This document shows, piece by piece, positions 1-38,368 of a stretch of DNA of 38,368 nt. The notes below the pieces were generated by a model that ran no database searches, was not told the DNA's origin, and worked only from the letters and a program-made list of their open reading frames with translations. How positions within the stretch are numbered: the stretch's first letter is position 1; the number at the start of each line of letters is the position of its first letter. The position numbers were made by a program, and so were the translations under genes. The stretch comes from Lachnospiraceae bacterium (GTDB lineage Bacteria; Bacillota; Clostridia; Lachnospirales; Anaerotignaceae): the NCBI GenBank assembly GCA_028695945.1, contig JAQVIB010000001.1, positions 1 through 38,368 of the forward strand, read 5' to 3'.

Positions 1-474
1 CCCTGGAGACTTTACAGGCACAACGTGGATATCATACTTTTGAGACATTCTTTTGCAAATGGCTTCAACGTCATCACCAATAACACCAACAATACAGGTT
101 GCGTAAACAAATATCAATTTAGGGTGATACTTGCTTACAGTTTCTTCTATTGCCGCCTCAAGCTTTTTTTCACCGCCAAATATTACGTCCTGTTCCCTTA
201 AATCTGTTGAAAAACTGGTTCTAAACACATCATCATCACTTGTTAAACTTCCACGAATATCCCATGTGTAGCTGGCACAGCCAATGGGTCCATGTACAAT
301 ATGAAAAGCATCCGTAATTGGGTTTAAAACAACTCTTGCCCCACAGTATACACAGGCTCTTTGGCTTACCGCACCAGAAACGCTATTGGAATCGCAGTTA
401 ATTCCTGTTCCACAGCACCCAACATCATTTTTCAAAACAATGGACTGCTTTCTTTCTTCTAAAATTTTGTCCAT
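1..474 (-). CDS. nifE: NifE, FeMo-cofactor assembly scaffold (N-terminal 158 codons; the rest lies beyond the window edge)
   Basis: Open-ended, so absent from the ORF track. Minus-strand translation from ATG at 474 gives MDKILEERKQSIVLKNDVGCCGTGINCDSNSVSGAVSQRACVYCGARVVLNPITDAFHIVHGPIGCASYTWDIRGS...VIFGGEKKLEAAIEE...ATCIVGVIGDDVEAIC. It has the NifD/NifE-family HGPIGC and FGGEKKL motifs and sits directly downstream of nifK. Confidence 0.8.
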   Translation of the reverse strand, partial: MDKILEERKQSIVLKNDVGCCGTGINCDSNSVSGAVSQRACVYCGARVVLNPITDAFHIVHGPIGCASYTWDIRGSLTSDDDVFRTSFSTDLREQDVIFGGEKKLEAAIEETVSKYHPKLIFVYATCIVGVIGDDVEAICKRMSQKYDIHVVPVKSPG

Positions 475-567
475 AAACCCACTTCCTTCGCTGTATATTT
501 CATTCTCCCTATAAATAGCAACATCCATAGCTGAGGTTAACCCTCCGCTATGGGTCTTAATTTTTAC

Positions 568-616
568 TAAAAAAGAGCTTTTAACAAAAACCGACGTCTT
601 TGTCAAAAGCTCTTTA
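568..616 (-). terminator. Intercistronic stem-loop with U-tract between nifK and nifE (partial terminator or mRNA stability element)
   Basis: Arms 605-615 and 572-582 are perfect 11-bp complements (AAAGAGCTTTT / AAAAGCTCTTT on the minus strand). They are followed on the minus strand by a further T-run (TTTAG). The element lies in the 146-nt nifK-nifE gap. Confidence 0.45.
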
Positions 617-620
617 TAAA

Positions 621-1985
621 TTACATAACTACTTCTAAATCTTTTTCATCACAGTGGCTGTCTTGATAATCCATTAATGCATTGGCAATTTGTTCTGCCA
701 TACGCATTGCTCCTTTATAGCCAACCAAAGGCATATAAGAATGTATATAGCGGTCAATAATAGGAAATCCCATTCTAACCAAAGGTATATCCTCTGCCCT
801 TGCAATAGTTTTACCATGAGTTCCGCCAATAAGCAAGTCTACTTTTTCATTCTTTATTAACTGATGAAGGTAGAACAAGTCTGTACCTGCTTTTGCAATG
901 CAGTCTGTTACTGCAAATTTATCAAACAAATCATTGGCTTTTTGCTCAAAAACCGCTCCCGGTGTTCCTGTTATCACAAATTTAGGAATCATTCCCAGTT
1001 CAAGAACAAATGCAGTGATACCTAAAACAGTATCGGGGTCTCCATAAATTGCTACTGTTTTTCCGTAGGTGTAAGGGTGAATATCCAACATCATATCCAC
1101 AAGCTGACCTCTTTCCTCTTCAATTTCAAAAGGAATTTCTTCCTTAGATAAATCTTGAAGAGCCATAATAAATTTGTCAGTCAATTCAACACCCATTGGC
1201 AGTGGCATTGCTTCATATTCAACACCACATTTTTTACGAAGCACTTCTGCAGAAGGCTCTGATGTTTGAAGCCCTAACGCAATGGTTTTTTTGCAGTCAC
1301 CCAAAGCAATAATGTCTGGTATGCGTGTTCCGCCTTGCGGATACATTTCATACTTGCCTGTCATTGGGGTATCCATAACACCGCTGGTGTCGGGAAGCAT
1401 GGTGAAATCCACCTTCATTGCTTTCAGAAGCTTTTTATACTCTCTAATGTCTCCAGGATTTACAAACCCAGGCATTACACAAATTTTTTCGCTTACCACG
1501 CCCGATTTTTTAGAAAGATAATTAATAAAGCCTGAAACCATATTGGTAAAGCCTGTGATATGAGAGCCTTTATAGCTTGGTGTATTACAATGCACAATAT
1601 ATTTGCTTTCAGGTATATCAATATCGGTTATAATTGCATTTAAATCATCACCAATTGTTTCTGAAAGGCAAGTGGTATGCACCGCAATAATGTCTGGCTT
1701 ATATAAATCGAATATATTTTTTGCCGCTGTTTTTAAATTACTTCCACCGCCAAATACAGAAGCTCCTTCTGTAAACGAACTGGAGGATGCCATTGCAGGG
1801 TCTTTAAAATGTCTTGTTAAAAACATTCTGTGAAAGGCACAGCAACCCTGTGACCCGTGGCTATGAGGTAAGCATTTATGTACCCCAAGGGCTGCATACA
1901 TTGCACCAACAGGCTGGCAAGTTTTTGCCGGATTAATAGTTAAAGCACTTCTTTCTGCCATTTCTTTTGTTGTATAATCAAGCAT
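621..1985 (-). CDS. nifK: Nitrogenase MoFe protein beta chain (short Clostridium-type N-terminus, 454 aa)
   Basis: Translation contains CQPVGAMYAALGVHKCLPHSHGSQGCCAFHR and HTTCLSETIGDDL, typical NifK P-cluster regions. Its start overlaps the nifD stop by 1 nt (TAATG at 1983-1987). Confidence 0.95.
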   Translation of the reverse strand: MLDYTTKEMAERSALTINPAKTCQPVGAMYAALGVHKCLPHSHGSQGCCAFHRMFLTRHFKDPAMASSSSFTEGASVFGGGSNLKTAAKNIFDLYKPDIIAVHTTCLSETIGDDLNAIITDIDIPESKYIVHCNTPSYKGSHITGFTNMVSGFINYLSKKSGVVSEKICVMPGFVNPGDIREYKKLLKAMKVDFTMLPDTSGVMDTPMTGKYEMYPQGGTRIPDIIALGDCKKTIALGLQTSEPSAEVLRKKCGVEYEAMPLPMGVELTDKFIMALQDLSKEEIPFEIEEERGQLVDMMLDIHPYTYGKTVAIYGDPDTVLGITAFVLELGMIPKFVITGTPGAVFEQKANDLFDKFAVTDCIAKAGTDLFYLHQLIKNEKVDLLIGGTHGKTIARAEDIPLVRMGFPIIDRYIHSYMPLVGYKGAMRMAEQIANALMDYQDSHCDEKDLEVVM

Positions 1986-3592
1986 TACTCCTCACCTCCT
2001 AATGAGCCTTCTAAGTTTGGTATTTGCTTCCAAGGTGCTCTAATCAATCCCCATGCAGGCGTTGATAAGCCCATAAGTATATCTTGACCAAATTTCACTG
2101 CACCTGTAAAGGTTGAATATGGTCCGCTGTAATCGTAGGAATGAAGCTGTCTGGAAAGCAAACCGTTCTTTTGAGCAACAAATTTATCTTTAATACCCGA
2201 AAAGAAAATATCTGGTTTTAATATACGAAGGAATTCTTCTGTTTCAAAATGGTTCAAGTCGTCGCAAATAATTGAGCCTTCGTCCATTTCCTTAAACATA
2301 CCTTCATAATAATTAAGCTGAACACCTTTTTCTGCAAGTGCCTCTTTTTGTTCATCGCTTAAGAAAACCTTATAGTATTTAGGGTCTTTTTCAACTGTAA
2401 TGCTTTCAATATTCTTGCTGTCAGCATCAATTTTAATGTCTGGAATGACTTCTCTGCCTTCATAGTCATCCCGATGGGCAAATTCATACCCAGCCAAAAC
2501 GGTACTGATGCCAAAATCTTTCAAAAGTGTTTGGTAATGATGAGACCTTGAACCCCCTACATAAAGTGCCGCAGTTTTGCCTTTTAACTTGCTTTTTAAA
2601 TACTGAATTTCATCAAATACAGTACCAAGTTCGTCTGAAATGACATCTTCAATTCTGGCAATTAATTCTTCATCGCCAAAATATTTACCAATACTGCGTA
2701 AAGCCTCTATGGTAGATTGTACGCCAATGAAGTTTACTTTAAGCCAATCTATACCATATTTGTCGTACATCATTTCTGCCACATAGTTAATGGAACGATG
2801 ACATTGCACCAAGTTTAGGTTTGCCAAATGGGAATTTTTAATATCCCTGTAGCTGCTGCCCCCTGTAAAAACAGAAACAACTTCAATTCCACAACGCTTT
2901 AACAGCTTTTCAACTTCCCAACCGTCACCGCCGATATTATATTCACCTAAAAGGTTAACACTGTATTTTTTCTTAGGTGCTTTATCTCCTGTTCCAATGA
3001 TGTATTTAATCAACTGATTATTTGCAATGTGATGCCCTGCGGACTGGCTAACCCCTTTATAACCCTCACAGCTAAAGCCAATACATTTAATGCCATATTC
3101 CTCTTCGCCCCATCTTGCAACTGCATGGATATCGTCACCAATTAAGCCAACAGGACATGTGGAGCAAATGAAAATTGCAGTAGGTTTAAAAATGGATACC
3201 GCTTCTGTAATTGCCTGCTTTAACTTCTTTTCACCGCCGAATACAATGTCTGGCTCTTGCATATCCGTAGAAAAACAGTATTCTAAGTAGCAATCCGCCT
3301 GTTCACCATCTTTTTCATCGGCAAAGGCTTTATGTCTTCTTGTGCCCCATGAATAGTAGGCACAGCCAATGGGGCCATGAACTATAATTGCGGCATCTTT
3401 TATAGGGCCAAGAACAACGCCCTTACAGCCTGCAAAACAACATCCTCTTTGTGTAATAATACCTGGAATTGTTCTGGTGTTGGCTGTAATCACATCTGGA
3501 TTATTTTCTCCTGCTGTAATTACGTGGTCTTTTCTGTTTTTATATACCCTTGCACTATATTGTTCTAACAAGTGGTCTCTTACTGAACTCAT
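1985..3592 (-). CDS. nifD: Nitrogenase MoFe protein alpha chain, group II (anaerobe) type with ~50-aa insertion
   Basis: The FeMoco ligand contexts are present: LVQCHRSINY (Cys275 equivalent) and QLHSYDYSGPY (His442 equivalent). P-cluster Cys motifs HGPIGC and CSTCPVGLIGDD are also present. A ~50-aa insert (about nt 2300-2452) lies between FAHRDDYEGR and MFKEMDEGS. RBS GGAGGTGAGG precedes the ATG at 3592. Confidence 0.95.
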   Translation of the reverse strand: MSSVRDHLLEQYSARVYKNRKDHVITAGENNPDVITANTRTIPGIITQRGCCFAGCKGVVLGPIKDAAIIVHGPIGCAYYSWGTRRHKAFADEKDGEQADCYLEYCFSTDMQEPDIVFGGEKKLKQAITEAVSIFKPTAIFICSTCPVGLIGDDIHAVARWGEEEYGIKCIGFSCEGYKGVSQSAGHHIANNQLIKYIIGTGDKAPKKKYSVNLLGEYNIGGDGWEVEKLLKRCGIEVVSVFTGGSSYRDIKNSHLANLNLVQCHRSINYVAEMMYDKYGIDWLKVNFIGVQSTIEALRSIGKYFGDEELIARIEDVISDELGTVFDEIQYLKSKLKGKTAALYVGGSRSHHYQTLLKDFGISTVLAGYEFAHRDDYEGREVIPDIKIDADSKNIESITVEKDPKYYKVFLSDEQKEALAEKGVQLNYYEGMFKEMDEGSIICDDLNHFETEEFLRILKPDIFFSGIKDKFVAQKNGLLSRQLHSYDYSGPYSTFTGAVKFGQDILMGLSTPAWGLIRAPWKQIPNLEGSLGGEE

Positions 3593-3606
3593 GTCCTCAC
3601 CTCCTA

Positions 3607-3999
3607 TTAATATGATTCTGAATCCATTTGTAGTTGCCCATCTCTAATACGAATAGACTCTACTATTGGTAAAACAAAAATCTTTCCGTCACCTGGGTTT
3701 CCTGTGCAGTTTGTTTCCATAATTGTCTTAACGGCTTTTTCAACTTCGTCATCAGGAACAACCACTGTGAAATATCTTTTTGGTATTAACCTAGAGCTTT
3801 CTGAAATATATTCACCAATAGGCGAAATAGGAAGTTCTCCTGCTAAAACAGTCTCCACTAAATCTAAATTAATAGCCTTTTTTCCTCTGCCCATAACTTT
3901 TCTGCAGGTGAATGCAGGAAAACCTGCTTCTGCCAAGGCTTCTTTTGTAGCATTTACACGGTTTAAACGAACTATTGCCATTACTTCCTTCACAAGCAA
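3607..3999 (-). CDS. nifI2: PII-family nitrogenase regulator NifI2 (the true start is probably GTG at 3993, giving MKEVMAIVR)
   Basis: GlnB/PII-like fold sequence with an extended T-loop region, in the position between nifI1 and nifD. AGGAGG at 4003-4008 is spaced correctly for the GTG at 3993; the track start at 3999 is TTG. Confidence 0.85.
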   Translation of the reverse strand: MLVKEVMAIVRLNRVNATKEALAEAGFPAFTCRKVMGRGKKAINLDLVETVLAGELPISPIGEYISESSRLIPKRYFTVVVPDDEVEKAVKTIMETNCTGNPGDGKIFVLPIVESIRIRDGQLQMDSESY

Positions 4000-4005
4000 C
4001 CCCTC

Positions 4006-4332
4006 CTATAATCCCGCTTTTTTAGAACTGATTGTATATGCCTCATCTACATGGCTAATGAAAATTCTGCCGTCACCAAAGTGTCCGTTTTCACCTGTTC
4101 TGGCATATTTCATTATTAACTTAACAACGTCATCCTTATCTTCATCCTTTACTACCATTAAAAGCATTTCCTTAGGAATTTCATCGTAGAAAACATCTCC
4201 AACCTTAATTCCTTTTTGCTTGCCACGTCCGTAAACGTCCATTTTGGTTACAGCAGGATACCCTGCCGACAATAATTCTGATAAAACTGTACCAACTTGA
4301 TTAGGTCTTATAATTGCACGAATAAGTAACAT
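4006..4332 (-). CDS. nifI1: PII-family nitrogenase regulator NifI1
   Basis: 108-aa PII-like protein (MLLIRAIIRP...TKMDVYGRGKQKG...GDGRIFI) immediately after nifH. RBS AAAGGAGG lies upstream of the ATG at 4332. Confidence 0.85.
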   Translation of the reverse strand: MLLIRAIIRPNQVGTVLSELLSAGYPAVTKMDVYGRGKQKGIKVGDVFYDEIPKEMLLMVVKDEDKDDVVKLIMKYARTGENGHFGDGRIFISHVDEAYTISSKKAGL

Positions 4333-4350
4333 ATAATTACCTCCTTTTAA

Positions 4351-5248
<898 letters not shown>

Positions 5249-5255
5249 CCGGTAT

Positions 5256-5296
5256 ATGAAAAAAGACGTAGGAAAGATTTCTTTTCCAACGCCTTT
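5256..5296 (-). terminator. Intrinsic terminator after modC, or an attenuator in the nifH leader
   Basis: On the minus strand AAAGGCGTTGGAAA (5283-5296) pairs with TTTCCTACGTCTTT (5262-5275): 13 bp with one mismatch and one G-U pair, and a 7-nt loop. It runs into a T6 tract. Confidence 0.5.
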
Positions 5297-5326
5297 GTCA
5301 GGTGCATATTCAATTTTTATAAATTC

Positions 5327-5355
5327 ATTATATGAGAATCTCAATGGAGTTACAA
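5327..5355 (-). promoter_or_regulatory. Near-consensus sigmaA promoter-like element (TTGTAA-17-TATAAT) upstream of the terminator hairpin
   Basis: -35 is at 5350-5355, -10 at 5327-5332, with an exact 17-nt spacer. It lies between the modC stop (5412) and the hairpin at 5256-5296. Confidence 0.3.
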
Positions 5356-5411
5356 TACTGCAACAATTACAAAAAATACTGAAAAAACCATGCTTATTTT
5401 CATAAATCAGT

Positions 5412-6437
5412 TCATTGACTAAGTAGCACCAAATGATTTTCAGGCATTAAAATTCCTTTGATTTCCTTTTGATTTCCCGCCTTAACCCATATATCACTCA
5501 TTCCACCGTTCATATTTCTAACTATGTAGTTTGTGTGGAAAGGCATTTGTGCCATCTCCACCATATCCACCTTCATAATATTATTTATTTCGTTTTCCTG
5601 CTGAATAAAAGACAGTGCCTCAATTTGGTTTGGCATAATCCCTACATATTCAACTTTGTCTGTAATTTTTTCATTTGTTTTCAATGTAATATTCCAATCC
5701 AAGGCATTTATACAGTAATCATCCACTTTTTTTGCTTTGGATATATTTTTATACCCTGTAAGCCTTGCAACCTGTACAAACTGAGGGCTATTAAAAACTT
5801 TCTTTTTATGGTCACATAATACAACCTTGCCTTTATCCATTACTACCAACTGCTCTGATAGTCTGTATATTTCACTTTTGCTGTGGGACACCACTATTAC
5901 TTTACCCTTGTAATCAGCTAAAATTTCAAGCATTTCCCTTTGCAATTGGTCTTTTAAATATCCATCTAGGGCAGAAAAAGGCTCGTCTAAAATAATCATT
6001 TCCGGCTCATATGCCAAAATTCTTGCCAACGCCACCCTTTGCTGTTCTCCGCCCGATAGCTGACTTGGGTATCTATCTTCCAACCCATCCAAATGCAATT
6101 TGCTTATAAGGAAAGTAATTTTTTCAGACGAAGCTTTGGTAATGCCAATATTTTTAGATACTGTCATGTTTGGAAACAATGCATAATTTTGAAATAAGTA
6201 CCCAATTTTTCTTTTTTGGGGCAATAACTTTATTTTTTCCTTAGAATCAAATAAAACCTTTCCATCCAATACAATTCGTCCTTCATCCGGATTTTCAATT
6301 CCAGCAATACACTTTAAAGTCATGCTTTTTCCACAACCACTTGCTCCTAAAATACCAATTCGATTATTTTCAGCGTTAAATTCAACTTCTAGCTTAAATG
6401 AACCAATTCTTTTTTTAATATTTACTTCAAGGCACAT
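5412..6437 (-). CDS. modC: Molybdate ABC transporter ATP-binding protein with C-terminal TOBE-like extension
   Basis: Walker A GASGCGKS, signature LSGGEQQRVALAR, Walker B IILDEPFSALD. It has a ~110-aa C-terminal extension and sits in an operon with modA/modB-like genes next to nif. Confidence 0.8.
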   Translation of the reverse strand: MCLEVNIKKRIGSFKLEVEFNAENNRIGILGASGCGKSMTLKCIAGIENPDEGRIVLDGKVLFDSKEKIKLLPQKRKIGYLFQNYALFPNMTVSKNIGITKASSEKITFLISKLHLDGLEDRYPSQLSGGEQQRVALARILAYEPEMIILDEPFSALDGYLKDQLQREMLEILADYKGKVIVVSHSKSEIYRLSEQLVVMDKGKVVLCDHKKKVFNSPQFVQVARLTGYKNISKAKKVDDYCINALDWNITLKTNEKITDKVEYVGIMPNQIEALSFIQQENEINNIMKVDMVEMAQMPFHTNYIVRNMNGGMSDIWVKAGNQKEIKGILMPENHLVLLSQ

Positions 6438-6438
6438 A

Positions 6439-7146
6439 TTACCACCTCCTAAAATACTTCATTCCCTTTCCAGAAATAACATTAATGGTTAATATAATAA
6501 AAAAAGACAGAGTTATTATGACCAATACCCAAATGCCCGCTTTGTCATAATTCCCTGCCGCCGTTTCAGACGCTATTGCTACTGCTATTGTTCTTGTTTT
6601 GCCTAATACGTTTCCTGCAAGCATTGAAGTTGCACCATATTCTCCTAAGGCTCTTGCAAAGGCAAGTACCGTTCCCGAAGCTATTCCAGGTGAAGCTATG
6701 GGCATAATCACTTTCCAAAATATGTGGAACTCACTCATGCCAAGGGTTCTTCCAGCTTGTATTAGGGTAACGTCAATCTGCTCGAATGCCGCCCTGCTGT
6801 TTCGGTACATCAGAGGAAATGCGATTACAACTGCCGCAATAACACACCCTTGCCAACTTTGAATAATTTTAATATCAAATTGTGTATAAAGATAATTCCC
6901 AAAGGGTCTTTTTAAACTGAATAGCAACAGTAATAAAAAACCCGCAACCGTTGGCGGTAGAACCAACGGCAGGGTAAATATTCCATCTAAAAGTAATTTT
7001 ACTTTGTTATTTAGCTTCATAACTAATCTTGCGGCATATATTCCTGCAAAAAAAGCAATCACTGTTGCTACTATCCCTGTTTTAAGAGAAATAAATAATG
7101 GACTCCAATTTAAGTTTTTCAATAGTTCAAGCATGTCTATCACCAA
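6439..7146 (-). CDS. modB: Molybdate ABC transporter permease
   Basis: Polytopic protein with the EAA-type loop (AAFEQIDVTLIQAGRTLG) and the ModB-like LGEYGATSMLAGNVLGKTRT segment. Confidence 0.85.
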   Translation of the reverse strand: MVIDMLELLKNLNWSPLFISLKTGIVATVIAFFAGIYAARLVMKLNNKVKLLLDGIFTLPLVLPPTVAGFLLLLLFSLKRPFGNYLYTQFDIKIIQSWQGCVIAAVVIAFPLMYRNSRAAFEQIDVTLIQAGRTLGMSEFHIFWKVIMPIASPGIASGTVLAFARALGEYGATSMLAGNVLGKTRTIAVAIASETAAGNYDKAGIWVLVIITLSFFIILTINVISGKGMKYFRRW

Positions 7147-7154
7147 ATTCCTAG

Positions 7155-8021
7155 TTATTCCTTATACGCTAAAAATCCGTATTTTTCAAATATTGAAATA
7201 GCTTCATCTGTTTTCAAATATTCAACAAATTCTTTTGCAGCCAAAGACTGATTTTCGTCTGCCTCACTGTTTTTTACAAGACCTACAGGGTAAATTACAG
7301 GTGTTTTAAGACTTCCTTTAGGTGCAGTTGCTATTATCTCAACTGAATCTGGCATGGAAGCGGCGTCCGTTGCATAAACAATTCCAATTTCATTACTTTT
7401 TTCAGCAACAGCAGTAAGAACAGCCGTAACAGTAGCTCCTTCATTTATTTCCATAACCATAACTTTATCTGTAATACCTAAATTTTCAATTATCTCTCTT
7501 GAATATGCTCCAACAGGAACATCTTCTCCAGCAATTGCTATATTTGCGGCATCCGTTATATTTTCAAAGCCTGTAACTTTTGTATCTGCACCCTTGGCTT
7601 TAATTAGTACAACCTCATTTTTCAAAAGCTTTATGTCTGAACCATCTACAATGAATCCATCTTCATTCAGCTTGTTCATCTGTTTCATAGCCGCCGACAT
7701 AAAGACGTCGCACTCTGCCCCTTCTTCAATTTGGGTCTGAAGTGTGCCAGAGCTGTCCGAATTAAAAACAATTGTAACCTTTGGATGCTCTTGTATATAA
7801 CTTTCTTGAATTTCTTCCATAGCGTTACTTAAGCTTGCGGCAATAAATACATTAATTGTAGTTTCTTTTTCTGGTTCTTCTTTCTCAGGCTCAGTTGTTG
7901 CGGTTTCTGTTTTTTCTGTTTCTTTTGTTTCAGCTTGTTTAGCTGAACATCCCGTAACCCACATAAGTAAACTACAGCATAATAACATAAGTACTAAAAT
8001 TCTTCTTTTTCCTTTTCTCAT
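7155..8021 (-). CDS. modA: Molybdate-binding lipoprotein (the track ORF extends to a TTG at 8039; ATG at 8021 with RBS GGAGAGG is preferred)
   Basis: Lipobox LLMWVTGC, a Glu/Thr-rich linker, then ModA-like FIAASLSNAMEEI...FNSDSSGTLQTQIEEGAECDVFMSAA. Confidence 0.8.
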   Translation of the reverse strand: MRKGKRRILVLMLLCCSLLMWVTGCSAKQAETKETEKTETATTEPEKEEPEKETTINVFIAASLSNAMEEIQESYIQEHPKVTIVFNSDSSGTLQTQIEEGAECDVFMSAAMKQMNKLNEDGFIVDGSDIKLLKNEVVLIKAKGADTKVTGFENITDAANIAIAGEDVPVGAYSREIIENLGITDKVMVMEINEGATVTAVLTAVAEKSNEIGIVYATDAASMPDSVEIIATAPKGSLKTPVIYPVGLVKNSEADENQSLAAKEFVEYLKTDEAISIFEKYGFLAYKE

Positions 8022-8189
8022 AACAACCTCTCCTCTCAACTAAATGGTGCTCACTTTAACTAATTTTTGTATTTATCCAATCATAGTACCTAAATACTGC
8101 ATTAATTGCTATACATGAAATCGTACATTTTGCTACGGAATATCCAAAGTATGTTATGAAAATTTGCTAATACCCAACGTATAAATATA

Positions 8190-8223
8190 GGGTTCATCCA
8201 CAAATTTAAAAGTAGATGAACCC
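8190..8223 (-). terminator. Hairpin downstream of the SLH surface protein gene
   Basis: GGGTTCATC (8190-8198) and GATGAACCC (8215-8223) form a perfect 9-bp inverted repeat about 100 nt after the stop at 8325. The U-tract is weak. Confidence 0.4.
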
Positions 8224-8324
8224 CTTATAGATGATTTAACTATGATTTTTTTATTCTTAAATCACTTTATCATATATTAACAAATGTTTAGTAATACAAT
8301 TAAACCATATGTTCTTATTTTTTC

Positions 8325-11300
8325 TTATTTCGCAATTTCTTCACAGTAACGCATTAAAATTGACGCTGCCTGCCCACGGGTTGCACTTCCCTGTGGGTCA
8401 AGTTGGCTGTTGCCTGTGCCAGAAATTAACCCTGCATTTACTGCCCATGCAGTAGGCTCTCCTGCCCAACTAGAAAGTTTGCTGTAATTGGAAAATTCAC
8501 GCACTGCCATCCCACCTTTGGTAGTGTCGTATCCTTTAAATTTTGAATATCTGTATAAAATTGAAGCCAACTGTTCTCTGGTAATAACATCATTTGGTGC
8601 AAAAATACCGTTGCCATAACCGCCAACAATATTATTTTCTGCCGCCCATGCTACTGCCTCTGCATAGTATTCGCCGTCAGCAACGTCTTTAAAGCTTGCC
8701 TTAGCTTTTGCACTTGGCTGTCCTTCAAGCCTCCAAAGAATTGTAACAATCATTCCTCTAGTGGTGCTAAGGTTTGGTGCAAATTCTTTTTCACTAACTC
8801 CAGACATTAAGCCTTTTTCTGTAACATACTCTACTGCTTTTTTGAACCAATCCCCATCTTTTACATCACTAAAAGCAACGGCTTTACTGTTTTCTTCTTT
8901 CTTTTCTTCCTTAACTTCTTCTTTCACTTCGTCTTTTGTTTCAACAAAACTTGCAGTAATAGTGTGTGCCTTAGTAACGTCTTCAAAGGTATATTTGGTA
9001 ACCTTGCCAACGCTTACACCATCAACTAATACGTCTTTTACTTCATATCCTTTATTTGCTGTAATTGTAATAGTTTTGTCTTCATTCTTTGAAACAGAAA
9101 CTTCCCCATCTGGGCTTATTGTACCGCCTTTTTCGGCTTTAGCTGTAATTATGTAGTTTGTAGTGCTGGCACTTCCACTACCACTGGTAGTATCGTCACT
9201 GCTGTTTTTATGAACCGCAAAGGTTACCTTGCCTTTAACTCCACCATATATATATGGCATTAATGGTGTATCTATTACATCAACAGGTTCTGTAGCAGGG
9301 ACAGGCACAACGGTCCAACAAGTATAGCTATTCCCAAAATTATTATTCTTTACTGAACAAATTTTTGTTCCTCTTGGAAAGGCTGAAAGGGAAACCATTT
9401 CACTTTCCGTCTTGGTATTTGTTTTGTCTACCAAGCAGAATGGTGCCATTGTGGAATCTGTAATTAATTTACTTGTTTTGTCTACTGTCAGCTTGCCGCC
9501 CTCCGTATAAACACCATATGTACAGAAAACATTAAGGGTAGAACCGCCAGTTACCGTTACACCGCCTTCTGATGCAAAAACACCTCTTTCGCTGGAATGC
9601 ACTGTCATTGCTGCGCCATTGGAAACCTTAAACCCACGTGCTTTGGCTCCAATTCCACTTAAATTTGTAACATCCAAGGTAGTTCCTCTTCCGTTTACAA
9701 TTAGTTCTCCACCATTGCCATTAGCACTATCGCATAAAATATAACCGCCAGCTGTTACATTTACTCCGTCTTGAATAGTTAAGCTTCCTCCGTTTGTTGC
9801 ATTACAATTAATGCCATCACTCAGGTTTAGTGTTCCTTTTCCTCCAATGGTAAGGTTATATAAGTCAATTCCATCAAAATTTAAATATTGTGCCATTGCT
9901 TTTCCCTGTAAAAGAATTTTCACAGGCTCCTCAACATTTAAATTAATACCGCCCTTTCCTACCGCCAAGTTATCCAGTGTTAAGGTAAAGCCTCCCTCTG
10001 GATTTACTCTCCAATCATATCCGTCACCATAAGCTTCTGTTTCAGTCAAATTAAGGGCATCCATAGAGTACATTGGCTCTCCACTGTTAGTATAATGCTT
10101 TGGTTTATCTGCCGTTGGCACCATAACTGTTCCCTGACCCGTAGGTTTTATAATTGCTAAAGCCTCTCTCACTTCTTCATCCGTACTTTCTGTTGGTAAA
10201 ACTATGGTTCCATTGTTTATAAGTTTTCCGTTGTTTGTAACATAGTCACTTATATTCAACCCAGACATACCCTTTTCCAAATTCAACTCAAATCCACTTG
10301 GAATTGTTAATGTACTTCCCGAAATAATATTCAGCTTAACGTCAAAATTATGTGGTTGAAGTCTTCCAAATTCAAGAACTTTTATAGTCTTTCCCATTCC
10401 AGTATCATTGAAGGTTGCAAGTTGTGCAGTTCCGTAAGGTACAAGAGTATAACTCATCTGTGTTCCATTTTGTTCAAAAATACTTGCCCAGGCATTTAGT
10501 GTACCACCTGTTTTGTTTATAGGCGTACGTCCTACCAAAGAACCAAGTGGACTAAACCCAAAGGTTGCCTTTCCGCCAGTCATATTAAAATTGCCTAAGT
10601 ACATAAGCCTTCCGCCTGCCGCCAAGCTTTCATTTCCAGGTATTAAAAGTTCTCCACCCTGTATAATGGCATTTCCAAAAATTAAAAAGTCGTTGCTGGT
10701 TCTCAAATATCCACCCTTCATCTGGAAATCAACTGTCCTAATACCGAAGTTTTTTTTCAGTTCCTGGCCATTTTTTAACAGTTCCGCTTTCCATAACAAA
10801 TGTACCATCTGTAGAAATAGATGACGCTTGGTTTTCAGAAGTTCTAACATCCAATACTCCTTCACCGGAAAATGTAAGACTGTAATTCTTTGGTTCAATT
10901 GCAATTGCAGAACCGCCAATGTTTAATAGCTCACCCTGTTGAATTGCCATTGCGAAAGTATTGGAATTATAGGTATTCTCTAAAGTATTAAATCCCTTCA
11001 ATACTAATTTTATATCCCTCTTTGGCAAGGTAATTAGCGGTTTATCTTGGTTAGCCATCATATTCATATTTCCCATAGTTAAAGTTCCGTTGCTTGGTGA
11101 AAACAGCAGATAACCAATACCCGCTTTATAATAAGTATCTAACGTTGGGGTATTTACGTCTAAATCTAACCCTGTATTAGTTACATCTCCACCCCATGGA
11201 TAAACAATGCCTTCAGCAATGCCAATGATTGTATCATCAATCATAGTTTCGCCATAAGATACTATATTCATTTCTTTAATTTCTTCATTGGTAGTTCCCT

Positions 11301-11883
11301 TCGGGAATTTTAATGTACCGAAATTGTATAGAAAGTCGATTTTCTGTATTAAAGGTACGTCCTTGTTTCTGGCATCATCCCCAACAATAAGTGTTACCTC
11401 ACTATTAACAGACACTTTCATTAAACCTAAATCCATCGCTGAAGCGGTTTCACTTGATACTGAAAGAGTTCCTCCATTGTTTATATATTTGGCAATATAC
11501 AGACACTTATAATTGCCATCATCACACTTAATGGTGCTTTCCTTGGCTTTAAGTACACTTTGCCCCTCCAACATAAGGTGAACATCTGCATCGTTTTTCA
11601 AGGTTAGTGCAAAGGCACTGCTAGTGGTTATGTCTATGGTAGCGTTATTTAAGGTTAATGCACCATTACCATTCCACAATATGTAGCCATCACCTGCCTT
11701 GTAATAGGTGTTTTCACTAGGTGCTGTGTTAAGGTCTAGCCCTGTTGTGGTTACCTCACCACCAATAGTGTAATTATTACCTTGAATGTTTATGGTGTTT
11801 GCCGCCAGTGCTGTTTGTGGCAACATGCTAAGTAACATACAAACTGTTAGGATAATGCTTAAAAATCTTTTTCTCATTTTCAA
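8325..11883 (-). pseudogene. Large SLH-anchored cell-surface protein, split by a +1/-1 frameshift into ORFs 10738-11883 and 8325-10919
   Basis: The upstream ORF has a signal peptide (MKMRKRFLSIILTVCMLLSMLPQTALA) and repeated modules (TTTGLDL...TYYKAGDGYILW). The first ~50 aa of the downstream ORF read as out-of-frame noise. It then continues the same Gly/Asn/Thr-rich beta-rich repeats, an InlB-B-repeat-like module (GYEVKDVLVDGVSVG), a KEE linker and three C-terminal SLH domains (FSDVKDGDWFKKAVEYV..., FKDVADGEYYAEAVAWA..., WAGEPTAWAVNAGLISG...). The frames swap at the A6 (10771-10776) or A8 (10750-10757) tract. Confidence 0.8.
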
Positions 11884-12060
11884 TTTCTCCTTCTTCTTTT
11901 TTATTTAAAAACAATTGTATAACTCCTTTTTATTTATAGCTTTCATTTATTAACATATGTCCATATTCTAATTTCCTATATTTTACATCACGTATTCAAA
12001 AAACTAAATGGAAAATAATCTTTCCAAAAGGTACTCATCAAATAAAATTAATTTTTCATA

Positions 12061-12117
12061 GCACGAAAAAGTCAGTATTTTCAAGGTGCAAACCTAACTT
12101 GAAAATACTGACTTTTA
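12061..12117 (-). terminator. Strong intrinsic terminator ending the thiC transcript (bidirectional shape)
   Basis: A perfect 15-bp stem, GTCAGTATTTTCAAG (12071-12085) with CTTGAAAATACTGAC (12098-12112), extendable by A/T pairs. The loop is 12 nt and the minus strand continues into TTTTTC. Confidence 0.75.
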
Positions 12118-12133
12118 CACTGGTAACAACTAA

Positions 12134-12177
12134 GGAAACGCTGATTAATTTTTTGATAACATTAAATCAGCGTTTCC
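12134..12177 (-). terminator. Second hairpin directly after the thiC stop
   Basis: GGAAACGCTGATT (12134-12146) and AATCAGCGTTTCC (12165-12177) form a perfect 13-bp inverted repeat. There is no clear U-tract on the minus strand. Confidence 0.35.
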
Positions 12178-12233
12178 CTAAAGCAATCCTAAAATTTTTA
12201 TATACAATAAACTAAGTACACTTAATATTAAAA

Positions 12234-13535
12234 TTACAAAATGTCAATGTGTTCATCATTTAAAGCTTTGTTCATACTTCTAACAGCACAAAACTTTCCG
12301 CACATAGAACAAGTGTCATCAAATTCTGGTGTTCTTTCATCACGAATAGATTTTGCATATTCTGGGTCAATGGCACATTCCCATTGTCCTTCCCAGTCTA
12401 GCTTTCTTCTTGCATCTGCCATTTTATCATCAATGTCTCTTGCATGAGGTATTTTCTTTGCAATATCTGCCGCATGTGCCGCAATTTTACTTGCTATAAT
12501 CCCTTGCTTAACATCATTAATATTTGGTAAAGCAAGATGTTCTGCTGGCGTTACATAACACAAAAACGCAGCCCCTGCCATAGCTGCAACCGCACCGCCA
12601 ATTGCCGCCGTAATATGGTCATAGCCTGGTGCAATATCTGTTACTATAGGCCCAAGAACATAAAAAGGTGCACCCATACAAATTGTTTGCTGTATTTTCA
12701 TATTTGCTTCAACTTGGTCAAGTGGAACATGCCCAGGGCCTTCAACCATAACTTGAACATCTTTTGCCCAGGCTCTTTTCGTTAATTCACCTAAGCGAAC
12801 CAACTCATCTATTTGGCAAACATCACCAGCATCGGCAACACAACCAGGTCGGCAAGCGTCACCTAAGGAGATAGTAACATCATATTCTCTGCAAATTTCA
12901 AGAATTTCATCATAGTACTCGTAAAACGGATTTTCATTACCTGTCATGCACATCCAAGCAAACACAAGTGACCCACCTCTGGAAACAATGTTCATTTTTC
13001 TTTTATGTGTCTTTATTTGCTCAATTGTTTTTCGTGTTATTCCACAGTGTAAAGTTACAAAATCGACACCATCTTTTGCATGAAGGCGAATTACTTCTAT
13101 AAAATCTTTAGCCGTTAGGGTTGCTAAATCCCTTTGGTAATGTATTACAGAATCGTATACAGGCACAGTACCTATCATGGCAGGGCATGTGGAAGTAAGC
13201 TTTCTTCTAAAACCTGTTGTATCTCCGTGGGAAGATAAGTCCATAATAGCCTCTGCACCCATATTTACAGCTTCCATAACCTTTTTTATTTCAACATCAT
13301 AATCCTTGCAATCTCTGGAAACACCCAAGTTTACATTAATTTTTGTTCTAAGCATAGAACCAATTCCGTTCGGGTCTAAAGAGCTGTGATTTTTGTTTGC
13401 ACAAATTGCAATTTTTCCTTCTGCCACATGCTTTCTAATAAACTCAGGCTCTCTAAATTCCTTTTGTGCCACAATTTTCATTTGTGGAGTTATAATTCCT
13501 TTTTTTGCCGCTTCCATTTGAGTGTTGTAATTCAT
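12234..13535 (-). CDS. thiC: Phosphomethylpyrimidine synthase (radical SAM, thiamine pyrimidine moiety)
   Basis: 433-aa short-type ThiC with the C-terminal CSMCGKFC cluster motif and conserved blocks [10 protein letters not shown] and [19 protein letters not shown]. It is preceded by a TPP riboswitch. Confidence 0.95.
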
Positions 13536-13562
13536 AATTTATCCCCTTTTTCAATAATTTTG

Positions 13563-13606
13563 TATAAAAAAAGAGCAGAAAATACCTTTATTGGGTATTC
13601 TCTGCT
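13563..13606 (-). terminator. Expression-platform terminator of the TPP riboswitch
   Basis: On the minus strand AGCAGAGAATACC pairs with GGTATTTTCTGCT (13 bp including one G-U) and is followed by CTTTTTTTATAC. It lies 28 nt upstream of the thiC ATG. Confidence 0.7.
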
Positions 13607-13627
13607 TCTATAATAGCATATTAAAAG

Positions 13628-13722
13628 TGCTTGTGCTTCCTACGTTGGCATTATCCAAATCAGGTTATGGGTCGAAGTTAAACTTCCTCTCAGCCTGTAA
13701 ACAAGCTCCCCTGCTTCTATTC
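13628..13722 (-). promoter_or_regulatory. TPP (THI-box) riboswitch aptamer
   Basis: The minus strand reads CAGGGGAGCTTGTTTACAGGCTGAGAGGAAGTTTAACTTCGACCCATAACCTGATTTGGATAATGCCAACGTAGGAAGC. It contains the conserved GGGGAGC, CTGAGA, ACCC, AACCTGAT, GGATAATGCC and CGTAGGAA elements. Confidence 0.9.
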
Positions 13723-13732
13723 AATTTATTAC

Positions 13733-13761
13733 ATATTATCACAACAAAAACATATAGTCAA
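13733..13761 (-). promoter_or_regulatory. thiC promoter (TTGACT-17-TAATAT with TGn extension)
   Basis: -35 is at 13756-13761 and -10 at 13733-13738, with an exact 17-nt spacer ending in TGA. The predicted start falls just before the riboswitch. Confidence 0.6.
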
Positions 13762-13821
13762 CAAATCATATACAGCCATCCTAATTTACTGTTTATTTAA
13801 TAACTTTCTTCCTTTGCAACT

Positions 13822-14060
13822 TATTCTTTTGTTTCCACAAAGGTTATATTAATGTGGTGTGCCTTAGTAATATCTTCAAGGGCACTACCCGTGATGTTTC
13901 TGTGGTTGCATTATTTTGGTTAATGTATACCAACGTGCAACAATATATACCCATCACCCGCCTTGTAATAGTTGCTTCAACTAATGTTTAAACCTGTTGT
14001 GGTTACATTACTGCCATCAATACAACCGGTTGGTATTTCTATCCCAGTAATGTTTTTGGC
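13822..14060 (-). pseudogene. Decayed, internally deleted remnant of a paralog of the SLH surface protein gene
   Basis: Translating the minus strand of 13822-13900 gives NITGSALEDITKAHHINITFVETKE*, compared with FEDVTKAHTITASFVETKDE in the intact gene (nt ~8930-9000). Translating 13941-14050 gives TGIEIPTGCIDGSNVTTTGLNIS*SNYYKAGDGYIL, compared with GGEVTTTGLDLNTAPSENTYYKAGDGYILW (nt ~11680-11780). It contains an in-frame stop and has no long ORF. Confidence 0.65.
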
Positions 14061-14107
14061 AACTTTAAATAAAACCAATGTAAATAACCCTTTCTCACCT
14101 TAAAAAC

Positions 14108-14136
14108 TTGACAAGAGACTTTTTTCTGCTTATTAT
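14108..14136 (+). promoter_or_regulatory. Consensus-like sigmaA promoter of the DUF4397 gene (TTGACA-17-TATTAT)
   Basis: TTGACA at 14108-14113, a 17-nt spacer, TATTAT at 14131-14136, about 90 nt upstream of the ATG at 14226. Confidence 0.6.
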
Positions 14137-14225
14137 TTTAGGTTGTATTAATAGTGATGTTAATATCACATAGAGCTTTTTTCAATCATATAGTGTACCA
14201 TATTTTAGTTTTAGAGAGGTAAACC

Positions 14226-14855
14226 ATGTATAAAAACAAAAAATTCATATATTTTCAAAGAGAAGCCGCAACAGGTTACGTACGTGTAATTCACACTGTA
14301 CCAGATGCTCCTAATGTTGACGTATATGCTAACGATGAAATAGTTGTAGATAATCTTGCCTTTGGAGACTACACCGATTATTTGCCTATACCTGAGGGTA
14401 CTTACGAAATAACTCTCTATGTTGCTGGCACTAAAGATTCACCTGTTTTAACAGATTCATTAACAGTTAGTGCAAATTCTATGCTAACTGTAGCCGCAGT
14501 TGGAAACCTTAGCGATATAGAATACCTTGCCATTTCCGATGTTGATGAAGATGAAGTGCCAGGAAAGTCTATGGTACGATTTCTACATCTTTCACCTAAT
14601 GCTCCCGCAGTAGATATTACATTACCAGATGGAAGAGTTATTTTTGGTGATACTGCATTTTTAGAGATTACTCCTTATGCTGACGTTATGCCTATGGACT
14701 ATACTTTGCAAGTTAGAGTTGCAGGAACTGACAATGTAGTTCTTACAGTACCAAATGTTCCTTTGGAGGAAGATAAATACTATACAGTTTATGCAATTGG
14801 TTTGGTTGGCGAATACCCTGAACTTCAGGCATTATTAATTGAAGATGGAGAATAG
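14226..14855 (+). CDS. DUF4397 domain protein (two tandem repeats), no obvious signal peptide
   Basis: There are two internal repeats: VRVIHTVPDAPNVDVYANDEIVVDNLAFGDYTDYLPIPEGTYEITL and VRFLHLSPNAPAVDITLPDGRVIFGDTAFLEITPYADVMPMDYTLQV. RBS AGAGAGGT is present. It is the only long plus-strand gene in the first 34 kb. Confidence 0.75.
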   Translation: MYKNKKFIYFQREAATGYVRVIHTVPDAPNVDVYANDEIVVDNLAFGDYTDYLPIPEGTYEITLYVAGTKDSPVLTDSLTVSANSMLTVAAVGNLSDIEYLAISDVDEDEVPGKSMVRFLHLSPNAPAVDITLPDGRVIFGDTAFLEITPYADVMPMDYTLQVRVAGTDNVVLTVPNVPLEEDKYYTVYAIGLVGEYPELQALLIEDGE

Positions 14856-14935
14856 TTTTAACAAAAATATGAATAGTGGTAATTAAATTTCATTTTATTT
14901 TACTTCTTTATCTAAAAATTATTTTTGTACAACAA

Positions 14936-14968
14936 AAACCCTTGTAAACATTGAATTTACAAGGGTTT
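14936..14968. terminator. Bidirectional-looking intrinsic terminator after the DUF4397 gene
   Basis: Perfect 13-bp stem AAACCCTTGTAAA (14936-14948) with TTTACAAGGGTTT (14956-14968), a 7-nt loop, and an A-run before and a T-run at the end. Confidence 0.6.
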
Positions 14969-15187
14969 TAACCATCCCATATTAAAATCCGAACCAAAGA
15001 CCTTCGGGTTATGAGTATTGCTAATGGTGTTCATGGGTGTAAAATGGGTTCATATCGTGATAAAAAAGACTTTTATTATAGACTTTTTATCCGCAAATTC
15101 ACATTACGTATTATTATTTTCAATAGGTTTCGGTTGGCTTGGGGTAGAAATGGGGTAATACAATGGTACACATATAAATTTGTAAAC

Positions 15188-16138
15188 CTACGTTTTCCTT
15201 TGCAAAAATCCATTTTTATCAGAAATAAACATCGCAACCATACCTACCATAACTCCAAGCCATAACGTGGAAAACCTTGAAAACAATGTAATGCTTACAC
15301 TTAATGTATTTGAAAATCCGCACAACTTCAACAAACCAAGTATACTTCCATCAGTTACCCCAATTCCTCCAGGGAGCATAGATGCCCCTCCTACTAATGC
15401 AGAAAATCCAATTATAAAAAAAGCATTAAATATACTTAGATATTCTCCAAAGGCTCTTGCCGTAATAAATATTACCAAAGCTTCACAGCCCCAAGCAAAA
15501 ACACCCGTTACTATTCCTACTATAAGACTTTTAGTTTCAAATAAAACATACGAACTTTCATAAAAATTTTTAAATTTACAAATATGCTTTTTTAAGAACT
15601 TTATTTTGGAAGCTTTTTCTATTAAAAAATAACATGCCTTCTTATTGTGTACTATCATAACTAATAATAATAATATTAATAATACTGTAGCAATAGATAA
15701 AACTCCTTTTTTAAAAGAAAAAAGACCAATCACAGATAATATCAGCATCCCAAAAGCATCTGAAACTCGTTCGGCTACTAAAAGCGGTAATGACCTACTC
15801 ATAGGTATGTTATATTTAACCTTAATCATATAAGGTCGTACAATTTCACCCACCTTTGCCGGAGTTATCGACATACATAAGCCTGATAAAAAAATTATAA
15901 TCTTATCCCTCATCGACATGTTAAATTCCATAAAATTAAAGTAATAATTATACTTCAAAAATCTTATAAAAAAATTGAAAGGCATTATACATAAAATAAC
16001 ACCAAGATATTTAAAATCAAAATGTTTTAAAGCTATTACTATCTGTTTTACATCTCCATATAACAATATAACAACTATAATTGCAAATCCGGCAAGGAGA
16101 GAGAAAATCAAATTTTTTTTAATGTTTTCAAACTGCAC
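15188..16138 (-). CDS. Polytopic membrane protein, LPG-synthase-TM / flippase-like family (UPF0104-like); last gene of the glycan operon
   Basis: 316 aa with about 8 hydrophobic helices. The N-terminus has the KKNLIFSLLAGFAIIVVILLYGD...FDFKYL pattern typical of this family. GTG start. Confidence 0.55.
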   Translation of the reverse strand: MQFENIKKNLIFSLLAGFAIIVVILLYGDVKQIVIALKHFDFKYLGVILCIMPFNFFIRFLKYNYYFNFMEFNMSMRDKIIIFLSGLCMSITPAKVGEIVRPYMIKVKYNIPMSRSLPLLVAERVSDAFGMLILSVIGLFSFKKGVLSIATVLLILLLLVMIVHNKKACYFLIEKASKIKFLKKHICKFKNFYESSYVLFETKSLIVGIVTGVFAWGCEALVIFITARAFGEYLSIFNAFFIIGFSALVGGASMLPGGIGVTDGSILGLLKLCGFSNTLSVSITLFSRFSTLWLGVMVGMVAMFISDKNGFLQRKT

Positions 16139-16151
16139 ATATATCCCTACT

Positions 16152-17117
16152 TTATTTATTATAATTATTAAATGCCTCCACTATCATATCCTTATCAGAA
16201 TATTGGGGCTCCCAATCAAGTTCTTCTTCTGTCTTTGATATATCAAGAATATAATCTTCATCCGCAATCATATATTGCTCTTTATACATAATTTCTAGAC
16301 CCACAATAGACATAATCTTCAATACAAACTTTACCAATGGCCCACAAGTAGGAAAAACTATTGTTTTAGAGCCTACACTTTTTGCAAGATTCATTAACAA
16401 ATCCTTTGTTGAAGGGGCATTTTTTGATCCTAAATTATATTCACTATTCGGAAGCCCCTTATCTATAGCACACATTATTGCAGAAACACAATCAAAAACA
16501 GAAATCATCTGGTAGCAATTTTTCCCACTTCCAATGGTAGGTACAGGCAAATTATGCTTTATCAACCAAAAAAGCTTTTTAAGAATTCCAAGTCTTCCCG
16601 GTCCTATAATCATTCTAGGTCTAAAAATTGTAATGTTAAATTCTTTTTTTCTATATTCTTTGCAGATATCTTCCGCTGCTTTTTTGCTTTGTCCATAAAA
16701 TCCAAATGGCTTTTGTGGATGATTTGTATCAACAGGAAGATATTGCGGCCTTCCATACGTCATATCAGTAGTAAACATACAAAAATTCTTGCAGTCACAA
16801 TTCTCCATATATTCTAATATATTTCTTGTTCCTGCCGTATTTGTATCAAAAAAATATTCTTTTCTGCCTTTTCTAGGTACCTTATTATGATATTGATTTG
16901 CCGCAAGATTAACCACAATATCATCTGACTTAAGAACTAATTTTTCAAAATCAGATTTTTTTGTCATATCAAGTGTTACATATGTTACATTATCTAATTT
17001 TTTACTATTATCGCATTTAACAATATCACACACGATAACTTCTTTTTCTAATTTAATTAATGCATCTACTAAATTTGAACCTACAAATCCGTTTCCACCA
17101 AACACTATTATCGCCAT
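16152..17117 (-). CDS. NAD(P)-dependent extended SDR epimerase/dehydratase/reductase (the track ORF extends to 17174; ATG at 17117 is preferred)
   Basis: MAIIVFGGNGFVGSNLV Rossmann motif and a YGQSK catalytic YxxxK. RBS AGGAG lies 8 nt upstream of the ATG at 17117, which removes the overlap with the upstream gene. Confidence 0.8.
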   Translation of the reverse strand: MAIIVFGGNGFVGSNLVDALIKLEKEVIVCDIVKCDNSKKLDNVTYVTLDMTKKSDFEKLVLKSDDIVVNLAANQYHNKVPRKGRKEYFFDTNTAGTRNILEYMENCDCKNFCMFTTDMTYGRPQYLPVDTNHPQKPFGFYGQSKKAAEDICKEYRKKEFNITIFRPRMIIGPGRLGILKKLFWLIKHNLPVPTIGSGKNCYQMISVFDCVSAIMCAIDKGLPNSEYNLGSKNAPSTKDLLMNLAKSVGSKTIVFPTCGPLVKFVLKIMSIVGLEIMYKEQYMIADEDYILDISKTEEELDWEPQYSDKDMIVEAFNNYNK

Positions 17118-17121
17118 TTTT

Positions 17122-17487
17122 TTAACTCCTCGATATAAGAATAACCCCAATACATATAACAAAAATGCCTGCAACTCTAATAGGTGTTATATTTTCAGCA
17201 AAAAAATAATATCCTACAACTGCTGATATAACATACCCAATACTTAGAAATGGGTATGCATAGCTTACATCAACCTTTGAAAGAACAATCATCCATATAA
17301 CTATACTAACACCGTAACACAGCATACTAATCCATAGAAACCAATTTGTTATCATGCTTGGTACAGCACTTATAAGTGAAGATAGCCCTCCCGAGATTTC
17401 TCCGACACCCATCATACCTTTTTTCATAGCTAACTGTGCAGAACAGTTAAGCAAAACACTAATAATAATTAAAATTATATTTCCCAT
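17122..17487 (-). CDS. Small 4-TM SMR/EamA-type protein, ArnE/ArnF-like candidate lipid-linked-sugar flippase
   Basis: 121 aa with four hydrophobic helices, the N-terminal LLNCSAQLAMKKG motif and YAYPFLSIGYV. RBS AGGAGA is present. Confidence 0.6.
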   Translation of the reverse strand: MGNIILIIISVLLNCSAQLAMKKGMMGVGEISGGLSSLISAVPSMITNWFLWISMLCYGVSIVIWMIVLSKVDVSYAYPFLSIGYVISAVVGYYFFAENITPIRVAGIFVICIGVILISRS

Positions 17488-17497
17488 TTAATTTCTC

Positions 17498-18061
17498 CTA
17501 TTGTCTTTCCCACACGCTAATATTGTTTTTTCTTATAACAAACGCCTTATCCGCTATTACAGCCAAGGGCATATCCGACTTAGAATCAGAATAAAATTCC
17601 TCTATTTCGTTTTTTTCAAATAGCATCCTGAATCTACTAACCTTTTCATCTCCATGGCAATTTTCACTATAAAAGTGACCATTTTTTTTATCAACGTCTG
17701 TTGCTATAAGAATTTTTATTTTATTCTTTTCACACATTGGTTTAAGCAAAAATATTGGTGATGCGGATATGACCACATCATTATCTTTTTTTTGTTTTAT
17801 ATACCAGTCCTTAAGCTTCCACTTTTTAAATTCCCAAAAAGCTATTACTTCATTATCTATATCTTTTATTCCATTTAAAAAGTAAAAAAAATGTTCTTTC
17901 ATTCTTCTTTTATTAATAATTTTTAATTTATACATAACAATTCCCATTACTTGAATAGGTAAGAATCTAATTAATAAAAAATTTTTCTCTAAAGAGAATA
18001 AGTAAAAATCTACTGTGCTATCCCCATCATATATTGTATTATCAAAATCATAAACATTCAT
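17498..18061 (-). CDS. HAD-IB superfamily phosphatase (the track start is GTG at 18073; ATG at 18061 with RBS GAGGA is preferred)
   Basis: The N-terminal MNVYDFDNTIYDGDST carries the DxDxT nucleophile motif. The C-terminal YSDSKSDMPL carries motif IV-like acidic residues. Confidence 0.7.
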   Translation of the reverse strand: MNVYDFDNTIYDGDSTVDFYLFSLEKNFLLIRFLPIQVMGIVMYKLKIINKRRMKEHFFYFLNGIKDIDNEVIAFWEFKKWKLKDWYIKQKKDNDVVISASPIFLLKPMCEKNKIKILIATDVDKKNGHFYSENCHGDEKVSRFRMLFEKNEIEEFYSDSKSDMPLAVIADKAFVIRKNNISVWERQ

Positions 18062-18073
18062 AGTCATCCTCAC

Positions 18074-18961
18074 TTAAAATACATTGAATAATGTAGGAAA
18101 ATATATAATTCCAATCAACATTATAATATATATACCCGCCATTACTACAAGCATTTTGTCCCCTAATATTACCTCAACAGGGTCACCAAAAGTACCTTTT
18201 TCTATATTTAAGCTATACTTCATAGATAAAAATATTATTAATGGTACTGTTAATACAAGCTTATCCGTATGATATTTAATTATTATATCAGAATCAACAG
18301 CCCATAATGAATAAAATACAATTGCTAATGACATTGACATATACATGTTTTTATCCAGAAAACTATGATTATAATGTTTCAGCACATTCCTTGTGCTAGT
18401 ATTTTCTCCCAACCTTACTATTTCATTGCGCCTCTTTCCAAAACCCATATAAAATGAAACACTCATTACAGTAAGATATACCCATTGTGACACGCCTGAA
18501 TTTATAATTGTTGCACCATATAAAACACGTAACAAAAAGCCAGATACAAGAATTGCGATGTCTATTATTGGATAATTCTTCAACCCACAACTGTAAAATA
18601 CATTTATAACTAAATATATTAATAGTAAACTAAGGCTTTTAAAACTCCTATTTGCAAATATATCTATACCAACCGCAACAATGAAAATAATTATTGAAAT
18701 ATAGATAGCTTTTTTTATACTCACTCGACCAGAAGCTAAAGGCCTATCTTTTTTCTTCTCATGCTGCCTATCTGCATCTATATCTCTGATATCATTAATT
18801 ATGTACACTACTGAAGATATAAGCGAAAATGATACAAATCCCAATAATACTCGTATAAATAAATTTACATTAAACAAATTCATTGTAAAAAACAAAGAAA
18901 CACAAACCAACCCATTTTTTATATAATGTTTTGGTCTTAAAAGTTTAATAATATCTTTCAT
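18074..18961 (-). CDS. UbiA-superfamily polyprenyl-phosphate phosphoribosyltransferase-like protein (DPPR synthase-like)
   Basis: 295 aa with about 9 TM helices. Asp-rich motif YIINDIRDIDADRQHEKKKDRPLASGRVS and second motif GFGKRRNEI, which matches my recollection of the Rv3806c-type family. It lies within a glycan locus. Confidence 0.7.
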   Translation of the reverse strand: MKDIIKLLRPKHYIKNGLVCVSLFFTMNLFNVNLFIRVLLGFVSFSLISSVVYIINDIRDIDADRQHEKKKDRPLASGRVSIKKAIYISIIIFIVAVGIDIFANRSFKSLSLLLIYLVINVFYSCGLKNYPIIDIAILVSGFLLRVLYGATIINSGVSQWVYLTVMSVSFYMGFGKRRNEIVRLGENTSTRNVLKHYNHSFLDKNMYMSMSLAIVFYSLWAVDSDIIIKYHTDKLVLTVPLIIFLSMKYSLNIEKGTFGDPVEVILGDKMLVVMAGIYIIMLIGIIYFPTLFNVF

Positions 18962-18995
18962 CTTTTCTCCTACATTCTATAAAATATACATTATG

Positions 18996-19589
18996 TTATT
19001 CTTCTGGTGGATATAAAAATCTGTTGTCAATAGGAAATACCTTCGCAACAAGTCGGAACGAATCAACAAGAAAACAACCCTTTTCAGTAATCTGATACTT
19101 GTCACCATCCTGCCTTATAGAACCGGTAATAAGTTGCTCATCAAAACGTCTTTGCATTGCTTCATAATCATCCATATATACATCAAGAAAATTCTGTGTT
19201 ATTTCTTCCTCAGTAAAAGCCGTATCCGGATTTTGTGCCATATGCGATAATATATACACAGATATTGAACGGTCAATCGCAACTGTTACTAATGATAAAA
19301 ACGCCATATTTAAGCAAAGAGCAACACACATCGCCAATGCAATATCTCTAACCGTAATTTTGATGAAATTGTTGTATTTAGCAAACAATACAACTAAAAC
19401 AAACATAACTATTCCCACAACTATTAAAAGCTTTGTTGCCCTATAAAAATAAACATTTAAACTCGCAAACAACGGTGTTCTAAAAGAAAGAGCATATAAT
19501 GCTGTACATATTATAAATACAACAAGATAAAATACGCAATACTTTAATCCTTCTTTAACTAAGTTTATGATACTTTTTTTATTTCCCAT
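18996..19589 (-). CDS. Hypothetical membrane protein with 4 TM helices and a soluble C-terminal domain (track start 19628; ATG at 19589 with AAGGAG RBS is preferred)
   Basis: The hydrophobic N-terminal half is followed by AQNPDTAFTEEEITQNFLDVYMDDYEAMQRRFDEQLITGSIRQDGDKYQITEKG. I do not recognise a family. Confidence 0.5.
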   Translation of the reverse strand: MGNKKSIINLVKEGLKYCVFYLVVFIICTALYALSFRTPLFASLNVYFYRATKLLIVVGIVMFVLVVLFAKYNNFIKITVRDIALAMCVALCLNMAFLSLVTVAIDRSISVYILSHMAQNPDTAFTEEEITQNFLDVYMDDYEAMQRRFDEQLITGSIRQDGDKYQITEKGCFLVDSFRLVAKVFPIDNRFLYPPEE

Positions 19590-19666
19590 AAGTTTCTCCT
19601 TATACATTAAAAATTTTTTATTAATCATAACTTACATTACTTTTTTCTTTTACCCTACAATTAATT

Positions 19667-21697
19667 TCAATTCTTTATATTCTTTATATTCTTATCTTTT
19701 AATGCCCTAGTCATAAATATACAACTTAAACCAATAAACGAAATATTTAACGGGAAGGCTGCTGACAGATACAAAGATGTTATCGCATAATATGCACTTA
19801 TATGTGTGTAAGAGACTCCAGCTATAAGTACAAGCATGCTTCCTGCCAAACCAGTGAGAATCAACCATTCATCTACCATCTTTGATTTTTTATATTTTAT
19901 AAGTGTATATATTATATAGATAGTTAATAGAACATATCCCATATAACCAACTATAAAAGCTATAAATCCCAACTTATGATACGGAGTAGTTATTGTATTT
20001 ATTAATTTTATCTTATTCTGATTAGTACTTGCAATTGTATCTTCTGCTTTTGTAATTTTCATATTATCAATATTACAAATCGTATCTCCTGTATTAAATC
20101 CATAAATATTATTACTTTCATCAACTCCAATCTCTTGAATAGTCTTTCCGTCTACTTGAAATACCAGCTTGTACTCCTCAACCTCATCTATATATAAATT
20201 TTCTGAAAATCTACACTTTTGGGCATTTTCGAGCCTTAGCCCTAAGCTCTTACTAAAATAACTAGATATATCTGGGCTATCCACTTTTTTAAATTCTTTA
20301 ATAAAATCATCGTTTTTATACAATAAAACCTTAGTTTCTCTATTCCCATCATTGCATAAAAACCAACCTGAAATATCAATCCGCGTTTTACTTGGATAAA
20401 TTGCAAAGCTTCTGGATATATTCTCAAATATCCTTATTTTATTCTCATCACCCACACTTTGAATTAACTGTGTATCACCTACATCATTTTTAGCAATAAA
20501 CATATATGCCTGCCCCATTGCCGGAAAAATTTCACTTATATATTTGTATTTGAAGGGACTCATTAATGCAGATGGCATTGAAACCCCCTCTCTTTTTTCT
20601 AATTTACCATTTTCCAACGCTGTTTCTATTTCATCAGCTGCATCTCTATAAAACTCATCAGCCTTTATAGGATCTGCATAATAACCATTTGCATAAACAA
20701 CATCTCTCAGACACCAAAAAAACCATCCATCCTTAATCTGACCATCTAACTCTCCATCTGTTGCATCCCAACCGCCACCATAGTTTGAATCTAACGTTTC
20801 TTTTAAAGATGCAAACGTTGGGCTCACTTCATATATCCTGTCAATTGTGCTTTTAGGAACAGACGTTCTATATATATCTTCTGCTGGTTGAATTCTATAT
20901 ATGTCTTTTATTAATCTTGGAAAATTGCCCTGATTAAGCTCGTTATAAATGTAAATACCATATTTGTTATAATTTATGACAGATATCGATGCAGAAAATA
21001 AAATAAATATTAATAATGGAATAATTGAGATACAACTTCTTTGTATAACTAATTTAATATTAAAAACATTATTATCCAATTTATATGTAATTATTGTAAT
21101 ACTAATTACCGCTAATACTAATGGCATAACCCATATTCCATCTTCTCTTGTATGCCACAAAGTTGCAAGTGCAAAGCCTGCCCCTATTGCCCATTTTATA
21201 AAATCTTTTGTCTTACCATTTCTGCTAAAGTACATCCCAAATAAACAACCTGAAAGAAATAATATCTGTGCTGGTGTTATATTACACCTATACACCCTTA
21301 AAAATGTATTTGTGGCTGTTGTTATTGGTGCAAAAAATAGAACTGTAAATATAAATGCTTTTAAATAGTCATTTTTTAGTACTGTTTTAATACCAAATAT
21401 AAATACAATACATGAAAGTGCGTAAAAAATAGTTTGAAGAATTGGTAATGGTATATTTAGTAAATAACCCGTTGACAAAAAGAGTGGAAAGAACACACCC
21501 TTTATAAATGTCATTTGAGAATACATCCCAAGCCAGTTCCCCTCCAAAATATTCTTTGCCATATCCACCATAAGAAAATCGTCATGTGCAGCAAATGCCA
21601 CAGAATATATTGGTAATCCGCCAACAATAATCAATTTAAAAATTATTAGCGCAATAATGTAAAAATATAGACGTTTTCTATTAAAAGAATCATTCAT
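19667..21697 (-). CDS. Large polytopic protein, candidate GT-C-fold (ArnT/PMT/YfhO-like) extracytoplasmic glycosyltransferase (track start 21793; ATG at 21697 with GGAGG RBS is preferred)
   Basis: About 10 N-terminal TM helices with an acidic first loop (VAFAAHDDFLMVD), a ~300-aa hydrophilic domain and 3 C-terminal TM helices. The call rests on this topology and on genomic context only. Confidence 0.5.
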   Translation of the reverse strand: MNDSFNRKRLYFYIIALIIFKLIIVGGLPIYSVAFAAHDDFLMVDMAKNILEGNWLGMYSQMTFIKGVFFPLFLSTGYLLNIPLPILQTIFYALSCIVFIFGIKTVLKNDYLKAFIFTVLFFAPITTATNTFLRVYRCNITPAQILFLSGCLFGMYFSRNGKTKDFIKWAIGAGFALATLWHTREDGIWVMPLVLAVISITIITYKLDNNVFNIKLVIQRSCISIIPLLIFILFSASISVINYNKYGIYIYNELNQGNFPRLIKDIYRIQPAEDIYRTSVPKSTIDRIYEVSPTFASLKETLDSNYGGGWDATDGELDGQIKDGWFFWCLRDVVYANGYYADPIKADEFYRDAADEIETALENGKLEKREGVSMPSALMSPFKYKYISEIFPAMGQAYMFIAKNDVGDTQLIQSVGDENKIRIFENISRSFAIYPSKTRIDISGWFLCNDGNRETKVLLYKNDDFIKEFKKVDSPDISSYFSKSLGLRLENAQKCRFSENLYIDEVEEYKLVFQVDGKTIQEIGVDESNNIYGFNTGDTICNIDNMKITKAEDTIASTNQNKIKLINTITTPYHKLGFIAFIVGYMGYVLLTIYIIYTLIKYKKSKMVDEWLILTGLAGSMLVLIAGVSYTHISAYYAITSLYLSAAFPLNISFIGLSCIFMTRALKDKNIKNIKN

Positions 21698-21768
21698 TGT
21701 TTGCCTCCAAGAAAAGTAAAAACCATTAATAATTATATTGAAGTTTTTGTCCTTCCGTAAGTAAAAAT

Positions 21769-22692
21769 TTACCCTTTGTCCTCCATTATCCATTCAATTA
21801 TATGTCTTATTCCCTTTTTTAAATCCGTTTTAGGTACCCAGAATAACTCTTTAAAAGAACTTTCTACATTAAGCAATGAGCTTTCAACGTCACACTTCCT
21901 CTTTTCTTTATACACTATATCTTTAAAATTTTTCCCAGATGTATCCTGAATTATATCTATTACTTCATTTAGGGAATGAACACACCCTGAACCAATATTG
22001 AAAATATGCTCTTTTCCATTATAGTCAAGTACCTTTTTAAATGCAGTAATTAAGTCATCCATATATATATAATCTCTAACACTTGTGCCATTACCCAAAA
22101 CCATAATAGGCTCATCAGCTATTAATCTGTGTATAAATATAGGAATAACTCCCTGTGGTTTATTTATATCTTGTCCAACACCATAAGGATTTGTTATTCT
22201 CATTATTTTATAATTCAAACCATAAAACTTTCCATAAAACTCTAAATAGCCCTCAATAACCTTTTTCTGTACACCATAGCTGCACTGAGGAGTAAGTTTA
22301 TCATTTACAAAATTTTCTTTTTCACCTGTCTCTCCATAAACCGTGCCTCCTGATGAGGCAAATATTATTTCATTTACACCACATTTAACCATATCTTCTA
22401 AAAGTCTAATTGTAGGAATTACATTTTTACTTATTTCATCAATAATAATACTTGTATCATCCGTAGGAGTTGTGGTACTTATAAGATGAATTACCTTATC
22501 AACTCCCTGAAGTATTGGTTTAAAATCGCAGATTGTAGAAAACTCTCTGTTTATAAAAGTAAAATTTTTAATATCTTCTAACTCTTTTGGTAAATGCCTA
22601 CCAAGAGCAATTATTTTATATTCTTGACAAATACTTTTACATAAAGGCTTACCCATAAATCCTGTTGCACCTAAAATTAAGCATGTTTTCAT
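21769..22692 (-). CDS. NAD-dependent epimerase/dehydratase (UDP-sugar 4-epimerase-like extended SDR)
   Basis: MKTCLILGATGFMGKPL Rossmann motif, SSGGTVYG, and YGVQK catalytic YxxxK. Confidence 0.8.
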   Translation of the reverse strand: MKTCLILGATGFMGKPLCKSICQEYKIIALGRHLPKELEDIKNFTFINREFSTICDFKPILQGVDKVIHLISTTTPTDDTSIIIDEISKNVIPTIRLLEDMVKCGVNEIIFASSGGTVYGETGEKENFVNDKLTPQCSYGVQKKVIEGYLEFYGKFYGLNYKIMRITNPYGVGQDINKPQGVIPIFIHRLIADEPIMVLGNGTSVRDYIYMDDLITAFKKVLDYNGKEHIFNIGSGCVHSLNEVIDIIQDTSGKNFKDIVYKEKRKCDVESSLLNVESSFKELFWVPKTDLKKGIRHIIEWIMEDKG

Positions 22693-22714
22693 TTATTACT
22701 CCTTGTTTTTATCC

Positions 22715-25700
22715 TTAAACCCCTTTAGCAAACAACTTTACTTTGTCTATCATCTCAGCATCAGAAATCTTAGATGATAAAATACCACAATATGCACAAG
22801 CCTGTTTTAATAAAGAATCCCTTATGCTACTTTTTAAATTTTCGTCTATTGCACTATATTCTTTTATTACATAAGTCAATAAATTTTCCTTTGCATAATT
22901 TTTTAAATGACTAATTACTGCTGTATCAATGCCTAGATTTTCCTGTATTTTTACAATACTGTTATAAAAATCATTAATTATTTTATCATCATACTCTTTC
23001 ATTAATAAATCAGACACATTTTTTTTATTAATATATTCATCCAATAAAGTAACCAGCTCTTCACAATATTCTGTTACATTGCTTTTGCTAATGTTTTCCT
23101 TAATATCTTCAAAAATATAGTTAAGTGCAATAAATACTGTATTAATCTGGCTAAAAATGTTCTTATCCTGCTCGCAATTATTAGTCTTACCTATTATCTT
23201 GTCCATAGCAAAACCCTCAGCAATTGAACGCTTTAAATAATATCCTGCATTTCTATTATGCCCATGTACTATAGTCACAGAAGACATAATTTTCACTTTA
23301 TTATCATCTTTTATTAGTCTAAGCCCTAAATCCAAATCCTCTGCAAAGCTAAATCTATATTTATACTTACGCCATATATCTGCCTTTATAGCTGTCGATA
23401 CATCATTTAATGAAGCATTCTTTCTCTGTACAAGTGGCGTCATATCTCTTGAATAAAATCCAATTCTATCAACTTGTCCATCTAAAACAAAATTTGAATG
23501 AGTTTTTGAAGCAACACGATAATATAAATCAGTTCCGTCTGGGCATGTTTCCATACAGCTTACGGCCGCTATACCTTCATTCATAATTGGTGCTATGATT
23601 TTTGCAACCCAATATTCATCTGTTGGCATGGCGTCTTGAGTCATAAAAATAAGTATGTCTCCGCTTGCATTTTCTCCTCCTAAATTTCTAGCAAAAGAAT
23701 GTGAAAATTGTTTCTGTGTTATATGAATTAATTTGTTCGACTTTTTAAACACTTCCGCACTATCAATATTTTCACTCTCGGAATCAACAAGTATTACCTC
23801 AACAGCCTTTATTCCTTTCTGTCTATGAAGTAAATCTACTGTGAATTCAAAATCCTTCTGAGGATTATATACAGGAAAAATAACAGAAACTACAACATCA
23901 AAATGTAGATTATCTGTTTTGTGAAGCAATTTATCAATTGTATCATTTACATTAACCATAAATGCATTATATGAAAACATTTGTTCATACGCATATCTTG
24001 CGTTATCTCGCATAATTGCCATTTCGTTATTATTATAATTTTCAGCTATTTTTTCCATACAGTTTACAAGTTCTGTAACCGAATTTTCTCTATAAATTAA
24101 TCCTGCATTAAATTTACTAATAATACTTGCTGAACCTGTATTTTCAGAACATATAATTGACTTTGAGAGTGCCATTGCCTCTGTTACTACCACTGGCATA
24201 GGGTCATCTTTCGACGTACAAACTAAACAATCAATCTGAGCATACAATTTAAAAAGATCATCTCTTGAAACTTGTTCAATATGCTTTGAATTGTTTAGGT
24301 ATTTACCTAGAACCTTTTCAACACTTTTATTTATATTTTCATCAAAAGGCTTGCCTATAAATAAAAAGTAACAAGATTTTCTTATCCTATTATCCATTGT
24401 TTCAATTGCCCTAACAAAAATATCTTGAGCTTTACGCTCTTCAAAACTTCCAATAATCGCAAAAACAAATTTGTCCCTCAAATTCACTATATCATTCTTA
24501 TTTTTTGTATAATCATTTAATATATCTGGCAAATAGTATAATAATGTATCCGCTTTGTAGTTAGGAAAAAACCTTTTTAAAACATGTTTAGCATAGTTCC
24601 CCCCGCACACTACGTTTACATTTTGAGGAAGTTCATTAGGCATAACAGCTAAAAATCCACCTTTTTCATACGAATATATAGCTTCATGTATCCACCATAA
24701 TACAGGAATATCCATATTTGCAAGCTTATTAATTACGTAATACGTTACTATCGTGCAGGCAACAATAAAGCTAATTTTTTGTTGAATCTCTTCCAAAAAT
24801 GTTGAACTAGCTAAGGTGTCAGCTATAATCAAAGGTATTCCTTCTTTATTTATCTCTTCTTTAAGCAGTCCATCAACCGGAGACAATATAATAGGCAAAT
24901 AGCCAATATTTTTTAGTATTCTTGCAAAATAGAATAGAACAATTGGTGCTCCTGTAATAGTTAATTCATGGCTTACCAAAATAACTGTCTTACTTTTATT
25001 ATTATGTGCAAAATCAATTTTCGTAGCCCCGAAAACCTCATAATTATACTTTGAGCATAAATCTAAAATAGATATATCTTCATCATCTGTTTCAGTTAAA
25101 CTTTCAGTAATGCTGGTATATAAATTAATTTCGTTTACCTTTTTCTCAAATAAGTATTTTTTAGTTTTTTTGAAAGTTATTTCAGGACCATTATGAATTA
25201 TACTACCAACGCCCTTTTTAATCAATCGTGTATATTTTGTCCGATTAAATAATTCTTTAATTGTATCGGCGCTTACTCTCAACGGGTAAGTTAATCTCCA
25301 ATGAGTAGAATTCTTAATTGCTACATAAGCAATTTCTGCATTTTGAAGCTTTGCAAATAGTTCTTCATTAATCATCATTTTATTTGCATATTCTAGCTTA
25401 AAACGTTCAATTTCATTGTTTAATTTATCAATCACTAAATCGTTCTGTTTAATACTCAAAGTTAACTCATCTATAACAACATTGTTATTCTCTATTTCCT
25501 CTTTTTGACCCTGTAATTCTTTATCTTTATTTTCTATTTTCTCTTTTTGATTCTGTAATTCTTTATCTTTATTCTCTATTTCCTCTTTTTGATTCCGTAA
25601 TTCTTTATCTTTATTCTCTATTTCCTCTTTTTGATTCCGTAATTCTTTATCTTTATTCTCTATTTCCTCTTTTTGATTTATTATTTCTTCTGACTGTTTT

Positions 25701-26896
25701 GCTATTAGAACTTCTTGGTTATTTAACTTATATTTCATGTCTTGCAGTGTGCTTAACAAAGATGTTATTTCATCGTTTGCCATTTTATTCTTTTCACTCC
25801 AAATACAATCACAATTATTGTAAATCTCCAAAAAATTTTTATTTAGTTCTATATAATCATATTTTATTGTTATATCACTAATATCTTTAACCTCTGGTAT
25901 TATAATTTGTGGATACTCATTAATAAAAATAAAATCCTCACCAGTTTTTTCCCCATTAATAGTGTATTTATTAAACATTGTTGAATTACAATATACTTTT
26001 AATTCCTTTACAATGCAATTTTTACCTTCTATTAAATCAACTCTTATATTTGCCACACCATCGGGCACCTTAAATACAATTTTTTCTCCTGTAAAATTAC
26101 CTTTTATTATTTCTATATTTTCTTCTGAAAACCCATTTCCATAGTCTAAATAAATTTTTGTTATATTCTCTGGTATATCGCCTATATTTTTCTGTATTAT
26201 GATGTCATTATCAATAAAATACTGTTTTTTTACAATTGTAAATATAAACTGATAAACTGTTCCCAGCCTTTTTGCCTTTATAATATTAATAGTATTTTCA
26301 GGCAACAAATAATCATACTCTTTAAATTCAGATGTACCTAATAAATTATACGTTGCATCATAAATTTCAATTATATAATCACAACTTTCTATCATTTCAC
26401 ATAGTGAAAAAAATGAAAAAAAATGTATATGCGTATTATCTAGTAGCCCAATCTGCCTATAATGAAATTTATTTGTATATAACTCAGCTAAAATTCCGCT
26501 ATGTGCTACATTTGGAACAGATAAAATTACTCTTCCATCATTTTTAAGCAATCTGTTTGCATTTTGTAATACTTGTTCTGGATTTTTTAAATGCTCAAGG
26601 ACATCCGCAAAAATTATATAATCAAATTCAATATCCTTAAATTCTTTCGCCCACAAAAGTTCTTCAACGTCGCAATGTATCCCATCTTTTGCATACTTTA
26701 ATGCCTTATTAAAGGATTGCTTATCTATCTCAACAATATAAACATCACAATCAAGAACTTCTTTCATATACCTAGTCATATTACCATTTGCAGGCCCAAA
26801 TTCAAGTACTGTAGAACCTGCCTTAATCTGTTTTAAAATAATCGTGTGAGAATCCTTTTCATTTATATCTATTTTAAAATCATATTTTTCTGACAT
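22715..26896 (-). CDS. Giant multidomain glycan synthase: class I SAM methyltransferase, beta-rich domain, ~155-aa coiled coil, GT4 (GT-B), GT2 (GT-A) and a C-terminal helical domain
   Basis: Methyltransferase motifs VLEFGPANG and DYIIFADVLEHLKNP (aa 30-110). Coiled coil at aa ~378-533 (nt 25316-25783). GT4 at nt ~23930-24991, with HELTITGAPIVL and the ExxxxxxxE-type VVTEAMALSKSIICSE. GT2 at nt ~23210-23902, with VSVIFPVYNPQKDF, MTQDAMP and FAEDLDLGLRL. The preferred start is ATG at 26896 (RBS GGGGTGA); the track start is 26914. Confidence 0.8.
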   Translation of the reverse strand: MSEKYDFKIDINEKDSHTIILKQIKAGSTVLEFGPANGNMTRYMKEVLDCDVYIVEIDKQSFNKALKYAKDGIHCDVEELLWAKEFKDIEFDYIIFADVLEHLKNPEQVLQNANRLLKNDGRVILSVPNVAHSGILAELYTNKFHYRQIGLLDNTHIHFFSFFSLCEMIESCDYIIEIYDATYNLLGTSEFKEYDYLLPENTINIIKAKRLGTVYQFIFTIVKKQYFIDNDIIIQKNIGDIPENITKIYLDYGNGFSEENIEIIKGNFTGEKIVFKVPDGVANIRVDLIEGKNCIVKELKVYCNSTMFNKYTINGEKTGEDFIFINEYPQIIIPEVKDISDITIKYDYIELNKNFLEIYNNCDCIWSEKNKMANDEITSLLSTLQDMKYKLNNQEVLIAKQSEEIINQKEEIENKDKELRNQKEEIENKDKELRNQKEEIENKDKELQNQKEKIENKDKELQGQKEEIENNNVVIDELTLSIKQNDLVIDKLNNEIERFKLEYANKMMINEELFAKLQNAEIAYVAIKNSTHWRLTYPLRVSADTIKELFNRTKYTRLIKKGVGSIIHNGPEITFKKTKKYLFEKKVNEINLYTSITESLTETDDEDISILDLCSKYNYEVFGATKIDFAHNNKSKTVILVSHELTITGAPIVLFYFARILKNIGYLPIILSPVDGLLKEEINKEGIPLIIADTLASSTFLEEIQQKISFIVACTIVTYYVINKLANMDIPVLWWIHEAIYSYEKGGFLAVMPNELPQNVNVVCGGNYAKHVLKRFFPNYKADTLLYYLPDILNDYTKNKNDIVNLRDKFVFAIIGSFEERKAQDIFVRAIETMDNRIRKSCYFLFIGKPFDENINKSVEKVLGKYLNNSKHIEQVSRDDLFKLYAQIDCLVCTSKDDPMPVVVTEAMALSKSIICSENTGSASIISKFNAGLIYRENSVTELVNCMEKIAENYNNNEMAIMRDNARYAYEQMFSYNAFMVNVNDTIDKLLHKTDNLHFDVVVSVIFPVYNPQKDFEFTVDLLHRQKGIKAVEVILVDSESENIDSAEVFKKSNKLIHITQKQFSHSFARNLGGENASGDILIFMTQDAMPTDEYWVAKIIAPIMNEGIAAVSCMETCPDGTDLYYRVASKTHSNFVLDGQVDRIGFYSRDMTPLVQRKNASLNDVSTAIKADIWRKYKYRFSFAEDLDLGLRLIKDDNKVKIMSSVTIVHGHNRNAGYYLKRSIAEGFAMDKIIGKTNNCEQDKNIFSQINTVFIALNYIFEDIKENISKSNVTEYCEELVTLLDEYINKKNVSDLLMKEYDDKIINDFYNSIVKIQENLGIDTAVISHLKNYAKENLLTYVIKEYSAIDENLKSSIRDSLLKQACAYCGILSSKISDAEMIDKVKLFAKGV
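25485..25678 (-). repeat. In-frame 42-nt tandem repeat, 4.6 copies, encoding NQKEEIENKDKELR heptad-rich units inside the coiled coil
   Basis: The units are 25485-25526, 25527-25568, 25569-25610, 25611-25652 and a partial 25653-25678. Units 3 and 4 are identical and the others differ at a few positions. Confidence 0.9.
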
Positions 26897-28124
26897 TAAT
26901 ATCACCCCATTCATGTGGAATTATATATCTTCCTTCTCCCACATACTTTGTATTAATAGTAATCTCTTTTATCATGGTCTTATAGTCAATATTTACACTT
27001 GCTGTTTCATCCATAAGGGCAACATCAAAATAGTATTTTCCTCCTACGGAAAGTATTCCTTTTACATATTGAATAAAAAATCTATTTCTGCCATATTTCC
27101 ATGGTATATTAACATTATCTAATAGAGTATTTAATCCACAAACATAATCATCATCCATACCTCTAATTGCAACCCCCAATACAGGATTATCAACATTTTC
27201 ATCGTATACATCGTACACTACTTCAGCCGTTATTCGTTCATTAAATTCAAATTCATTTACCTCCTTTCCTTTACTATTCCATAAATGAAAAGCAATAATC
27301 TGTGCCATATTATCACCTGGTGCAAATTCTATTTCATCATCTGACTGTTTTGGGATTTCTTCTTGTTCTTCATCATCAAATGCGACTTCTCCAATCTTTA
27401 AGAAGTCAAGATATTTATCCGTAATTCTATCAACATCTCCATCCGCCATTACAACCCCTTTATTAAGCCATAATGCTCTCGAGCAAAACCTTTTAATTGC
27501 ATTCACATCATGAGAAACAAACAAAACTGTAGTACCACTAAACATCATTTCTTTCATTTTCTTCATACACTTAAGTTTAAAACGTGTATCACCAACAGAT
27601 AATGCTTCATCAACAATAAGTATTTCAGGCTCAACATTTATTGCAACTGCAAATGCAAGACGGGCAAACATTCCACTTGAATAAGTCTTTACCGGCTGAT
27701 TAATAAATTCACCTATATCAGCAAAATTTAGAATTTCATCCAGTTTACTGTCAATTTCATTTCTGTTAAGCCCCATCATAGTTCCGCTTAAATAAATATT
27801 TTCAATTCCTGTGTAATCAGGATTAAATCCCGTTCCAAGTTCAAGTAATGCTGAAACCTTTCCCCTTACTTCTACTTCTCCTTCTGTAGGATTTAAAACC
27901 CCTGTAATTATTTTTAATAGCGTTGATTTTCCAGAACCATTAGTACCAATTATACCAACATTTTCTCCTTGTCTAATACTAAACGAAATATTTTTCAAAG
28001 CATAAAACTCTTTGGAATACTTTTTTTTAGAAACTGAAATAGATTCTTTTAAGCGATCTACAGGTTTATCATATATTCTATAAATTTTAATTAGATTTTT
28101 AATACTTATTATTGATTCTTCCAT
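26880..28124 (-). CDS. Polysaccharide ABC exporter ATP-binding protein (Wzt/TagH-like) with C-terminal Wzt_C-like carbohydrate-binding domain
   Basis: Walker A GTNGSGKST, signature YSSGMFARLAFA, Walker B ILIVDEALSVGD. This is followed by an acidic linker and a ~170-aa beta-rich C-terminal domain (nt ~26883-27395). The preferred start is ATG at 28124 (MEESIISIKNL); the track start is 28157. Confidence 0.85.
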   Translation of the reverse strand: MEESIISIKNLIKIYRIYDKPVDRLKESISVSKKKYSKEFYALKNISFSIRQGENVGIIGTNGSGKSTLLKIITGVLNPTEGEVEVRGKVSALLELGTGFNPDYTGIENIYLSGTMMGLNRNEIDSKLDEILNFADIGEFINQPVKTYSSGMFARLAFAVAINVEPEILIVDEALSVGDTRFKLKCMKKMKEMMFSGTTVLFVSHDVNAIKRFCSRALWLNKGVVMADGDVDRITDKYLDFLKIGEVAFDDEEQEEIPKQSDDEIEFAPGDNMAQIIAFHLWNSKGKEVNEFEFNERITAEVVYDVYDENVDNPVLGVAIRGMDDDYVCGLNTLLDNVNIPWKYGRNRFFIQYVKGILSVGGKYYFDVALMDETASVNIDYKTMIKEITINTKYVGEGRYIIPHEWGDINVRKI

Positions 28125-28140
28125 TCTTTCCCTCTCTAAT

Positions 28141-29538
28141 CTATAAAACATCCGCAAAATGCACTTTTAATCTTCTAAACAAGCTAATTCCTGCAAAAAA
28201 CAAAAATGCTATTATAAACCAAAAATAAATTGTCTGACTAAAGCTTGGAAAAACAGGTTCACTCCCAATCATACAATTTCTATAACCCTGCACAATATAA
28301 AACATAGGATTAAGCTTGAAAAATTTAATAAGCTTTATTGGTAATATATTTATATCCCACATAATAGGCGTAAGCCACATCATAATTTGTAATATAATAT
28401 TAATAATTTGGGTTAAATCTCTAAAAAATATAACCACAGATGCCGTTATAAATGAAATGCCGATAATAAGCACAATCATGCATATCATATAGTAAAAAAT
28501 TCCAACCATTCTTAATGCAGGGAAAACACCATTTATTGTGTACAATCCTACCAAAAAAGCCACAAAAAATAAATGAACAAAAAATGCTGAAAGTATTTTA
28601 ACTAGTGGCAAAATATCTATTTTAAATACAACCTTTTTTACTAGATAGCTGTATTCCATAAAGCAGTTTGTTGCACTGCTCCATGCATCCGAAAAGAAAA
28701 ACCACGGAACAATTCCAGCAGTAAGCCATAACGCAAATGGTACATCACTTACAGGTGAACTTTTTAAACCAAATGTAAAAACAAACCAGAATATTAATAT
28801 AGTACAAATAGGCTGGACAAACGCCCACAATATGCCAAAATATGACCCTGCAAATTTGACTTTAAAATCATTTAGTGCTAATGACAAAAGCAGTTTTCTA
28901 TCATTAAATACGCTCTTTGCTAAAAGATATACATCTTCTAAATATACAAATTTATATATAACAATTAAAAATACAAATGCTATAAAAAATGCGGTGATAA
29001 AATAATAAATATTATTTATAGGCTCTAAGTAATCAAGCGTCAATAAAATATATGAATCATTTCCTTCTGTTCTAAAATTAATAAAACCATTGTTTTCAGA
29101 AACTACTATCTGGTTTAATTTGATTTCCTGAGAATTGATTAATGAAGACAACTCCTCAGAAGAGAAAAAACATTTTTTATTTCCTTTTAAAATTTCTAAT
29201 GACGTAATACTGAAATTAATTCCTGACTCACTTCCAAAATCTATTCTAAGCTCTTGAGCTTCTTGAGGAAAAACAATCGAAATATCCTTAAATGTTTTAT
29301 TTTTAGATGTAGAAACTTCGGCATTTAAAGAATGTGGCTCATCAAAATTAAAATTGCCTTTTCCTTGGGTATAAAAAAGCTGTAGAGTTTCATTTTTATC
29401 AGAATAAATATTTATTTTAACCTTTCCTACGCTGTAATTTGGAATTGCTACAACACTTAAGGATAAAAACATAACAACAAATAAAAAAAAGTAAATAAAA
29501 ATTCTTTTTAAGTTTAATTTTTTCATATATTCTCCCAT
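28141..29538 (-). CDS. ABC-2 type polysaccharide exporter permease (Wzm/TagG-like) with an unusual ~190-aa N-terminal extension (alternative start 29526)
   Basis: The canonical Wzm core starts near LALNDFKVKFAGSYFGILWAFVQP and has 6 TM helices. It is preceded by one TM helix, a ~140-aa hydrophilic domain and a second TM helix. The ATG at 29538 overlaps the rfbD stop (TGATG). Confidence 0.8.
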   Translation of the reverse strand: MGEYMKKLNLKRIFIYFFLFVVMFLSLSVVAIPNYSVGKVKINIYSDKNETLQLFYTQGKGNFNFDEPHSLNAEVSTSKNKTFKDISIVFPQEAQELRIDFGSESGINFSITSLEILKGNKKCFFSSEELSSLINSQEIKLNQIVVSENNGFINFRTEGNDSYILLTLDYLEPINNIYYFITAFFIAFVFLIVIYKFVYLEDVYLLAKSVFNDRKLLLSLALNDFKVKFAGSYFGILWAFVQPICTILIFWFVFTFGLKSSPVSDVPFALWLTAGIVPWFFFSDAWSSATNCFMEYSYLVKKVVFKIDILPLVKILSAFFVHLFFVAFLVGLYTINGVFPALRMVGIFYYMICMIVLIIGISFITASVVIFFRDLTQIINIILQIMMWLTPIMWDINILPIKLIKFFKLNPMFYIVQGYRNCMIGSEPVFPSFSQTIYFWFIIAFLFFAGISLFRRLKVHFADVL

Positions 29539-30383
29539 CAGCCATCAATCTCTTTTAGAAACCTTTTCAAAGCATCCTTCCAATGAGCTAGCCTTTGAAA
29601 TTTTGCCTCATCCAAAATTTCTTTATTTAGTCTTGAATTTAATGGCCTTACAGTCTTCGTAGGATATTCCGTGGTTTTTATAAAATTAACCTTTGTTTTA
29701 TAATTTGATAATCTAAATATCTCCTCAGCAAACTCTGCCCACGAACAAAACCCTTCATTTGTTGCGTGATATATTCCGTATTTATCTGTCATCACCATAT
29801 CACACAGCAATTTAGCCAAATCTGCTGTATAGGTTGGTGAACCAACCTGGTCACATACAACACTTATTTCACTGCGTTCTTTTCCTAGTCTAAGCATAGT
29901 CTTAATAAAATTATTTCCATTTTTCCCAAATACCCATGAAATTCTAACAATAAAATACTTGTCTAAAATCTTCTTAACAGTATTTTCTCCTTCAAGCTTC
30001 GTTTTTCCGTATACACCTAAAGGTCCTGTTTCATCATTCACATCGTAAGCCTTATTGCCGGTACCTGAGAAAACATAATCAGTACTAATATAAATCATTT
30101 TAGCATCGACAGCCTCGCAAGCTTTTGCAATATTTTCTGTTCCATATACATTTACCATATGGCACAACCCGGGTTCATCCTCTGCTTTATCTACCGCAGT
30201 GTATGCTGCACAATGAATAACCGCCTTCGGCTTATAACTTGATATATATTCCATAACGTCATTTTCTTTTGTTATATCAAATTCCCTTCTTCCAACCCCA
30301 GTACACTCAATATTTCTGCTTTTAAGAACCTTAACAACATCATATCCAAGTTGTCCATTTACACCTGTAACAAGTATTCTCAT
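29538..30383 (-). CDS. rfbD: dTDP-4-dehydrorhamnose reductase (the track ORF extends to a TTG at 30419)
   Basis: MRILVTGVNGQLGYDV..., CAAYTAVDKAE, YGKTKLEGE, SPTYTADLA. Confidence 0.9.
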   Translation of the reverse strand: MRILVTGVNGQLGYDVVKVLKSRNIECTGVGRREFDITKENDVMEYISSYKPKAVIHCAAYTAVDKAEDEPGLCHMVNVYGTENIAKACEAVDAKMIYISTDYVFSGTGNKAYDVNDETGPLGVYGKTKLEGENTVKKILDKYFIVRISWVFGKNGNNFIKTMLRLGKERSEISVVCDQVGSPTYTADLAKLLCDMVMTDKYGIYHATNEGFCSWAEFAEEIFRLSNYKTKVNFIKTTEYPTKTVRPLNSRLNKEILDEAKFQRLAHWKDALKRFLKEIDG

Positions 30384-30396
30384 AAAAACATCCTTT

Positions 30397-31323
30397 TTAA
30401 ATATATAAAATATAGCCAATATTTCTTACAATTCCATTTTTAAAAGTTTTGATTTTAAAAATGTTGTATATTTTTACAGCCTTGCTTTTTTTAGGTAACA
30501 TATAATACGTTTTTAGCAATTTTTTTTGTCGCACATTAAGCAATTCTTTATAGGATTTATAAAAAGCTTCAGCCTGTCTATATGTATCTGTTAAAGCCCT
30601 TTTAATTGTTTTAAATTTTACCATGTATAAAATAATAAATTTTAATGACCTCATATTTCTTACGCCAACGGAATTATTATTATGCTGCCTATACAAAATA
30701 GTGGGTTCATTCACATGGTGAATACTTCCGAATGCCGCTGCTATAATTGCAAGCCACCAGTCGTGCATAACCATATAGCCTTCAGGCTTTATTATTAATT
30801 CCCCCAGTGCCCTGTTATACATAACAGTACATCCTGTAACAATATTTTGTATAAGTAAGTTATTCAAACATGTTTTGTTATAATCAGCATACATAAATTT
30901 TTTAAATGATGGAGCAATTATATTTAAATTGTCATCAACAATCTTCAAATCCGAATGAACTAATATTGGCTTCCTGCCACCGTTATTTTTCTCTAGCTGC
31001 TGCATTTTTTTCAGCGTAATTTCAATTTTTTTAGGAAGCCAAACATCATCTTGGTCACATAGCATAATATAGTCATCTTTATGATTCAACATCATTTTCA
31101 TAAAGTTATACTTTGCACTTCCTGAGTTTTTCTCATTTCTTGTAACCTTAATTTTTTTGGGGTATTTTGCCTCAAAAAGTTTTTCAATCTCATAAGTTTT
31201 ATCCGTAGAACAGTCATCATTAATATAAAGGATAAAGTCCCCATACGTCTGATTTATGATAGACTCTATTTGCTGGGCAATATATTTTTCACCATTATAA
31301 GAAGCCAATAAAATTGAAATCAT
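30397..31323 (-). CDS. GT2-family glycosyltransferase (rhamnosyltransferase-like)
   Basis: MISILLASYNGEKYIAQQIESIINQTY...YINDDCSTDKT and the DQDDVW DxD motif. Confidence 0.85.
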   Translation of the reverse strand: MISILLASYNGEKYIAQQIESIINQTYGDFILYINDDCSTDKTYEIEKLFEAKYPKKIKVTRNEKNSGSAKYNFMKMMLNHKDDYIMLCDQDDVWLPKKIEITLKKMQQLEKNNGGRKPILVHSDLKIVDDNLNIIAPSFKKFMYADYNKTCLNNLLIQNIVTGCTVMYNRALGELIIKPEGYMVMHDWWLAIIAAAFGSIHHVNEPTILYRQHNNNSVGVRNMRSLKFIILYMVKFKTIKRALTDTYRQAEAFYKSYKELLNVRQKKLLKTYYMLPKKSKAVKIYNIFKIKTFKNGIVRNIGYILYI

Positions 31324-31329
31324 AACTCA

Positions 31330-32154
31330 TTATCCTTGCTTTCTCAAAATTTTCTGATAAAACCATTTTGTTGCACACGTTGGCATAAAACACAGAATGA
31401 CCTGTAATAAGGAAAGTAATAAAAAATCCCAAAAGGAGGAGAATCCTCTTCTCCAATTCAAAAACCGAACATATATAAATCCTTTTGTATTGTTCCAGTT
31501 TTTTCTCCTCTGAAAGGTATCATCTGTTAATCGGTAGTATAAAAGGCTTTCAGGAATATTTTCGCATACTGCTCCCCTCATAATAAGCCTAACTGCCAAA
31601 TCATAGTCCTCGCATCTTTTCATTTTTCTGTAACCGCCACATGCAATAACCTTTGACTTTTTATACATAACCGTGGGATTATTAAAGGGGTTTCTTCTTT
31701 TTGCATACCTTTTTATCTCGTGGTTTGTTAAGGGAACTTTTCTAACAGAAGCCACATTTTCCGTGCTACAGACAAATTCCTTGGCATAACTTCCTATATA
31801 ATCAAGTGCAGGATTTTGCTGGAATTTCAGCATCTGAATTTCACACCTTTTACGCACTGAAATATCATCTGAATCCATTCTTGCAATCAACTCATTTTTA
31901 CAAAACTTTAACCCCTTGTTTAGTGCATTCCAAACTCCAAAATTTTCCTTTATTCTAACAATGGTAAATAATCCTTCATTGTCTTTTTCAAAATGGCTTA
32001 TTATACTATTATGAGTATCCTTTAATTCCCCGTCACAAACAATTACTATTTGGCTTGGCCTTAACGTTTGGTTCAGCATGCTTTCTACTGCTGCTCTAAA
32101 ATATTCAGGCTCATCATTTATATATACAGCCATCAATACTGAATATTGGTTCAA
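31330..32154 (-). CDS. GT2-family glycosyltransferase with a C-terminal membrane-associated tail
   Basis: YSVLMAVYINDEPEYFRAAVESMLNQT, the VCDGEL region and an RMDSDD DxD motif. The C-terminus is hydrophobic (FWDFLLLSLLQVILCFMP). Confidence 0.85.
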   Translation of the reverse strand: MNQYSVLMAVYINDEPEYFRAAVESMLNQTLRPSQIVIVCDGELKDTHNSIISHFEKDNEGLFTIVRIKENFGVWNALNKGLKFCKNELIARMDSDDISVRKRCEIQMLKFQQNPALDYIGSYAKEFVCSTENVASVRKVPLTNHEIKRYAKRRNPFNNPTVMYKKSKVIACGGYRKMKRCEDYDLAVRLIMRGAVCENIPESLLYYRLTDDTFQRRKNWNNTKGFIYVRFLNWRRGFSSFWDFLLLSLLQVILCFMPTCATKWFYQKILRKQG

Positions 32155-32165
32155 GACTTTACTCC

Positions 32166-33185
32166 TTATCTTCCAACATACATCTTGTCATAATATTTCT
32201 GATACTCTCCGCTAATAATATTTTCCCACCAGCTTTTATTATCCAGATACCATTGTATTGTTTTTTTAATACCTTCGTCAAACAACGTTGTAGGTTCCCA
32301 ACCAAGCTCGTTTTTAATTTTTGTAGGGTCAATGGCATATCTCATGTCATGTCCTAGTCTGTCTGTTACATAGGTAATTAAATCCTCACTTTTACCAAGG
32401 GCATGAATAATGGTTTTTACAACTTGCAAATTTGTACGCTCGTTATGCCCGCCAATGTTGTAAACCTCCCCAACTCTTCCATCATGAATTATTAGATCAA
32501 TTGCACGGCAATGGTCTTCCACATAAAGCCAATCCCGTACATTTTCACCTTTTCCGTAAACAGGAAGAGGTTTTTCGTTCAAGCAATTTGCGATAATAAG
32601 GGGTATCAACTTTTCAGGGAAATGGTACGGTCCATAATTATTGGAGCACCTTGAAATAGTAACAGGAATCCCGAAAGTTCTGTGGTAAGCCTGTACAAGT
32701 AAATCAGCAGCAGCTTTGGATGCAGAATAAGGACTTGAGGTATGAAGTGGTGTTTCTTCTGTAAAAAACAAATCCGTTCTGTCCAAAGGCAAATCTCCAT
32801 AAACTTCGTCTGTGGATACCTGATGATACCTTTTTATCCCATATTTGCGGCATGCATCTAAAAGCACACCCGTTCCAATATAATTTGTTTTAAGAAAAAC
32901 CTCAGGGTCATCTATAGAACGGTCTACGTGACTTTCTGCTGCAAAGTTTACAATAATATCTGGCTTTTCATCCTCAAACAATCCATATACAAATTCTCTG
33001 TCTGCAATATCACCCTTTATAAACTTGAAATTAGGCTTCTCCATAACTGACTTCAGGGTTTCCATATTTCCTGCATATGTTAACGCATCTAAACAAATAA
33101 TTTGGTATTGAGGATATTTATTTACCATATGATGAATAAAGTTCCCGCCAATAAAACCAGCCCCGCCTGTAACTATTATTTTCAT
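32166..33185 (-). CDS. rfbB: dTDP-glucose 4,6-dehydratase
   Basis: MKIIVTGGAGFIGGNF, STDEVYGD, YSASKAAADLL. Its start overlaps the rfbC stop (TAATG). Confidence 0.95.
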   Translation of the reverse strand: MKIIVTGGAGFIGGNFIHHMVNKYPQYQIICLDALTYAGNMETLKSVMEKPNFKFIKGDIADREFVYGLFEDEKPDIIVNFAAESHVDRSIDDPEVFLKTNYIGTGVLLDACRKYGIKRYHQVSTDEVYGDLPLDRTDLFFTEETPLHTSSPYSASKAAADLLVQAYHRTFGIPVTISRCSNNYGPYHFPEKLIPLIIANCLNEKPLPVYGKGENVRDWLYVEDHCRAIDLIIHDGRVGEVYNIGGHNERTNLQVVKTIIHALGKSEDLITYVTDRLGHDMRYAIDPTKIKNELGWEPTTLFDEGIKKTIQWYLDNKSWWENIISGEYQKYYDKMYVGR

Positions 33186-33745
33186 TATTTCACCTCATAA
33201 TTAAAATACACATTCTTTTCATCAAAAAATGGTGCCAAGGCATCCTTATCCGATACAATAGGGTTTTCAATCCCCCAGTTAACTCCTATTTCAGGATCAT
33301 TCCAGCGAATGCTGCCTTCACTTTCAAAGTTATATAAATTATCTGCTTTATATAAGAACTCTACCTCGTCTGTAAGAGTTAAAAATCCATGGGCAAAACC
33401 CCTTGGTATCATAAGTTGACGCTTGTTCTCCTCCGAAAGTTCTGCTGCCACCCATTTTTTATAGGTTGGTGAACCCTTACGAATATCAACAGCAACATCT
33501 ATTACAGCACCCTTGGTACACCGTACAAGCTTGGCTTGGGAAAACTCTCCCTTTTGGAAATGAAGACCTCTTATTGTACCTTTTGTGCTTGAAAAAGACT
33601 GATTATCCTGCACAAAATCATAAAATATGCCTGCCTCCTCCATTTTCTTTTTGGACCAGCTTTCCATAAAGTAGCCTCTTTTATCTCCAAACACTTGTGG
33701 TTCTAAAATGTATACATCCAAAACATCTGTTTTTATCACATTCAT
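33185..33745 (-). CDS. rfbC: dTDP-4-dehydrorhamnose 3,5-epimerase
   Basis: FGDKRGYFMESW, RGLHFQ, KLVRCTKGAVIDVAVDIRKGSPTY, PRGFAHGF. Confidence 0.95.
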   Translation of the reverse strand: MNVIKTDVLDVYILEPQVFGDKRGYFMESWSKKKMEEAGIFYDFVQDNQSFSSTKGTIRGLHFQKGEFSQAKLVRCTKGAVIDVAVDIRKGSPTYKKWVAAELSEENKRQLMIPRGFAHGFLTLTDEVEFLYKADNLYNFESEGSIRWNDPEIGVNWGIENPIVSDKDALAPFFDEKNVYFNYEVK

Positions 33746-33759
33746 GATTTCAAATCCTC

Positions 33760-34638
33760 CTAATATAATATTTTACCTTGAGCGACCCTTTTTAAGTGAT
33801 TGCCATATTCGGATTTTCCGTACATTTCAGCTGATTCCAAAAGATTTTCCTTGGTAATCCAACCGTTTATATATGCAATTTCCTCTATTGCAGAAATTTT
33901 AATTCCTTGTCTACTTTCTATGACCTTAACAAATTCTGTGGCATCCGCCAAGGCATCTACCGTACCTGTGTCCAGCCATGCATAACCTCTTCCAAGTGTT
34001 ACAACATTAAGCGTATCGTTCTCAAGGTACATTTTGTTTAAATCGGTAATTTCCAATTCTCCCCTATCAGAAGGTTTAACCTGCTTTGCCAGCTGACAAA
34101 CTCGGCTATCATAAAAATAAAGGCCTGTAACACAATAATTAGATTTGGGGTTTTTAGGCTTTTCCTCTAAGGAAATTACTTTTCCATTTTTATCAAATTC
34201 CACAATTCCAAACCTTTCAGGATCTTCTACATAATATCCAAAAACCGTTGCTCCAGCTTTTCTTCCTGCCGCCTCCTTCAAATGCTTAGTAAGCCCACTT
34301 CCATAAAAAATATTATCTCCTAAAATCATTGCACAACTTTCGCCTGCAATGAATTTTTCACCTATAATAAAAGCCTGTGCTAGTCCGTCTGGAGAAGGCT
34401 GCTCTGCATAGCATAAACTTATTCCAAACTTTGAACCGTCACCTAAAAGGCTCTTAAAATTTGGCAAATCATTAGGGGTGGAAATAATTAAAATATCTTT
34501 TATGCCTGCTAGCATAAGAGTAGATAACGGGTAATAAATCATAGGCTTATCATATACAGGCAACAACTGCTTAGATGTCACCATAGTTAGTGGATAAAGC
34601 CTCGTTCCAGAACCGCCCGCCAAAATTATTCCTTTCAT
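33760..34638 (-). CDS. rfbA: Glucose-1-phosphate thymidylyltransferase
   Basis: [44 protein letters not shown]. Confidence 0.95.
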
Positions 34639-34673
34639 ACTCTAACCTCCTAATTTAAAACAATAGTTGTTTT

Positions 34674-34703
34674 ATTATATCATACAATTTTGTAAAAATC
34701 TAA
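34674..34703 (-). promoter_or_regulatory. Candidate promoter of the glycan operon (extended -10 TGATATAAT)
   Basis: On the minus strand TATAAT is at 34674-34679 with TG at 34681-34682. A weak -35 TTAGAT lies at 34698-34703 (18-nt spacer), about 35 nt upstream of the rfbA ATG. Confidence 0.4.
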
Positions 34704-34959
34704 CCTATATATTGTAAATATACATTTTCATATATAATTCATATATAAAAAATAATACTTGTAATATTTTGTTTCATCCTCTAATGTAAATTAAATTGCT
34801 TTTTTACCACCCTTCCTTTTCTTCACCTTACAATAATAAATAATACCTCTCGAGCAAAATAATATTTAAAACGATTATTAATAACTTCTATAGATGTAAT
34901 TATTGGTTGTTAAATCTGCTACCATTGACTTACAACCACCTAGATTGGAGAGGATTTCC

Positions 34960-35256
34960 TTGGAAGTGAACAAAAAAATTACATTTTTAAGAGAGCAAAA
35001 GGGACTAACTGTTAACAAACTGGCTAACCAAGCTGGTATCTCCCAAAGCTTTTTACGTGAAATAGAACTAGGCAACAAAAAACCTACCATCGAAACTCTA
35101 TCCTTAGTGTGTGGCGCTTTGGATGTTTCCTTAAAGGATTTTTTTGACGATTCCTTTGAGACAAACCTGCAAAAGGAAGAATTATTGCAGGAAATTTTTC
35201 GCCTTACTCCTGAACAAATAAAGCTTTTAACCCAATTTTTAAAAAGCTTGCATTGA
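34960..35256 (+). CDS. XRE-family helix-turn-helix transcriptional regulator (the track ORF starts at a TTG at 34903; TTG at 34960 after RBS GGAGAGGA is preferred)
   Basis: ITFLREQKGLTVNKLANQAGISQSFLREIELGNKKPTIETLSLVCGALDVSLKDFF is a canonical HTH_XRE (Cro/C1) domain. The gene is divergent from the glycan operon. Confidence 0.8.
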   Translation: MEVNKKITFLREQKGLTVNKLANQAGISQSFLREIELGNKKPTIETLSLVCGALDVSLKDFFDDSFETNLQKEELLQEIFRLTPEQIKLLTQFLKSLH

Positions 35257-35261
35257 CTTAA

Positions 35262-35312
35262 AGAGCATCTTCCTATAGTAATTTAGGAAGATGCTCTAAT
35301 TTTCATATTTTT
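35262..35312 (+). terminator. Intrinsic terminator after the XRE gene
   Basis: Perfect 14-bp stem AGAGCATCTTCCTA (35262-35275) with TAGGAAGATGCTCT (35284-35297), an 8-nt loop, then AATTTTCATATTTTT. Confidence 0.65.
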
Positions 35313-35403
35313 AGTTAATGCCGCCGTGTCCACATATCTTTTAATTTCCCACCCTTTTTGAGAACTTTCTAAGCACTCTATTATTAATCTCTTTCCCTTC
35401 ATA

Positions 35404-35841
35404 TTATTCTAAATCACGAAGAAAACTATAATAGTGATCTTCTACCCCCTTATGTGTTCCTTTTTCTCCATATTGAGATGACGAATAATCATCTACGTAA
35501 ACATAGACCTGTACAAAGAACTTTGCCCTCCCAGGATATCCAGTTTGATCAATGGCATCTACATAAGATTTTACATCATATATACGATATTGAAGATATC
35601 CATCACCTAAATCTTCTAGTACTAATGAATTGTATTTCACCATCCCCTCTATGTACTCTGGATATGATGAGGATTCAGGGTTAAATAAATGTGCATCTAC
35701 ACATTCTTGTGCTGTTGAATAAAATTCTGGTAGTCTAGATTTTGGAGAACTCTCTCCACCTTTAATTACTAATATAATAGATATAATTGCTCCAATAATA
35801 AATATCCACTGAATCTTCGAAATACTTGTGCCATCCTCCAT
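35404..35841 (-). CDS. Hypothetical N-terminally membrane-anchored protein
   Basis: 145 aa with one TM helix (IQWIFIIGAIISIILVI) and an aromatic/acidic ectodomain. A GGAG RBS is present. I do not recognise a family. Confidence 0.5.
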   Translation of the reverse strand: MEDGTSISKIQWIFIIGAIISIILVIKGGESSPKSRLPEFYSTAQECVDAHLFNPESSSYPEYIEGMVKYNSLVLEDLGDGYLQYRIYDVKSYVDAIDQTGYPGRAKFFVQVYVYVDDYSSSQYGEKGTHKGVEDHYYSFLRDLE

Positions 35842-35919
35842 ATGAAATTTGCTCCTTTTTAGAATAATATCAACCCGTCAGTATACATTTTATAAATATT
35901 TTTTCCACTGCAGATGCTA

Positions 35920-36996
35920 CTAGCTATTTAATTTCCCTCTGTACTCGGCATCAAGTGCTCTCCACATTTCTTCTGCAAAGTCGTCTAGTGACACTTTTCT
36001 AAAAGTAACTTCTTTGTCTCCAGTAAAAATACTGATTACCTGCCCATTCTGTAAAACAAATTCTAATATGTAATAGGCTTCCTCTTTAGATGAAATATCC
36101 ATTTTTTCCCAATCATCATCTTCTATGTATCCCGCGATTACCAAGGAATCATTTTCAAATTCTATAACACTCATACTAAACTTTCCTTTCCAATGACCAT
36201 CTTCATATATGCTTAAACACAAATTTTCATCCAATGAGAAGCCAGTTCCCGTGTCTGTAATATAATGTCCTTTTATTTCAGCATTGGCATATTCATCTAT
36301 GTCCATCCCTGGATTATAAGTGTTATATCCATAAATAACTTCATTTTCATCAGCTTTTTCTTCCACCATATCATAACTATTAGAGCTATATAACGCCGGA
36401 AATACCTGTGTTTTTACAACAGCCACAACAGGTAAGCTTAAAAGGAGGGACGACATCAAAGAAAATAGCGCTACATTTTTAACAGAAGTACCTCCATATT
36501 CTTTTAAGCTTTTCTTTTCCGCTATTTTTTTCTTCAAACTTTCGAAATACAGTCTGTTAAAGTTTCTCCCTAATCGCACCTGTGCAACATACAGCCACAC
36601 AGTTGCTACAAACGATAACCCCAACCAAACCATCATCCACTTTAGTAGTGCATCAATATCCATGGTTCCATCCAAAATCTGTATTGTTGACCCAAGAAAA
36701 GAAATTAAAAATCCACTCAGTGGCACCTTTAAATACTTCCATAACATATCATACTGTTTTCTGTATACACAATAAAACGGGCCAAACCAAAATGCCACCC
36801 AGTTAAAGCTGCCCTTTTGTGCCGCAGCCACATTGGAAAATTCCCGAGAGAAGTATGCTTCATTTTTTCCAACGTAATTTGCAATATCGTTCTTATTCAT
36901 TACTTGCTTTAAGTAACCTTCTTCCACCTCATTTGCACAGTTAGGACAAAATCTTGAACCTATGGGTAGCACCGACCCACAATATTTACAGTACAT
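35920..36996 (-). CDS. Zinc-ribbon plus DUF2628-like membrane protein with a C-terminal soluble domain
   Basis: N-terminal MYCKYCGSVLPIGSRFCPNC zinc ribbon, then NWVAFWFGPFYCVYRKQY (DUF2628-like), about 4 TM helices and a ~150-aa acidic C-terminal domain. Confidence 0.6.
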   Translation of the reverse strand: MYCKYCGSVLPIGSRFCPNCANEVEEGYLKQVMNKNDIANYVGKNEAYFSREFSNVAAAQKGSFNWVAFWFGPFYCVYRKQYDMLWKYLKVPLSGFLISFLGSTIQILDGTMDIDALLKWMMVWLGLSFVATVWLYVAQVRLGRNFNRLYFESLKKKIAEKKSLKEYGGTSVKNVALFSLMSSLLLSLPVVAVVKTQVFPALYSSNSYDMVEEKADENEVIYGYNTYNPGMDIDEYANAEIKGHYITDTGTGFSLDENLCLSIYEDGHWKGKFSMSVIEFENDSLVIAGYIEDDDWEKMDISSKEEAYYILEFVLQNGQVISIFTGDKEVTFRKVSLDDFAEEMWRALDAEYRGKLNS

Positions 36997-37040
36997 TATA
37001 ATTCCCCTTCCCTTATGTCATCTAATCAAGCCAAGGCTTA

Positions 37041-37217
37041 CTATGCACCCTGAATCATGTTAAAAATCACCCACGTCACTACTAAAATTGTCACAAACCG
37101 TTTTTTCCCATTAAATAGCATTGCCTTTGCTCCAATGACTTTCATAAATAATCCCGACACCACGTTCACCAGAATGCTGCTGATAATAAAACTAACTATT
37201 ACATATGTAATCTCCAT
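37041..37217 (-). CDS. Small 58-aa two-TM membrane protein (below the ORF-track length cutoff)
   Basis: My translation is MEITYVIVSFIISSILVNVVSGLFMKVIGAKAMLFNGKKRFVTILVVTWVIFNMIQGA*. RBS AAGAGGA lies 5 nt upstream of the ATG at 37217, and the stop is 44 nt upstream of the next gene's start. The opposing 37057-37254 track ORF has no RBS. Confidence 0.45.
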   Translation of the reverse strand: MEITYVIVSFIISSILVNVVSGLFMKVIGAKAMLFNGKKRFVTILVVTWVIFNMIQGA

Positions 37218-37356
37218 AACCGTCCTCTTTTCTTATCATAAATTTAAATTTTAGTAACATTCCTCTTCCCACCTCAACCACCATTTTTAAAGCTGCAACA
37301 TTTGTCAAAAAAACATCCACCTCATCTAACCCATTTGATTTTAGGAATAATCTATA

Positions 37357-37392
37357 ATATCTTTAGATATAATACCATATATCTAAAGATAT
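37357..37392. repeat. Perfect 14-bp inverted repeat just downstream of the recombinase gene
   Basis: ATATCTTTAGATAT (37357-37370) and ATATCTAAAGATAT (37379-37392), separated by 8 nt, 13 nt from the recombinase stop codon. Confidence 0.8.
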
Positions 37393-37404
37393 TTCCACAT
37401 TCTT

Positions 37405-37956
37405 CTAATGCGTTTCCTTCACTCTTCGATAAAAAGTGTTCTTCTTCATCCCCAAAATGTCCATTGCCTTCCTTGCCGTAATCTCTCCCTTTCTCCATCT
37501 TCCGTATACCTTTTGAAAATCTGGGGATTCAATGCGCTTCCTTCCCAAATACTTCCCCTGATTTTTAGCAGCATCAATCCCCTCCCGTTGCCTTTGAAGA
37601 ATATATTCCCGTTCTAGTTCTGCAACTGCTCCGAATACTGTCAACATAAATTTACCTGTAGGTGTATTGGTATCAATAGCTTCTTTTTTGCTAATAAAGA
37701 CTACCCCTTTTGTATTTAACTTTTCAATCAACCAAAGAAGGTCTTTGGTATTCCTAGCAAAACGGCTGATGGACTCACAAATCACTGTGTCCCCATTTCT
37801 TACAAACTCCAGCATTCTTCTCAATTCTGGTCTGTCAAAGCTCTTTCCGCTAGACTTGTCCAAAAATATTTCATCAACCTCCAGTTCCTTCATCAAAACT
37901 TCTTGTCTTAAAGTGTTCTGCTCCTGGGAACTTACACGAATGTAGCCAATTTTCAT
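37405..37956 (-). CDS. Small serine recombinase (resolvase/invertase family)
   Basis: MKIGYIRVSSQEQNTLRQ contains the catalytic Ser context. Other family blocks are DKSSGKSFDRPEL, SISRFARNTKDL and AELEREYILQRQREGI. The C-terminal HTH is ITARKAMDILGMKKNTFYRRV. Confidence 0.9.
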   Translation of the reverse strand: MKIGYIRVSSQEQNTLRQEVLMKELEVDEIFLDKSSGKSFDRPELRRMLEFVRNGDTVICESISRFARNTKDLLWLIEKLNTKGVVFISKKEAIDTNTPTGKFMLTVFGAVAELEREYILQRQREGIDAAKNQGKYLGRKRIESPDFQKVYGRWRKGEITARKAMDILGMKKNTFYRRVKETH

Positions 37957-38018
37957 TCTCCAAACTGCCTCCTTCCATCTTTGATATAAAATATTGAGTC
38001 TAAAGTTCCTCTACGCTC

Positions 38019-38095
38019 AAAAAAGTGTCAATAGGGTCTACTTGCCTTTTGCAACGTTGCAAAATACAAAAATCAACTCTATTGACACACTTTTT
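38019..38095. repeat. Nested dyad symmetry upstream of the recombinase gene (candidate res/operator site or complex terminator)
   Basis: The outer arms are AAAAAGTGTCAATAG (38020-38034) and CTATTGACACACTTTTT (38079-38095). They enclose the perfect 18-bp palindrome TTTTGCAACGTTGCAAAA (38047-38064). A third half-site, CCCTATTGA, lies at 38116-38124. Confidence 0.7.
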
Positions 38096-38140
38096 CCGTG
38101 TTTCACTGGACTATACCCTATTGAAACGCTCTAACCCTTT

Positions 38141-38338
38141 CTAATACTCACACTGGTACAACAACTCCTCCACCTCATCCAAGGTATAACCCTCCTGATA
38201 CAACACTTCTACTTCCTCTGGCTCGAACCCAAAGCAGGCCGCCATCCACTTCAGTTCTTCCAACCGCTCCTGTTCCATATCCGTACACGCAATTTTGTAA
38301 TATGGTGTGCACTCCAAATAAGGGCTGTATCTTTCCAT
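38141..38338 (-). CDS. Small acidic hypothetical protein in the GC-richer region
   Basis: 65-aa ORF (MERYSPYLECTPYYKIACTDMEQERLEELKWMAACFGFEPEEVEVLYQEGYTLDEVEELLYQCEY). The codon usage looks different from the AT-rich glycan genes. I do not recognise a family. Confidence 0.4.
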   Translation of the reverse strand: MERYSPYLECTPYYKIACTDMEQERLEELKWMAACFGFEPEEVEVLYQEGYTLDEVEELLYQCEY

Positions 38339-38368
38339 GAACCATAGGTCGTCTAAATTGTTGTAGGA

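Follow-up and report, generated by a model that had tools for sequence, protein, structure and literature searches.

A Seven-Gene Cassette at the End of a Glycan Operon

What do the genes at the distal end of a cell-wall glycan operon in a Lachnospiraceae bacterium produce, and which molecule receives the product? We addressed this question in a stretch of 38,368 nucleotides (GCA_028695945.1, contig JAQVIB010000001.1, positions 1-38,368; hereafter the window), where the genes in question occupy 15188-21697. A sequence-only reading had proposed a six-gene module decorating an ABC-exported rhamnose-containing polymer with ribofuranose or arabinofuranose from a lipid-linked donor. All six open reading frames were recovered on the minus strand with unchanged boundaries, and the family calls agreed with Pfam and NCBIfam HMM searches. 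The module is larger than proposed, as a seventh conserved gene at 18996-19628 had been missed together with an additional SDR at 21769-22692. The features are listed below in the order in which they are read.

22715..34638, minus strand, backbone operon: RmlA, RmlC, RmlB, two GT2, RmlD, Wzm, Wzt with Wzt_C, and a 1399-aa protein (Pfam)
21769..22692, minus strand, second extended SDR, 307 aa, outside the core cassette (PF01370, 1.5e-39)
19667..21697, minus strand, GT-C-like polytopic membrane protein, 676 aa, proposed extracytoplasmic pentofuranosyltransferase (fold, context)
18996..19628, minus strand, small membrane protein, 210 aa, about three TM segments and a C-terminal winged-helix-like domain (AF2, Foldseek, context)
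18074..18961, minus strand, predicted UbiA polyprenyl-phosphate 5-phosphoribosyltransferase (PPPRS/DPPRS), 295 aa (NF008978, 8j8j match, motifs)
17498..18061, minus strand, HAD-IB phosphatase, proposed phosphoribose 5-phosphatase (PRP) (PF12710, TIGR01488, DFDNT)
17122..17487, minus strand, 4-TM SMR/EamA protein (ArnE/ArnF-like), 121 aa, proposed polyprenyl-P-pentofuranose flippase (HMM matches, context)
16152..17117, minus strand, extended SDR (GalE-type), 321 aa, proposed polyprenyl-P-ribofuranose epimerase (PF01370, motifs)
15188..16138, minus strand, LPG_synthase_TM (MprF-flippase-like) membrane protein, 316 aa, final operon gene (PF03706, TIGR00374)

Large SLH-type surface proteins are also encoded in the window.

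The cassette thus runs from the 676-aa gene through the 210-aa partner, UbiA, HAD, SMR and SDR to LPG_synthase_TM (21697 to 15188). Intergenic gaps are 0-13 nt from UbiA to LPG_synthase_TM and 34-71 nt around the 676-aa and 210-aa genes. The same seven genes were found in the same order in two further clostridial-type metagenome contexts, here called L003/L004 and L005. Given the short gaps and this recurrence of gene order, we regard the set as more than a chance association. The L003/L004 cassette neighbours a eut microcompartment operon, and its surroundings lack glycan genes; that of L005 comes after a methyltransferase gene and one of the GT2/GT4 polymerase type, both like those of the window operon. 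We conclude that the seven genes form a portable cassette that recurs in unrelated contexts.

Pentofuranose side-chain logic of this kind has been characterised with experimental support in Citrobacter youngae O1/O2 (Kelly et al., 2024, PNAS, PMC11127046). This enzymology is therefore described beyond actinobacteria, Pseudomonas and rhizobia, and Gram-positive candidates are also listed in that study. In C. youngae, a UbiA-type synthase carrying a HAD phosphatase domain works with a 4-TM transporter of the EmrE/ArnE kind, a GT-C transferase and, optionally, a single SDR epimerase (Kelly et al., 2024). The prototype cassette likewise closes a glycan operon with an ABC transporter, and the parallel extends to Wzm, a Wzt with carbohydrate-binding domain and a terminator that combines a methyltransferase with a coiled coil, followed by the decoration genes. 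The phosphatase and epimerase of the window had been described as non-orthologous; this holds relative to the mycobacterial set, whereas, likened by type, both match the Citrobacter set. The window cassette also includes two conserved genes outside the assigned steps, those for the 210-aa partner and the LPG_synthase_TM protein. By its predicted enzyme families, the locus is a clostridial form of the three-component pentofuranose pathway (Kelly et al., 2024) with extra parts. Elements new here are a large family of GT-C-like proteins not covered by any Pfam model, the small membrane protein with its winged-helix domain and the flippase-like protein of MprF type.

Predicted Synthesis of the Lipid-Linked Pentose

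The 295-aa UbiA protein scores 214.2 bits against the NCBIfam model NF008978, "decaprenyl-phosphate phosphoribosyltransferase", for which the equivalog cut-off is 207. Sequence searches of the PDB matched residues 3-281 to Rv3806c (8j8j; E=2.7e-35), and the runner-up UbiA structure, chlorophyll synthase, reached merely 2e-6. The catalytic motif N56-D57-x2-D60-x3-D64 (NDxxDxxxD) is intact, and GKRRNE is found at residues 175-180. The protein groups with DPPR synthases rather than with MenA, UbiA or heme O synthases, in accordance with the initial assignment, and by family the protein is a predicted polyprenyl-phosphate 5-phosphoribosyltransferase.

The HAD protein matches PF12710 (3.6e-16), reaches the cut-off of TIGR01488 and carries the DxDxT nucleophile motif as DFDNT at residues 5-9; an alternative GTG start is possible at 18073. 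Its gene follows UbiA in all Firmicute loci examined. In C. beijerinckii the HAD protein is joined to GtrA in one polypeptide, and proteobacteria carry HAD-UbiA fusions. BLASTP does not relate the stand-alone HAD to the HAD domains of fusion proteins, and the two are linked by profiles alone (hhalign with the HAD domain from HAD-UbiA fusions, probability 97.2%, E=4e-11). From the conserved adjacency, the fusions and the profile similarity we infer that the HAD-IB enzyme removes the 5-phosphate.

The best NCBIfam matches of the SMR protein are ArnF (2.9e-16) and ArnE (1.6e-10), both under cut-off, and EamA and Multi_Drug_Res are matched at their Pfam cut-offs. It is 38% identical to the product of an EamA gene adjoining a Vibrio HAD-UbiA fusion.

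Epimerase Type and the Probable Sugar

The 321-aa SDR (PF01370, Epimerase, E=2e-37) shows the motifs GGNGFVG (residues 7-13) and YGQSK (residues 141-145). With 64-74% identity between cassettes it is the best-conserved cassette gene, and relatives with 46-65% identity are present across seven or more bacterial groups, always adjoining SMR and usually UbiA. In 22 of the 22 related loci retrieved, the SDR is directly preceded by an SMR gene, with UbiA adjacent in most. These loci come from Lachnospiraceae, Eubacteriales, Negativicutes, gut Alphaproteobacteria, Helicobacter, Bacteroidales, Synergistaceae and Akkermansia.

The donor might nevertheless remain polyprenyl-P-ribofuranose, with the SDR working elsewhere, for example on a nucleotide sugar for the backbone. 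Ribf is added without an epimerase in C. youngae O1 (Kelly et al., 2024), and minimal systems lacking any SDR exist in C. beijerinckii (L006) and on a Lactococcus plasmid (L007). The high conservation of the SDR and its tie to the flippase gene across phyla, unrelated backbones included, argue against such a separate role, which we consider very improbable.

No DprE1/DprE2 homologues were detected in the window or in the 22 related SDR-bearing loci, and the two DprE1/E2-type loci carry no SDR of the cassette type; within the loci sampled, neither epimerase type occurs together with the other. In C. youngae a single SDR, ORF13, yields the C3 epimer xylofuranose, and DprE1/DprE2 homologues are present in every characterised or structure-linked Araf system collected by Kelly et al. 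(2024). By analogy with ORF13, the single SDR and the absence of DprE1/E2 make xylofuranose a better guess for the side-chain sugar than arabinofuranose. The SDR could instead be a C2 epimerase supplying polyprenyl-P-arabinofuranose in the "DPA-like" route of the sequence-only reading, one GalE-type enzyme replacing DprE1/DprE2. An NAD-bound GalE-type SDR could in principle oxidise and then re-reduce C2, and the rest of the module parallels DPA synthesis. Both the known Araf systems and the mutual exclusion of the epimerase types speak against this route, and we think it unlikely.

The Candidate Transferase and Its Small Partner

The 676-aa protein, whose start could lie as far upstream as 21793, has about 7-8 N-terminal TM segments with a DD motif after TM1, an outside domain of about 300 aa with a beta-sandwich, and three C-terminal TM segments. 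The acidic motif AAHDD spans residues 36-40, and D39 and D40 show at least 90% conservation across 41 homologues. Searches of Pfam, NCBIfam and PDB sequences gave no match, and sequence profiles of the family gave no firm tie to a known GT-C family, the best being EpsG (E=0.0012, one member) and GtrII (0.09, two members). The AF2 model (pLDDT 91.2, pTM 0.85) yielded only GT-C proteins among Foldseek matches to the PDB at probability 1.00, namely Pmt1/2 (E=6.6e-4), ArnT (1.3e-3) and Pmt4, and PglB, also a GT-C, followed at 0.96. The GT-C layout suggested earlier is thus borne out by the high-probability structural matches, with TM-scores that are low (0.27-0.36). Family members occur in triads of GT2+GT2_TM_C with two EamA genes, as well as adjoining GT2+GT2_TM_C, and one is fused to GtrA. 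Relatives lie directly downstream of rhamnan-type ABC operons in C. butyricum and in locus L035.

From fold and gene context, the 676-aa protein is most likely GT-C-like, and it would act as a transferase on an external acceptor. If it were instead a polymer ligase, an export or scaffold protein or a hydrolase, the true transferase would be encoded elsewhere. The missing sequence family assignment, the low TM-scores and the members with no donor synthase nearby fit such a role. Against it stand the exclusive GT-C matches, the conserved acidic pair, the GtrA fusions and GT2/flippase triads of the family, and the lack of another polytopic candidate in the cassette, which together leave it little probability.

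The 210-aa gene, with an alternative start at 19589 giving 197 aa, is located between the 676-aa gene and UbiA. Pfam and NCBIfam searches with its product gave no match, and homologues form 8 clusters only. In six of six contexts the gene directly adjoins one for a large polytopic protein. Its C-terminal domain is modelled by AF2 with a pLDDT of 84-91 and matches winged-helix domains in Foldseek. The 210-aa protein repeatedly accompanies large GT-C-like proteins.

The Presumed Acceptor and the Proposed Pathway

Pfam searches confirmed the upstream operon for an ABC-exported rhamnose polymer. Its 1399-aa protein contains methyltransferase, GT4 and GT2 domains (Pfam), with a repetitive KEEIENKDKEL stretch between methyltransferase and GT4 that has a coiled-coil look, as judged by eye only. 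The rhamnose-containing polymer of this operon is the presumed acceptor. The adjacent polymer is not the only conceivable acceptor, as the L003/L004 cassette is not next to a glycan operon, and lipoteichoic acid, an S-layer or other surface protein, or another glycan could be decorated instead. P. aeruginosa uses the same pentofuranose chemistry for pilin (Kelly et al., 2024), and the SLH-type proteins would offer targets within the window. We hold a different acceptor to be rather unlikely, since in both the window and L005 the cassette shares the direction of an ABC-transporter glycan operon and closes it at tight spacing, and relatives of the 676-aa gene directly follow rhamnan-type operons.

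Taken together, the cassette probably adds a single pentofuranose side chain to the finished ABC-exported rhamnose-containing cell-wall polymer at the outer face of the membrane. The UbiA-fold enzyme would use PRPP to attach ribofuranose-5-phosphate to a polyprenyl phosphate, probably undecaprenyl phosphate, and the HAD-IB enzyme would remove the 5-phosphate. The GalE-type SDR would then epimerise the lipid-linked ribofuranose in the cytoplasm, most likely to xylofuranose and less likely to arabinofuranose. The donor would be flipped by the 4-TM SMR protein, probably as an antiparallel dimer, and the MprF-like LPG_synthase_TM protein would either assist flipping or move another lipid. Finally, the 676-aa GT-C-like enzyme would use its conserved Asp-Asp after TM1 in transferring the sugar to the polymer, assisted in some way by the 210-aa partner. 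The core of this route, from PRPP and polyprenyl-P through dephosphorylation, epimerisation and flipping to GT-C-like transfer, was part of the original proposal and is upheld on bioinformatic evidence.

Accessory Genes

The LPG_synthase_TM protein matches PF03706 (1.3e-37) and TIGR00374, "flippase-like domain" (76.7 bits, cut-off 43.2). The gene is kept in L003, L004, L005 and a Pectinatus locus (L029) and absent from the remaining related loci, among which L010 and L011 are uninformative because their sequences end too soon past the SDR. The protein may serve either as a second flippase for lipids or as an anchor in the membrane. Together with SMR this makes two candidate flippases, one beyond the need of the pathway model.

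The 307-aa SDR is located between the polymerase and GT-C-like genes, and its GalE/RmlB-like NCBIfam matches are under cut-off. No orthologue was found in L003/L004, and one with 55% identity is present at the equivalent position in L005. This SDR could epimerise a nucleotide sugar or serve as a second epimerase of lipid-linked sugars.

Layout of the gene string and family assignments

Between 34638 and 15188 the window carries one co-directional, tightly spaced string of genes, all on the minus strand, with a G+C content of 27–31% compared with 35–39% in the flanks. The proximal part of this operon encodes RmlA, RmlC, RmlB, two GT2 enzymes, RmlD, a Wzm-type permease and a Wzt ATPase with a Wzt_C domain, which is a carbohydrate-binding domain. 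The operon also encodes a 1399-aa protein with methyltransferase, GT4 and GT2 domains (Pfam), and by eye only the KEEIENKDKEL repeat region between these domains has the look of a coiled coil. Judged from this gene content, the proximal genes form the standard layout for a predicted ABC-transporter-dependent, chain-terminated rhamnose-containing polymer. The genes of the distal cassette and the gene preceding it are as follows.

Genes of the cassette and the adjoining upstream gene
15188–16138, minus strand, LPG_synthase_TM protein (Pfam and NCBIfam)
16152–17117, minus strand, extended SDR (Pfam and NCBIfam)
17122–17487, minus strand, 4-TM EamA/SMR protein, best named matches ArnF/ArnE (Pfam and NCBIfam)
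17498–18061, minus strand, HAD-IB phosphatase (Pfam and NCBIfam)
18074–18961, minus strand, UbiA protein (Pfam and NCBIfam)
18996–19628, minus strand, 210-aa membrane protein, overlooked in the sequence-only reading
19667–21697, minus strand, 676-aa polytopic protein without a family (Pfam and NCBIfam)
21769–22692, minus strand, second SDR, upstream of the cassette, likewise overlooked

All family calls of the sequence-only reading were borne out by Pfam and NCBIfam. The six genes it had listed do belong to the module, but six is not the full count, as the 210-aa gene is a seventh member. An orthologue of the upstream SDR was found only in L005, a comparison locus with a full relative of the cassette, and this SDR may therefore simply supply a backbone sugar.

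A scan of 14700–23000 found no excess of promoter-like sites over shuffled sequence and only a modest excess of terminator-like sites (5 vs 2.4 expected). Thus, the operon structure is predicted from gene spacing. A DUF4397 protein (14226–14855, plus strand, E = 4e-45) lies convergent just past the operon end and marks the downstream boundary of the cassette.

Similarity to the Citrobacter youngae decoration system

In C. youngae O1/O2, α-Ribf or α-Xylf side chains are added after polymerisation, as shown experimentally (Kelly et al., 2024, PNAS, PMC11127046). There, ORF15 is a HAD phosphoribose-phosphatase (PRP) domain fused to a UbiA-fold polyprenyl-phosphoribose synthase, ORF14 is a 4-TM EmrE/ArnE-like transporter and ORF12, the founder of GT136, is a GT-C enzyme with a carbohydrate-binding module (CBM). 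ORF13, found in O2 only, is a single SDR of the GalE type and turns the donor into its C3 epimer, xylofuranose; systems adding arabinofuranose have DprE1/DprE2 homologues in its place. The host operon is ABC-transporter dependent, with a carbohydrate-binding domain on Wzt and a methyltransferase terminator with a coiled coil. According to the same study the HAD domain may be a separate protein, the transporters vary and most of the GT-C genes are annotated as hypothetical; Gram-positive candidates are listed (e.g., Bacillus sp. NP157) and an E. coli candidate locus is named (PMC11127046).

At the level of sequence and fold, the window cassette contains the elements of such a system: a polyprenyl-phosphate 5-phosphoribosyltransferase (PPPRS), a HAD protein, a 4-TM transporter, a GT-C-like protein and a GalE-type SDR. 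By analogy these are the same enzyme types as in C. youngae, with a UbiA-fold PPPRS using PRPP and an EmrE/ArnE-like transporter. Both transferases are polytopic with an extra beta-rich outside domain, and in both bacteria the decoration genes lie at the distal end of an ABC-transporter operon whose Wzt has a carbohydrate-binding domain and whose terminator is a methyltransferase. Because both the enzymology and the operon layout match, we assign the module, as predicted from its sequence, to this already published kind. In the light of Kelly et al. (2024), it no longer holds that such enzymology has been described for actinobacteria, Pseudomonas and rhizobia alone. With this correction, and those to the sugar and the gene count, the sequence-only reading is right in outline.

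The two systems also differ. The HAD protein is separate in the window, whereas that of C. youngae is fused to the synthase. Unlike in ORF12, the outside domain of the window transferase precedes three C-terminal TM helices; the family of the window protein is without a Pfam model. The window further has two additional conserved membrane proteins, the winged-helix 210-aa partner and the LPG_synthase_TM protein, as well as a Gram-positive clostridial host and an L-rhamnose (Rml) backbone.

The UbiA protein and the HAD phosphatase

The UbiA protein scored 214.2 bits against the NCBIfam model NF008978 (decaprenyl-phosphate phosphoribosyltransferase), which has a curated equivalog cut-off of 207. 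In a PDB sequence search it matched the Rv3806c structure 8j8j across its whole length (E = 2.7e-35), with the next UbiA-fold structure reaching only 2e-6. The catalytic motif NDxxDxxxD is complete (N56, D57, D60, D64) and the second motif, GKRRNE, is intact. The NF008978 and Rv3806c matches thus uphold the proposal that this is an enzyme of the decaprenyl-phosphate 5-phosphoribosyltransferase type and not a quinone prenyltransferase, and we consider it a predicted phosphoribosyltransferase. Homologues with 49–59% identity are very common in Clostridia (Oscillibacter, Lawsonibacter, Pseudoflavonifractor, C. beijerinckii), and several sources already label them “decaprenyl-phosphate phosphoribosyltransferase.” A role as a quinone, heme O or chlorophyll prenyltransferase was rejected, as the MenA, UbiA, CyoE/CtaB and ChlG models gave 16–40 bits against cut-offs of 102–494.

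The HAD protein matches PF12710 and TIGR01488 and carries the nucleophile motif DxDxT as DFDNT at residues 5–9. Its gene directly follows UbiA in six Firmicute loci, and the same order is seen in every Firmicute locus examined. The HAD domain is fused to GtrA in C. beijerinckii, and Rhizobium, Vibrio and the metagenome locus L034 have fusions of UbiA with an equivalent domain. BLASTP detected no similarity between the stand-alone HAD protein and the HAD domains of the fused HAD-UbiA proteins; profile-profile alignment matched them over 152 columns with a probability of 97.2% (E = 4e-11). The protein thus has the loop-I Asp and the position, fused to or beside the synthase, that are predicted for the PRP of a system of the C. 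youngae kind.

The SMR–SDR pair and the choice of sugar

The SMR protein reaches the Pfam cut-offs for EamA and Multi_Drug_Res. Its best NCBIfam matches are ArnF (2.9e-16) and ArnE, both below the family cut-offs, and it is 38% identical to the EamA gene product adjoining the Vibrio HAD-UbiA fusion. The SDR carries the GxxGxxG and YxxxK motifs and has no signal peptide.

One genome per species was scanned with the window SDR, yielding 22 loci at 46–65% identity in Lachnospiraceae, Eubacteriales, Anaerovibrio, Pectinatus, gut Alphaproteobacteria, several Helicobacter species, Bacteroidales, Synergistaceae and Akkermansia, in addition to a truncated copy in Tannerella. An SMR gene lies directly upstream of the SDR gene in all 22 loci, usually with UbiA just upstream of it. 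A large protein with 8–13 TM helices adjoins these genes in most loci examined; that of Akkermansia passes the Pfam cut-off for GtrII. This strict linkage to a gene for a lipid-sugar flippase argues that the SDR would act on a lipid-linked pentose. The SMR and SDR DNA gave no blastn match in any of the complete E. coli genomes.

The sequence-only reading had allowed for arabinofuranose as the sugar. This is probably not the case, given the single GalE-type SDR and the absence of DprE1/DprE2 from the window: tblastn with two DprE1-like and two DprE2-like proteins gave no match there, and the FAD_binding_4 and adh_short domains are absent from the cassette (Pfam). No DprE1- or DprE2-like genes were found in any of the 22 SDR loci either, and the two DprE1/E2-type loci that we collected (L008 from Rhizobium and the metagenome locus L034) are without the window-type SDR. 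As DprE1/E2 and the SDR thus exclude each other in this sample, and as ORF13 is associated with Xylf and DprE1/E2 with Araf in the published systems, we infer by analogy that xylofuranose is the best guess for the sugar. On the broader and rather doubtful reading set out under novelty below, the second SDR could even make the sugar lyxofuranose, which to our knowledge has never been observed.

In Tannerella forsythia ATCC 43037 (L031, 8460–10183), UbiA and HAD genes are followed by a 61-residue SDR remnant, and an SMR gene was not detected. In this well-studied oral pathogen the donor unit may have decayed or been rearranged.

The 676-aa GT-C-like protein

No family was assigned to the 676-aa protein by Pfam or NCBIfam. 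A word-index search recovered no more than 48 relatives, each of them labelled hypothetical. An exhaustive search with a profile yielded 4,828 representative clusters (50% identity) at E ≤ 1e-3, with 2,945 at E ≤ 1e-30; this is therefore a large family without a Pfam model. Neither the single protein nor the family profile had a meaningful match in PDB sequence searches, and relaxed Pfam searches on 41 members returned only stray EpsG and GtrII hints.

The AlphaFold model (pLDDT 91.2, pTM 0.85) has about seven N-terminal TM helices, a short outside segment after TM1 that bears the near-invariant D39-D40 (at least 90% conserved), an outside domain of ∼300 residues with a beta-sandwich, and three C-terminal TM helices. 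The outside domain, located between the TM blocks, is missing from relatives of 555–595 aa. Compared with the PDB using Foldseek, the model matched only GT-C enzymes at a probability of 1.00 (Pmt1/Pmt2, ArnT and Pmt4), followed by PglB at 0.96; matches of the AcrB type stayed below 0.3. This agrees with the suggestion that the protein is GT-C-like. The TM-scores to GT-C enzymes are low (0.27–0.36), and the predicted GT-C assignment is thus one at the level of fold and gene context only.

The gene context supports the assignment to a GT-C-like transferase. In Acetobacterium-type loci a member of the family is flanked by a GT2+GT2_TM_C enzyme on one side and by two small EamA genes on the other, and another member adjoins a GT2+GT2_TM_C gene. 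In C. butyricum and in the comparison locus L035, members directly follow rhamnan-type ABC operons. Members with N-terminal extensions were found to carry no fused 210-aa partner; among nine of these extended members, Pfam detected GtrA, Acyl_transf_3 or Sulfatase in three and nothing in the other six.

As in PMT enzymes, the outside domain of the 676-aa protein is inserted before the last TM helices. Compared by architecture description, it differs from GT136, in which 11 TM helices are followed by a C-terminal CBM, and because of this mismatch with the published layout, membership of the 676-aa protein in GT136 looks unlikely.

The L035 members are tandem paralogues of 669 and 563 aa (7989–11700), an arrangement that suggests two successive decorations. 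Alongside 676-aa relatives, the wall-glycan loci of clostridia and Acetobacterium repeatedly encode uncharacterised DUF7657/DUF7654 proteins of ∼700 aa (L001, 19623–21710; L002, 5559–7724; L037, 3647–5767). As for phage-borne versions, there was one distant match in a phage collection (30% identity, in an unannotated 6.6-kb record) and none in IMG/VR.

The 210-aa partner and the LPG_synthase_TM protein

The 210-aa protein belongs to a tiny family of eight clusters. Six gene contexts of this family were seen, and in each the member is the immediate neighbour of a large polytopic protein; five of the six have a PPPRS. Among them are a GT2/GtrA system of Treponema and a two-copy locus of the DprE1/E2 type, in which the large partners are from other sequence families. 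The model of the 210-aa protein shows three long helices and a C-terminal domain (pLDDT 84–91) that matches winged-helix domains. We propose that it is a putative accessory subunit of the transferase.

In the DprE1/E2-type locus L034 each copy lies directly upstream of a membrane protein of 712 or 769 aa (2970–5944 and 10001–12750). The Treponema locus L033 (9586–12616) has one copy, with a UDP-galactopyranose-mutase fragment just upstream. The presence of the family in these two loci hints at a link to furanose-transferring enzymes in general.

The LPG_synthase_TM protein passes the “flippase-like domain” model of NCBIfam. The clostridial cassettes and the Pectinatus locus retain it; no copy was seen in the remaining related loci, two of which (L010 and L011) break off too close to the SDR to be informative. 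In Firmicutes, flippase domains of the MprF type transport modified lipids and glycolipids, which makes it plausible that this protein is a second flippase or a membrane platform for the SDR.

Recurrence of the cassette

The 676-aa protein has its closest relative (39% identity) on the metagenome contigs L003 and L004, where the order is 669-aa protein, 193-aa protein, UbiA, HAD, EamA, SDR and LPG_synthase_TM. The neighbour of this cassette is a eut microcompartment operon, and glycan genes are absent from the vicinity. In L005 the same seven genes come after genes for a methyltransferase and a GT2/GT4 polymerase-type protein, both like those of the window's operon, together with a second large membrane protein and the orthologue of the upstream SDR.

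Identity to the window protein across the cassettes
SDR, 64–74%
SMR protein, 71–72%
UbiA, 56–58%
HAD, 41–43%
210-aa protein, 33–37%
676-aa protein, 28–39%
LPG_synthase_TM protein, 29–34%

Since the identities are high for the donor genes and low for the presumed acceptor-specific transferase, they would fit the pattern expected of a decoration cassette. Simpler versions occur at the end of a Wzm/Wzt operon in C. beijerinckii (633-aa membrane protein, UbiA, HAD-GtrA fusion) and on a Lactococcus cremoris EPS plasmid (462-aa membrane protein, UbiA, HAD-IB, GtrA).

Relation to other lipid-linked sugar systems

The mycobacterial and corynebacterial DPA pathway starts with Rv3806c, the clear homologue of the window UbiA protein, and by analogy the flow would be the same, from PRPP through a lipid-P-pentose to extracytoplasmic GT-C transfer. 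The remaining components differ. In place of the PAP2 phosphatase (Rv3807c) the window has the HAD protein, in place of the 2′-epimerase pair of DprE1 (FAD oxidase) and DprE2 (classical SDR reductase) a single SDR, in place of the GtrA-type transporter Rv3789 the SMR protein, and in place of an Emb/Aft-type arabinosyltransferase the unclassified GT-C-like protein. The DPA pathway polymerises arabinan, whereas the window system is predicted to add a side chain.

The Araf systems of Pseudomonas (pilin) and rhizobia, exemplified by L008 from a Rhizobium phaseoli plasmid and by L034, share the PPPRS, which is fused to HAD in both of these loci. Like the window, the DprE1/E2-type loci encode large hypothetical polytopic proteins and a small flippase. 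They have FAD_binding_4 and adh_short proteins and are without the GalE-type SDR, and the flippase of L008 is a GtrA protein whereas the window candidate is an SMR protein.

The Gtr-type and CsbB-YfhO-type hexose systems (O antigens, teichoic acids, Gram-positive rhamnans) have the same topology of synthesis inside, flipping and GT-C transfer outside, and the Acetobacterium relatives of the 676-aa protein sit in such triads (GT2 and two EamA). Their donor synthase is a GT2 enzyme using UDP-hexose, in contrast to the UbiA-fold enzyme predicted to use PRPP, with dephosphorylation and epimerisation to follow, in the window. ArnT/ArnE-ArnF, which transfer L-Ara4N from undecaprenyl-P to lipid A, provide the best NCBIfam matches of the SMR protein (ArnF and ArnE), and ArnT also ranks high among the structures matched by the 676-aa model; the sequence matches are below cut-off, and sugar, biosynthesis and acceptor differ from the window.

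Novelty and significance

In Gram-positive bacteria, phage receptors, serotypes and immune recognition are determined by wall polysaccharides rich in rhamnose and by the side chains that these carry. Literature searches on pentofuranose or xylofuranose in Clostridia or Lachnospiraceae returned no specific report and no clostridial decoration system. Relative to C. youngae, we rate as new the clostridial host, the split HAD, the differing and unannotated GT-C-like transferase and the two extra membrane proteins. The 676-aa protein would found a large unannotated PMT-like GT-C family. The 210-aa partner and the MprF-type protein would work with the transferase, and neither is part of the current three-component models. 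The UbiA/SMR/SDR unit, which keeps 46–65% identity between Clostridia and Helicobacter, Akkermansia or Bacteroidales, would be a donor module for polyprenyl-P-xylofuranose or another rare pentofuranose that has spread by horizontal transfer, in which case pentofuranose decoration would be a common, overlooked surface feature of gut anaerobes. That the new GT-C family, the two new subunits and the pan-bacterial donor unit all hold jointly is possible but rather doubtful.

If our reading is right, the pentofuranose paradigm of 2024 extends into Clostridia, the conserved UbiA/(HAD)/SMR/SDR unit is a genomic marker across many gut phyla, and three unannotated families (GT-C-like, winged-helix membrane partner and MprF-like) are flagged as candidates in extracytoplasmic glycosylation. 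As the basic mechanism is already known, the value of the cassette is incremental and not conceptual.

Other features of the window

Upstream of the glycan operon, a 16-nt inverted repeat (35398–35873, 94% complementary) brackets a 145-aa ORF (35404–35841), with a serine recombinase gene nearby (37405–37956). The repeat may mark an invertible element, or may have arisen by chance because the DNA is AT-rich. By eye, 8325–11883 (minus strand) encodes two large secreted proteins (864 and 381 aa), the larger of which ends in S-layer-homology-like repeats; possibly they help to anchor the wall polymer or are acceptors in its place. A TPP riboswitch (Rfam RF00059, 13620–13722, minus strand) scored 62.5 bits against a gathering score of 54.3, and a thiC-like gene lies downstream of it (12234–13535). 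By eye, a nitrogenase cluster occupies 621–8039 (minus strand), with nifH (4351–5169), nifD (1985–3592), nifK (621–1985), two PII-like genes (3607–4332) and an adjoining molybdate-type ABC transporter (5412–8039). Because of this cluster, the organism is predicted to be a diazotrophic anaerobe.

Follow-up and report, generated by a model that had tools for sequence, protein, structure and literature searches.

Among the closest described systems is WsaE of Geobacillus stearothermophilus NRS 2004/3a, which belongs to S-layer glycan synthesis (PMC2943079, PMC9415975). WsaE adds a 2-O-methyl cap to the S-layer rhamnan, its N-terminal domain methylating the terminal rhamnose, and the genes wzm, wzt and wsaE overlap (PMC2943079). 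ORF6 of Klebsiella O7, which contains a methyltransferase, a kinase, a CBM, a coiled coil and two glycosyltransferases (GTs), has been shown experimentally to be a terminator-polymerase, and that paper describes the coiled coil as the marker of such terminators (PMC11231755). WbbB of Klebsiella O12 and Raoultella terrigena holds a terminator, a coiled-coil ruler and a two-GT polymerase in one chain, its terminator being a beta-Kdo glycosyltransferase (GT99). WbdD of E. coli O9a/O8 works with a separate polymerase, WbdA (PMC3482155).

The window analysed here, a whole stretch of 38,368 nucleotides from a Lachnospiraceae bacterium, an uncultured Clostridia-type organism of gut or environmental origin, encodes a 1393-aa protein within a 17-gene rml/wzm/wzt operon. 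We read this protein, with a probability of roughly 70%, as a single-chain machine for the assembly of an ABC-exported cell-surface glycan, in which a methyl-capping terminator, a helical ruler and a GT4-GT2 polymerase are joined. The combination of polymerase, ruler and methyl-capping terminator had been proposed in an earlier note on this DNA, and it is supported by homology to a WsaE orthologue, conserved wzm/wzt synteny, variability in stalk length and intact SAM motifs. The operon genes that bear on this reading are as follows.

29538 to 34638, minus strand: rmlA, rmlC, rmlB, two small GT2 genes and rmlD, the upstream operon genes (Pfam)
30397 to 31323 and 31330 to 32154, minus strand: the two small upstream GT2 genes, candidate adaptor transferases (Pfam)
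28141 to 29538, minus strand: wzm, ABC-2 permease (Pfam ABC2_membrane at aa 219-423)
28939 to 29538, minus strand: unusual N-terminal extension of Wzm, about 200 aa, in which a beta-rich domain lies between two TM helices (hydropathy)
26880 to 28157, minus strand: wzt, ABC ATPase with a C-terminal Wzt_C domain (26952 to 27317), proposed cap reader (Pfam)
22715 to 26896, minus strand: whole gene of the 1393-aa candidate terminator-ruler-polymerase (stop codon 22715 to 22717; ORF list and choice of start)
19667 to 22692, minus strand: downstream partners of this gene, conserved with the GT4-GT2 polymerase type
21769 to 22692, minus strand: SDR epimerase (Pfam Epimerase)
19667 to 21793, minus strand: 708-aa polytopic membrane protein, about 10 TM segments (hydropathy)

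Counted from its first ATG, the ORF runs from 22715 to 26914 on the minus strand (1399 aa). The ATG at 26896 was chosen as the likely start because it follows a ribosome-binding site, GGGGTGA, the N-termini of relatives read M-x-K-Y-D, and the database copy has 1393 aa; the gene coordinates thus agree with those given earlier. Its reported position downstream of Wzm/Wzt is correct along the direction of transcription, the gene being on the minus strand, and its first 17 nt are shared with the 3' end of wzt. The same three-gene block as here trails the homologue in two related loci (L004 and L002), and the 708-aa membrane protein has no match in Pfam, NCBIfam or PDB.

From N to C terminus, the protein comprises a SAM methyltransferase, a beta-sandwich, a long helix, a W-x-x-T-x-P-x-R junction, a GT4, a GT2 and a helical tail. 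This order can be read directly from the sequence and bears out the earlier claim, with Pfam matches, the AlphaFold model (all models here are monomers) and motifs conserved in relatives in agreement; by E-values and conservation, the domain calls and their retention in relatives are far beyond chance. Residues called invariant are so in 15 orthologues.

26207 to 26896, minus strand: class I SAM methyltransferase (aa 1-230), proposed capping enzyme (Pfam, AlphaFold, motifs)
25847 to 26167, minus strand: beta-sandwich (aa 244-350), possible glycan-binding module (AlphaFold strands, pLDDT 81-96)
25313 to 25765, minus strand: continuous helix of 151 residues (aa 378-528), proposed ruler (AlphaFold, pLDDT about 88-91)
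25485 to 25678, minus strand: 42-bp tandem repeat of 4.6 copies inside the stalk, encoding NQKEEIENKDKELR (two heptads) (TRF)
25097 to 25312, minus strand: junction (aa 529-600, net charge +8), putative membrane-proximal stalk base (conserved motif and basic amphipathic helices)
23924 to 25039, minus strand: GT4, GT-B retaining-type (aa ~620-991) (Pfam, AlphaFold, Foldseek)
23249 to 23902, minus strand: GT2, GT-A inverting-type (aa ~999-1216) (Pfam Glycos_transf_2, E 6.5e-13)
22718 to 23248, minus strand: C-terminal alpha-helical bundle (aa 1217-1393) (AlphaFold helices)

The methyltransferase is recognised by Methyltransf_23 (E 2.4e-19), MetW (2.4e-14) and also Methyltransf_11, is modelled at a pLDDT of ~98 over aa 1-230, and has PDB entry 3cc8 as its best structural match (TM 0.81, Foldseek). 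Its SAM-binding residues, on which the earlier proposal depended, are intact and invariant: E32-x-G34-x3-G38 (SAM motif I), E56 at 18 positions further on, and D98. The beta-sandwich that follows, with the signature Y-x-D-x-G-x-G-F-x-E ... I-R-x-D ... D-P-Q, is kept in 58 of 60 aligned relatives; aa 244-350 have no sequence match in Pfam or PDB, and a glycan-binding role is possible. No kinase domain was detected in the protein by Pfam or AlphaFold, and the adjoining methyltransferase and beta-sandwich exclude the space for one, so direct O-methylation would be expected rather than a methyl-phosphate cap.

In the C-terminal half, the GT4 is identified by Glyco_trans_4_5 (E 2.3e-18) and Glycos_transf_1 (E 2.9e-23), with D898...E906 invariant, and the GT2 carries invariant D1038, Q1087-D1088-A1089 and E1186-D-L-D1189. 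The terminal bundle has conserved K1364, G1371 and G1392. Fold neighbours of the GT4 are HepE, WaaG, PglA and BshA (TM 0.7-0.8, Foldseek). The earlier suggestion of a rhamnan-type polymer is therefore not established, as the GT4 resembles retaining UDP-hexose enzymes (HepE, WaaG, PglA) and not the rhamnosyltransferase WsaF, which argues against a pure rhamnan; judged from these modelled folds, a Rha-containing heteropolymer would be at least as likely. Alternatively, one GT domain alone could belong to the polymerase, which a separate GT2 of the operon would complete, while the second domain would transfer just one residue, as an adaptor or at the terminus. The two additional GT2 genes upstream would allow this, and a stand-alone GT completes the polymerase in Klebsiella O7 (PMC11231755), as WsaF does in Geobacillus (PMC2943079). 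However, the GT4 and GT2 always occur together in the 25 closest relatives, and the small GT2 genes are ~75% conserved in a sister locus (L080; 75-92% aa identity across the upstream operon genes, 29538 to 34638) despite a quite different polymerase there, which speaks for a primer or adaptor function common to both loci and not for one in the repeat unit. We consider this division of labour improbable, though it fares best among the alternatives, and favour a polymerase formed by the GT4 and GT2 of the single chain.

Judged by sequence comparison, the closest kin of the 1393-aa protein are the WsaE-type proteins of Bacillota. The comparison with WsaE was made through an orthologue in Aneurinibacillus terranovensis (L028), where wzm, wzt with a CBD, a 1069-aa MT-helix-GT2-GT2 gene and a WsaF orthologue follow one another; the 1069-aa protein is assigned as the WsaE orthologue from its synteny with the WsaF orthologue (PDB 2x0d, E 1.7e-154). 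The methyltransferases of the two proteins are 42% identical across 270 aa (E 4e-63), the stalk end and W motif 33% (E 9e-6), and the GT2 matches the last C-terminal GT2 of the orthologue weakly (21%, E 7e-8). Both WsaE and the 1393-aa protein come from a Bacillota host, have an N-terminal methyltransferase and C-terminal GTs, are accompanied by rml genes, and are encoded by a gene overlapping wzt in the order wzm, wzt, terminator. They differ in their polymerase modules, since WsaE-type proteins depend on WsaF in addition to their own two GT2 rhamnosyltransferase domains, whereas in the 1393-aa protein a GT4 precedes a single GT2 (Pfam) and a helical tail. Its helix is also ~2x longer, with the W motif at residue 533 versus ~442 in the WsaE orthologue.

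Set beside it by description, ORF6 of Klebsiella pneumoniae O7 has nearly the same layout (methyltransferase, beta-fold module, coiled coil and two C-terminal GTs), each of the two genes lies in an rml/wzm/wzt cluster, and the beta-sandwich lies where ORF6 has its Ig-like CBM. ORF6 differs in having a kinase, a methyl-phosphate cap and two GT2 modules and in serving Gram-negative LPS. Like WbbB, the 1393-aa protein is a single chain in which a terminating enzyme is followed by an extended helix and then by two GT modules, but its terminator is a methyltransferase, and no Kdo-transferase domain was found in it by Pfam or AlphaFold. Unlike O9a WbdD, it has no kinase, and its polymerase domains are fused in cis. 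The earlier description of the protein as WbbB-like and WbdD-like holds for its logic, but no link to either by sequence or fold rank was found: WbbB gave no sequence match by phmmer (E<=0.01) or among the best 60 of 115 profile matches, and WbdD was absent from the phmmer matches (E<=0.01), from the best 60 of 115 profile matches (the best 60 all at E<=1.5e-5, the 115 at E<=1) and from the 50 highest-ranked Foldseek matches of the methyltransferase model. A further relative occurs in Enterococcus faecalis (L075), where wzm and wzt with a CBD precede a 1085-aa protein that opens with the same methyltransferase and beta module (36% identical across aa 4-271) and starts 3 nt from the end of the Wzt CBD. 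In this protein of the EPA locus, downstream of epaM (EF2181-type), the helical region is short and the GT domains are GT2, in contrast to the long stalk and GT4 plus GT2 seen here. EF2181 and EF2180 are reported to resemble the C-terminus of WsaE (PMC7188991); that paper makes no mention of a methyl cap or ruler role for the enterococcal protein.

The long heptad-rich segment noted earlier is predicted by AlphaFold to be a single helix of 151 residues, ~22 nm in length if fully helical. Its heptad register is constant from ~366 to 519, with I or L at every 'a' position, one Gly and no Pro; database matches are weak and SMC-like. The 42-bp repeat within it (TRF score 346, 95% matches) has identical units 1 and 2, with unit 3 off by 1 nt and unit 4 by 3 nt. 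In several lineages, tandem repeats with heptad-multiple periods (14, 28, 35 and 42) have arisen independently. Across orthologues, the stretch between the beta domain and the W motif is 113 to 202 aa long, and the linker after the W motif 78 to 107 aa; in these sequences the stalk alone is variable in length, and the catalytic domains stay fixed. The stalk ends in THWRLTYPLR, as claimed earlier, at residues 531-540, with W533, P538 and R540 invariant and the family form S-x-x-W-[KR]-x-T-x-P-x-R shared by 24 of the 25 family members. The charge and hydrophobic moment of aa 529-600 suggest a membrane-proximal base.

The stalk is probably an oligomeric coiled coil. Its ends have canonical hydrophobic a/d positions, but in the repeat part in mid-stalk the 'd' position is polar (Q/K) and 86% of the residues are charged or polar, so that the stalk could instead be a single stable helix. 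A terminator-polymerase with kinetic control of product length, through the relative speeds at which it polymerises and caps, and with the helix serving as a flexible or single-helix spacer and not as a ruler, would be in keeping with the central 70 residues, which resemble single stable helices (a single hydrophobic core position in each heptad, with 16 i/i+4 opposite-charge pairs), and length in E. coli O9a is also affected by polymerase-site occupancy on WbdD (PMC11231755). Against this stand the canonical stalk ends and the length changes and internal repeats of relatives, which are heptad multiples that keep the register, a feature irrelevant to a mere flexible tether; moreover, a rigid single helix would still be a ruler. 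Purely kinetic control ranks behind a divided polymerase in our estimation, and measurement by the helix remains the preferred explanation.

As stated earlier, Wzt carries a C-terminal carbohydrate-binding-type domain (ABC_tran 3.7e-26; Wzt_C 1e-11, scoring 45.5 bits where the cut-off is 30.4), and its best PDB match, Aquifex aeolicus Wzt (3.8e-78), aligns to residue 381, into the C-terminal domain. In a survey of 79 genome loci containing relatives, in which Wzt and Wzm were sought within 8 kb, Wzt was present in 64 and Wzm in 61; locus L003 has neither within that distance. The wzm-wzt-terminator order is the same in 30 related loci, and the Wzt C-terminal domain ends at most 100 nt from the methyltransferase start in 30 loci and at most 40 nt in 29. 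Complete Wzt proteins of at least 368 aa account for 54 of 63 (86%), while nine of the 63 loci have a short Wzt that lacks the C-terminal domain, including L004, the closest full-length relative. In L080, identity decays stepwise from the Wzt NBD (82%) through the CBD (63%), methyltransferase (60%) and beta domain (36%) to the stalk (20%), which is 66 aa shorter there, and the polymerase is GT2+GT2 instead. By analogy, the C-terminal domain of Wzt may recognise the capped end.

Least probable of all, in our view, is that the methyltransferase, instead of capping the chain, modifies sugars within every repeat unit or acts on another substrate, while the helix only oligomerises or scaffolds and does not measure length: WsaE methylation in vitro is independent of chain length (PMC2943079), some Wzt proteins lack the C-terminal domain as above, and similarity of methyltransferase and CBD showed no co-variation over 38 loci (rho 0.02; simple test), but a site across a 151-residue helix from the GTs would be odd for an enzyme acting in every cycle, the Wzt extension is present in most linked proteins, length variation is confined to the helix, and the characterised proteins of such layout are terminators (PMC2943079, PMC11231755).

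The terminator-ruler-polymerase reading can be set out as follows, and for its cap, ruler function, oligomeric state and sugar composition we infer the steps from homologues and domain families. The glycan would be built on a polyprenol carrier at the cytoplasmic membrane face, with a primer or adaptor made by the two small upstream GT2 enzymes. The C-terminal GT4 and GT2, given their families and intact catalytic motifs, would then extend the chain in alternation, yielding a product that probably contains L-rhamnose, since rmlABCD is in the operon, and probably a second, alpha-linked hexose. The basic amphipathic segment after W-x-x-T-x-P-x-R may anchor the stalk base and polymerase at the membrane, and the helix, probably an oligomeric coiled coil, would hold the methyltransferase and beta-sandwich ~22 nm away, where only chains grown to about that length could reach the active site. 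O-methylation of the non-reducing terminal sugar would stop extension, as suggested by homology to the WsaE module and by the precedents of WbdD, WbbB and ORF6. Recognition of the capped end by Wzt would, following family precedent, license export via Wzm/Wzt, after which the downstream lipid-linked-donor genes would probably add pentofuranose decoration.

The design, taken in the earlier note as that of a Gram-positive protein, is not new, because WsaE (PMC2943079) and Klebsiella O7 ORF6 (PMC11231755) precede it; the 1393-aa protein is a further example of a known enzyme design, not a new principle. New here are the near-perfect 42-bp tandem repeat in the stalk and, found by hhalign, a beta-sandwich on the N-terminal extension of Wzm that is related to that of the 1393-aa protein.

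The locus probably brings together, in an uncultured Lachnospirales member, all elements of the cap and coiled-coil-ruler strategy known from Gram-negative O antigens. The gene at its centre falls on the minus strand in an ORF listed as 22715..26914; a GGGGTGA ribosome-binding site lies five bases before its second ATG, at 26896. Starting there gives the N-terminus MSEKYD, as in all relatives, and the length of the 1393-aa database copy, with the start overlapping the wzt stop by 17 nt. Scans of the operon for promoters and terminators gave counts not above those of shuffled sequence. The gene sits in the following arrangement:

About 34638 down to 15188, minus strand: single long operon in which genes abut or overlap
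Operon front, minus strand, in order: rmlA, rmlC, rmlB, two small GT2 genes, rmlD, wzm, wzt, the gene in question
Part 3' of the gene, minus strand: SDR epimerase, 708-aa membrane protein, 210-aa membrane protein, then the UbiA-family gene
Operon end after the UbiA-family gene, minus strand: HAD phosphatase, small SMR-like protein, second SDR, flippase-like protein

The domain order proposed from the sequence alone (methyltransferase, beta-rich domain, coiled coil, GT4, GT2, helical tail) is borne out by both Pfam and AlphaFold. Pfam recognizes a class I methyltransferase (E 2.4e-19), both halves of a GT4 enzyme (E 2.3e-18 and 2.9e-23) and a GT2 enzyme (E 6.5e-13). Two AlphaFold models, built from alignments of relatives (mean pLDDT 83 and 86), place the methyltransferase at residues 1-230, a beta-sandwich at 244-350 and one unbroken helix at 378-528. 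Three shorter helices then reach residue 600, and the chain continues with GT-B and GT-A domains, in that order, and ends in a C-terminal helical bundle. From ~366 to 519 the heptad register does not shift, and every 'a' position holds I or L. The THWRLTYPLR-type motif said to close the coiled coil lies exactly at the end of the long helix; it is found in 24 of 25 family members, and its W533, P538 and R540 are invariant in 15/15 orthologues. The catalytic sites are just as well kept across these 15 orthologues, which are only 30-34% identical to the window protein: invariant are the SAM-binding motif E32-F-G34-x-x-x-G38 with the acidic E56 18 positions later, whose integrity the earlier note had wanted checked, the F-A-D98-V-L-E-H-L strand of the methyltransferase, the D898...E906 pair of GT4, and D1038, Q-D1088-A and E-D1187-L-D1189 of GT2. 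Because Pfam and AlphaFold show only a 107-residue beta-sandwich between the methyltransferase and the helix, the protein lacks a kinase such as those of WbdD-O9a and Klebsiella O7 ORF6; a direct O-methyl cap, not a methyl-phosphate cap, is expected.

The export partner likewise has the C-terminal carbohydrate-binding-type domain ascribed to it: Wzt_C is matched over the curated cut-off and the alignment with the Aquifex aeolicus Wzt structure reaches into this domain. The sequence description in the earlier note thus proved correct in every item. The terminator beta-sandwich itself has no match in Pfam or among PDB sequences, and its homology to the Wzt C-terminal domain can be rejected (hhalign probability 0.7%).

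At least 497 stretches encoding relatives turned up when one genome per species was scanned, and the locus counts given here rest on the best 79 of these. A Wzt homologue lies within 8 kb in 64 of the 79 loci and a Wzm homologue in 61. The end of the Wzt C-terminal domain is at most 100 nt from the methyltransferase start in 30 loci, and no more than 40 nt in 29 of them. Among 63 complete Wzt ORFs, 54 carry a C-terminal extension, as judged by a length of at least 368 aa. Nine loci have a short Wzt, including L004, the nearest full-length relative, and another relative, L003, has no transporter genes within 8 kb. Across 38 loci, a crude test of methyltransferase against carbohydrate-binding domain similarity gave no co-variation (rho 0.02, partial r -0.16). 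In L004, a Lachnospiraceae MAG, Wzt is only 267 aa and is without the C-terminal domain, yet the terminator-ruler-polymerase protein is complete.

The ancestry of the terminator module can be traced through its relatives. In a collection of 5.8 billion proteins the window protein is a singleton; its next relative there is 40% identical and its closest full-length relatives are 29-34% identical. The earlier note likened the protein to WbbB and WbdD. A sequence or fold link to either can be rejected, both being absent from the phmmer, profile and Foldseek matches listed; what stands is the logic, which does match WbbB. The best structural neighbour of the methyltransferase, among the matches listed, is 3cc8, an uncharacterised Bacillus cereus protein. 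A closer counterpart was found in Aneurinibacillus terranovensis, where four genes in a row encode Wzm, a Wzt with C-terminal domain, a 1069-aa methyltransferase-helix-GT2-GT2 protein and a WsaF-like protein, the last matching the WsaF crystal structure end to end (E 1.7e-154). Because wzm-wzt-wsaE-wsaF is the published gene order of Geobacillus stearothermophilus (PMC2943079), the 1069-aa protein is taken as a WsaE orthologue, and WsaE was compared through it. The window protein and this orthologue are 42% identical in the methyltransferase (E 4e-63). Identity is 33% (E 9e-6) across a segment that takes in the final stretch of the helix, the W motif and the basic helices, and only 21% in one GT2. 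[quoted passage not shown] On these alignments, the terminator module belongs by descent with WsaE-type proteins of Bacillota. The N-terminal methyltransferase is also fused to GT2, RgpF, WbsX or WsaF-type domains in hundreds of proteins; the few with a source name or from GTDB genomes come mostly from Lachnospiraceae, other Clostridia, Paenibacillus and Bacillus. Related modules are present in many Bacillota, including Enterococcus faecalis, in whose EPA locus the same methyltransferase module lies directly 3' of Wzt.

In logic, the closest match to the window protein, ahead of WbbB, is Klebsiella O7 ORF6, experimentally a terminator-polymerase composed of a methyltransferase, kinase, Ig-like CBM, coiled coil and two GTs (PMC11231755). 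The window protein differs from ORF6, WbbB and WsaE in its GT4, GT2 and helical-tail polymerase, the lack of a kinase, its long repeat-built stalk and its host lineage.

Length variation in the family falls on that stalk. The 15 orthologues have 113 to 202 residues between the end of the beta-sandwich and the W motif, whereas the next linker keeps to 78-107 residues and no large gaps interrupt the alignment of the catalytic domains. In the window gene, the helix is built at its centre from a near-perfect 42-bp tandem repeat (4.6 units, 95% matches, the first two units identical in DNA) whose unit encodes NQKEEIENKDKELR, exactly two heptads. The repeats in other family members are unrelated to this one and have periods of 14, 28, 35 and 42 residues, and heptad-multiple repeats arose independently in several relatives. 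A ruler under diversifying selection would be expected to change length in this way, with the register preserved. At the helix rise of ~1.5 Å per residue, 151 residues would span roughly 22 nm and each repeat unit would add about 2 nm. A change in copy number might shift glycan length between strains in ~2 nm steps with the helix register kept; an exact scan of JGI metagenome contigs found no copy-number variants of the 42-bp repeat. The repeat region is heavily charged and its 'd' position is taken by Q or K; rather than a classical coiled coil, it might form a single stable helix.

The exporter carries a further unusual feature. Wzm is 465 aa, against the usual ~265 aa, and its extra N-terminal 200 aa (28939-29538, minus strand) comprise a beta-rich domain of ~145 aa that should face outwards, flanked by two predicted TM helices. 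The profile of the terminator beta-sandwich aligns to the extension over 95 columns (hhalign probability 76%, E 2.3e-5), compared with a probability of at most 7% in 30 column-shuffled controls; BLASTP gives a weak match (E 0.003) in a different register. The outer face of Wzm appears to carry a homologue of the uncharacterised terminator beta-sandwich. The extension is rare, with one close homologue (72% identity, in L080, a sister locus on a JGI metagenome contig) and seven weak matches among 1.84 billion representatives; these seven include a further extended Wzm and a polysaccharide acetyltransferase of the AlgX type. N-terminal extensions with a similar signature are also present in two relatives, in the Wzm ORFs of L004 (444 aa) and L013 (465 codons stop to stop). 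We know of no glycan-binding module described on both membrane sides of a Wzm/Wzt system. A combined scheme, in which slippage or recombination of the repeat would tune glycan length and the beta-sandwich with its homologue on Wzm would form a two-sided glycan-binding module, is improbable.

The sister locus L080 (JGI 3300045589, 23 kb) was compared with window 26218-34707. The operon front is the same, and identity to the window falls stepwise along it: 88-92% for the Rml proteins, about 75% for the two small GT2, 75% for Wzm, 82% for the Wzt ATPase, 63% for the Wzt C-terminal domain, 60% for the methyltransferase and 36% for the beta-sandwich. The stalk is 20% identical and 66 residues shorter. 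DNA similarity (78%) ends at window 26218, which is the end of the methyltransferase domain. Beyond it, L080 has a GT2+GT2 polymerase of the WsaE/EPA type, then YfhO, GT2 and separate methyltransferase decoration genes; its wzm is apparently split into ORFs of 342 and 73 aa. Since the rml-to-methyltransferase half is alike and the rest different, export and capping are shared while ruler and polymerase are swapped, a pattern that fits a serotype-like variable region with its switch point inside the terminator-ruler-polymerase gene. In the window, G+C is 28-32% in the variable half of the polysaccharide operon (~14000-32000) and 36-39% in the flanks. At 37405-37956, immediately upstream of the locus, is a gene for a serine recombinase (resolvase), and a recombinase also adjoins L080. 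The low G+C and the recombinase genes suggest that the locus has been exchanged horizontally.

The polymer itself had been predicted to be of rhamnan type. The rmlABCD genes in the operon and a weak link of GT2 to the WsaE GT2 do point to rhamnose. The GT4 domain, however, has retaining UDP-sugar enzymes as its fold neighbours (HepE, WaaG, PglA and BshA, TM 0.7-0.8 in Foldseek), WsaF is not among its top 50, and the epimerase and 708-aa membrane protein also follow the GT4-GT2 polymerase in two other genomes. The expected product is therefore a heteropolymer containing rhamnose, and not a pure rhamnan. Downstream, at 16152-18961 (minus strand), lies a gene set for a putative lipid-linked pentofuranose donor pathway. 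Its UbiA-family protein scores 214 bits with the NCBIfam model for decaprenyl-phosphate phosphoribosyltransferase, whose cut-off is 207, and the set also includes an HAD phosphatase, a 121-aa ArnE/F-like SMR flippase and an SDR epimerase. It matches the pathway by which Ribf/Araf side chains are added outside the cytoplasm (PMC11127046). A polytopic protein of 708 aa (19667-21793, minus strand), with no match in Pfam, NCBIfam or PDB, may be the GT-C-type transferase; however, it accompanies the GT4-GT2 polymerase in the relatives L004 and L002, both of which are without the UbiA gene.

The window protein leaves known principles unchanged. It offers a candidate explanation for the sizing of rhamnose-rich wall polysaccharides in Gram-positive bacteria, which to our knowledge is still poorly understood. 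As a compact single-protein system of cap, ruler and polymerase with a naturally modular ruler, it could be put to use in glycoengineering to set polymer length. No paper on a coiled-coil ruler in a Gram-positive rhamnan system came up in a literature search; the 2019 survey of terminator diversity (Mann, Kimber, Whitfield) may already list such fusions.

Other features surround the operon. An 864-aa protein with three C-terminal SLH domains (8325-10919, minus strand) is a candidate S-layer or wall-anchored protein; its gene is preceded and overlapped by a 381-aa ORF (10738-11883, minus strand) with a single N-terminal hydrophobic segment and no family match. Upstream of thiC (12234-13535) is a TPP riboswitch (13620-13722, minus strand; Rfam RF00059, 62.5 bits, over the gathering score). 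At the left end, nifH, nifD and nifK encode nitrogenase (621-5169, minus strand). NifD and NifK share 90%-identity clusters with, and are at least 90% identical to, proteins named from Lachnospiraceae and Anaerotignaceae MAGs, and so indicate its probable lineage; together with the SLH-domain protein they place the host among the uncultured Clostridia, and calling it Gram-positive was reasonable.

Follow-up and report, generated by a model that had tools for sequence, protein, structure and literature searches.

A recent 42-nt tandem amplification in the helical stalk of a methyltransferase-glycosyltransferase enzyme, a probable stepwise determinant of sugar-chain length

The rhamnan locus and its 1399-residue enzyme

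The window considered here, i.e. the whole stretch of 38,368 nt that was analysed, is a short-read landfill-metagenome contig with a depth of about 6x, and carries on its minus strand a wzm-wzt(Wzt_C)-rmlABCD locus which, judged by its gene content, is a rhamnan cluster. Its upstream part (29538..34638, minus strand) consists of rmlD, two GT2 genes, rmlB, rmlC and rmlA which, on their Pfam assignments (RmlD_sub_bind 3.9e-101, dTDP_sugar_isom 1.6e-72, NTP_transferase 2.4e-75, GDP_Man_Dehyd 4e-89), supply dTDP-L-rhamnose and adaptor transferases. The same strand encodes an N-terminally extended Wzm ABC-2 permease (28141..29538; ABC2_membrane E=1.4e-12) and a Wzt ABC-transporter ATPase (26880..28157, minus; ABC_tran E=3.7e-26) ending in a Wzt_C carbohydrate-binding domain (E=1e-11, 45.5 bits vs a cut-off of 30.4), a domain described as reading the capped chain end in the prototype systems (PMC11231755). 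The end of wzt is overlapped by the gene of interest (22715..26914, minus), giving the order wzm-wzt-enzyme with rmlABCD upstream. Its 1399-aa product combines a methyltransferase, a stalk, and GT4 and GT2 modules, as delineated from the ORF list, Pfam and 113 homologs sharing the N-terminal module. The database copy of the gene starts at 26896 (MSEKYDF).

The domain order obtained from Pfam and AF2 is methyltransferase, beta sandwich, a helix of 176 residues, GT4 and GT2. The N-terminal domain (aa 22-235; 26210..26851, minus) is a class I SAM methyltransferase and a putative chain-capping terminator, recognised by Pfam (Methyltransf_23 E=2.4e-19, MetW E=2.4e-14, and also Methyltransf_11), by its similarity to PDB entry 3cc8 (sequence E=1.7e-20; Foldseek TM 0.82) and by a confident AF2 model (pLDDT >90). 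All Foldseek matches to a 640-residue model were methyltransferases, uninformative for the beta sandwich and the stalk. The beta-sandwich domain separates the methyltransferase from the stalk (aa 250-356; 25847..26167, minus), with strands at 244-350 in database numbering (pLDDT ~90 in AF2) and RFDP...DPQ motifs conserved in the family alignment. At about 105 aa this domain is too small to accommodate a kinase, and the kinase that adjoins the methyltransferase in WbdD of the O9a type is thus absent from the window protein.

At the base of the stalk, the sequence WRLTYPLR (25277..25300, minus) corresponds to a family-conserved motif, S..W[KR].T.P.R, found where the coil ends in some 60 of the 113 homologs; across the family alignment its W, T, P and R hardly vary. 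Past the stalk come two basic helices (aa 538-593; 25136..25303, minus; AF2 helices 532-550 and 554-587) in a region rich in positive charge (12 K+R vs 6 D+E over aa 547-606), and these helices may serve in docking to the membrane or to the polymerase. The polymerase part is formed by a GT4 module of GT-B type (aa 640-975; 23990..24997, minus; Glyco_trans_4_5 E=2.3e-18, Glycos_transf_1 E=2.9e-23) and a GT2 module of GT-A type (aa 1010-1250; 23165..23887, minus; Glycos_transf_2 E=6.5e-13, with the Pfam match spanning aa 1010-1134 or beyond), the latter followed by a helical tail with a terminal GV; both the GT2 module and the C-terminal GV recur in homologs.

A tandem array within the stalk helix

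In the AF2 model, a monomer run, the stalk or putative ruler forms one unbroken alpha-helix some 176 residues long (aa 359-534; 25313..25840, minus; 353-528 in database numbering, pLDDT 75-87), devoid of proline and containing a single glycine, and 64 of these residues (aa 413-476) are encoded by tandem copies, in frame, of a 42-nt (14-aa) unit. Tandem Repeats Finder places this array at 25485-25678 (minus strand; period 42, 4.6 copies, 95% matches, no indels, score 346), and it is by a wide margin the strongest in the 38-kb window. In coding phase it comprises unit U1 (25625-25666), an identical U2 (25583-25624), U3 with one nucleotide different from U1 (25541-25582) and U4 with five (25499-25540), all on the minus strand, with partial units at both edges; the longest exact stretch of the period-42 self-match reaches 82 nt. 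The encoded motif is (EIENKDKELRNQKE)n, in the frame of the minus-strand ORF 22715..26914, and its period of 14 is equally marked in the protein (score 38, vs a maximum of 6 among 100 shuffles). A gene on the plus strand at the array was ruled out, the only open frame there being a 60-aa ORF lying beside it.

The preliminary description of this DNA had proposed 4.6 copies of 42 nt at these positions, within the coiled coil of a putative ruler, with 25569-25610 and 25611-25652 identical and each unit equal to two heptads. Tandem Repeats Finder reproduces the array, sequence comparison shows the two segments to be identical, Pfam and AF2 place the array in a helical stalk between putative terminator and polymerase, and the length of the unit is borne out by a constant phase of the a positions from about aa 376 to aa 522. 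Its further proposal, a recent duplication, also holds, because U2, U3 and U4 differ from U1 at only 0, 1 and 5 nt: the array is a genuine and evolutionarily recent amplification of a 14-residue unit.

Each 14-aa unit should lengthen the stalk by about 2.1 nm. The stalk gives weak matches to SMC coiled-coil models, and its hydrophobic a/d occupancy is 0.62-0.88 in the parts flanking the repeat vs 0.5 inside it, where a is I or L and d is K or Q, with 0.25 i to i+4 salt pairs per residue. With one hydrophobic core position per heptad, the repeat section may form only a weak coiled coil, or else a rod resembling a single alpha-helix.

Does the assembled number of units reflect the true gene? A short-read assembler may misresolve an exact self-overlap of 82 nt, leaving more or fewer units in the gene than in the contig, and at a depth of about 6x such an error has to be considered: Logan contigs of the source run break inside the array, and other public contigs (L027, L035) end inside similar ones. 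K-mer depth was obtained from the Logan k=31 unitigs of the source run (X1), with 5.56 and 7.11 in the two flanks, 11.0 for k-mers present in two copies and 16.6 for those present in three. The resulting ratios to the flanks, 1.74 and 2.62, are to be read at a depth of only ~6x and with a 31-mer method in which copy-number variants yield no new 31-mers, but they fit the 2 and 3 expected from the assembled structure and leave no excess for hidden units. There is therefore no sign of extra copies collapsed in the assembly, and a collapsed array was rejected on this basis. Moreover, the substitutions in U3 and U4 anchor the edges of the array, so that a miscounted gene appears quite improbable.

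Stalk length and repeat alleles among relatives

A search among 5.8 billion proteins found no close relative of the window protein, the best match being a Clostridia MAG protein with 40% identity, and among the sequencing runs searched full coverage was found only in the source landfill run, two more containing partial sequences that break off at the array. The wider family can nevertheless be compared by measuring the stalk as the distance from the PQ motif of the beta domain to the W motif, helix boundaries being taken from AF2. On this measure stalks span 51-533 aa (median 144), and that of the window protein is 204 aa long, or 148 aa if four units are removed. Significant internal repeats were detected in 22 of 60 stalks, with a period that is a multiple of 7 aa in 16 of these 22 (binomial P = 9e-10). 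Such heptad-multiple periods, together with the register kept along the stalk, argue that the rod must remain a rigid, in-register helix. At the DNA level, in-frame arrays with periods of 21, 42 or 54 nt occupy the equivalent position in 10 of 80 loci from GTDB species representatives, a set that does not include the window's own contig; a 2.59-Mb Methylophagaceae chromosome bears a 42-nt x 4.4 array at the equivalent stalk position.

The preliminary description had also suggested that arrays of this kind gain and lose units between strains, and this is what is seen in the relatives. In five clusters of proteins that are at least 95-100% identical, internal indels consist of whole stalk units only: one allele series comprises 2, 3, 3, 4, 5 and 6 copies of a 21-aa unit, another 1-4 copies of a 28-aa unit, and the remaining alleles differ by minus 28 aa, plus 14 aa and plus 7 aa. 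Short-read metagenome assemblies, in which repeats can be miscounted, are the source of most of these polymorphic alleles; for the 6-copy and 2-copy alleles, comparison of the DNA reveals units carrying distinguishing SNPs between flanks that are 99.3-99.4% identical. Judged from these sequences, heptad-multiple stalk variation between near-identical strains, resembling that of Helicobacter pylori FutA/B, is a feature of all five related clusters, and copy number may vary in the window's own lineage as well.

Variation within a single population, which had been suggested too, finds no support in the relatives, whose common alleles are each carried, unaltered, by 13 to 47 contigs. Such recurrence points to strain-level variation rather than to fast switching. 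The array might still behave as a fast contingency locus, generating heterogeneous stalk lengths within one population in the manner of phase variation, since two identical units and a third differing by one nucleotide are good substrates for slippage or recombination, and since depth ratios of 1.74 and 2.62, slightly under expectation, leave room for a minority of shorter alleles. This deviation is however within noise at 6x, an array of a few 42-nt units has little in common with the short repeats that are classically hypermutable, and in relatives one allele is met without change in many independent contigs (a 1851-aa allele was found in 21 contigs vs a single contig for the 1823-aa one, and the C. 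neonatale 1399-aa allele in 47), which makes fast switching highly improbable and the least probable of the explanations considered.

Known rulers and the proposed role of the stalk

To our knowledge, coiled-coil polysaccharide rulers have been demonstrated in no more than a few Gram-negative models, by means of engineered insertions and deletions. The window protein has the terminator-stalk-polymerase design of three described enzymes: WsaE, WbbB and Klebsiella pneumoniae O7 ORF6. In WsaE of Geobacillus stearothermophilus NRS 2004/3a, which acts in the synthesis of an S-layer poly-rhamnan exported by Wzm/Wzt, an N-terminal capping methyltransferase is likewise combined with two GT domains, in a cluster with rml genes and the same overlapping wzm-wzt-enzyme order, in a Gram-positive host with SLH/S-layer proteins encoded nearby (PMC2943079); this likeness is one of domain layout and gene order, as described in that work. 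A 2-O-methyl-rhamnose cap characterises the WsaE type. No stalk or ruler is described for WsaE, for which a length-determining factor was postulated, and a tandem array in its spacer is unreported (PMC2943079).

WbbB (K. pneumoniae O12 / Raoultella terrigena) shares with the window protein a terminator, a long coiled coil and two GT modules in one chain, as well as export through an ABC transporter whose Wzt has a binding domain (PMC11231755). Its terminator, however, is a GT99 beta-Kdo transferase, while Pfam, PDB and Foldseek all identify that of the window protein as a SAM methyltransferase; the latter is thus WbbB-like in its proposed working, but not a member of this group, because its N-terminal domain is a class I methyltransferase. 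No natural tandem-repeat alleles have been reported for WbbB. A similar layout is found in K. pneumoniae O7 ORF6, to which a ruler role has been assigned: its N-terminal methyltransferase is likewise accompanied by a beta domain, here Ig/CBM-like, and by a coiled coil leading to two C-terminal GTs, its gene belonging to a rhamnose-polymer cluster that includes wzm/wzt (PMC11231755). It differs in possessing an extra kinase of 223 aa, methyl-phosphate being added, where the window protein has its ~105-aa beta sandwich (AF2), and in pairing two GT2 modules instead of GT4 and GT2.

A further parallel is WbdD (E. coli O9a/O8, K. pneumoniae O3/O5), presented in PMC11231755 as a terminating methyltransferase at the distal end of a coil that sets O-antigen length, but which is a stand-alone terminator recruiting the separate polymerase WbdA, with an additional kinase in the O9a form. 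Stand-alone terminators, 421-533 aa in length, also occur among the relatives of the window protein. Neither WbdD nor WbbB showed sequence similarity to the window protein among PDB matches at E<=0.01. The ruler role of the coiled coil in WbdD and WbbB is described as experimentally established (PMC11231755), and in the open-access literature we found no published case of natural tandem-repeat variation in rulers of this type. A natural length dial based on copy number is provided by the heptad-repeat 'enzymatic ruler' of the H. pylori fucosyltransferases FutA/FutB, but these are GT10 enzymes that decorate chains in another pathway, with a 7-aa unit in C-terminal repeats (PMC4205683); no GT10 domain is present in the window protein, for which Pfam reports only methyltransferase, GT4 and GT2.

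By analogy with these systems, the C-terminal GT4 and GT2 modules would lengthen a rhamnose-rich chain carried on a lipid at the membrane, while the N-terminal methyltransferase, held by the distal tip of the stalk at a distance of some 26 nm, would cap the non-reducing end only when the chain has grown long enough to reach it. The methyl cap that this glycan is expected to carry would halt growth and then be recognised by the C-terminal binding domain of Wzt for export. Since capping would wait until the chain spans the stalk, the length of the stalk would set the modal chain length. Whole units, each worth about 2.1 nm, would be gained or lost by replication slippage or unequal recombination between near-identical 42-nt copies, with reading frame and heptad register kept, resulting in heritable stalk-length alleles that differ between strains. 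The existence of near-identical relatives differing by whole stalk units makes it probable that such a repeat-built stalk determines the length of the sugar chain in steps of constant size; for the window protein itself, a ruler function would follow from its likeness to these enzymes, and an effect of unit copy number on polymer length from the published work on WbdD and WbbB. As a whole, a recent two-heptad amplification in a terminator-stalk-polymerase enzyme, whose stalk length sets the modal chain length and whose gains and losses of units are strain alleles, is the reading we favor, with a probability of roughly 0.55.

Alternatively, the stalk may only dimerise or tether the enzyme, chain length being set by something else, such as capping-vs-extension kinetics or stoichiometry, in which case the helix would be a spacer or an oligomerisation element, its variation in length would be tolerated as selectively neutral, and a change of units would have no phenotype. 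The ten-fold span of stalk lengths in the family could reflect weak constraint, the repeat region combines a high charge with few hydrophobic core residues, and in E. coli O9a the terminator:polymerase stoichiometry is reported to shift chain length as well (PMC11231755). Against this, coil length sets chain length experimentally in two prototype systems of such geometry, according to the same source, and the 16 heptad-multiple periods out of 22, with the register held along the stalk, do not suggest a free spacer. A neutral stalk is accordingly unlikely, though it deserves to be weighed seriously.

If the stalk does act as a ruler and natural arrays change it in steps of about 1 to 4 nm, the length of cell-wall or S-layer glycans could be heritably retuned with their chemistry unchanged. 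The natural allele series (2 to 6 units in genes otherwise 99% identical) could then serve for tests of the ruler model, and the missing length determinant of the WsaE system would gain a concrete candidate. More broadly, heptad-quantised stalk arrays could be a general natural dial for surface-polysaccharide length in Bacillota, Campylobacterales, Methylophagaceae and others, with the window representing a recent retuning from 148 to 204 aa by four units, possibly under phage- or surface-directed selection, an extension that we put forward tentatively and at somewhat less than even odds. In metagenome assemblies, such genes will often be split, or their repeats wrongly counted.

The tandem array and the stalk that carries it

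Pfam assigns three domains to the 1399-aa enzyme encoded by the minus-strand ORF 22715..26914: a SAM-dependent methyltransferase of class I (aa 22-180), then GT4 (aa 640-975) and GT2 (aa 1010-1134) modules. The methyltransferase domain resembles PDB 3cc8 (E=1.7e-20; Foldseek TM 0.82). An AlphaFold2 model of residues 1-640, built with 44 homologs (mean pLDDT 79.9), assigns, in database numbering (ORF numbering minus 6), residues 1-229 to the methyltransferase, 244-350 to a beta sandwich and 353-528 to a single unbroken helix of 176 residues, the stalk, which two more helices follow. At 1.5 A per residue, the predicted stalk helix would measure about 26 nm, and 64 of its residues (36%) belong to a tandem array at 25485-25678, which is in frame with the ORF, on its coding strand, and is the only outstanding one detected in the window by Tandem Repeats Finder (score 346; 4.6 copies with a period of 42, matching at 95% and free of indels).

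Read in coding phase on the minus strand, units U1 (25625-25666) and U2 (25583-25624) are identical and encode EIENKDKELRNQKE, U3 (25541-25582) differs by 1 nt (R to Q) and U4 (25499-25540) by 5 nt, with partial units flanking U1 and U4 at both edges of the array. The 42-nt array of the preliminary description is thus confirmed, including the identity of the two units it had named, and in the protein a period of 14 gives a match score of 38, whereas none of 100 shuffles exceeds 6. Identity at the centre and divergence at the edges is the pattern that unequal exchange in tandem arrays yields.

The 14-residue unit had been proposed to keep the heptad register, and it does: the phase of the a position is constant in all 28-residue windows from aa 376 to 522, a segment with no proline and one glycine. 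Within the repeat part, the a position alone is hydrophobic (I and L alternating), d is K or Q, and i to i+4 salt pairs are fourfold denser (0.25 per residue) than in the flanks (0.06-0.07), which are canonical coiled coil. Judged from its sequence, the repeat could be either a weak coiled coil or a rod resembling a single alpha-helix; whichever form it takes, it is predicted to be a rigid helical spacer, with ~21 A per unit from helix geometry.

Exactly at the stalk base lies an annotation-free motif, WRLTYPLR (25277-25300, minus strand, aa 539-546), whose family form S..W[KR].T.P.R is found in about 60 of 113 homologs. Together with two basic helices behind it (25136-25303), it may serve for docking to the membrane or to the polymerase. 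At the far end of the enzyme, a helical tail precedes the C-terminus LFAKGV (22718-22730), and nearly all members of the GT4+GT2 subfamily (P0010, P0012-P0019, P0036) likewise end in GV after such a tail.

Copy number in the window and in its relatives

The window is a whole 38-kb landfill metagenome contig with full coverage in its source run X1 only, no second sample spanning the array, and the Logan k=31 contigs of this run are, as expected, interrupted within the array. Depth in X1 reaches 11.0 for the 2-copy k-mer unitig and 16.6 for the 3-copy one, with flanks at 5.56 and 7.11, giving array/flank ratios of 1.74 and 2.62 against 2 and 3 in the assembly. This fit leaves no room for hidden additional units and, at such low depth, is support rather than proof that the assembled copy number is genuine.

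Polymorphism was examined inside 90%-identity protein clusters of relatives, and in the polymorphic clusters the differences consist of whole stalk units only. In the P0092 cluster, for example, proteins of 1238, 1259, 1259, 1280, 1301 and 1322 aa carry a 21-aa unit 2, 3, 3, 4, 5 and 6 times, and show no further indels over 1,300 residues, and in the P0045 cluster a 28-aa unit is present 1, 2, 3 or 4 times, three of the four members being 100% identical elsewhere. One member of the P0010 cluster lacks 28 aa (two 14-aa units), one of the P0099 cluster has an additional 14-aa unit, and one of the Clostridium neonatale cluster an additional 7-aa unit. No length variation was found among the 3 to 9 full-length members in seven clusters of a second, unselected set, compared by length only. 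Most of these data come from short-read metagenomes, in which alleles could be simple assembler miscounts. This is unlikely here, since at DNA level SNPs tell every unit of the 6-copy allele apart, the longest exact run with period 63 in that allele, which comes from a k141 assembly, is 62 nt, and the 2-copy allele equals the last two of these units, between flanks that are 99.3-99.4% identical.

The 1851-aa allele recurs in 21 contigs (the 1823-aa allele in one) and the C. neonatale 1399-aa allele in 47; as common alleles recur unchanged, the variation lies between strains and is not rapid within-population switching. The copy-number variation first proposed is supported in the former sense, among strains of relatives, and not supported in the latter. 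The structural part of that interpretation is sound, and whole-unit stalk polymorphism supports it at the family level; its functional core, a change of glycan length with copy number, is putative, by analogy with known rulers.

Likeness to known rulers and gene neighbourhood

The published molecular-ruler design comprises a terminator, a long helix, two polymerising GTs and a Wzt binding the capped end (PMC11231755), and the window protein and its Wzt share this domain order and the Wzt binding domain. The same paper describes coil length as the demonstrated determinant of chain length for E. coli O9a WbdD and K. pneumoniae O12 WbbB, and K. pneumoniae O7 ORF6 as a methyltransferase(-kinase)-CBM-coil-2xGT2 protein in a rhamnan cluster (PMC11231755). 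The Gram-positive prototype, WsaE of G. stearothermophilus, joins an N-terminal 2-O-methyltransferase to a pair of rhamnosyltransferase domains and is encoded by a gene overlapping wzt (PMC2943079), an architecture common to the window protein; a geometric stalk would be the kind of length-determining factor postulated for that system. Membership of the WbdD or WbbB family was rejected: neither is among the PDB sequence matches, the WbdD-type kinase is absent, and the terminator is a methyltransferase whereas that of WbbB is a GT99 enzyme. By analogy, the window enzyme would nevertheless work like both, as a putative ruler and a variant of the known design in which a tandem array of whole-heptad units encodes the length. 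Heptad copy number has a precedent as a glycan ruler in H. pylori FutA/FutB (PMC4205683), and no published case of its variation in terminator-polymerase rulers was found in the open-access literature.

The gene overlaps the stop of wzt (26880..28157, minus strand; Wzt_C carbohydrate-binding domain, E=1e-11, above the Pfam cut-off), which adjoins wzm (28141-29538, minus strand; 465 aa). The ABC-2 permease core of Wzm begins only at about aa 219, after an N-terminal extension of roughly 200 aa. Upstream of these three genes lie rmlD, two GT2 genes, rmlB, rmlC and rmlA, downstream of them an epimerase gene, a 708-aa ORF and a UbiA/HAD/SDR/membrane set, and an SLH-domain surface protein is encoded nearby. 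The cluster belongs to a low-GC Gram-positive and serves a rhamnose-based glycan of the cell wall or S-layer that depends on an ABC transporter. The 708-aa ORF (19667-21793, minus strand) has no match in Pfam or NCBIfam; at the related locus L082, a 707-aa protein with DUF7657/DUF7654 is similarly placed downstream of the enzyme homolog. The set at 15188-19628 (minus strand), with UbiA prenyltransferase-family, HAD phosphatase, SDR epimerase and LPG_synthase_TM-family genes, resembles described lipid-linked pentofuranose decoration systems (PMC11127046).

Stalk length and repeats across the family

No close relative of the window protein was found among 5.8 billion proteins, the nearest being 40% identical. 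Methyltransferase, beta domain and stalk are common to 113 homologs, with variable C-terminal fusions (GT2, GT4, RgpF, WsaF-like or none). Genes at L003, L004, L025, L036 and L069 (421-533 aa) encode these three parts alone, ending past the coil; these proteins look like WbdD-type terminators to which no polymerase is fused and bear the same kind of arrays as fused relatives. Measured from the PQ motif of the beta domain to the W motif, stalks span 51 to 533 aa (median 144). The array looks like an expansion of a typical stalk, as the 204 aa of the window protein become 148 without four units.

Internal repeats exceed all 100 shuffles in 22 of 60 stalks, and 16 of these repeat at multiples of 7 aa (binomial P = 9e-10), most commonly 14 aa. 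In-frame DNA arrays occupy the same stalk position in 10 of 80 species-representative genomes (with a period of 42 or 21 nt in four genomes each and of 54 nt in two), including a 2.59-Mb Methylophagaceae chromosome (42 nt x 4.4, 97% identical), and have arisen independently, since their unit sequences differ. Public MAG contigs stop within stalk arrays (L027, 7139-7345; L035, 7642-7722); assembly from short reads often breaks off at such repeats, which leaves members of the family truncated or under-represented in databases. A similar heptad, [IL]-x-x-K-D-x-x (IENKDKE, IQDKDTH, IQEKDLQ, LQSKDME), recurs in independent arrays of distant lineages (window, 25499-25666; L007, 7072-7257; L025, 7073-7161; P0010, aa 397-449), a hint that these stalks may favour K-D at the d/e positions for structural reasons.
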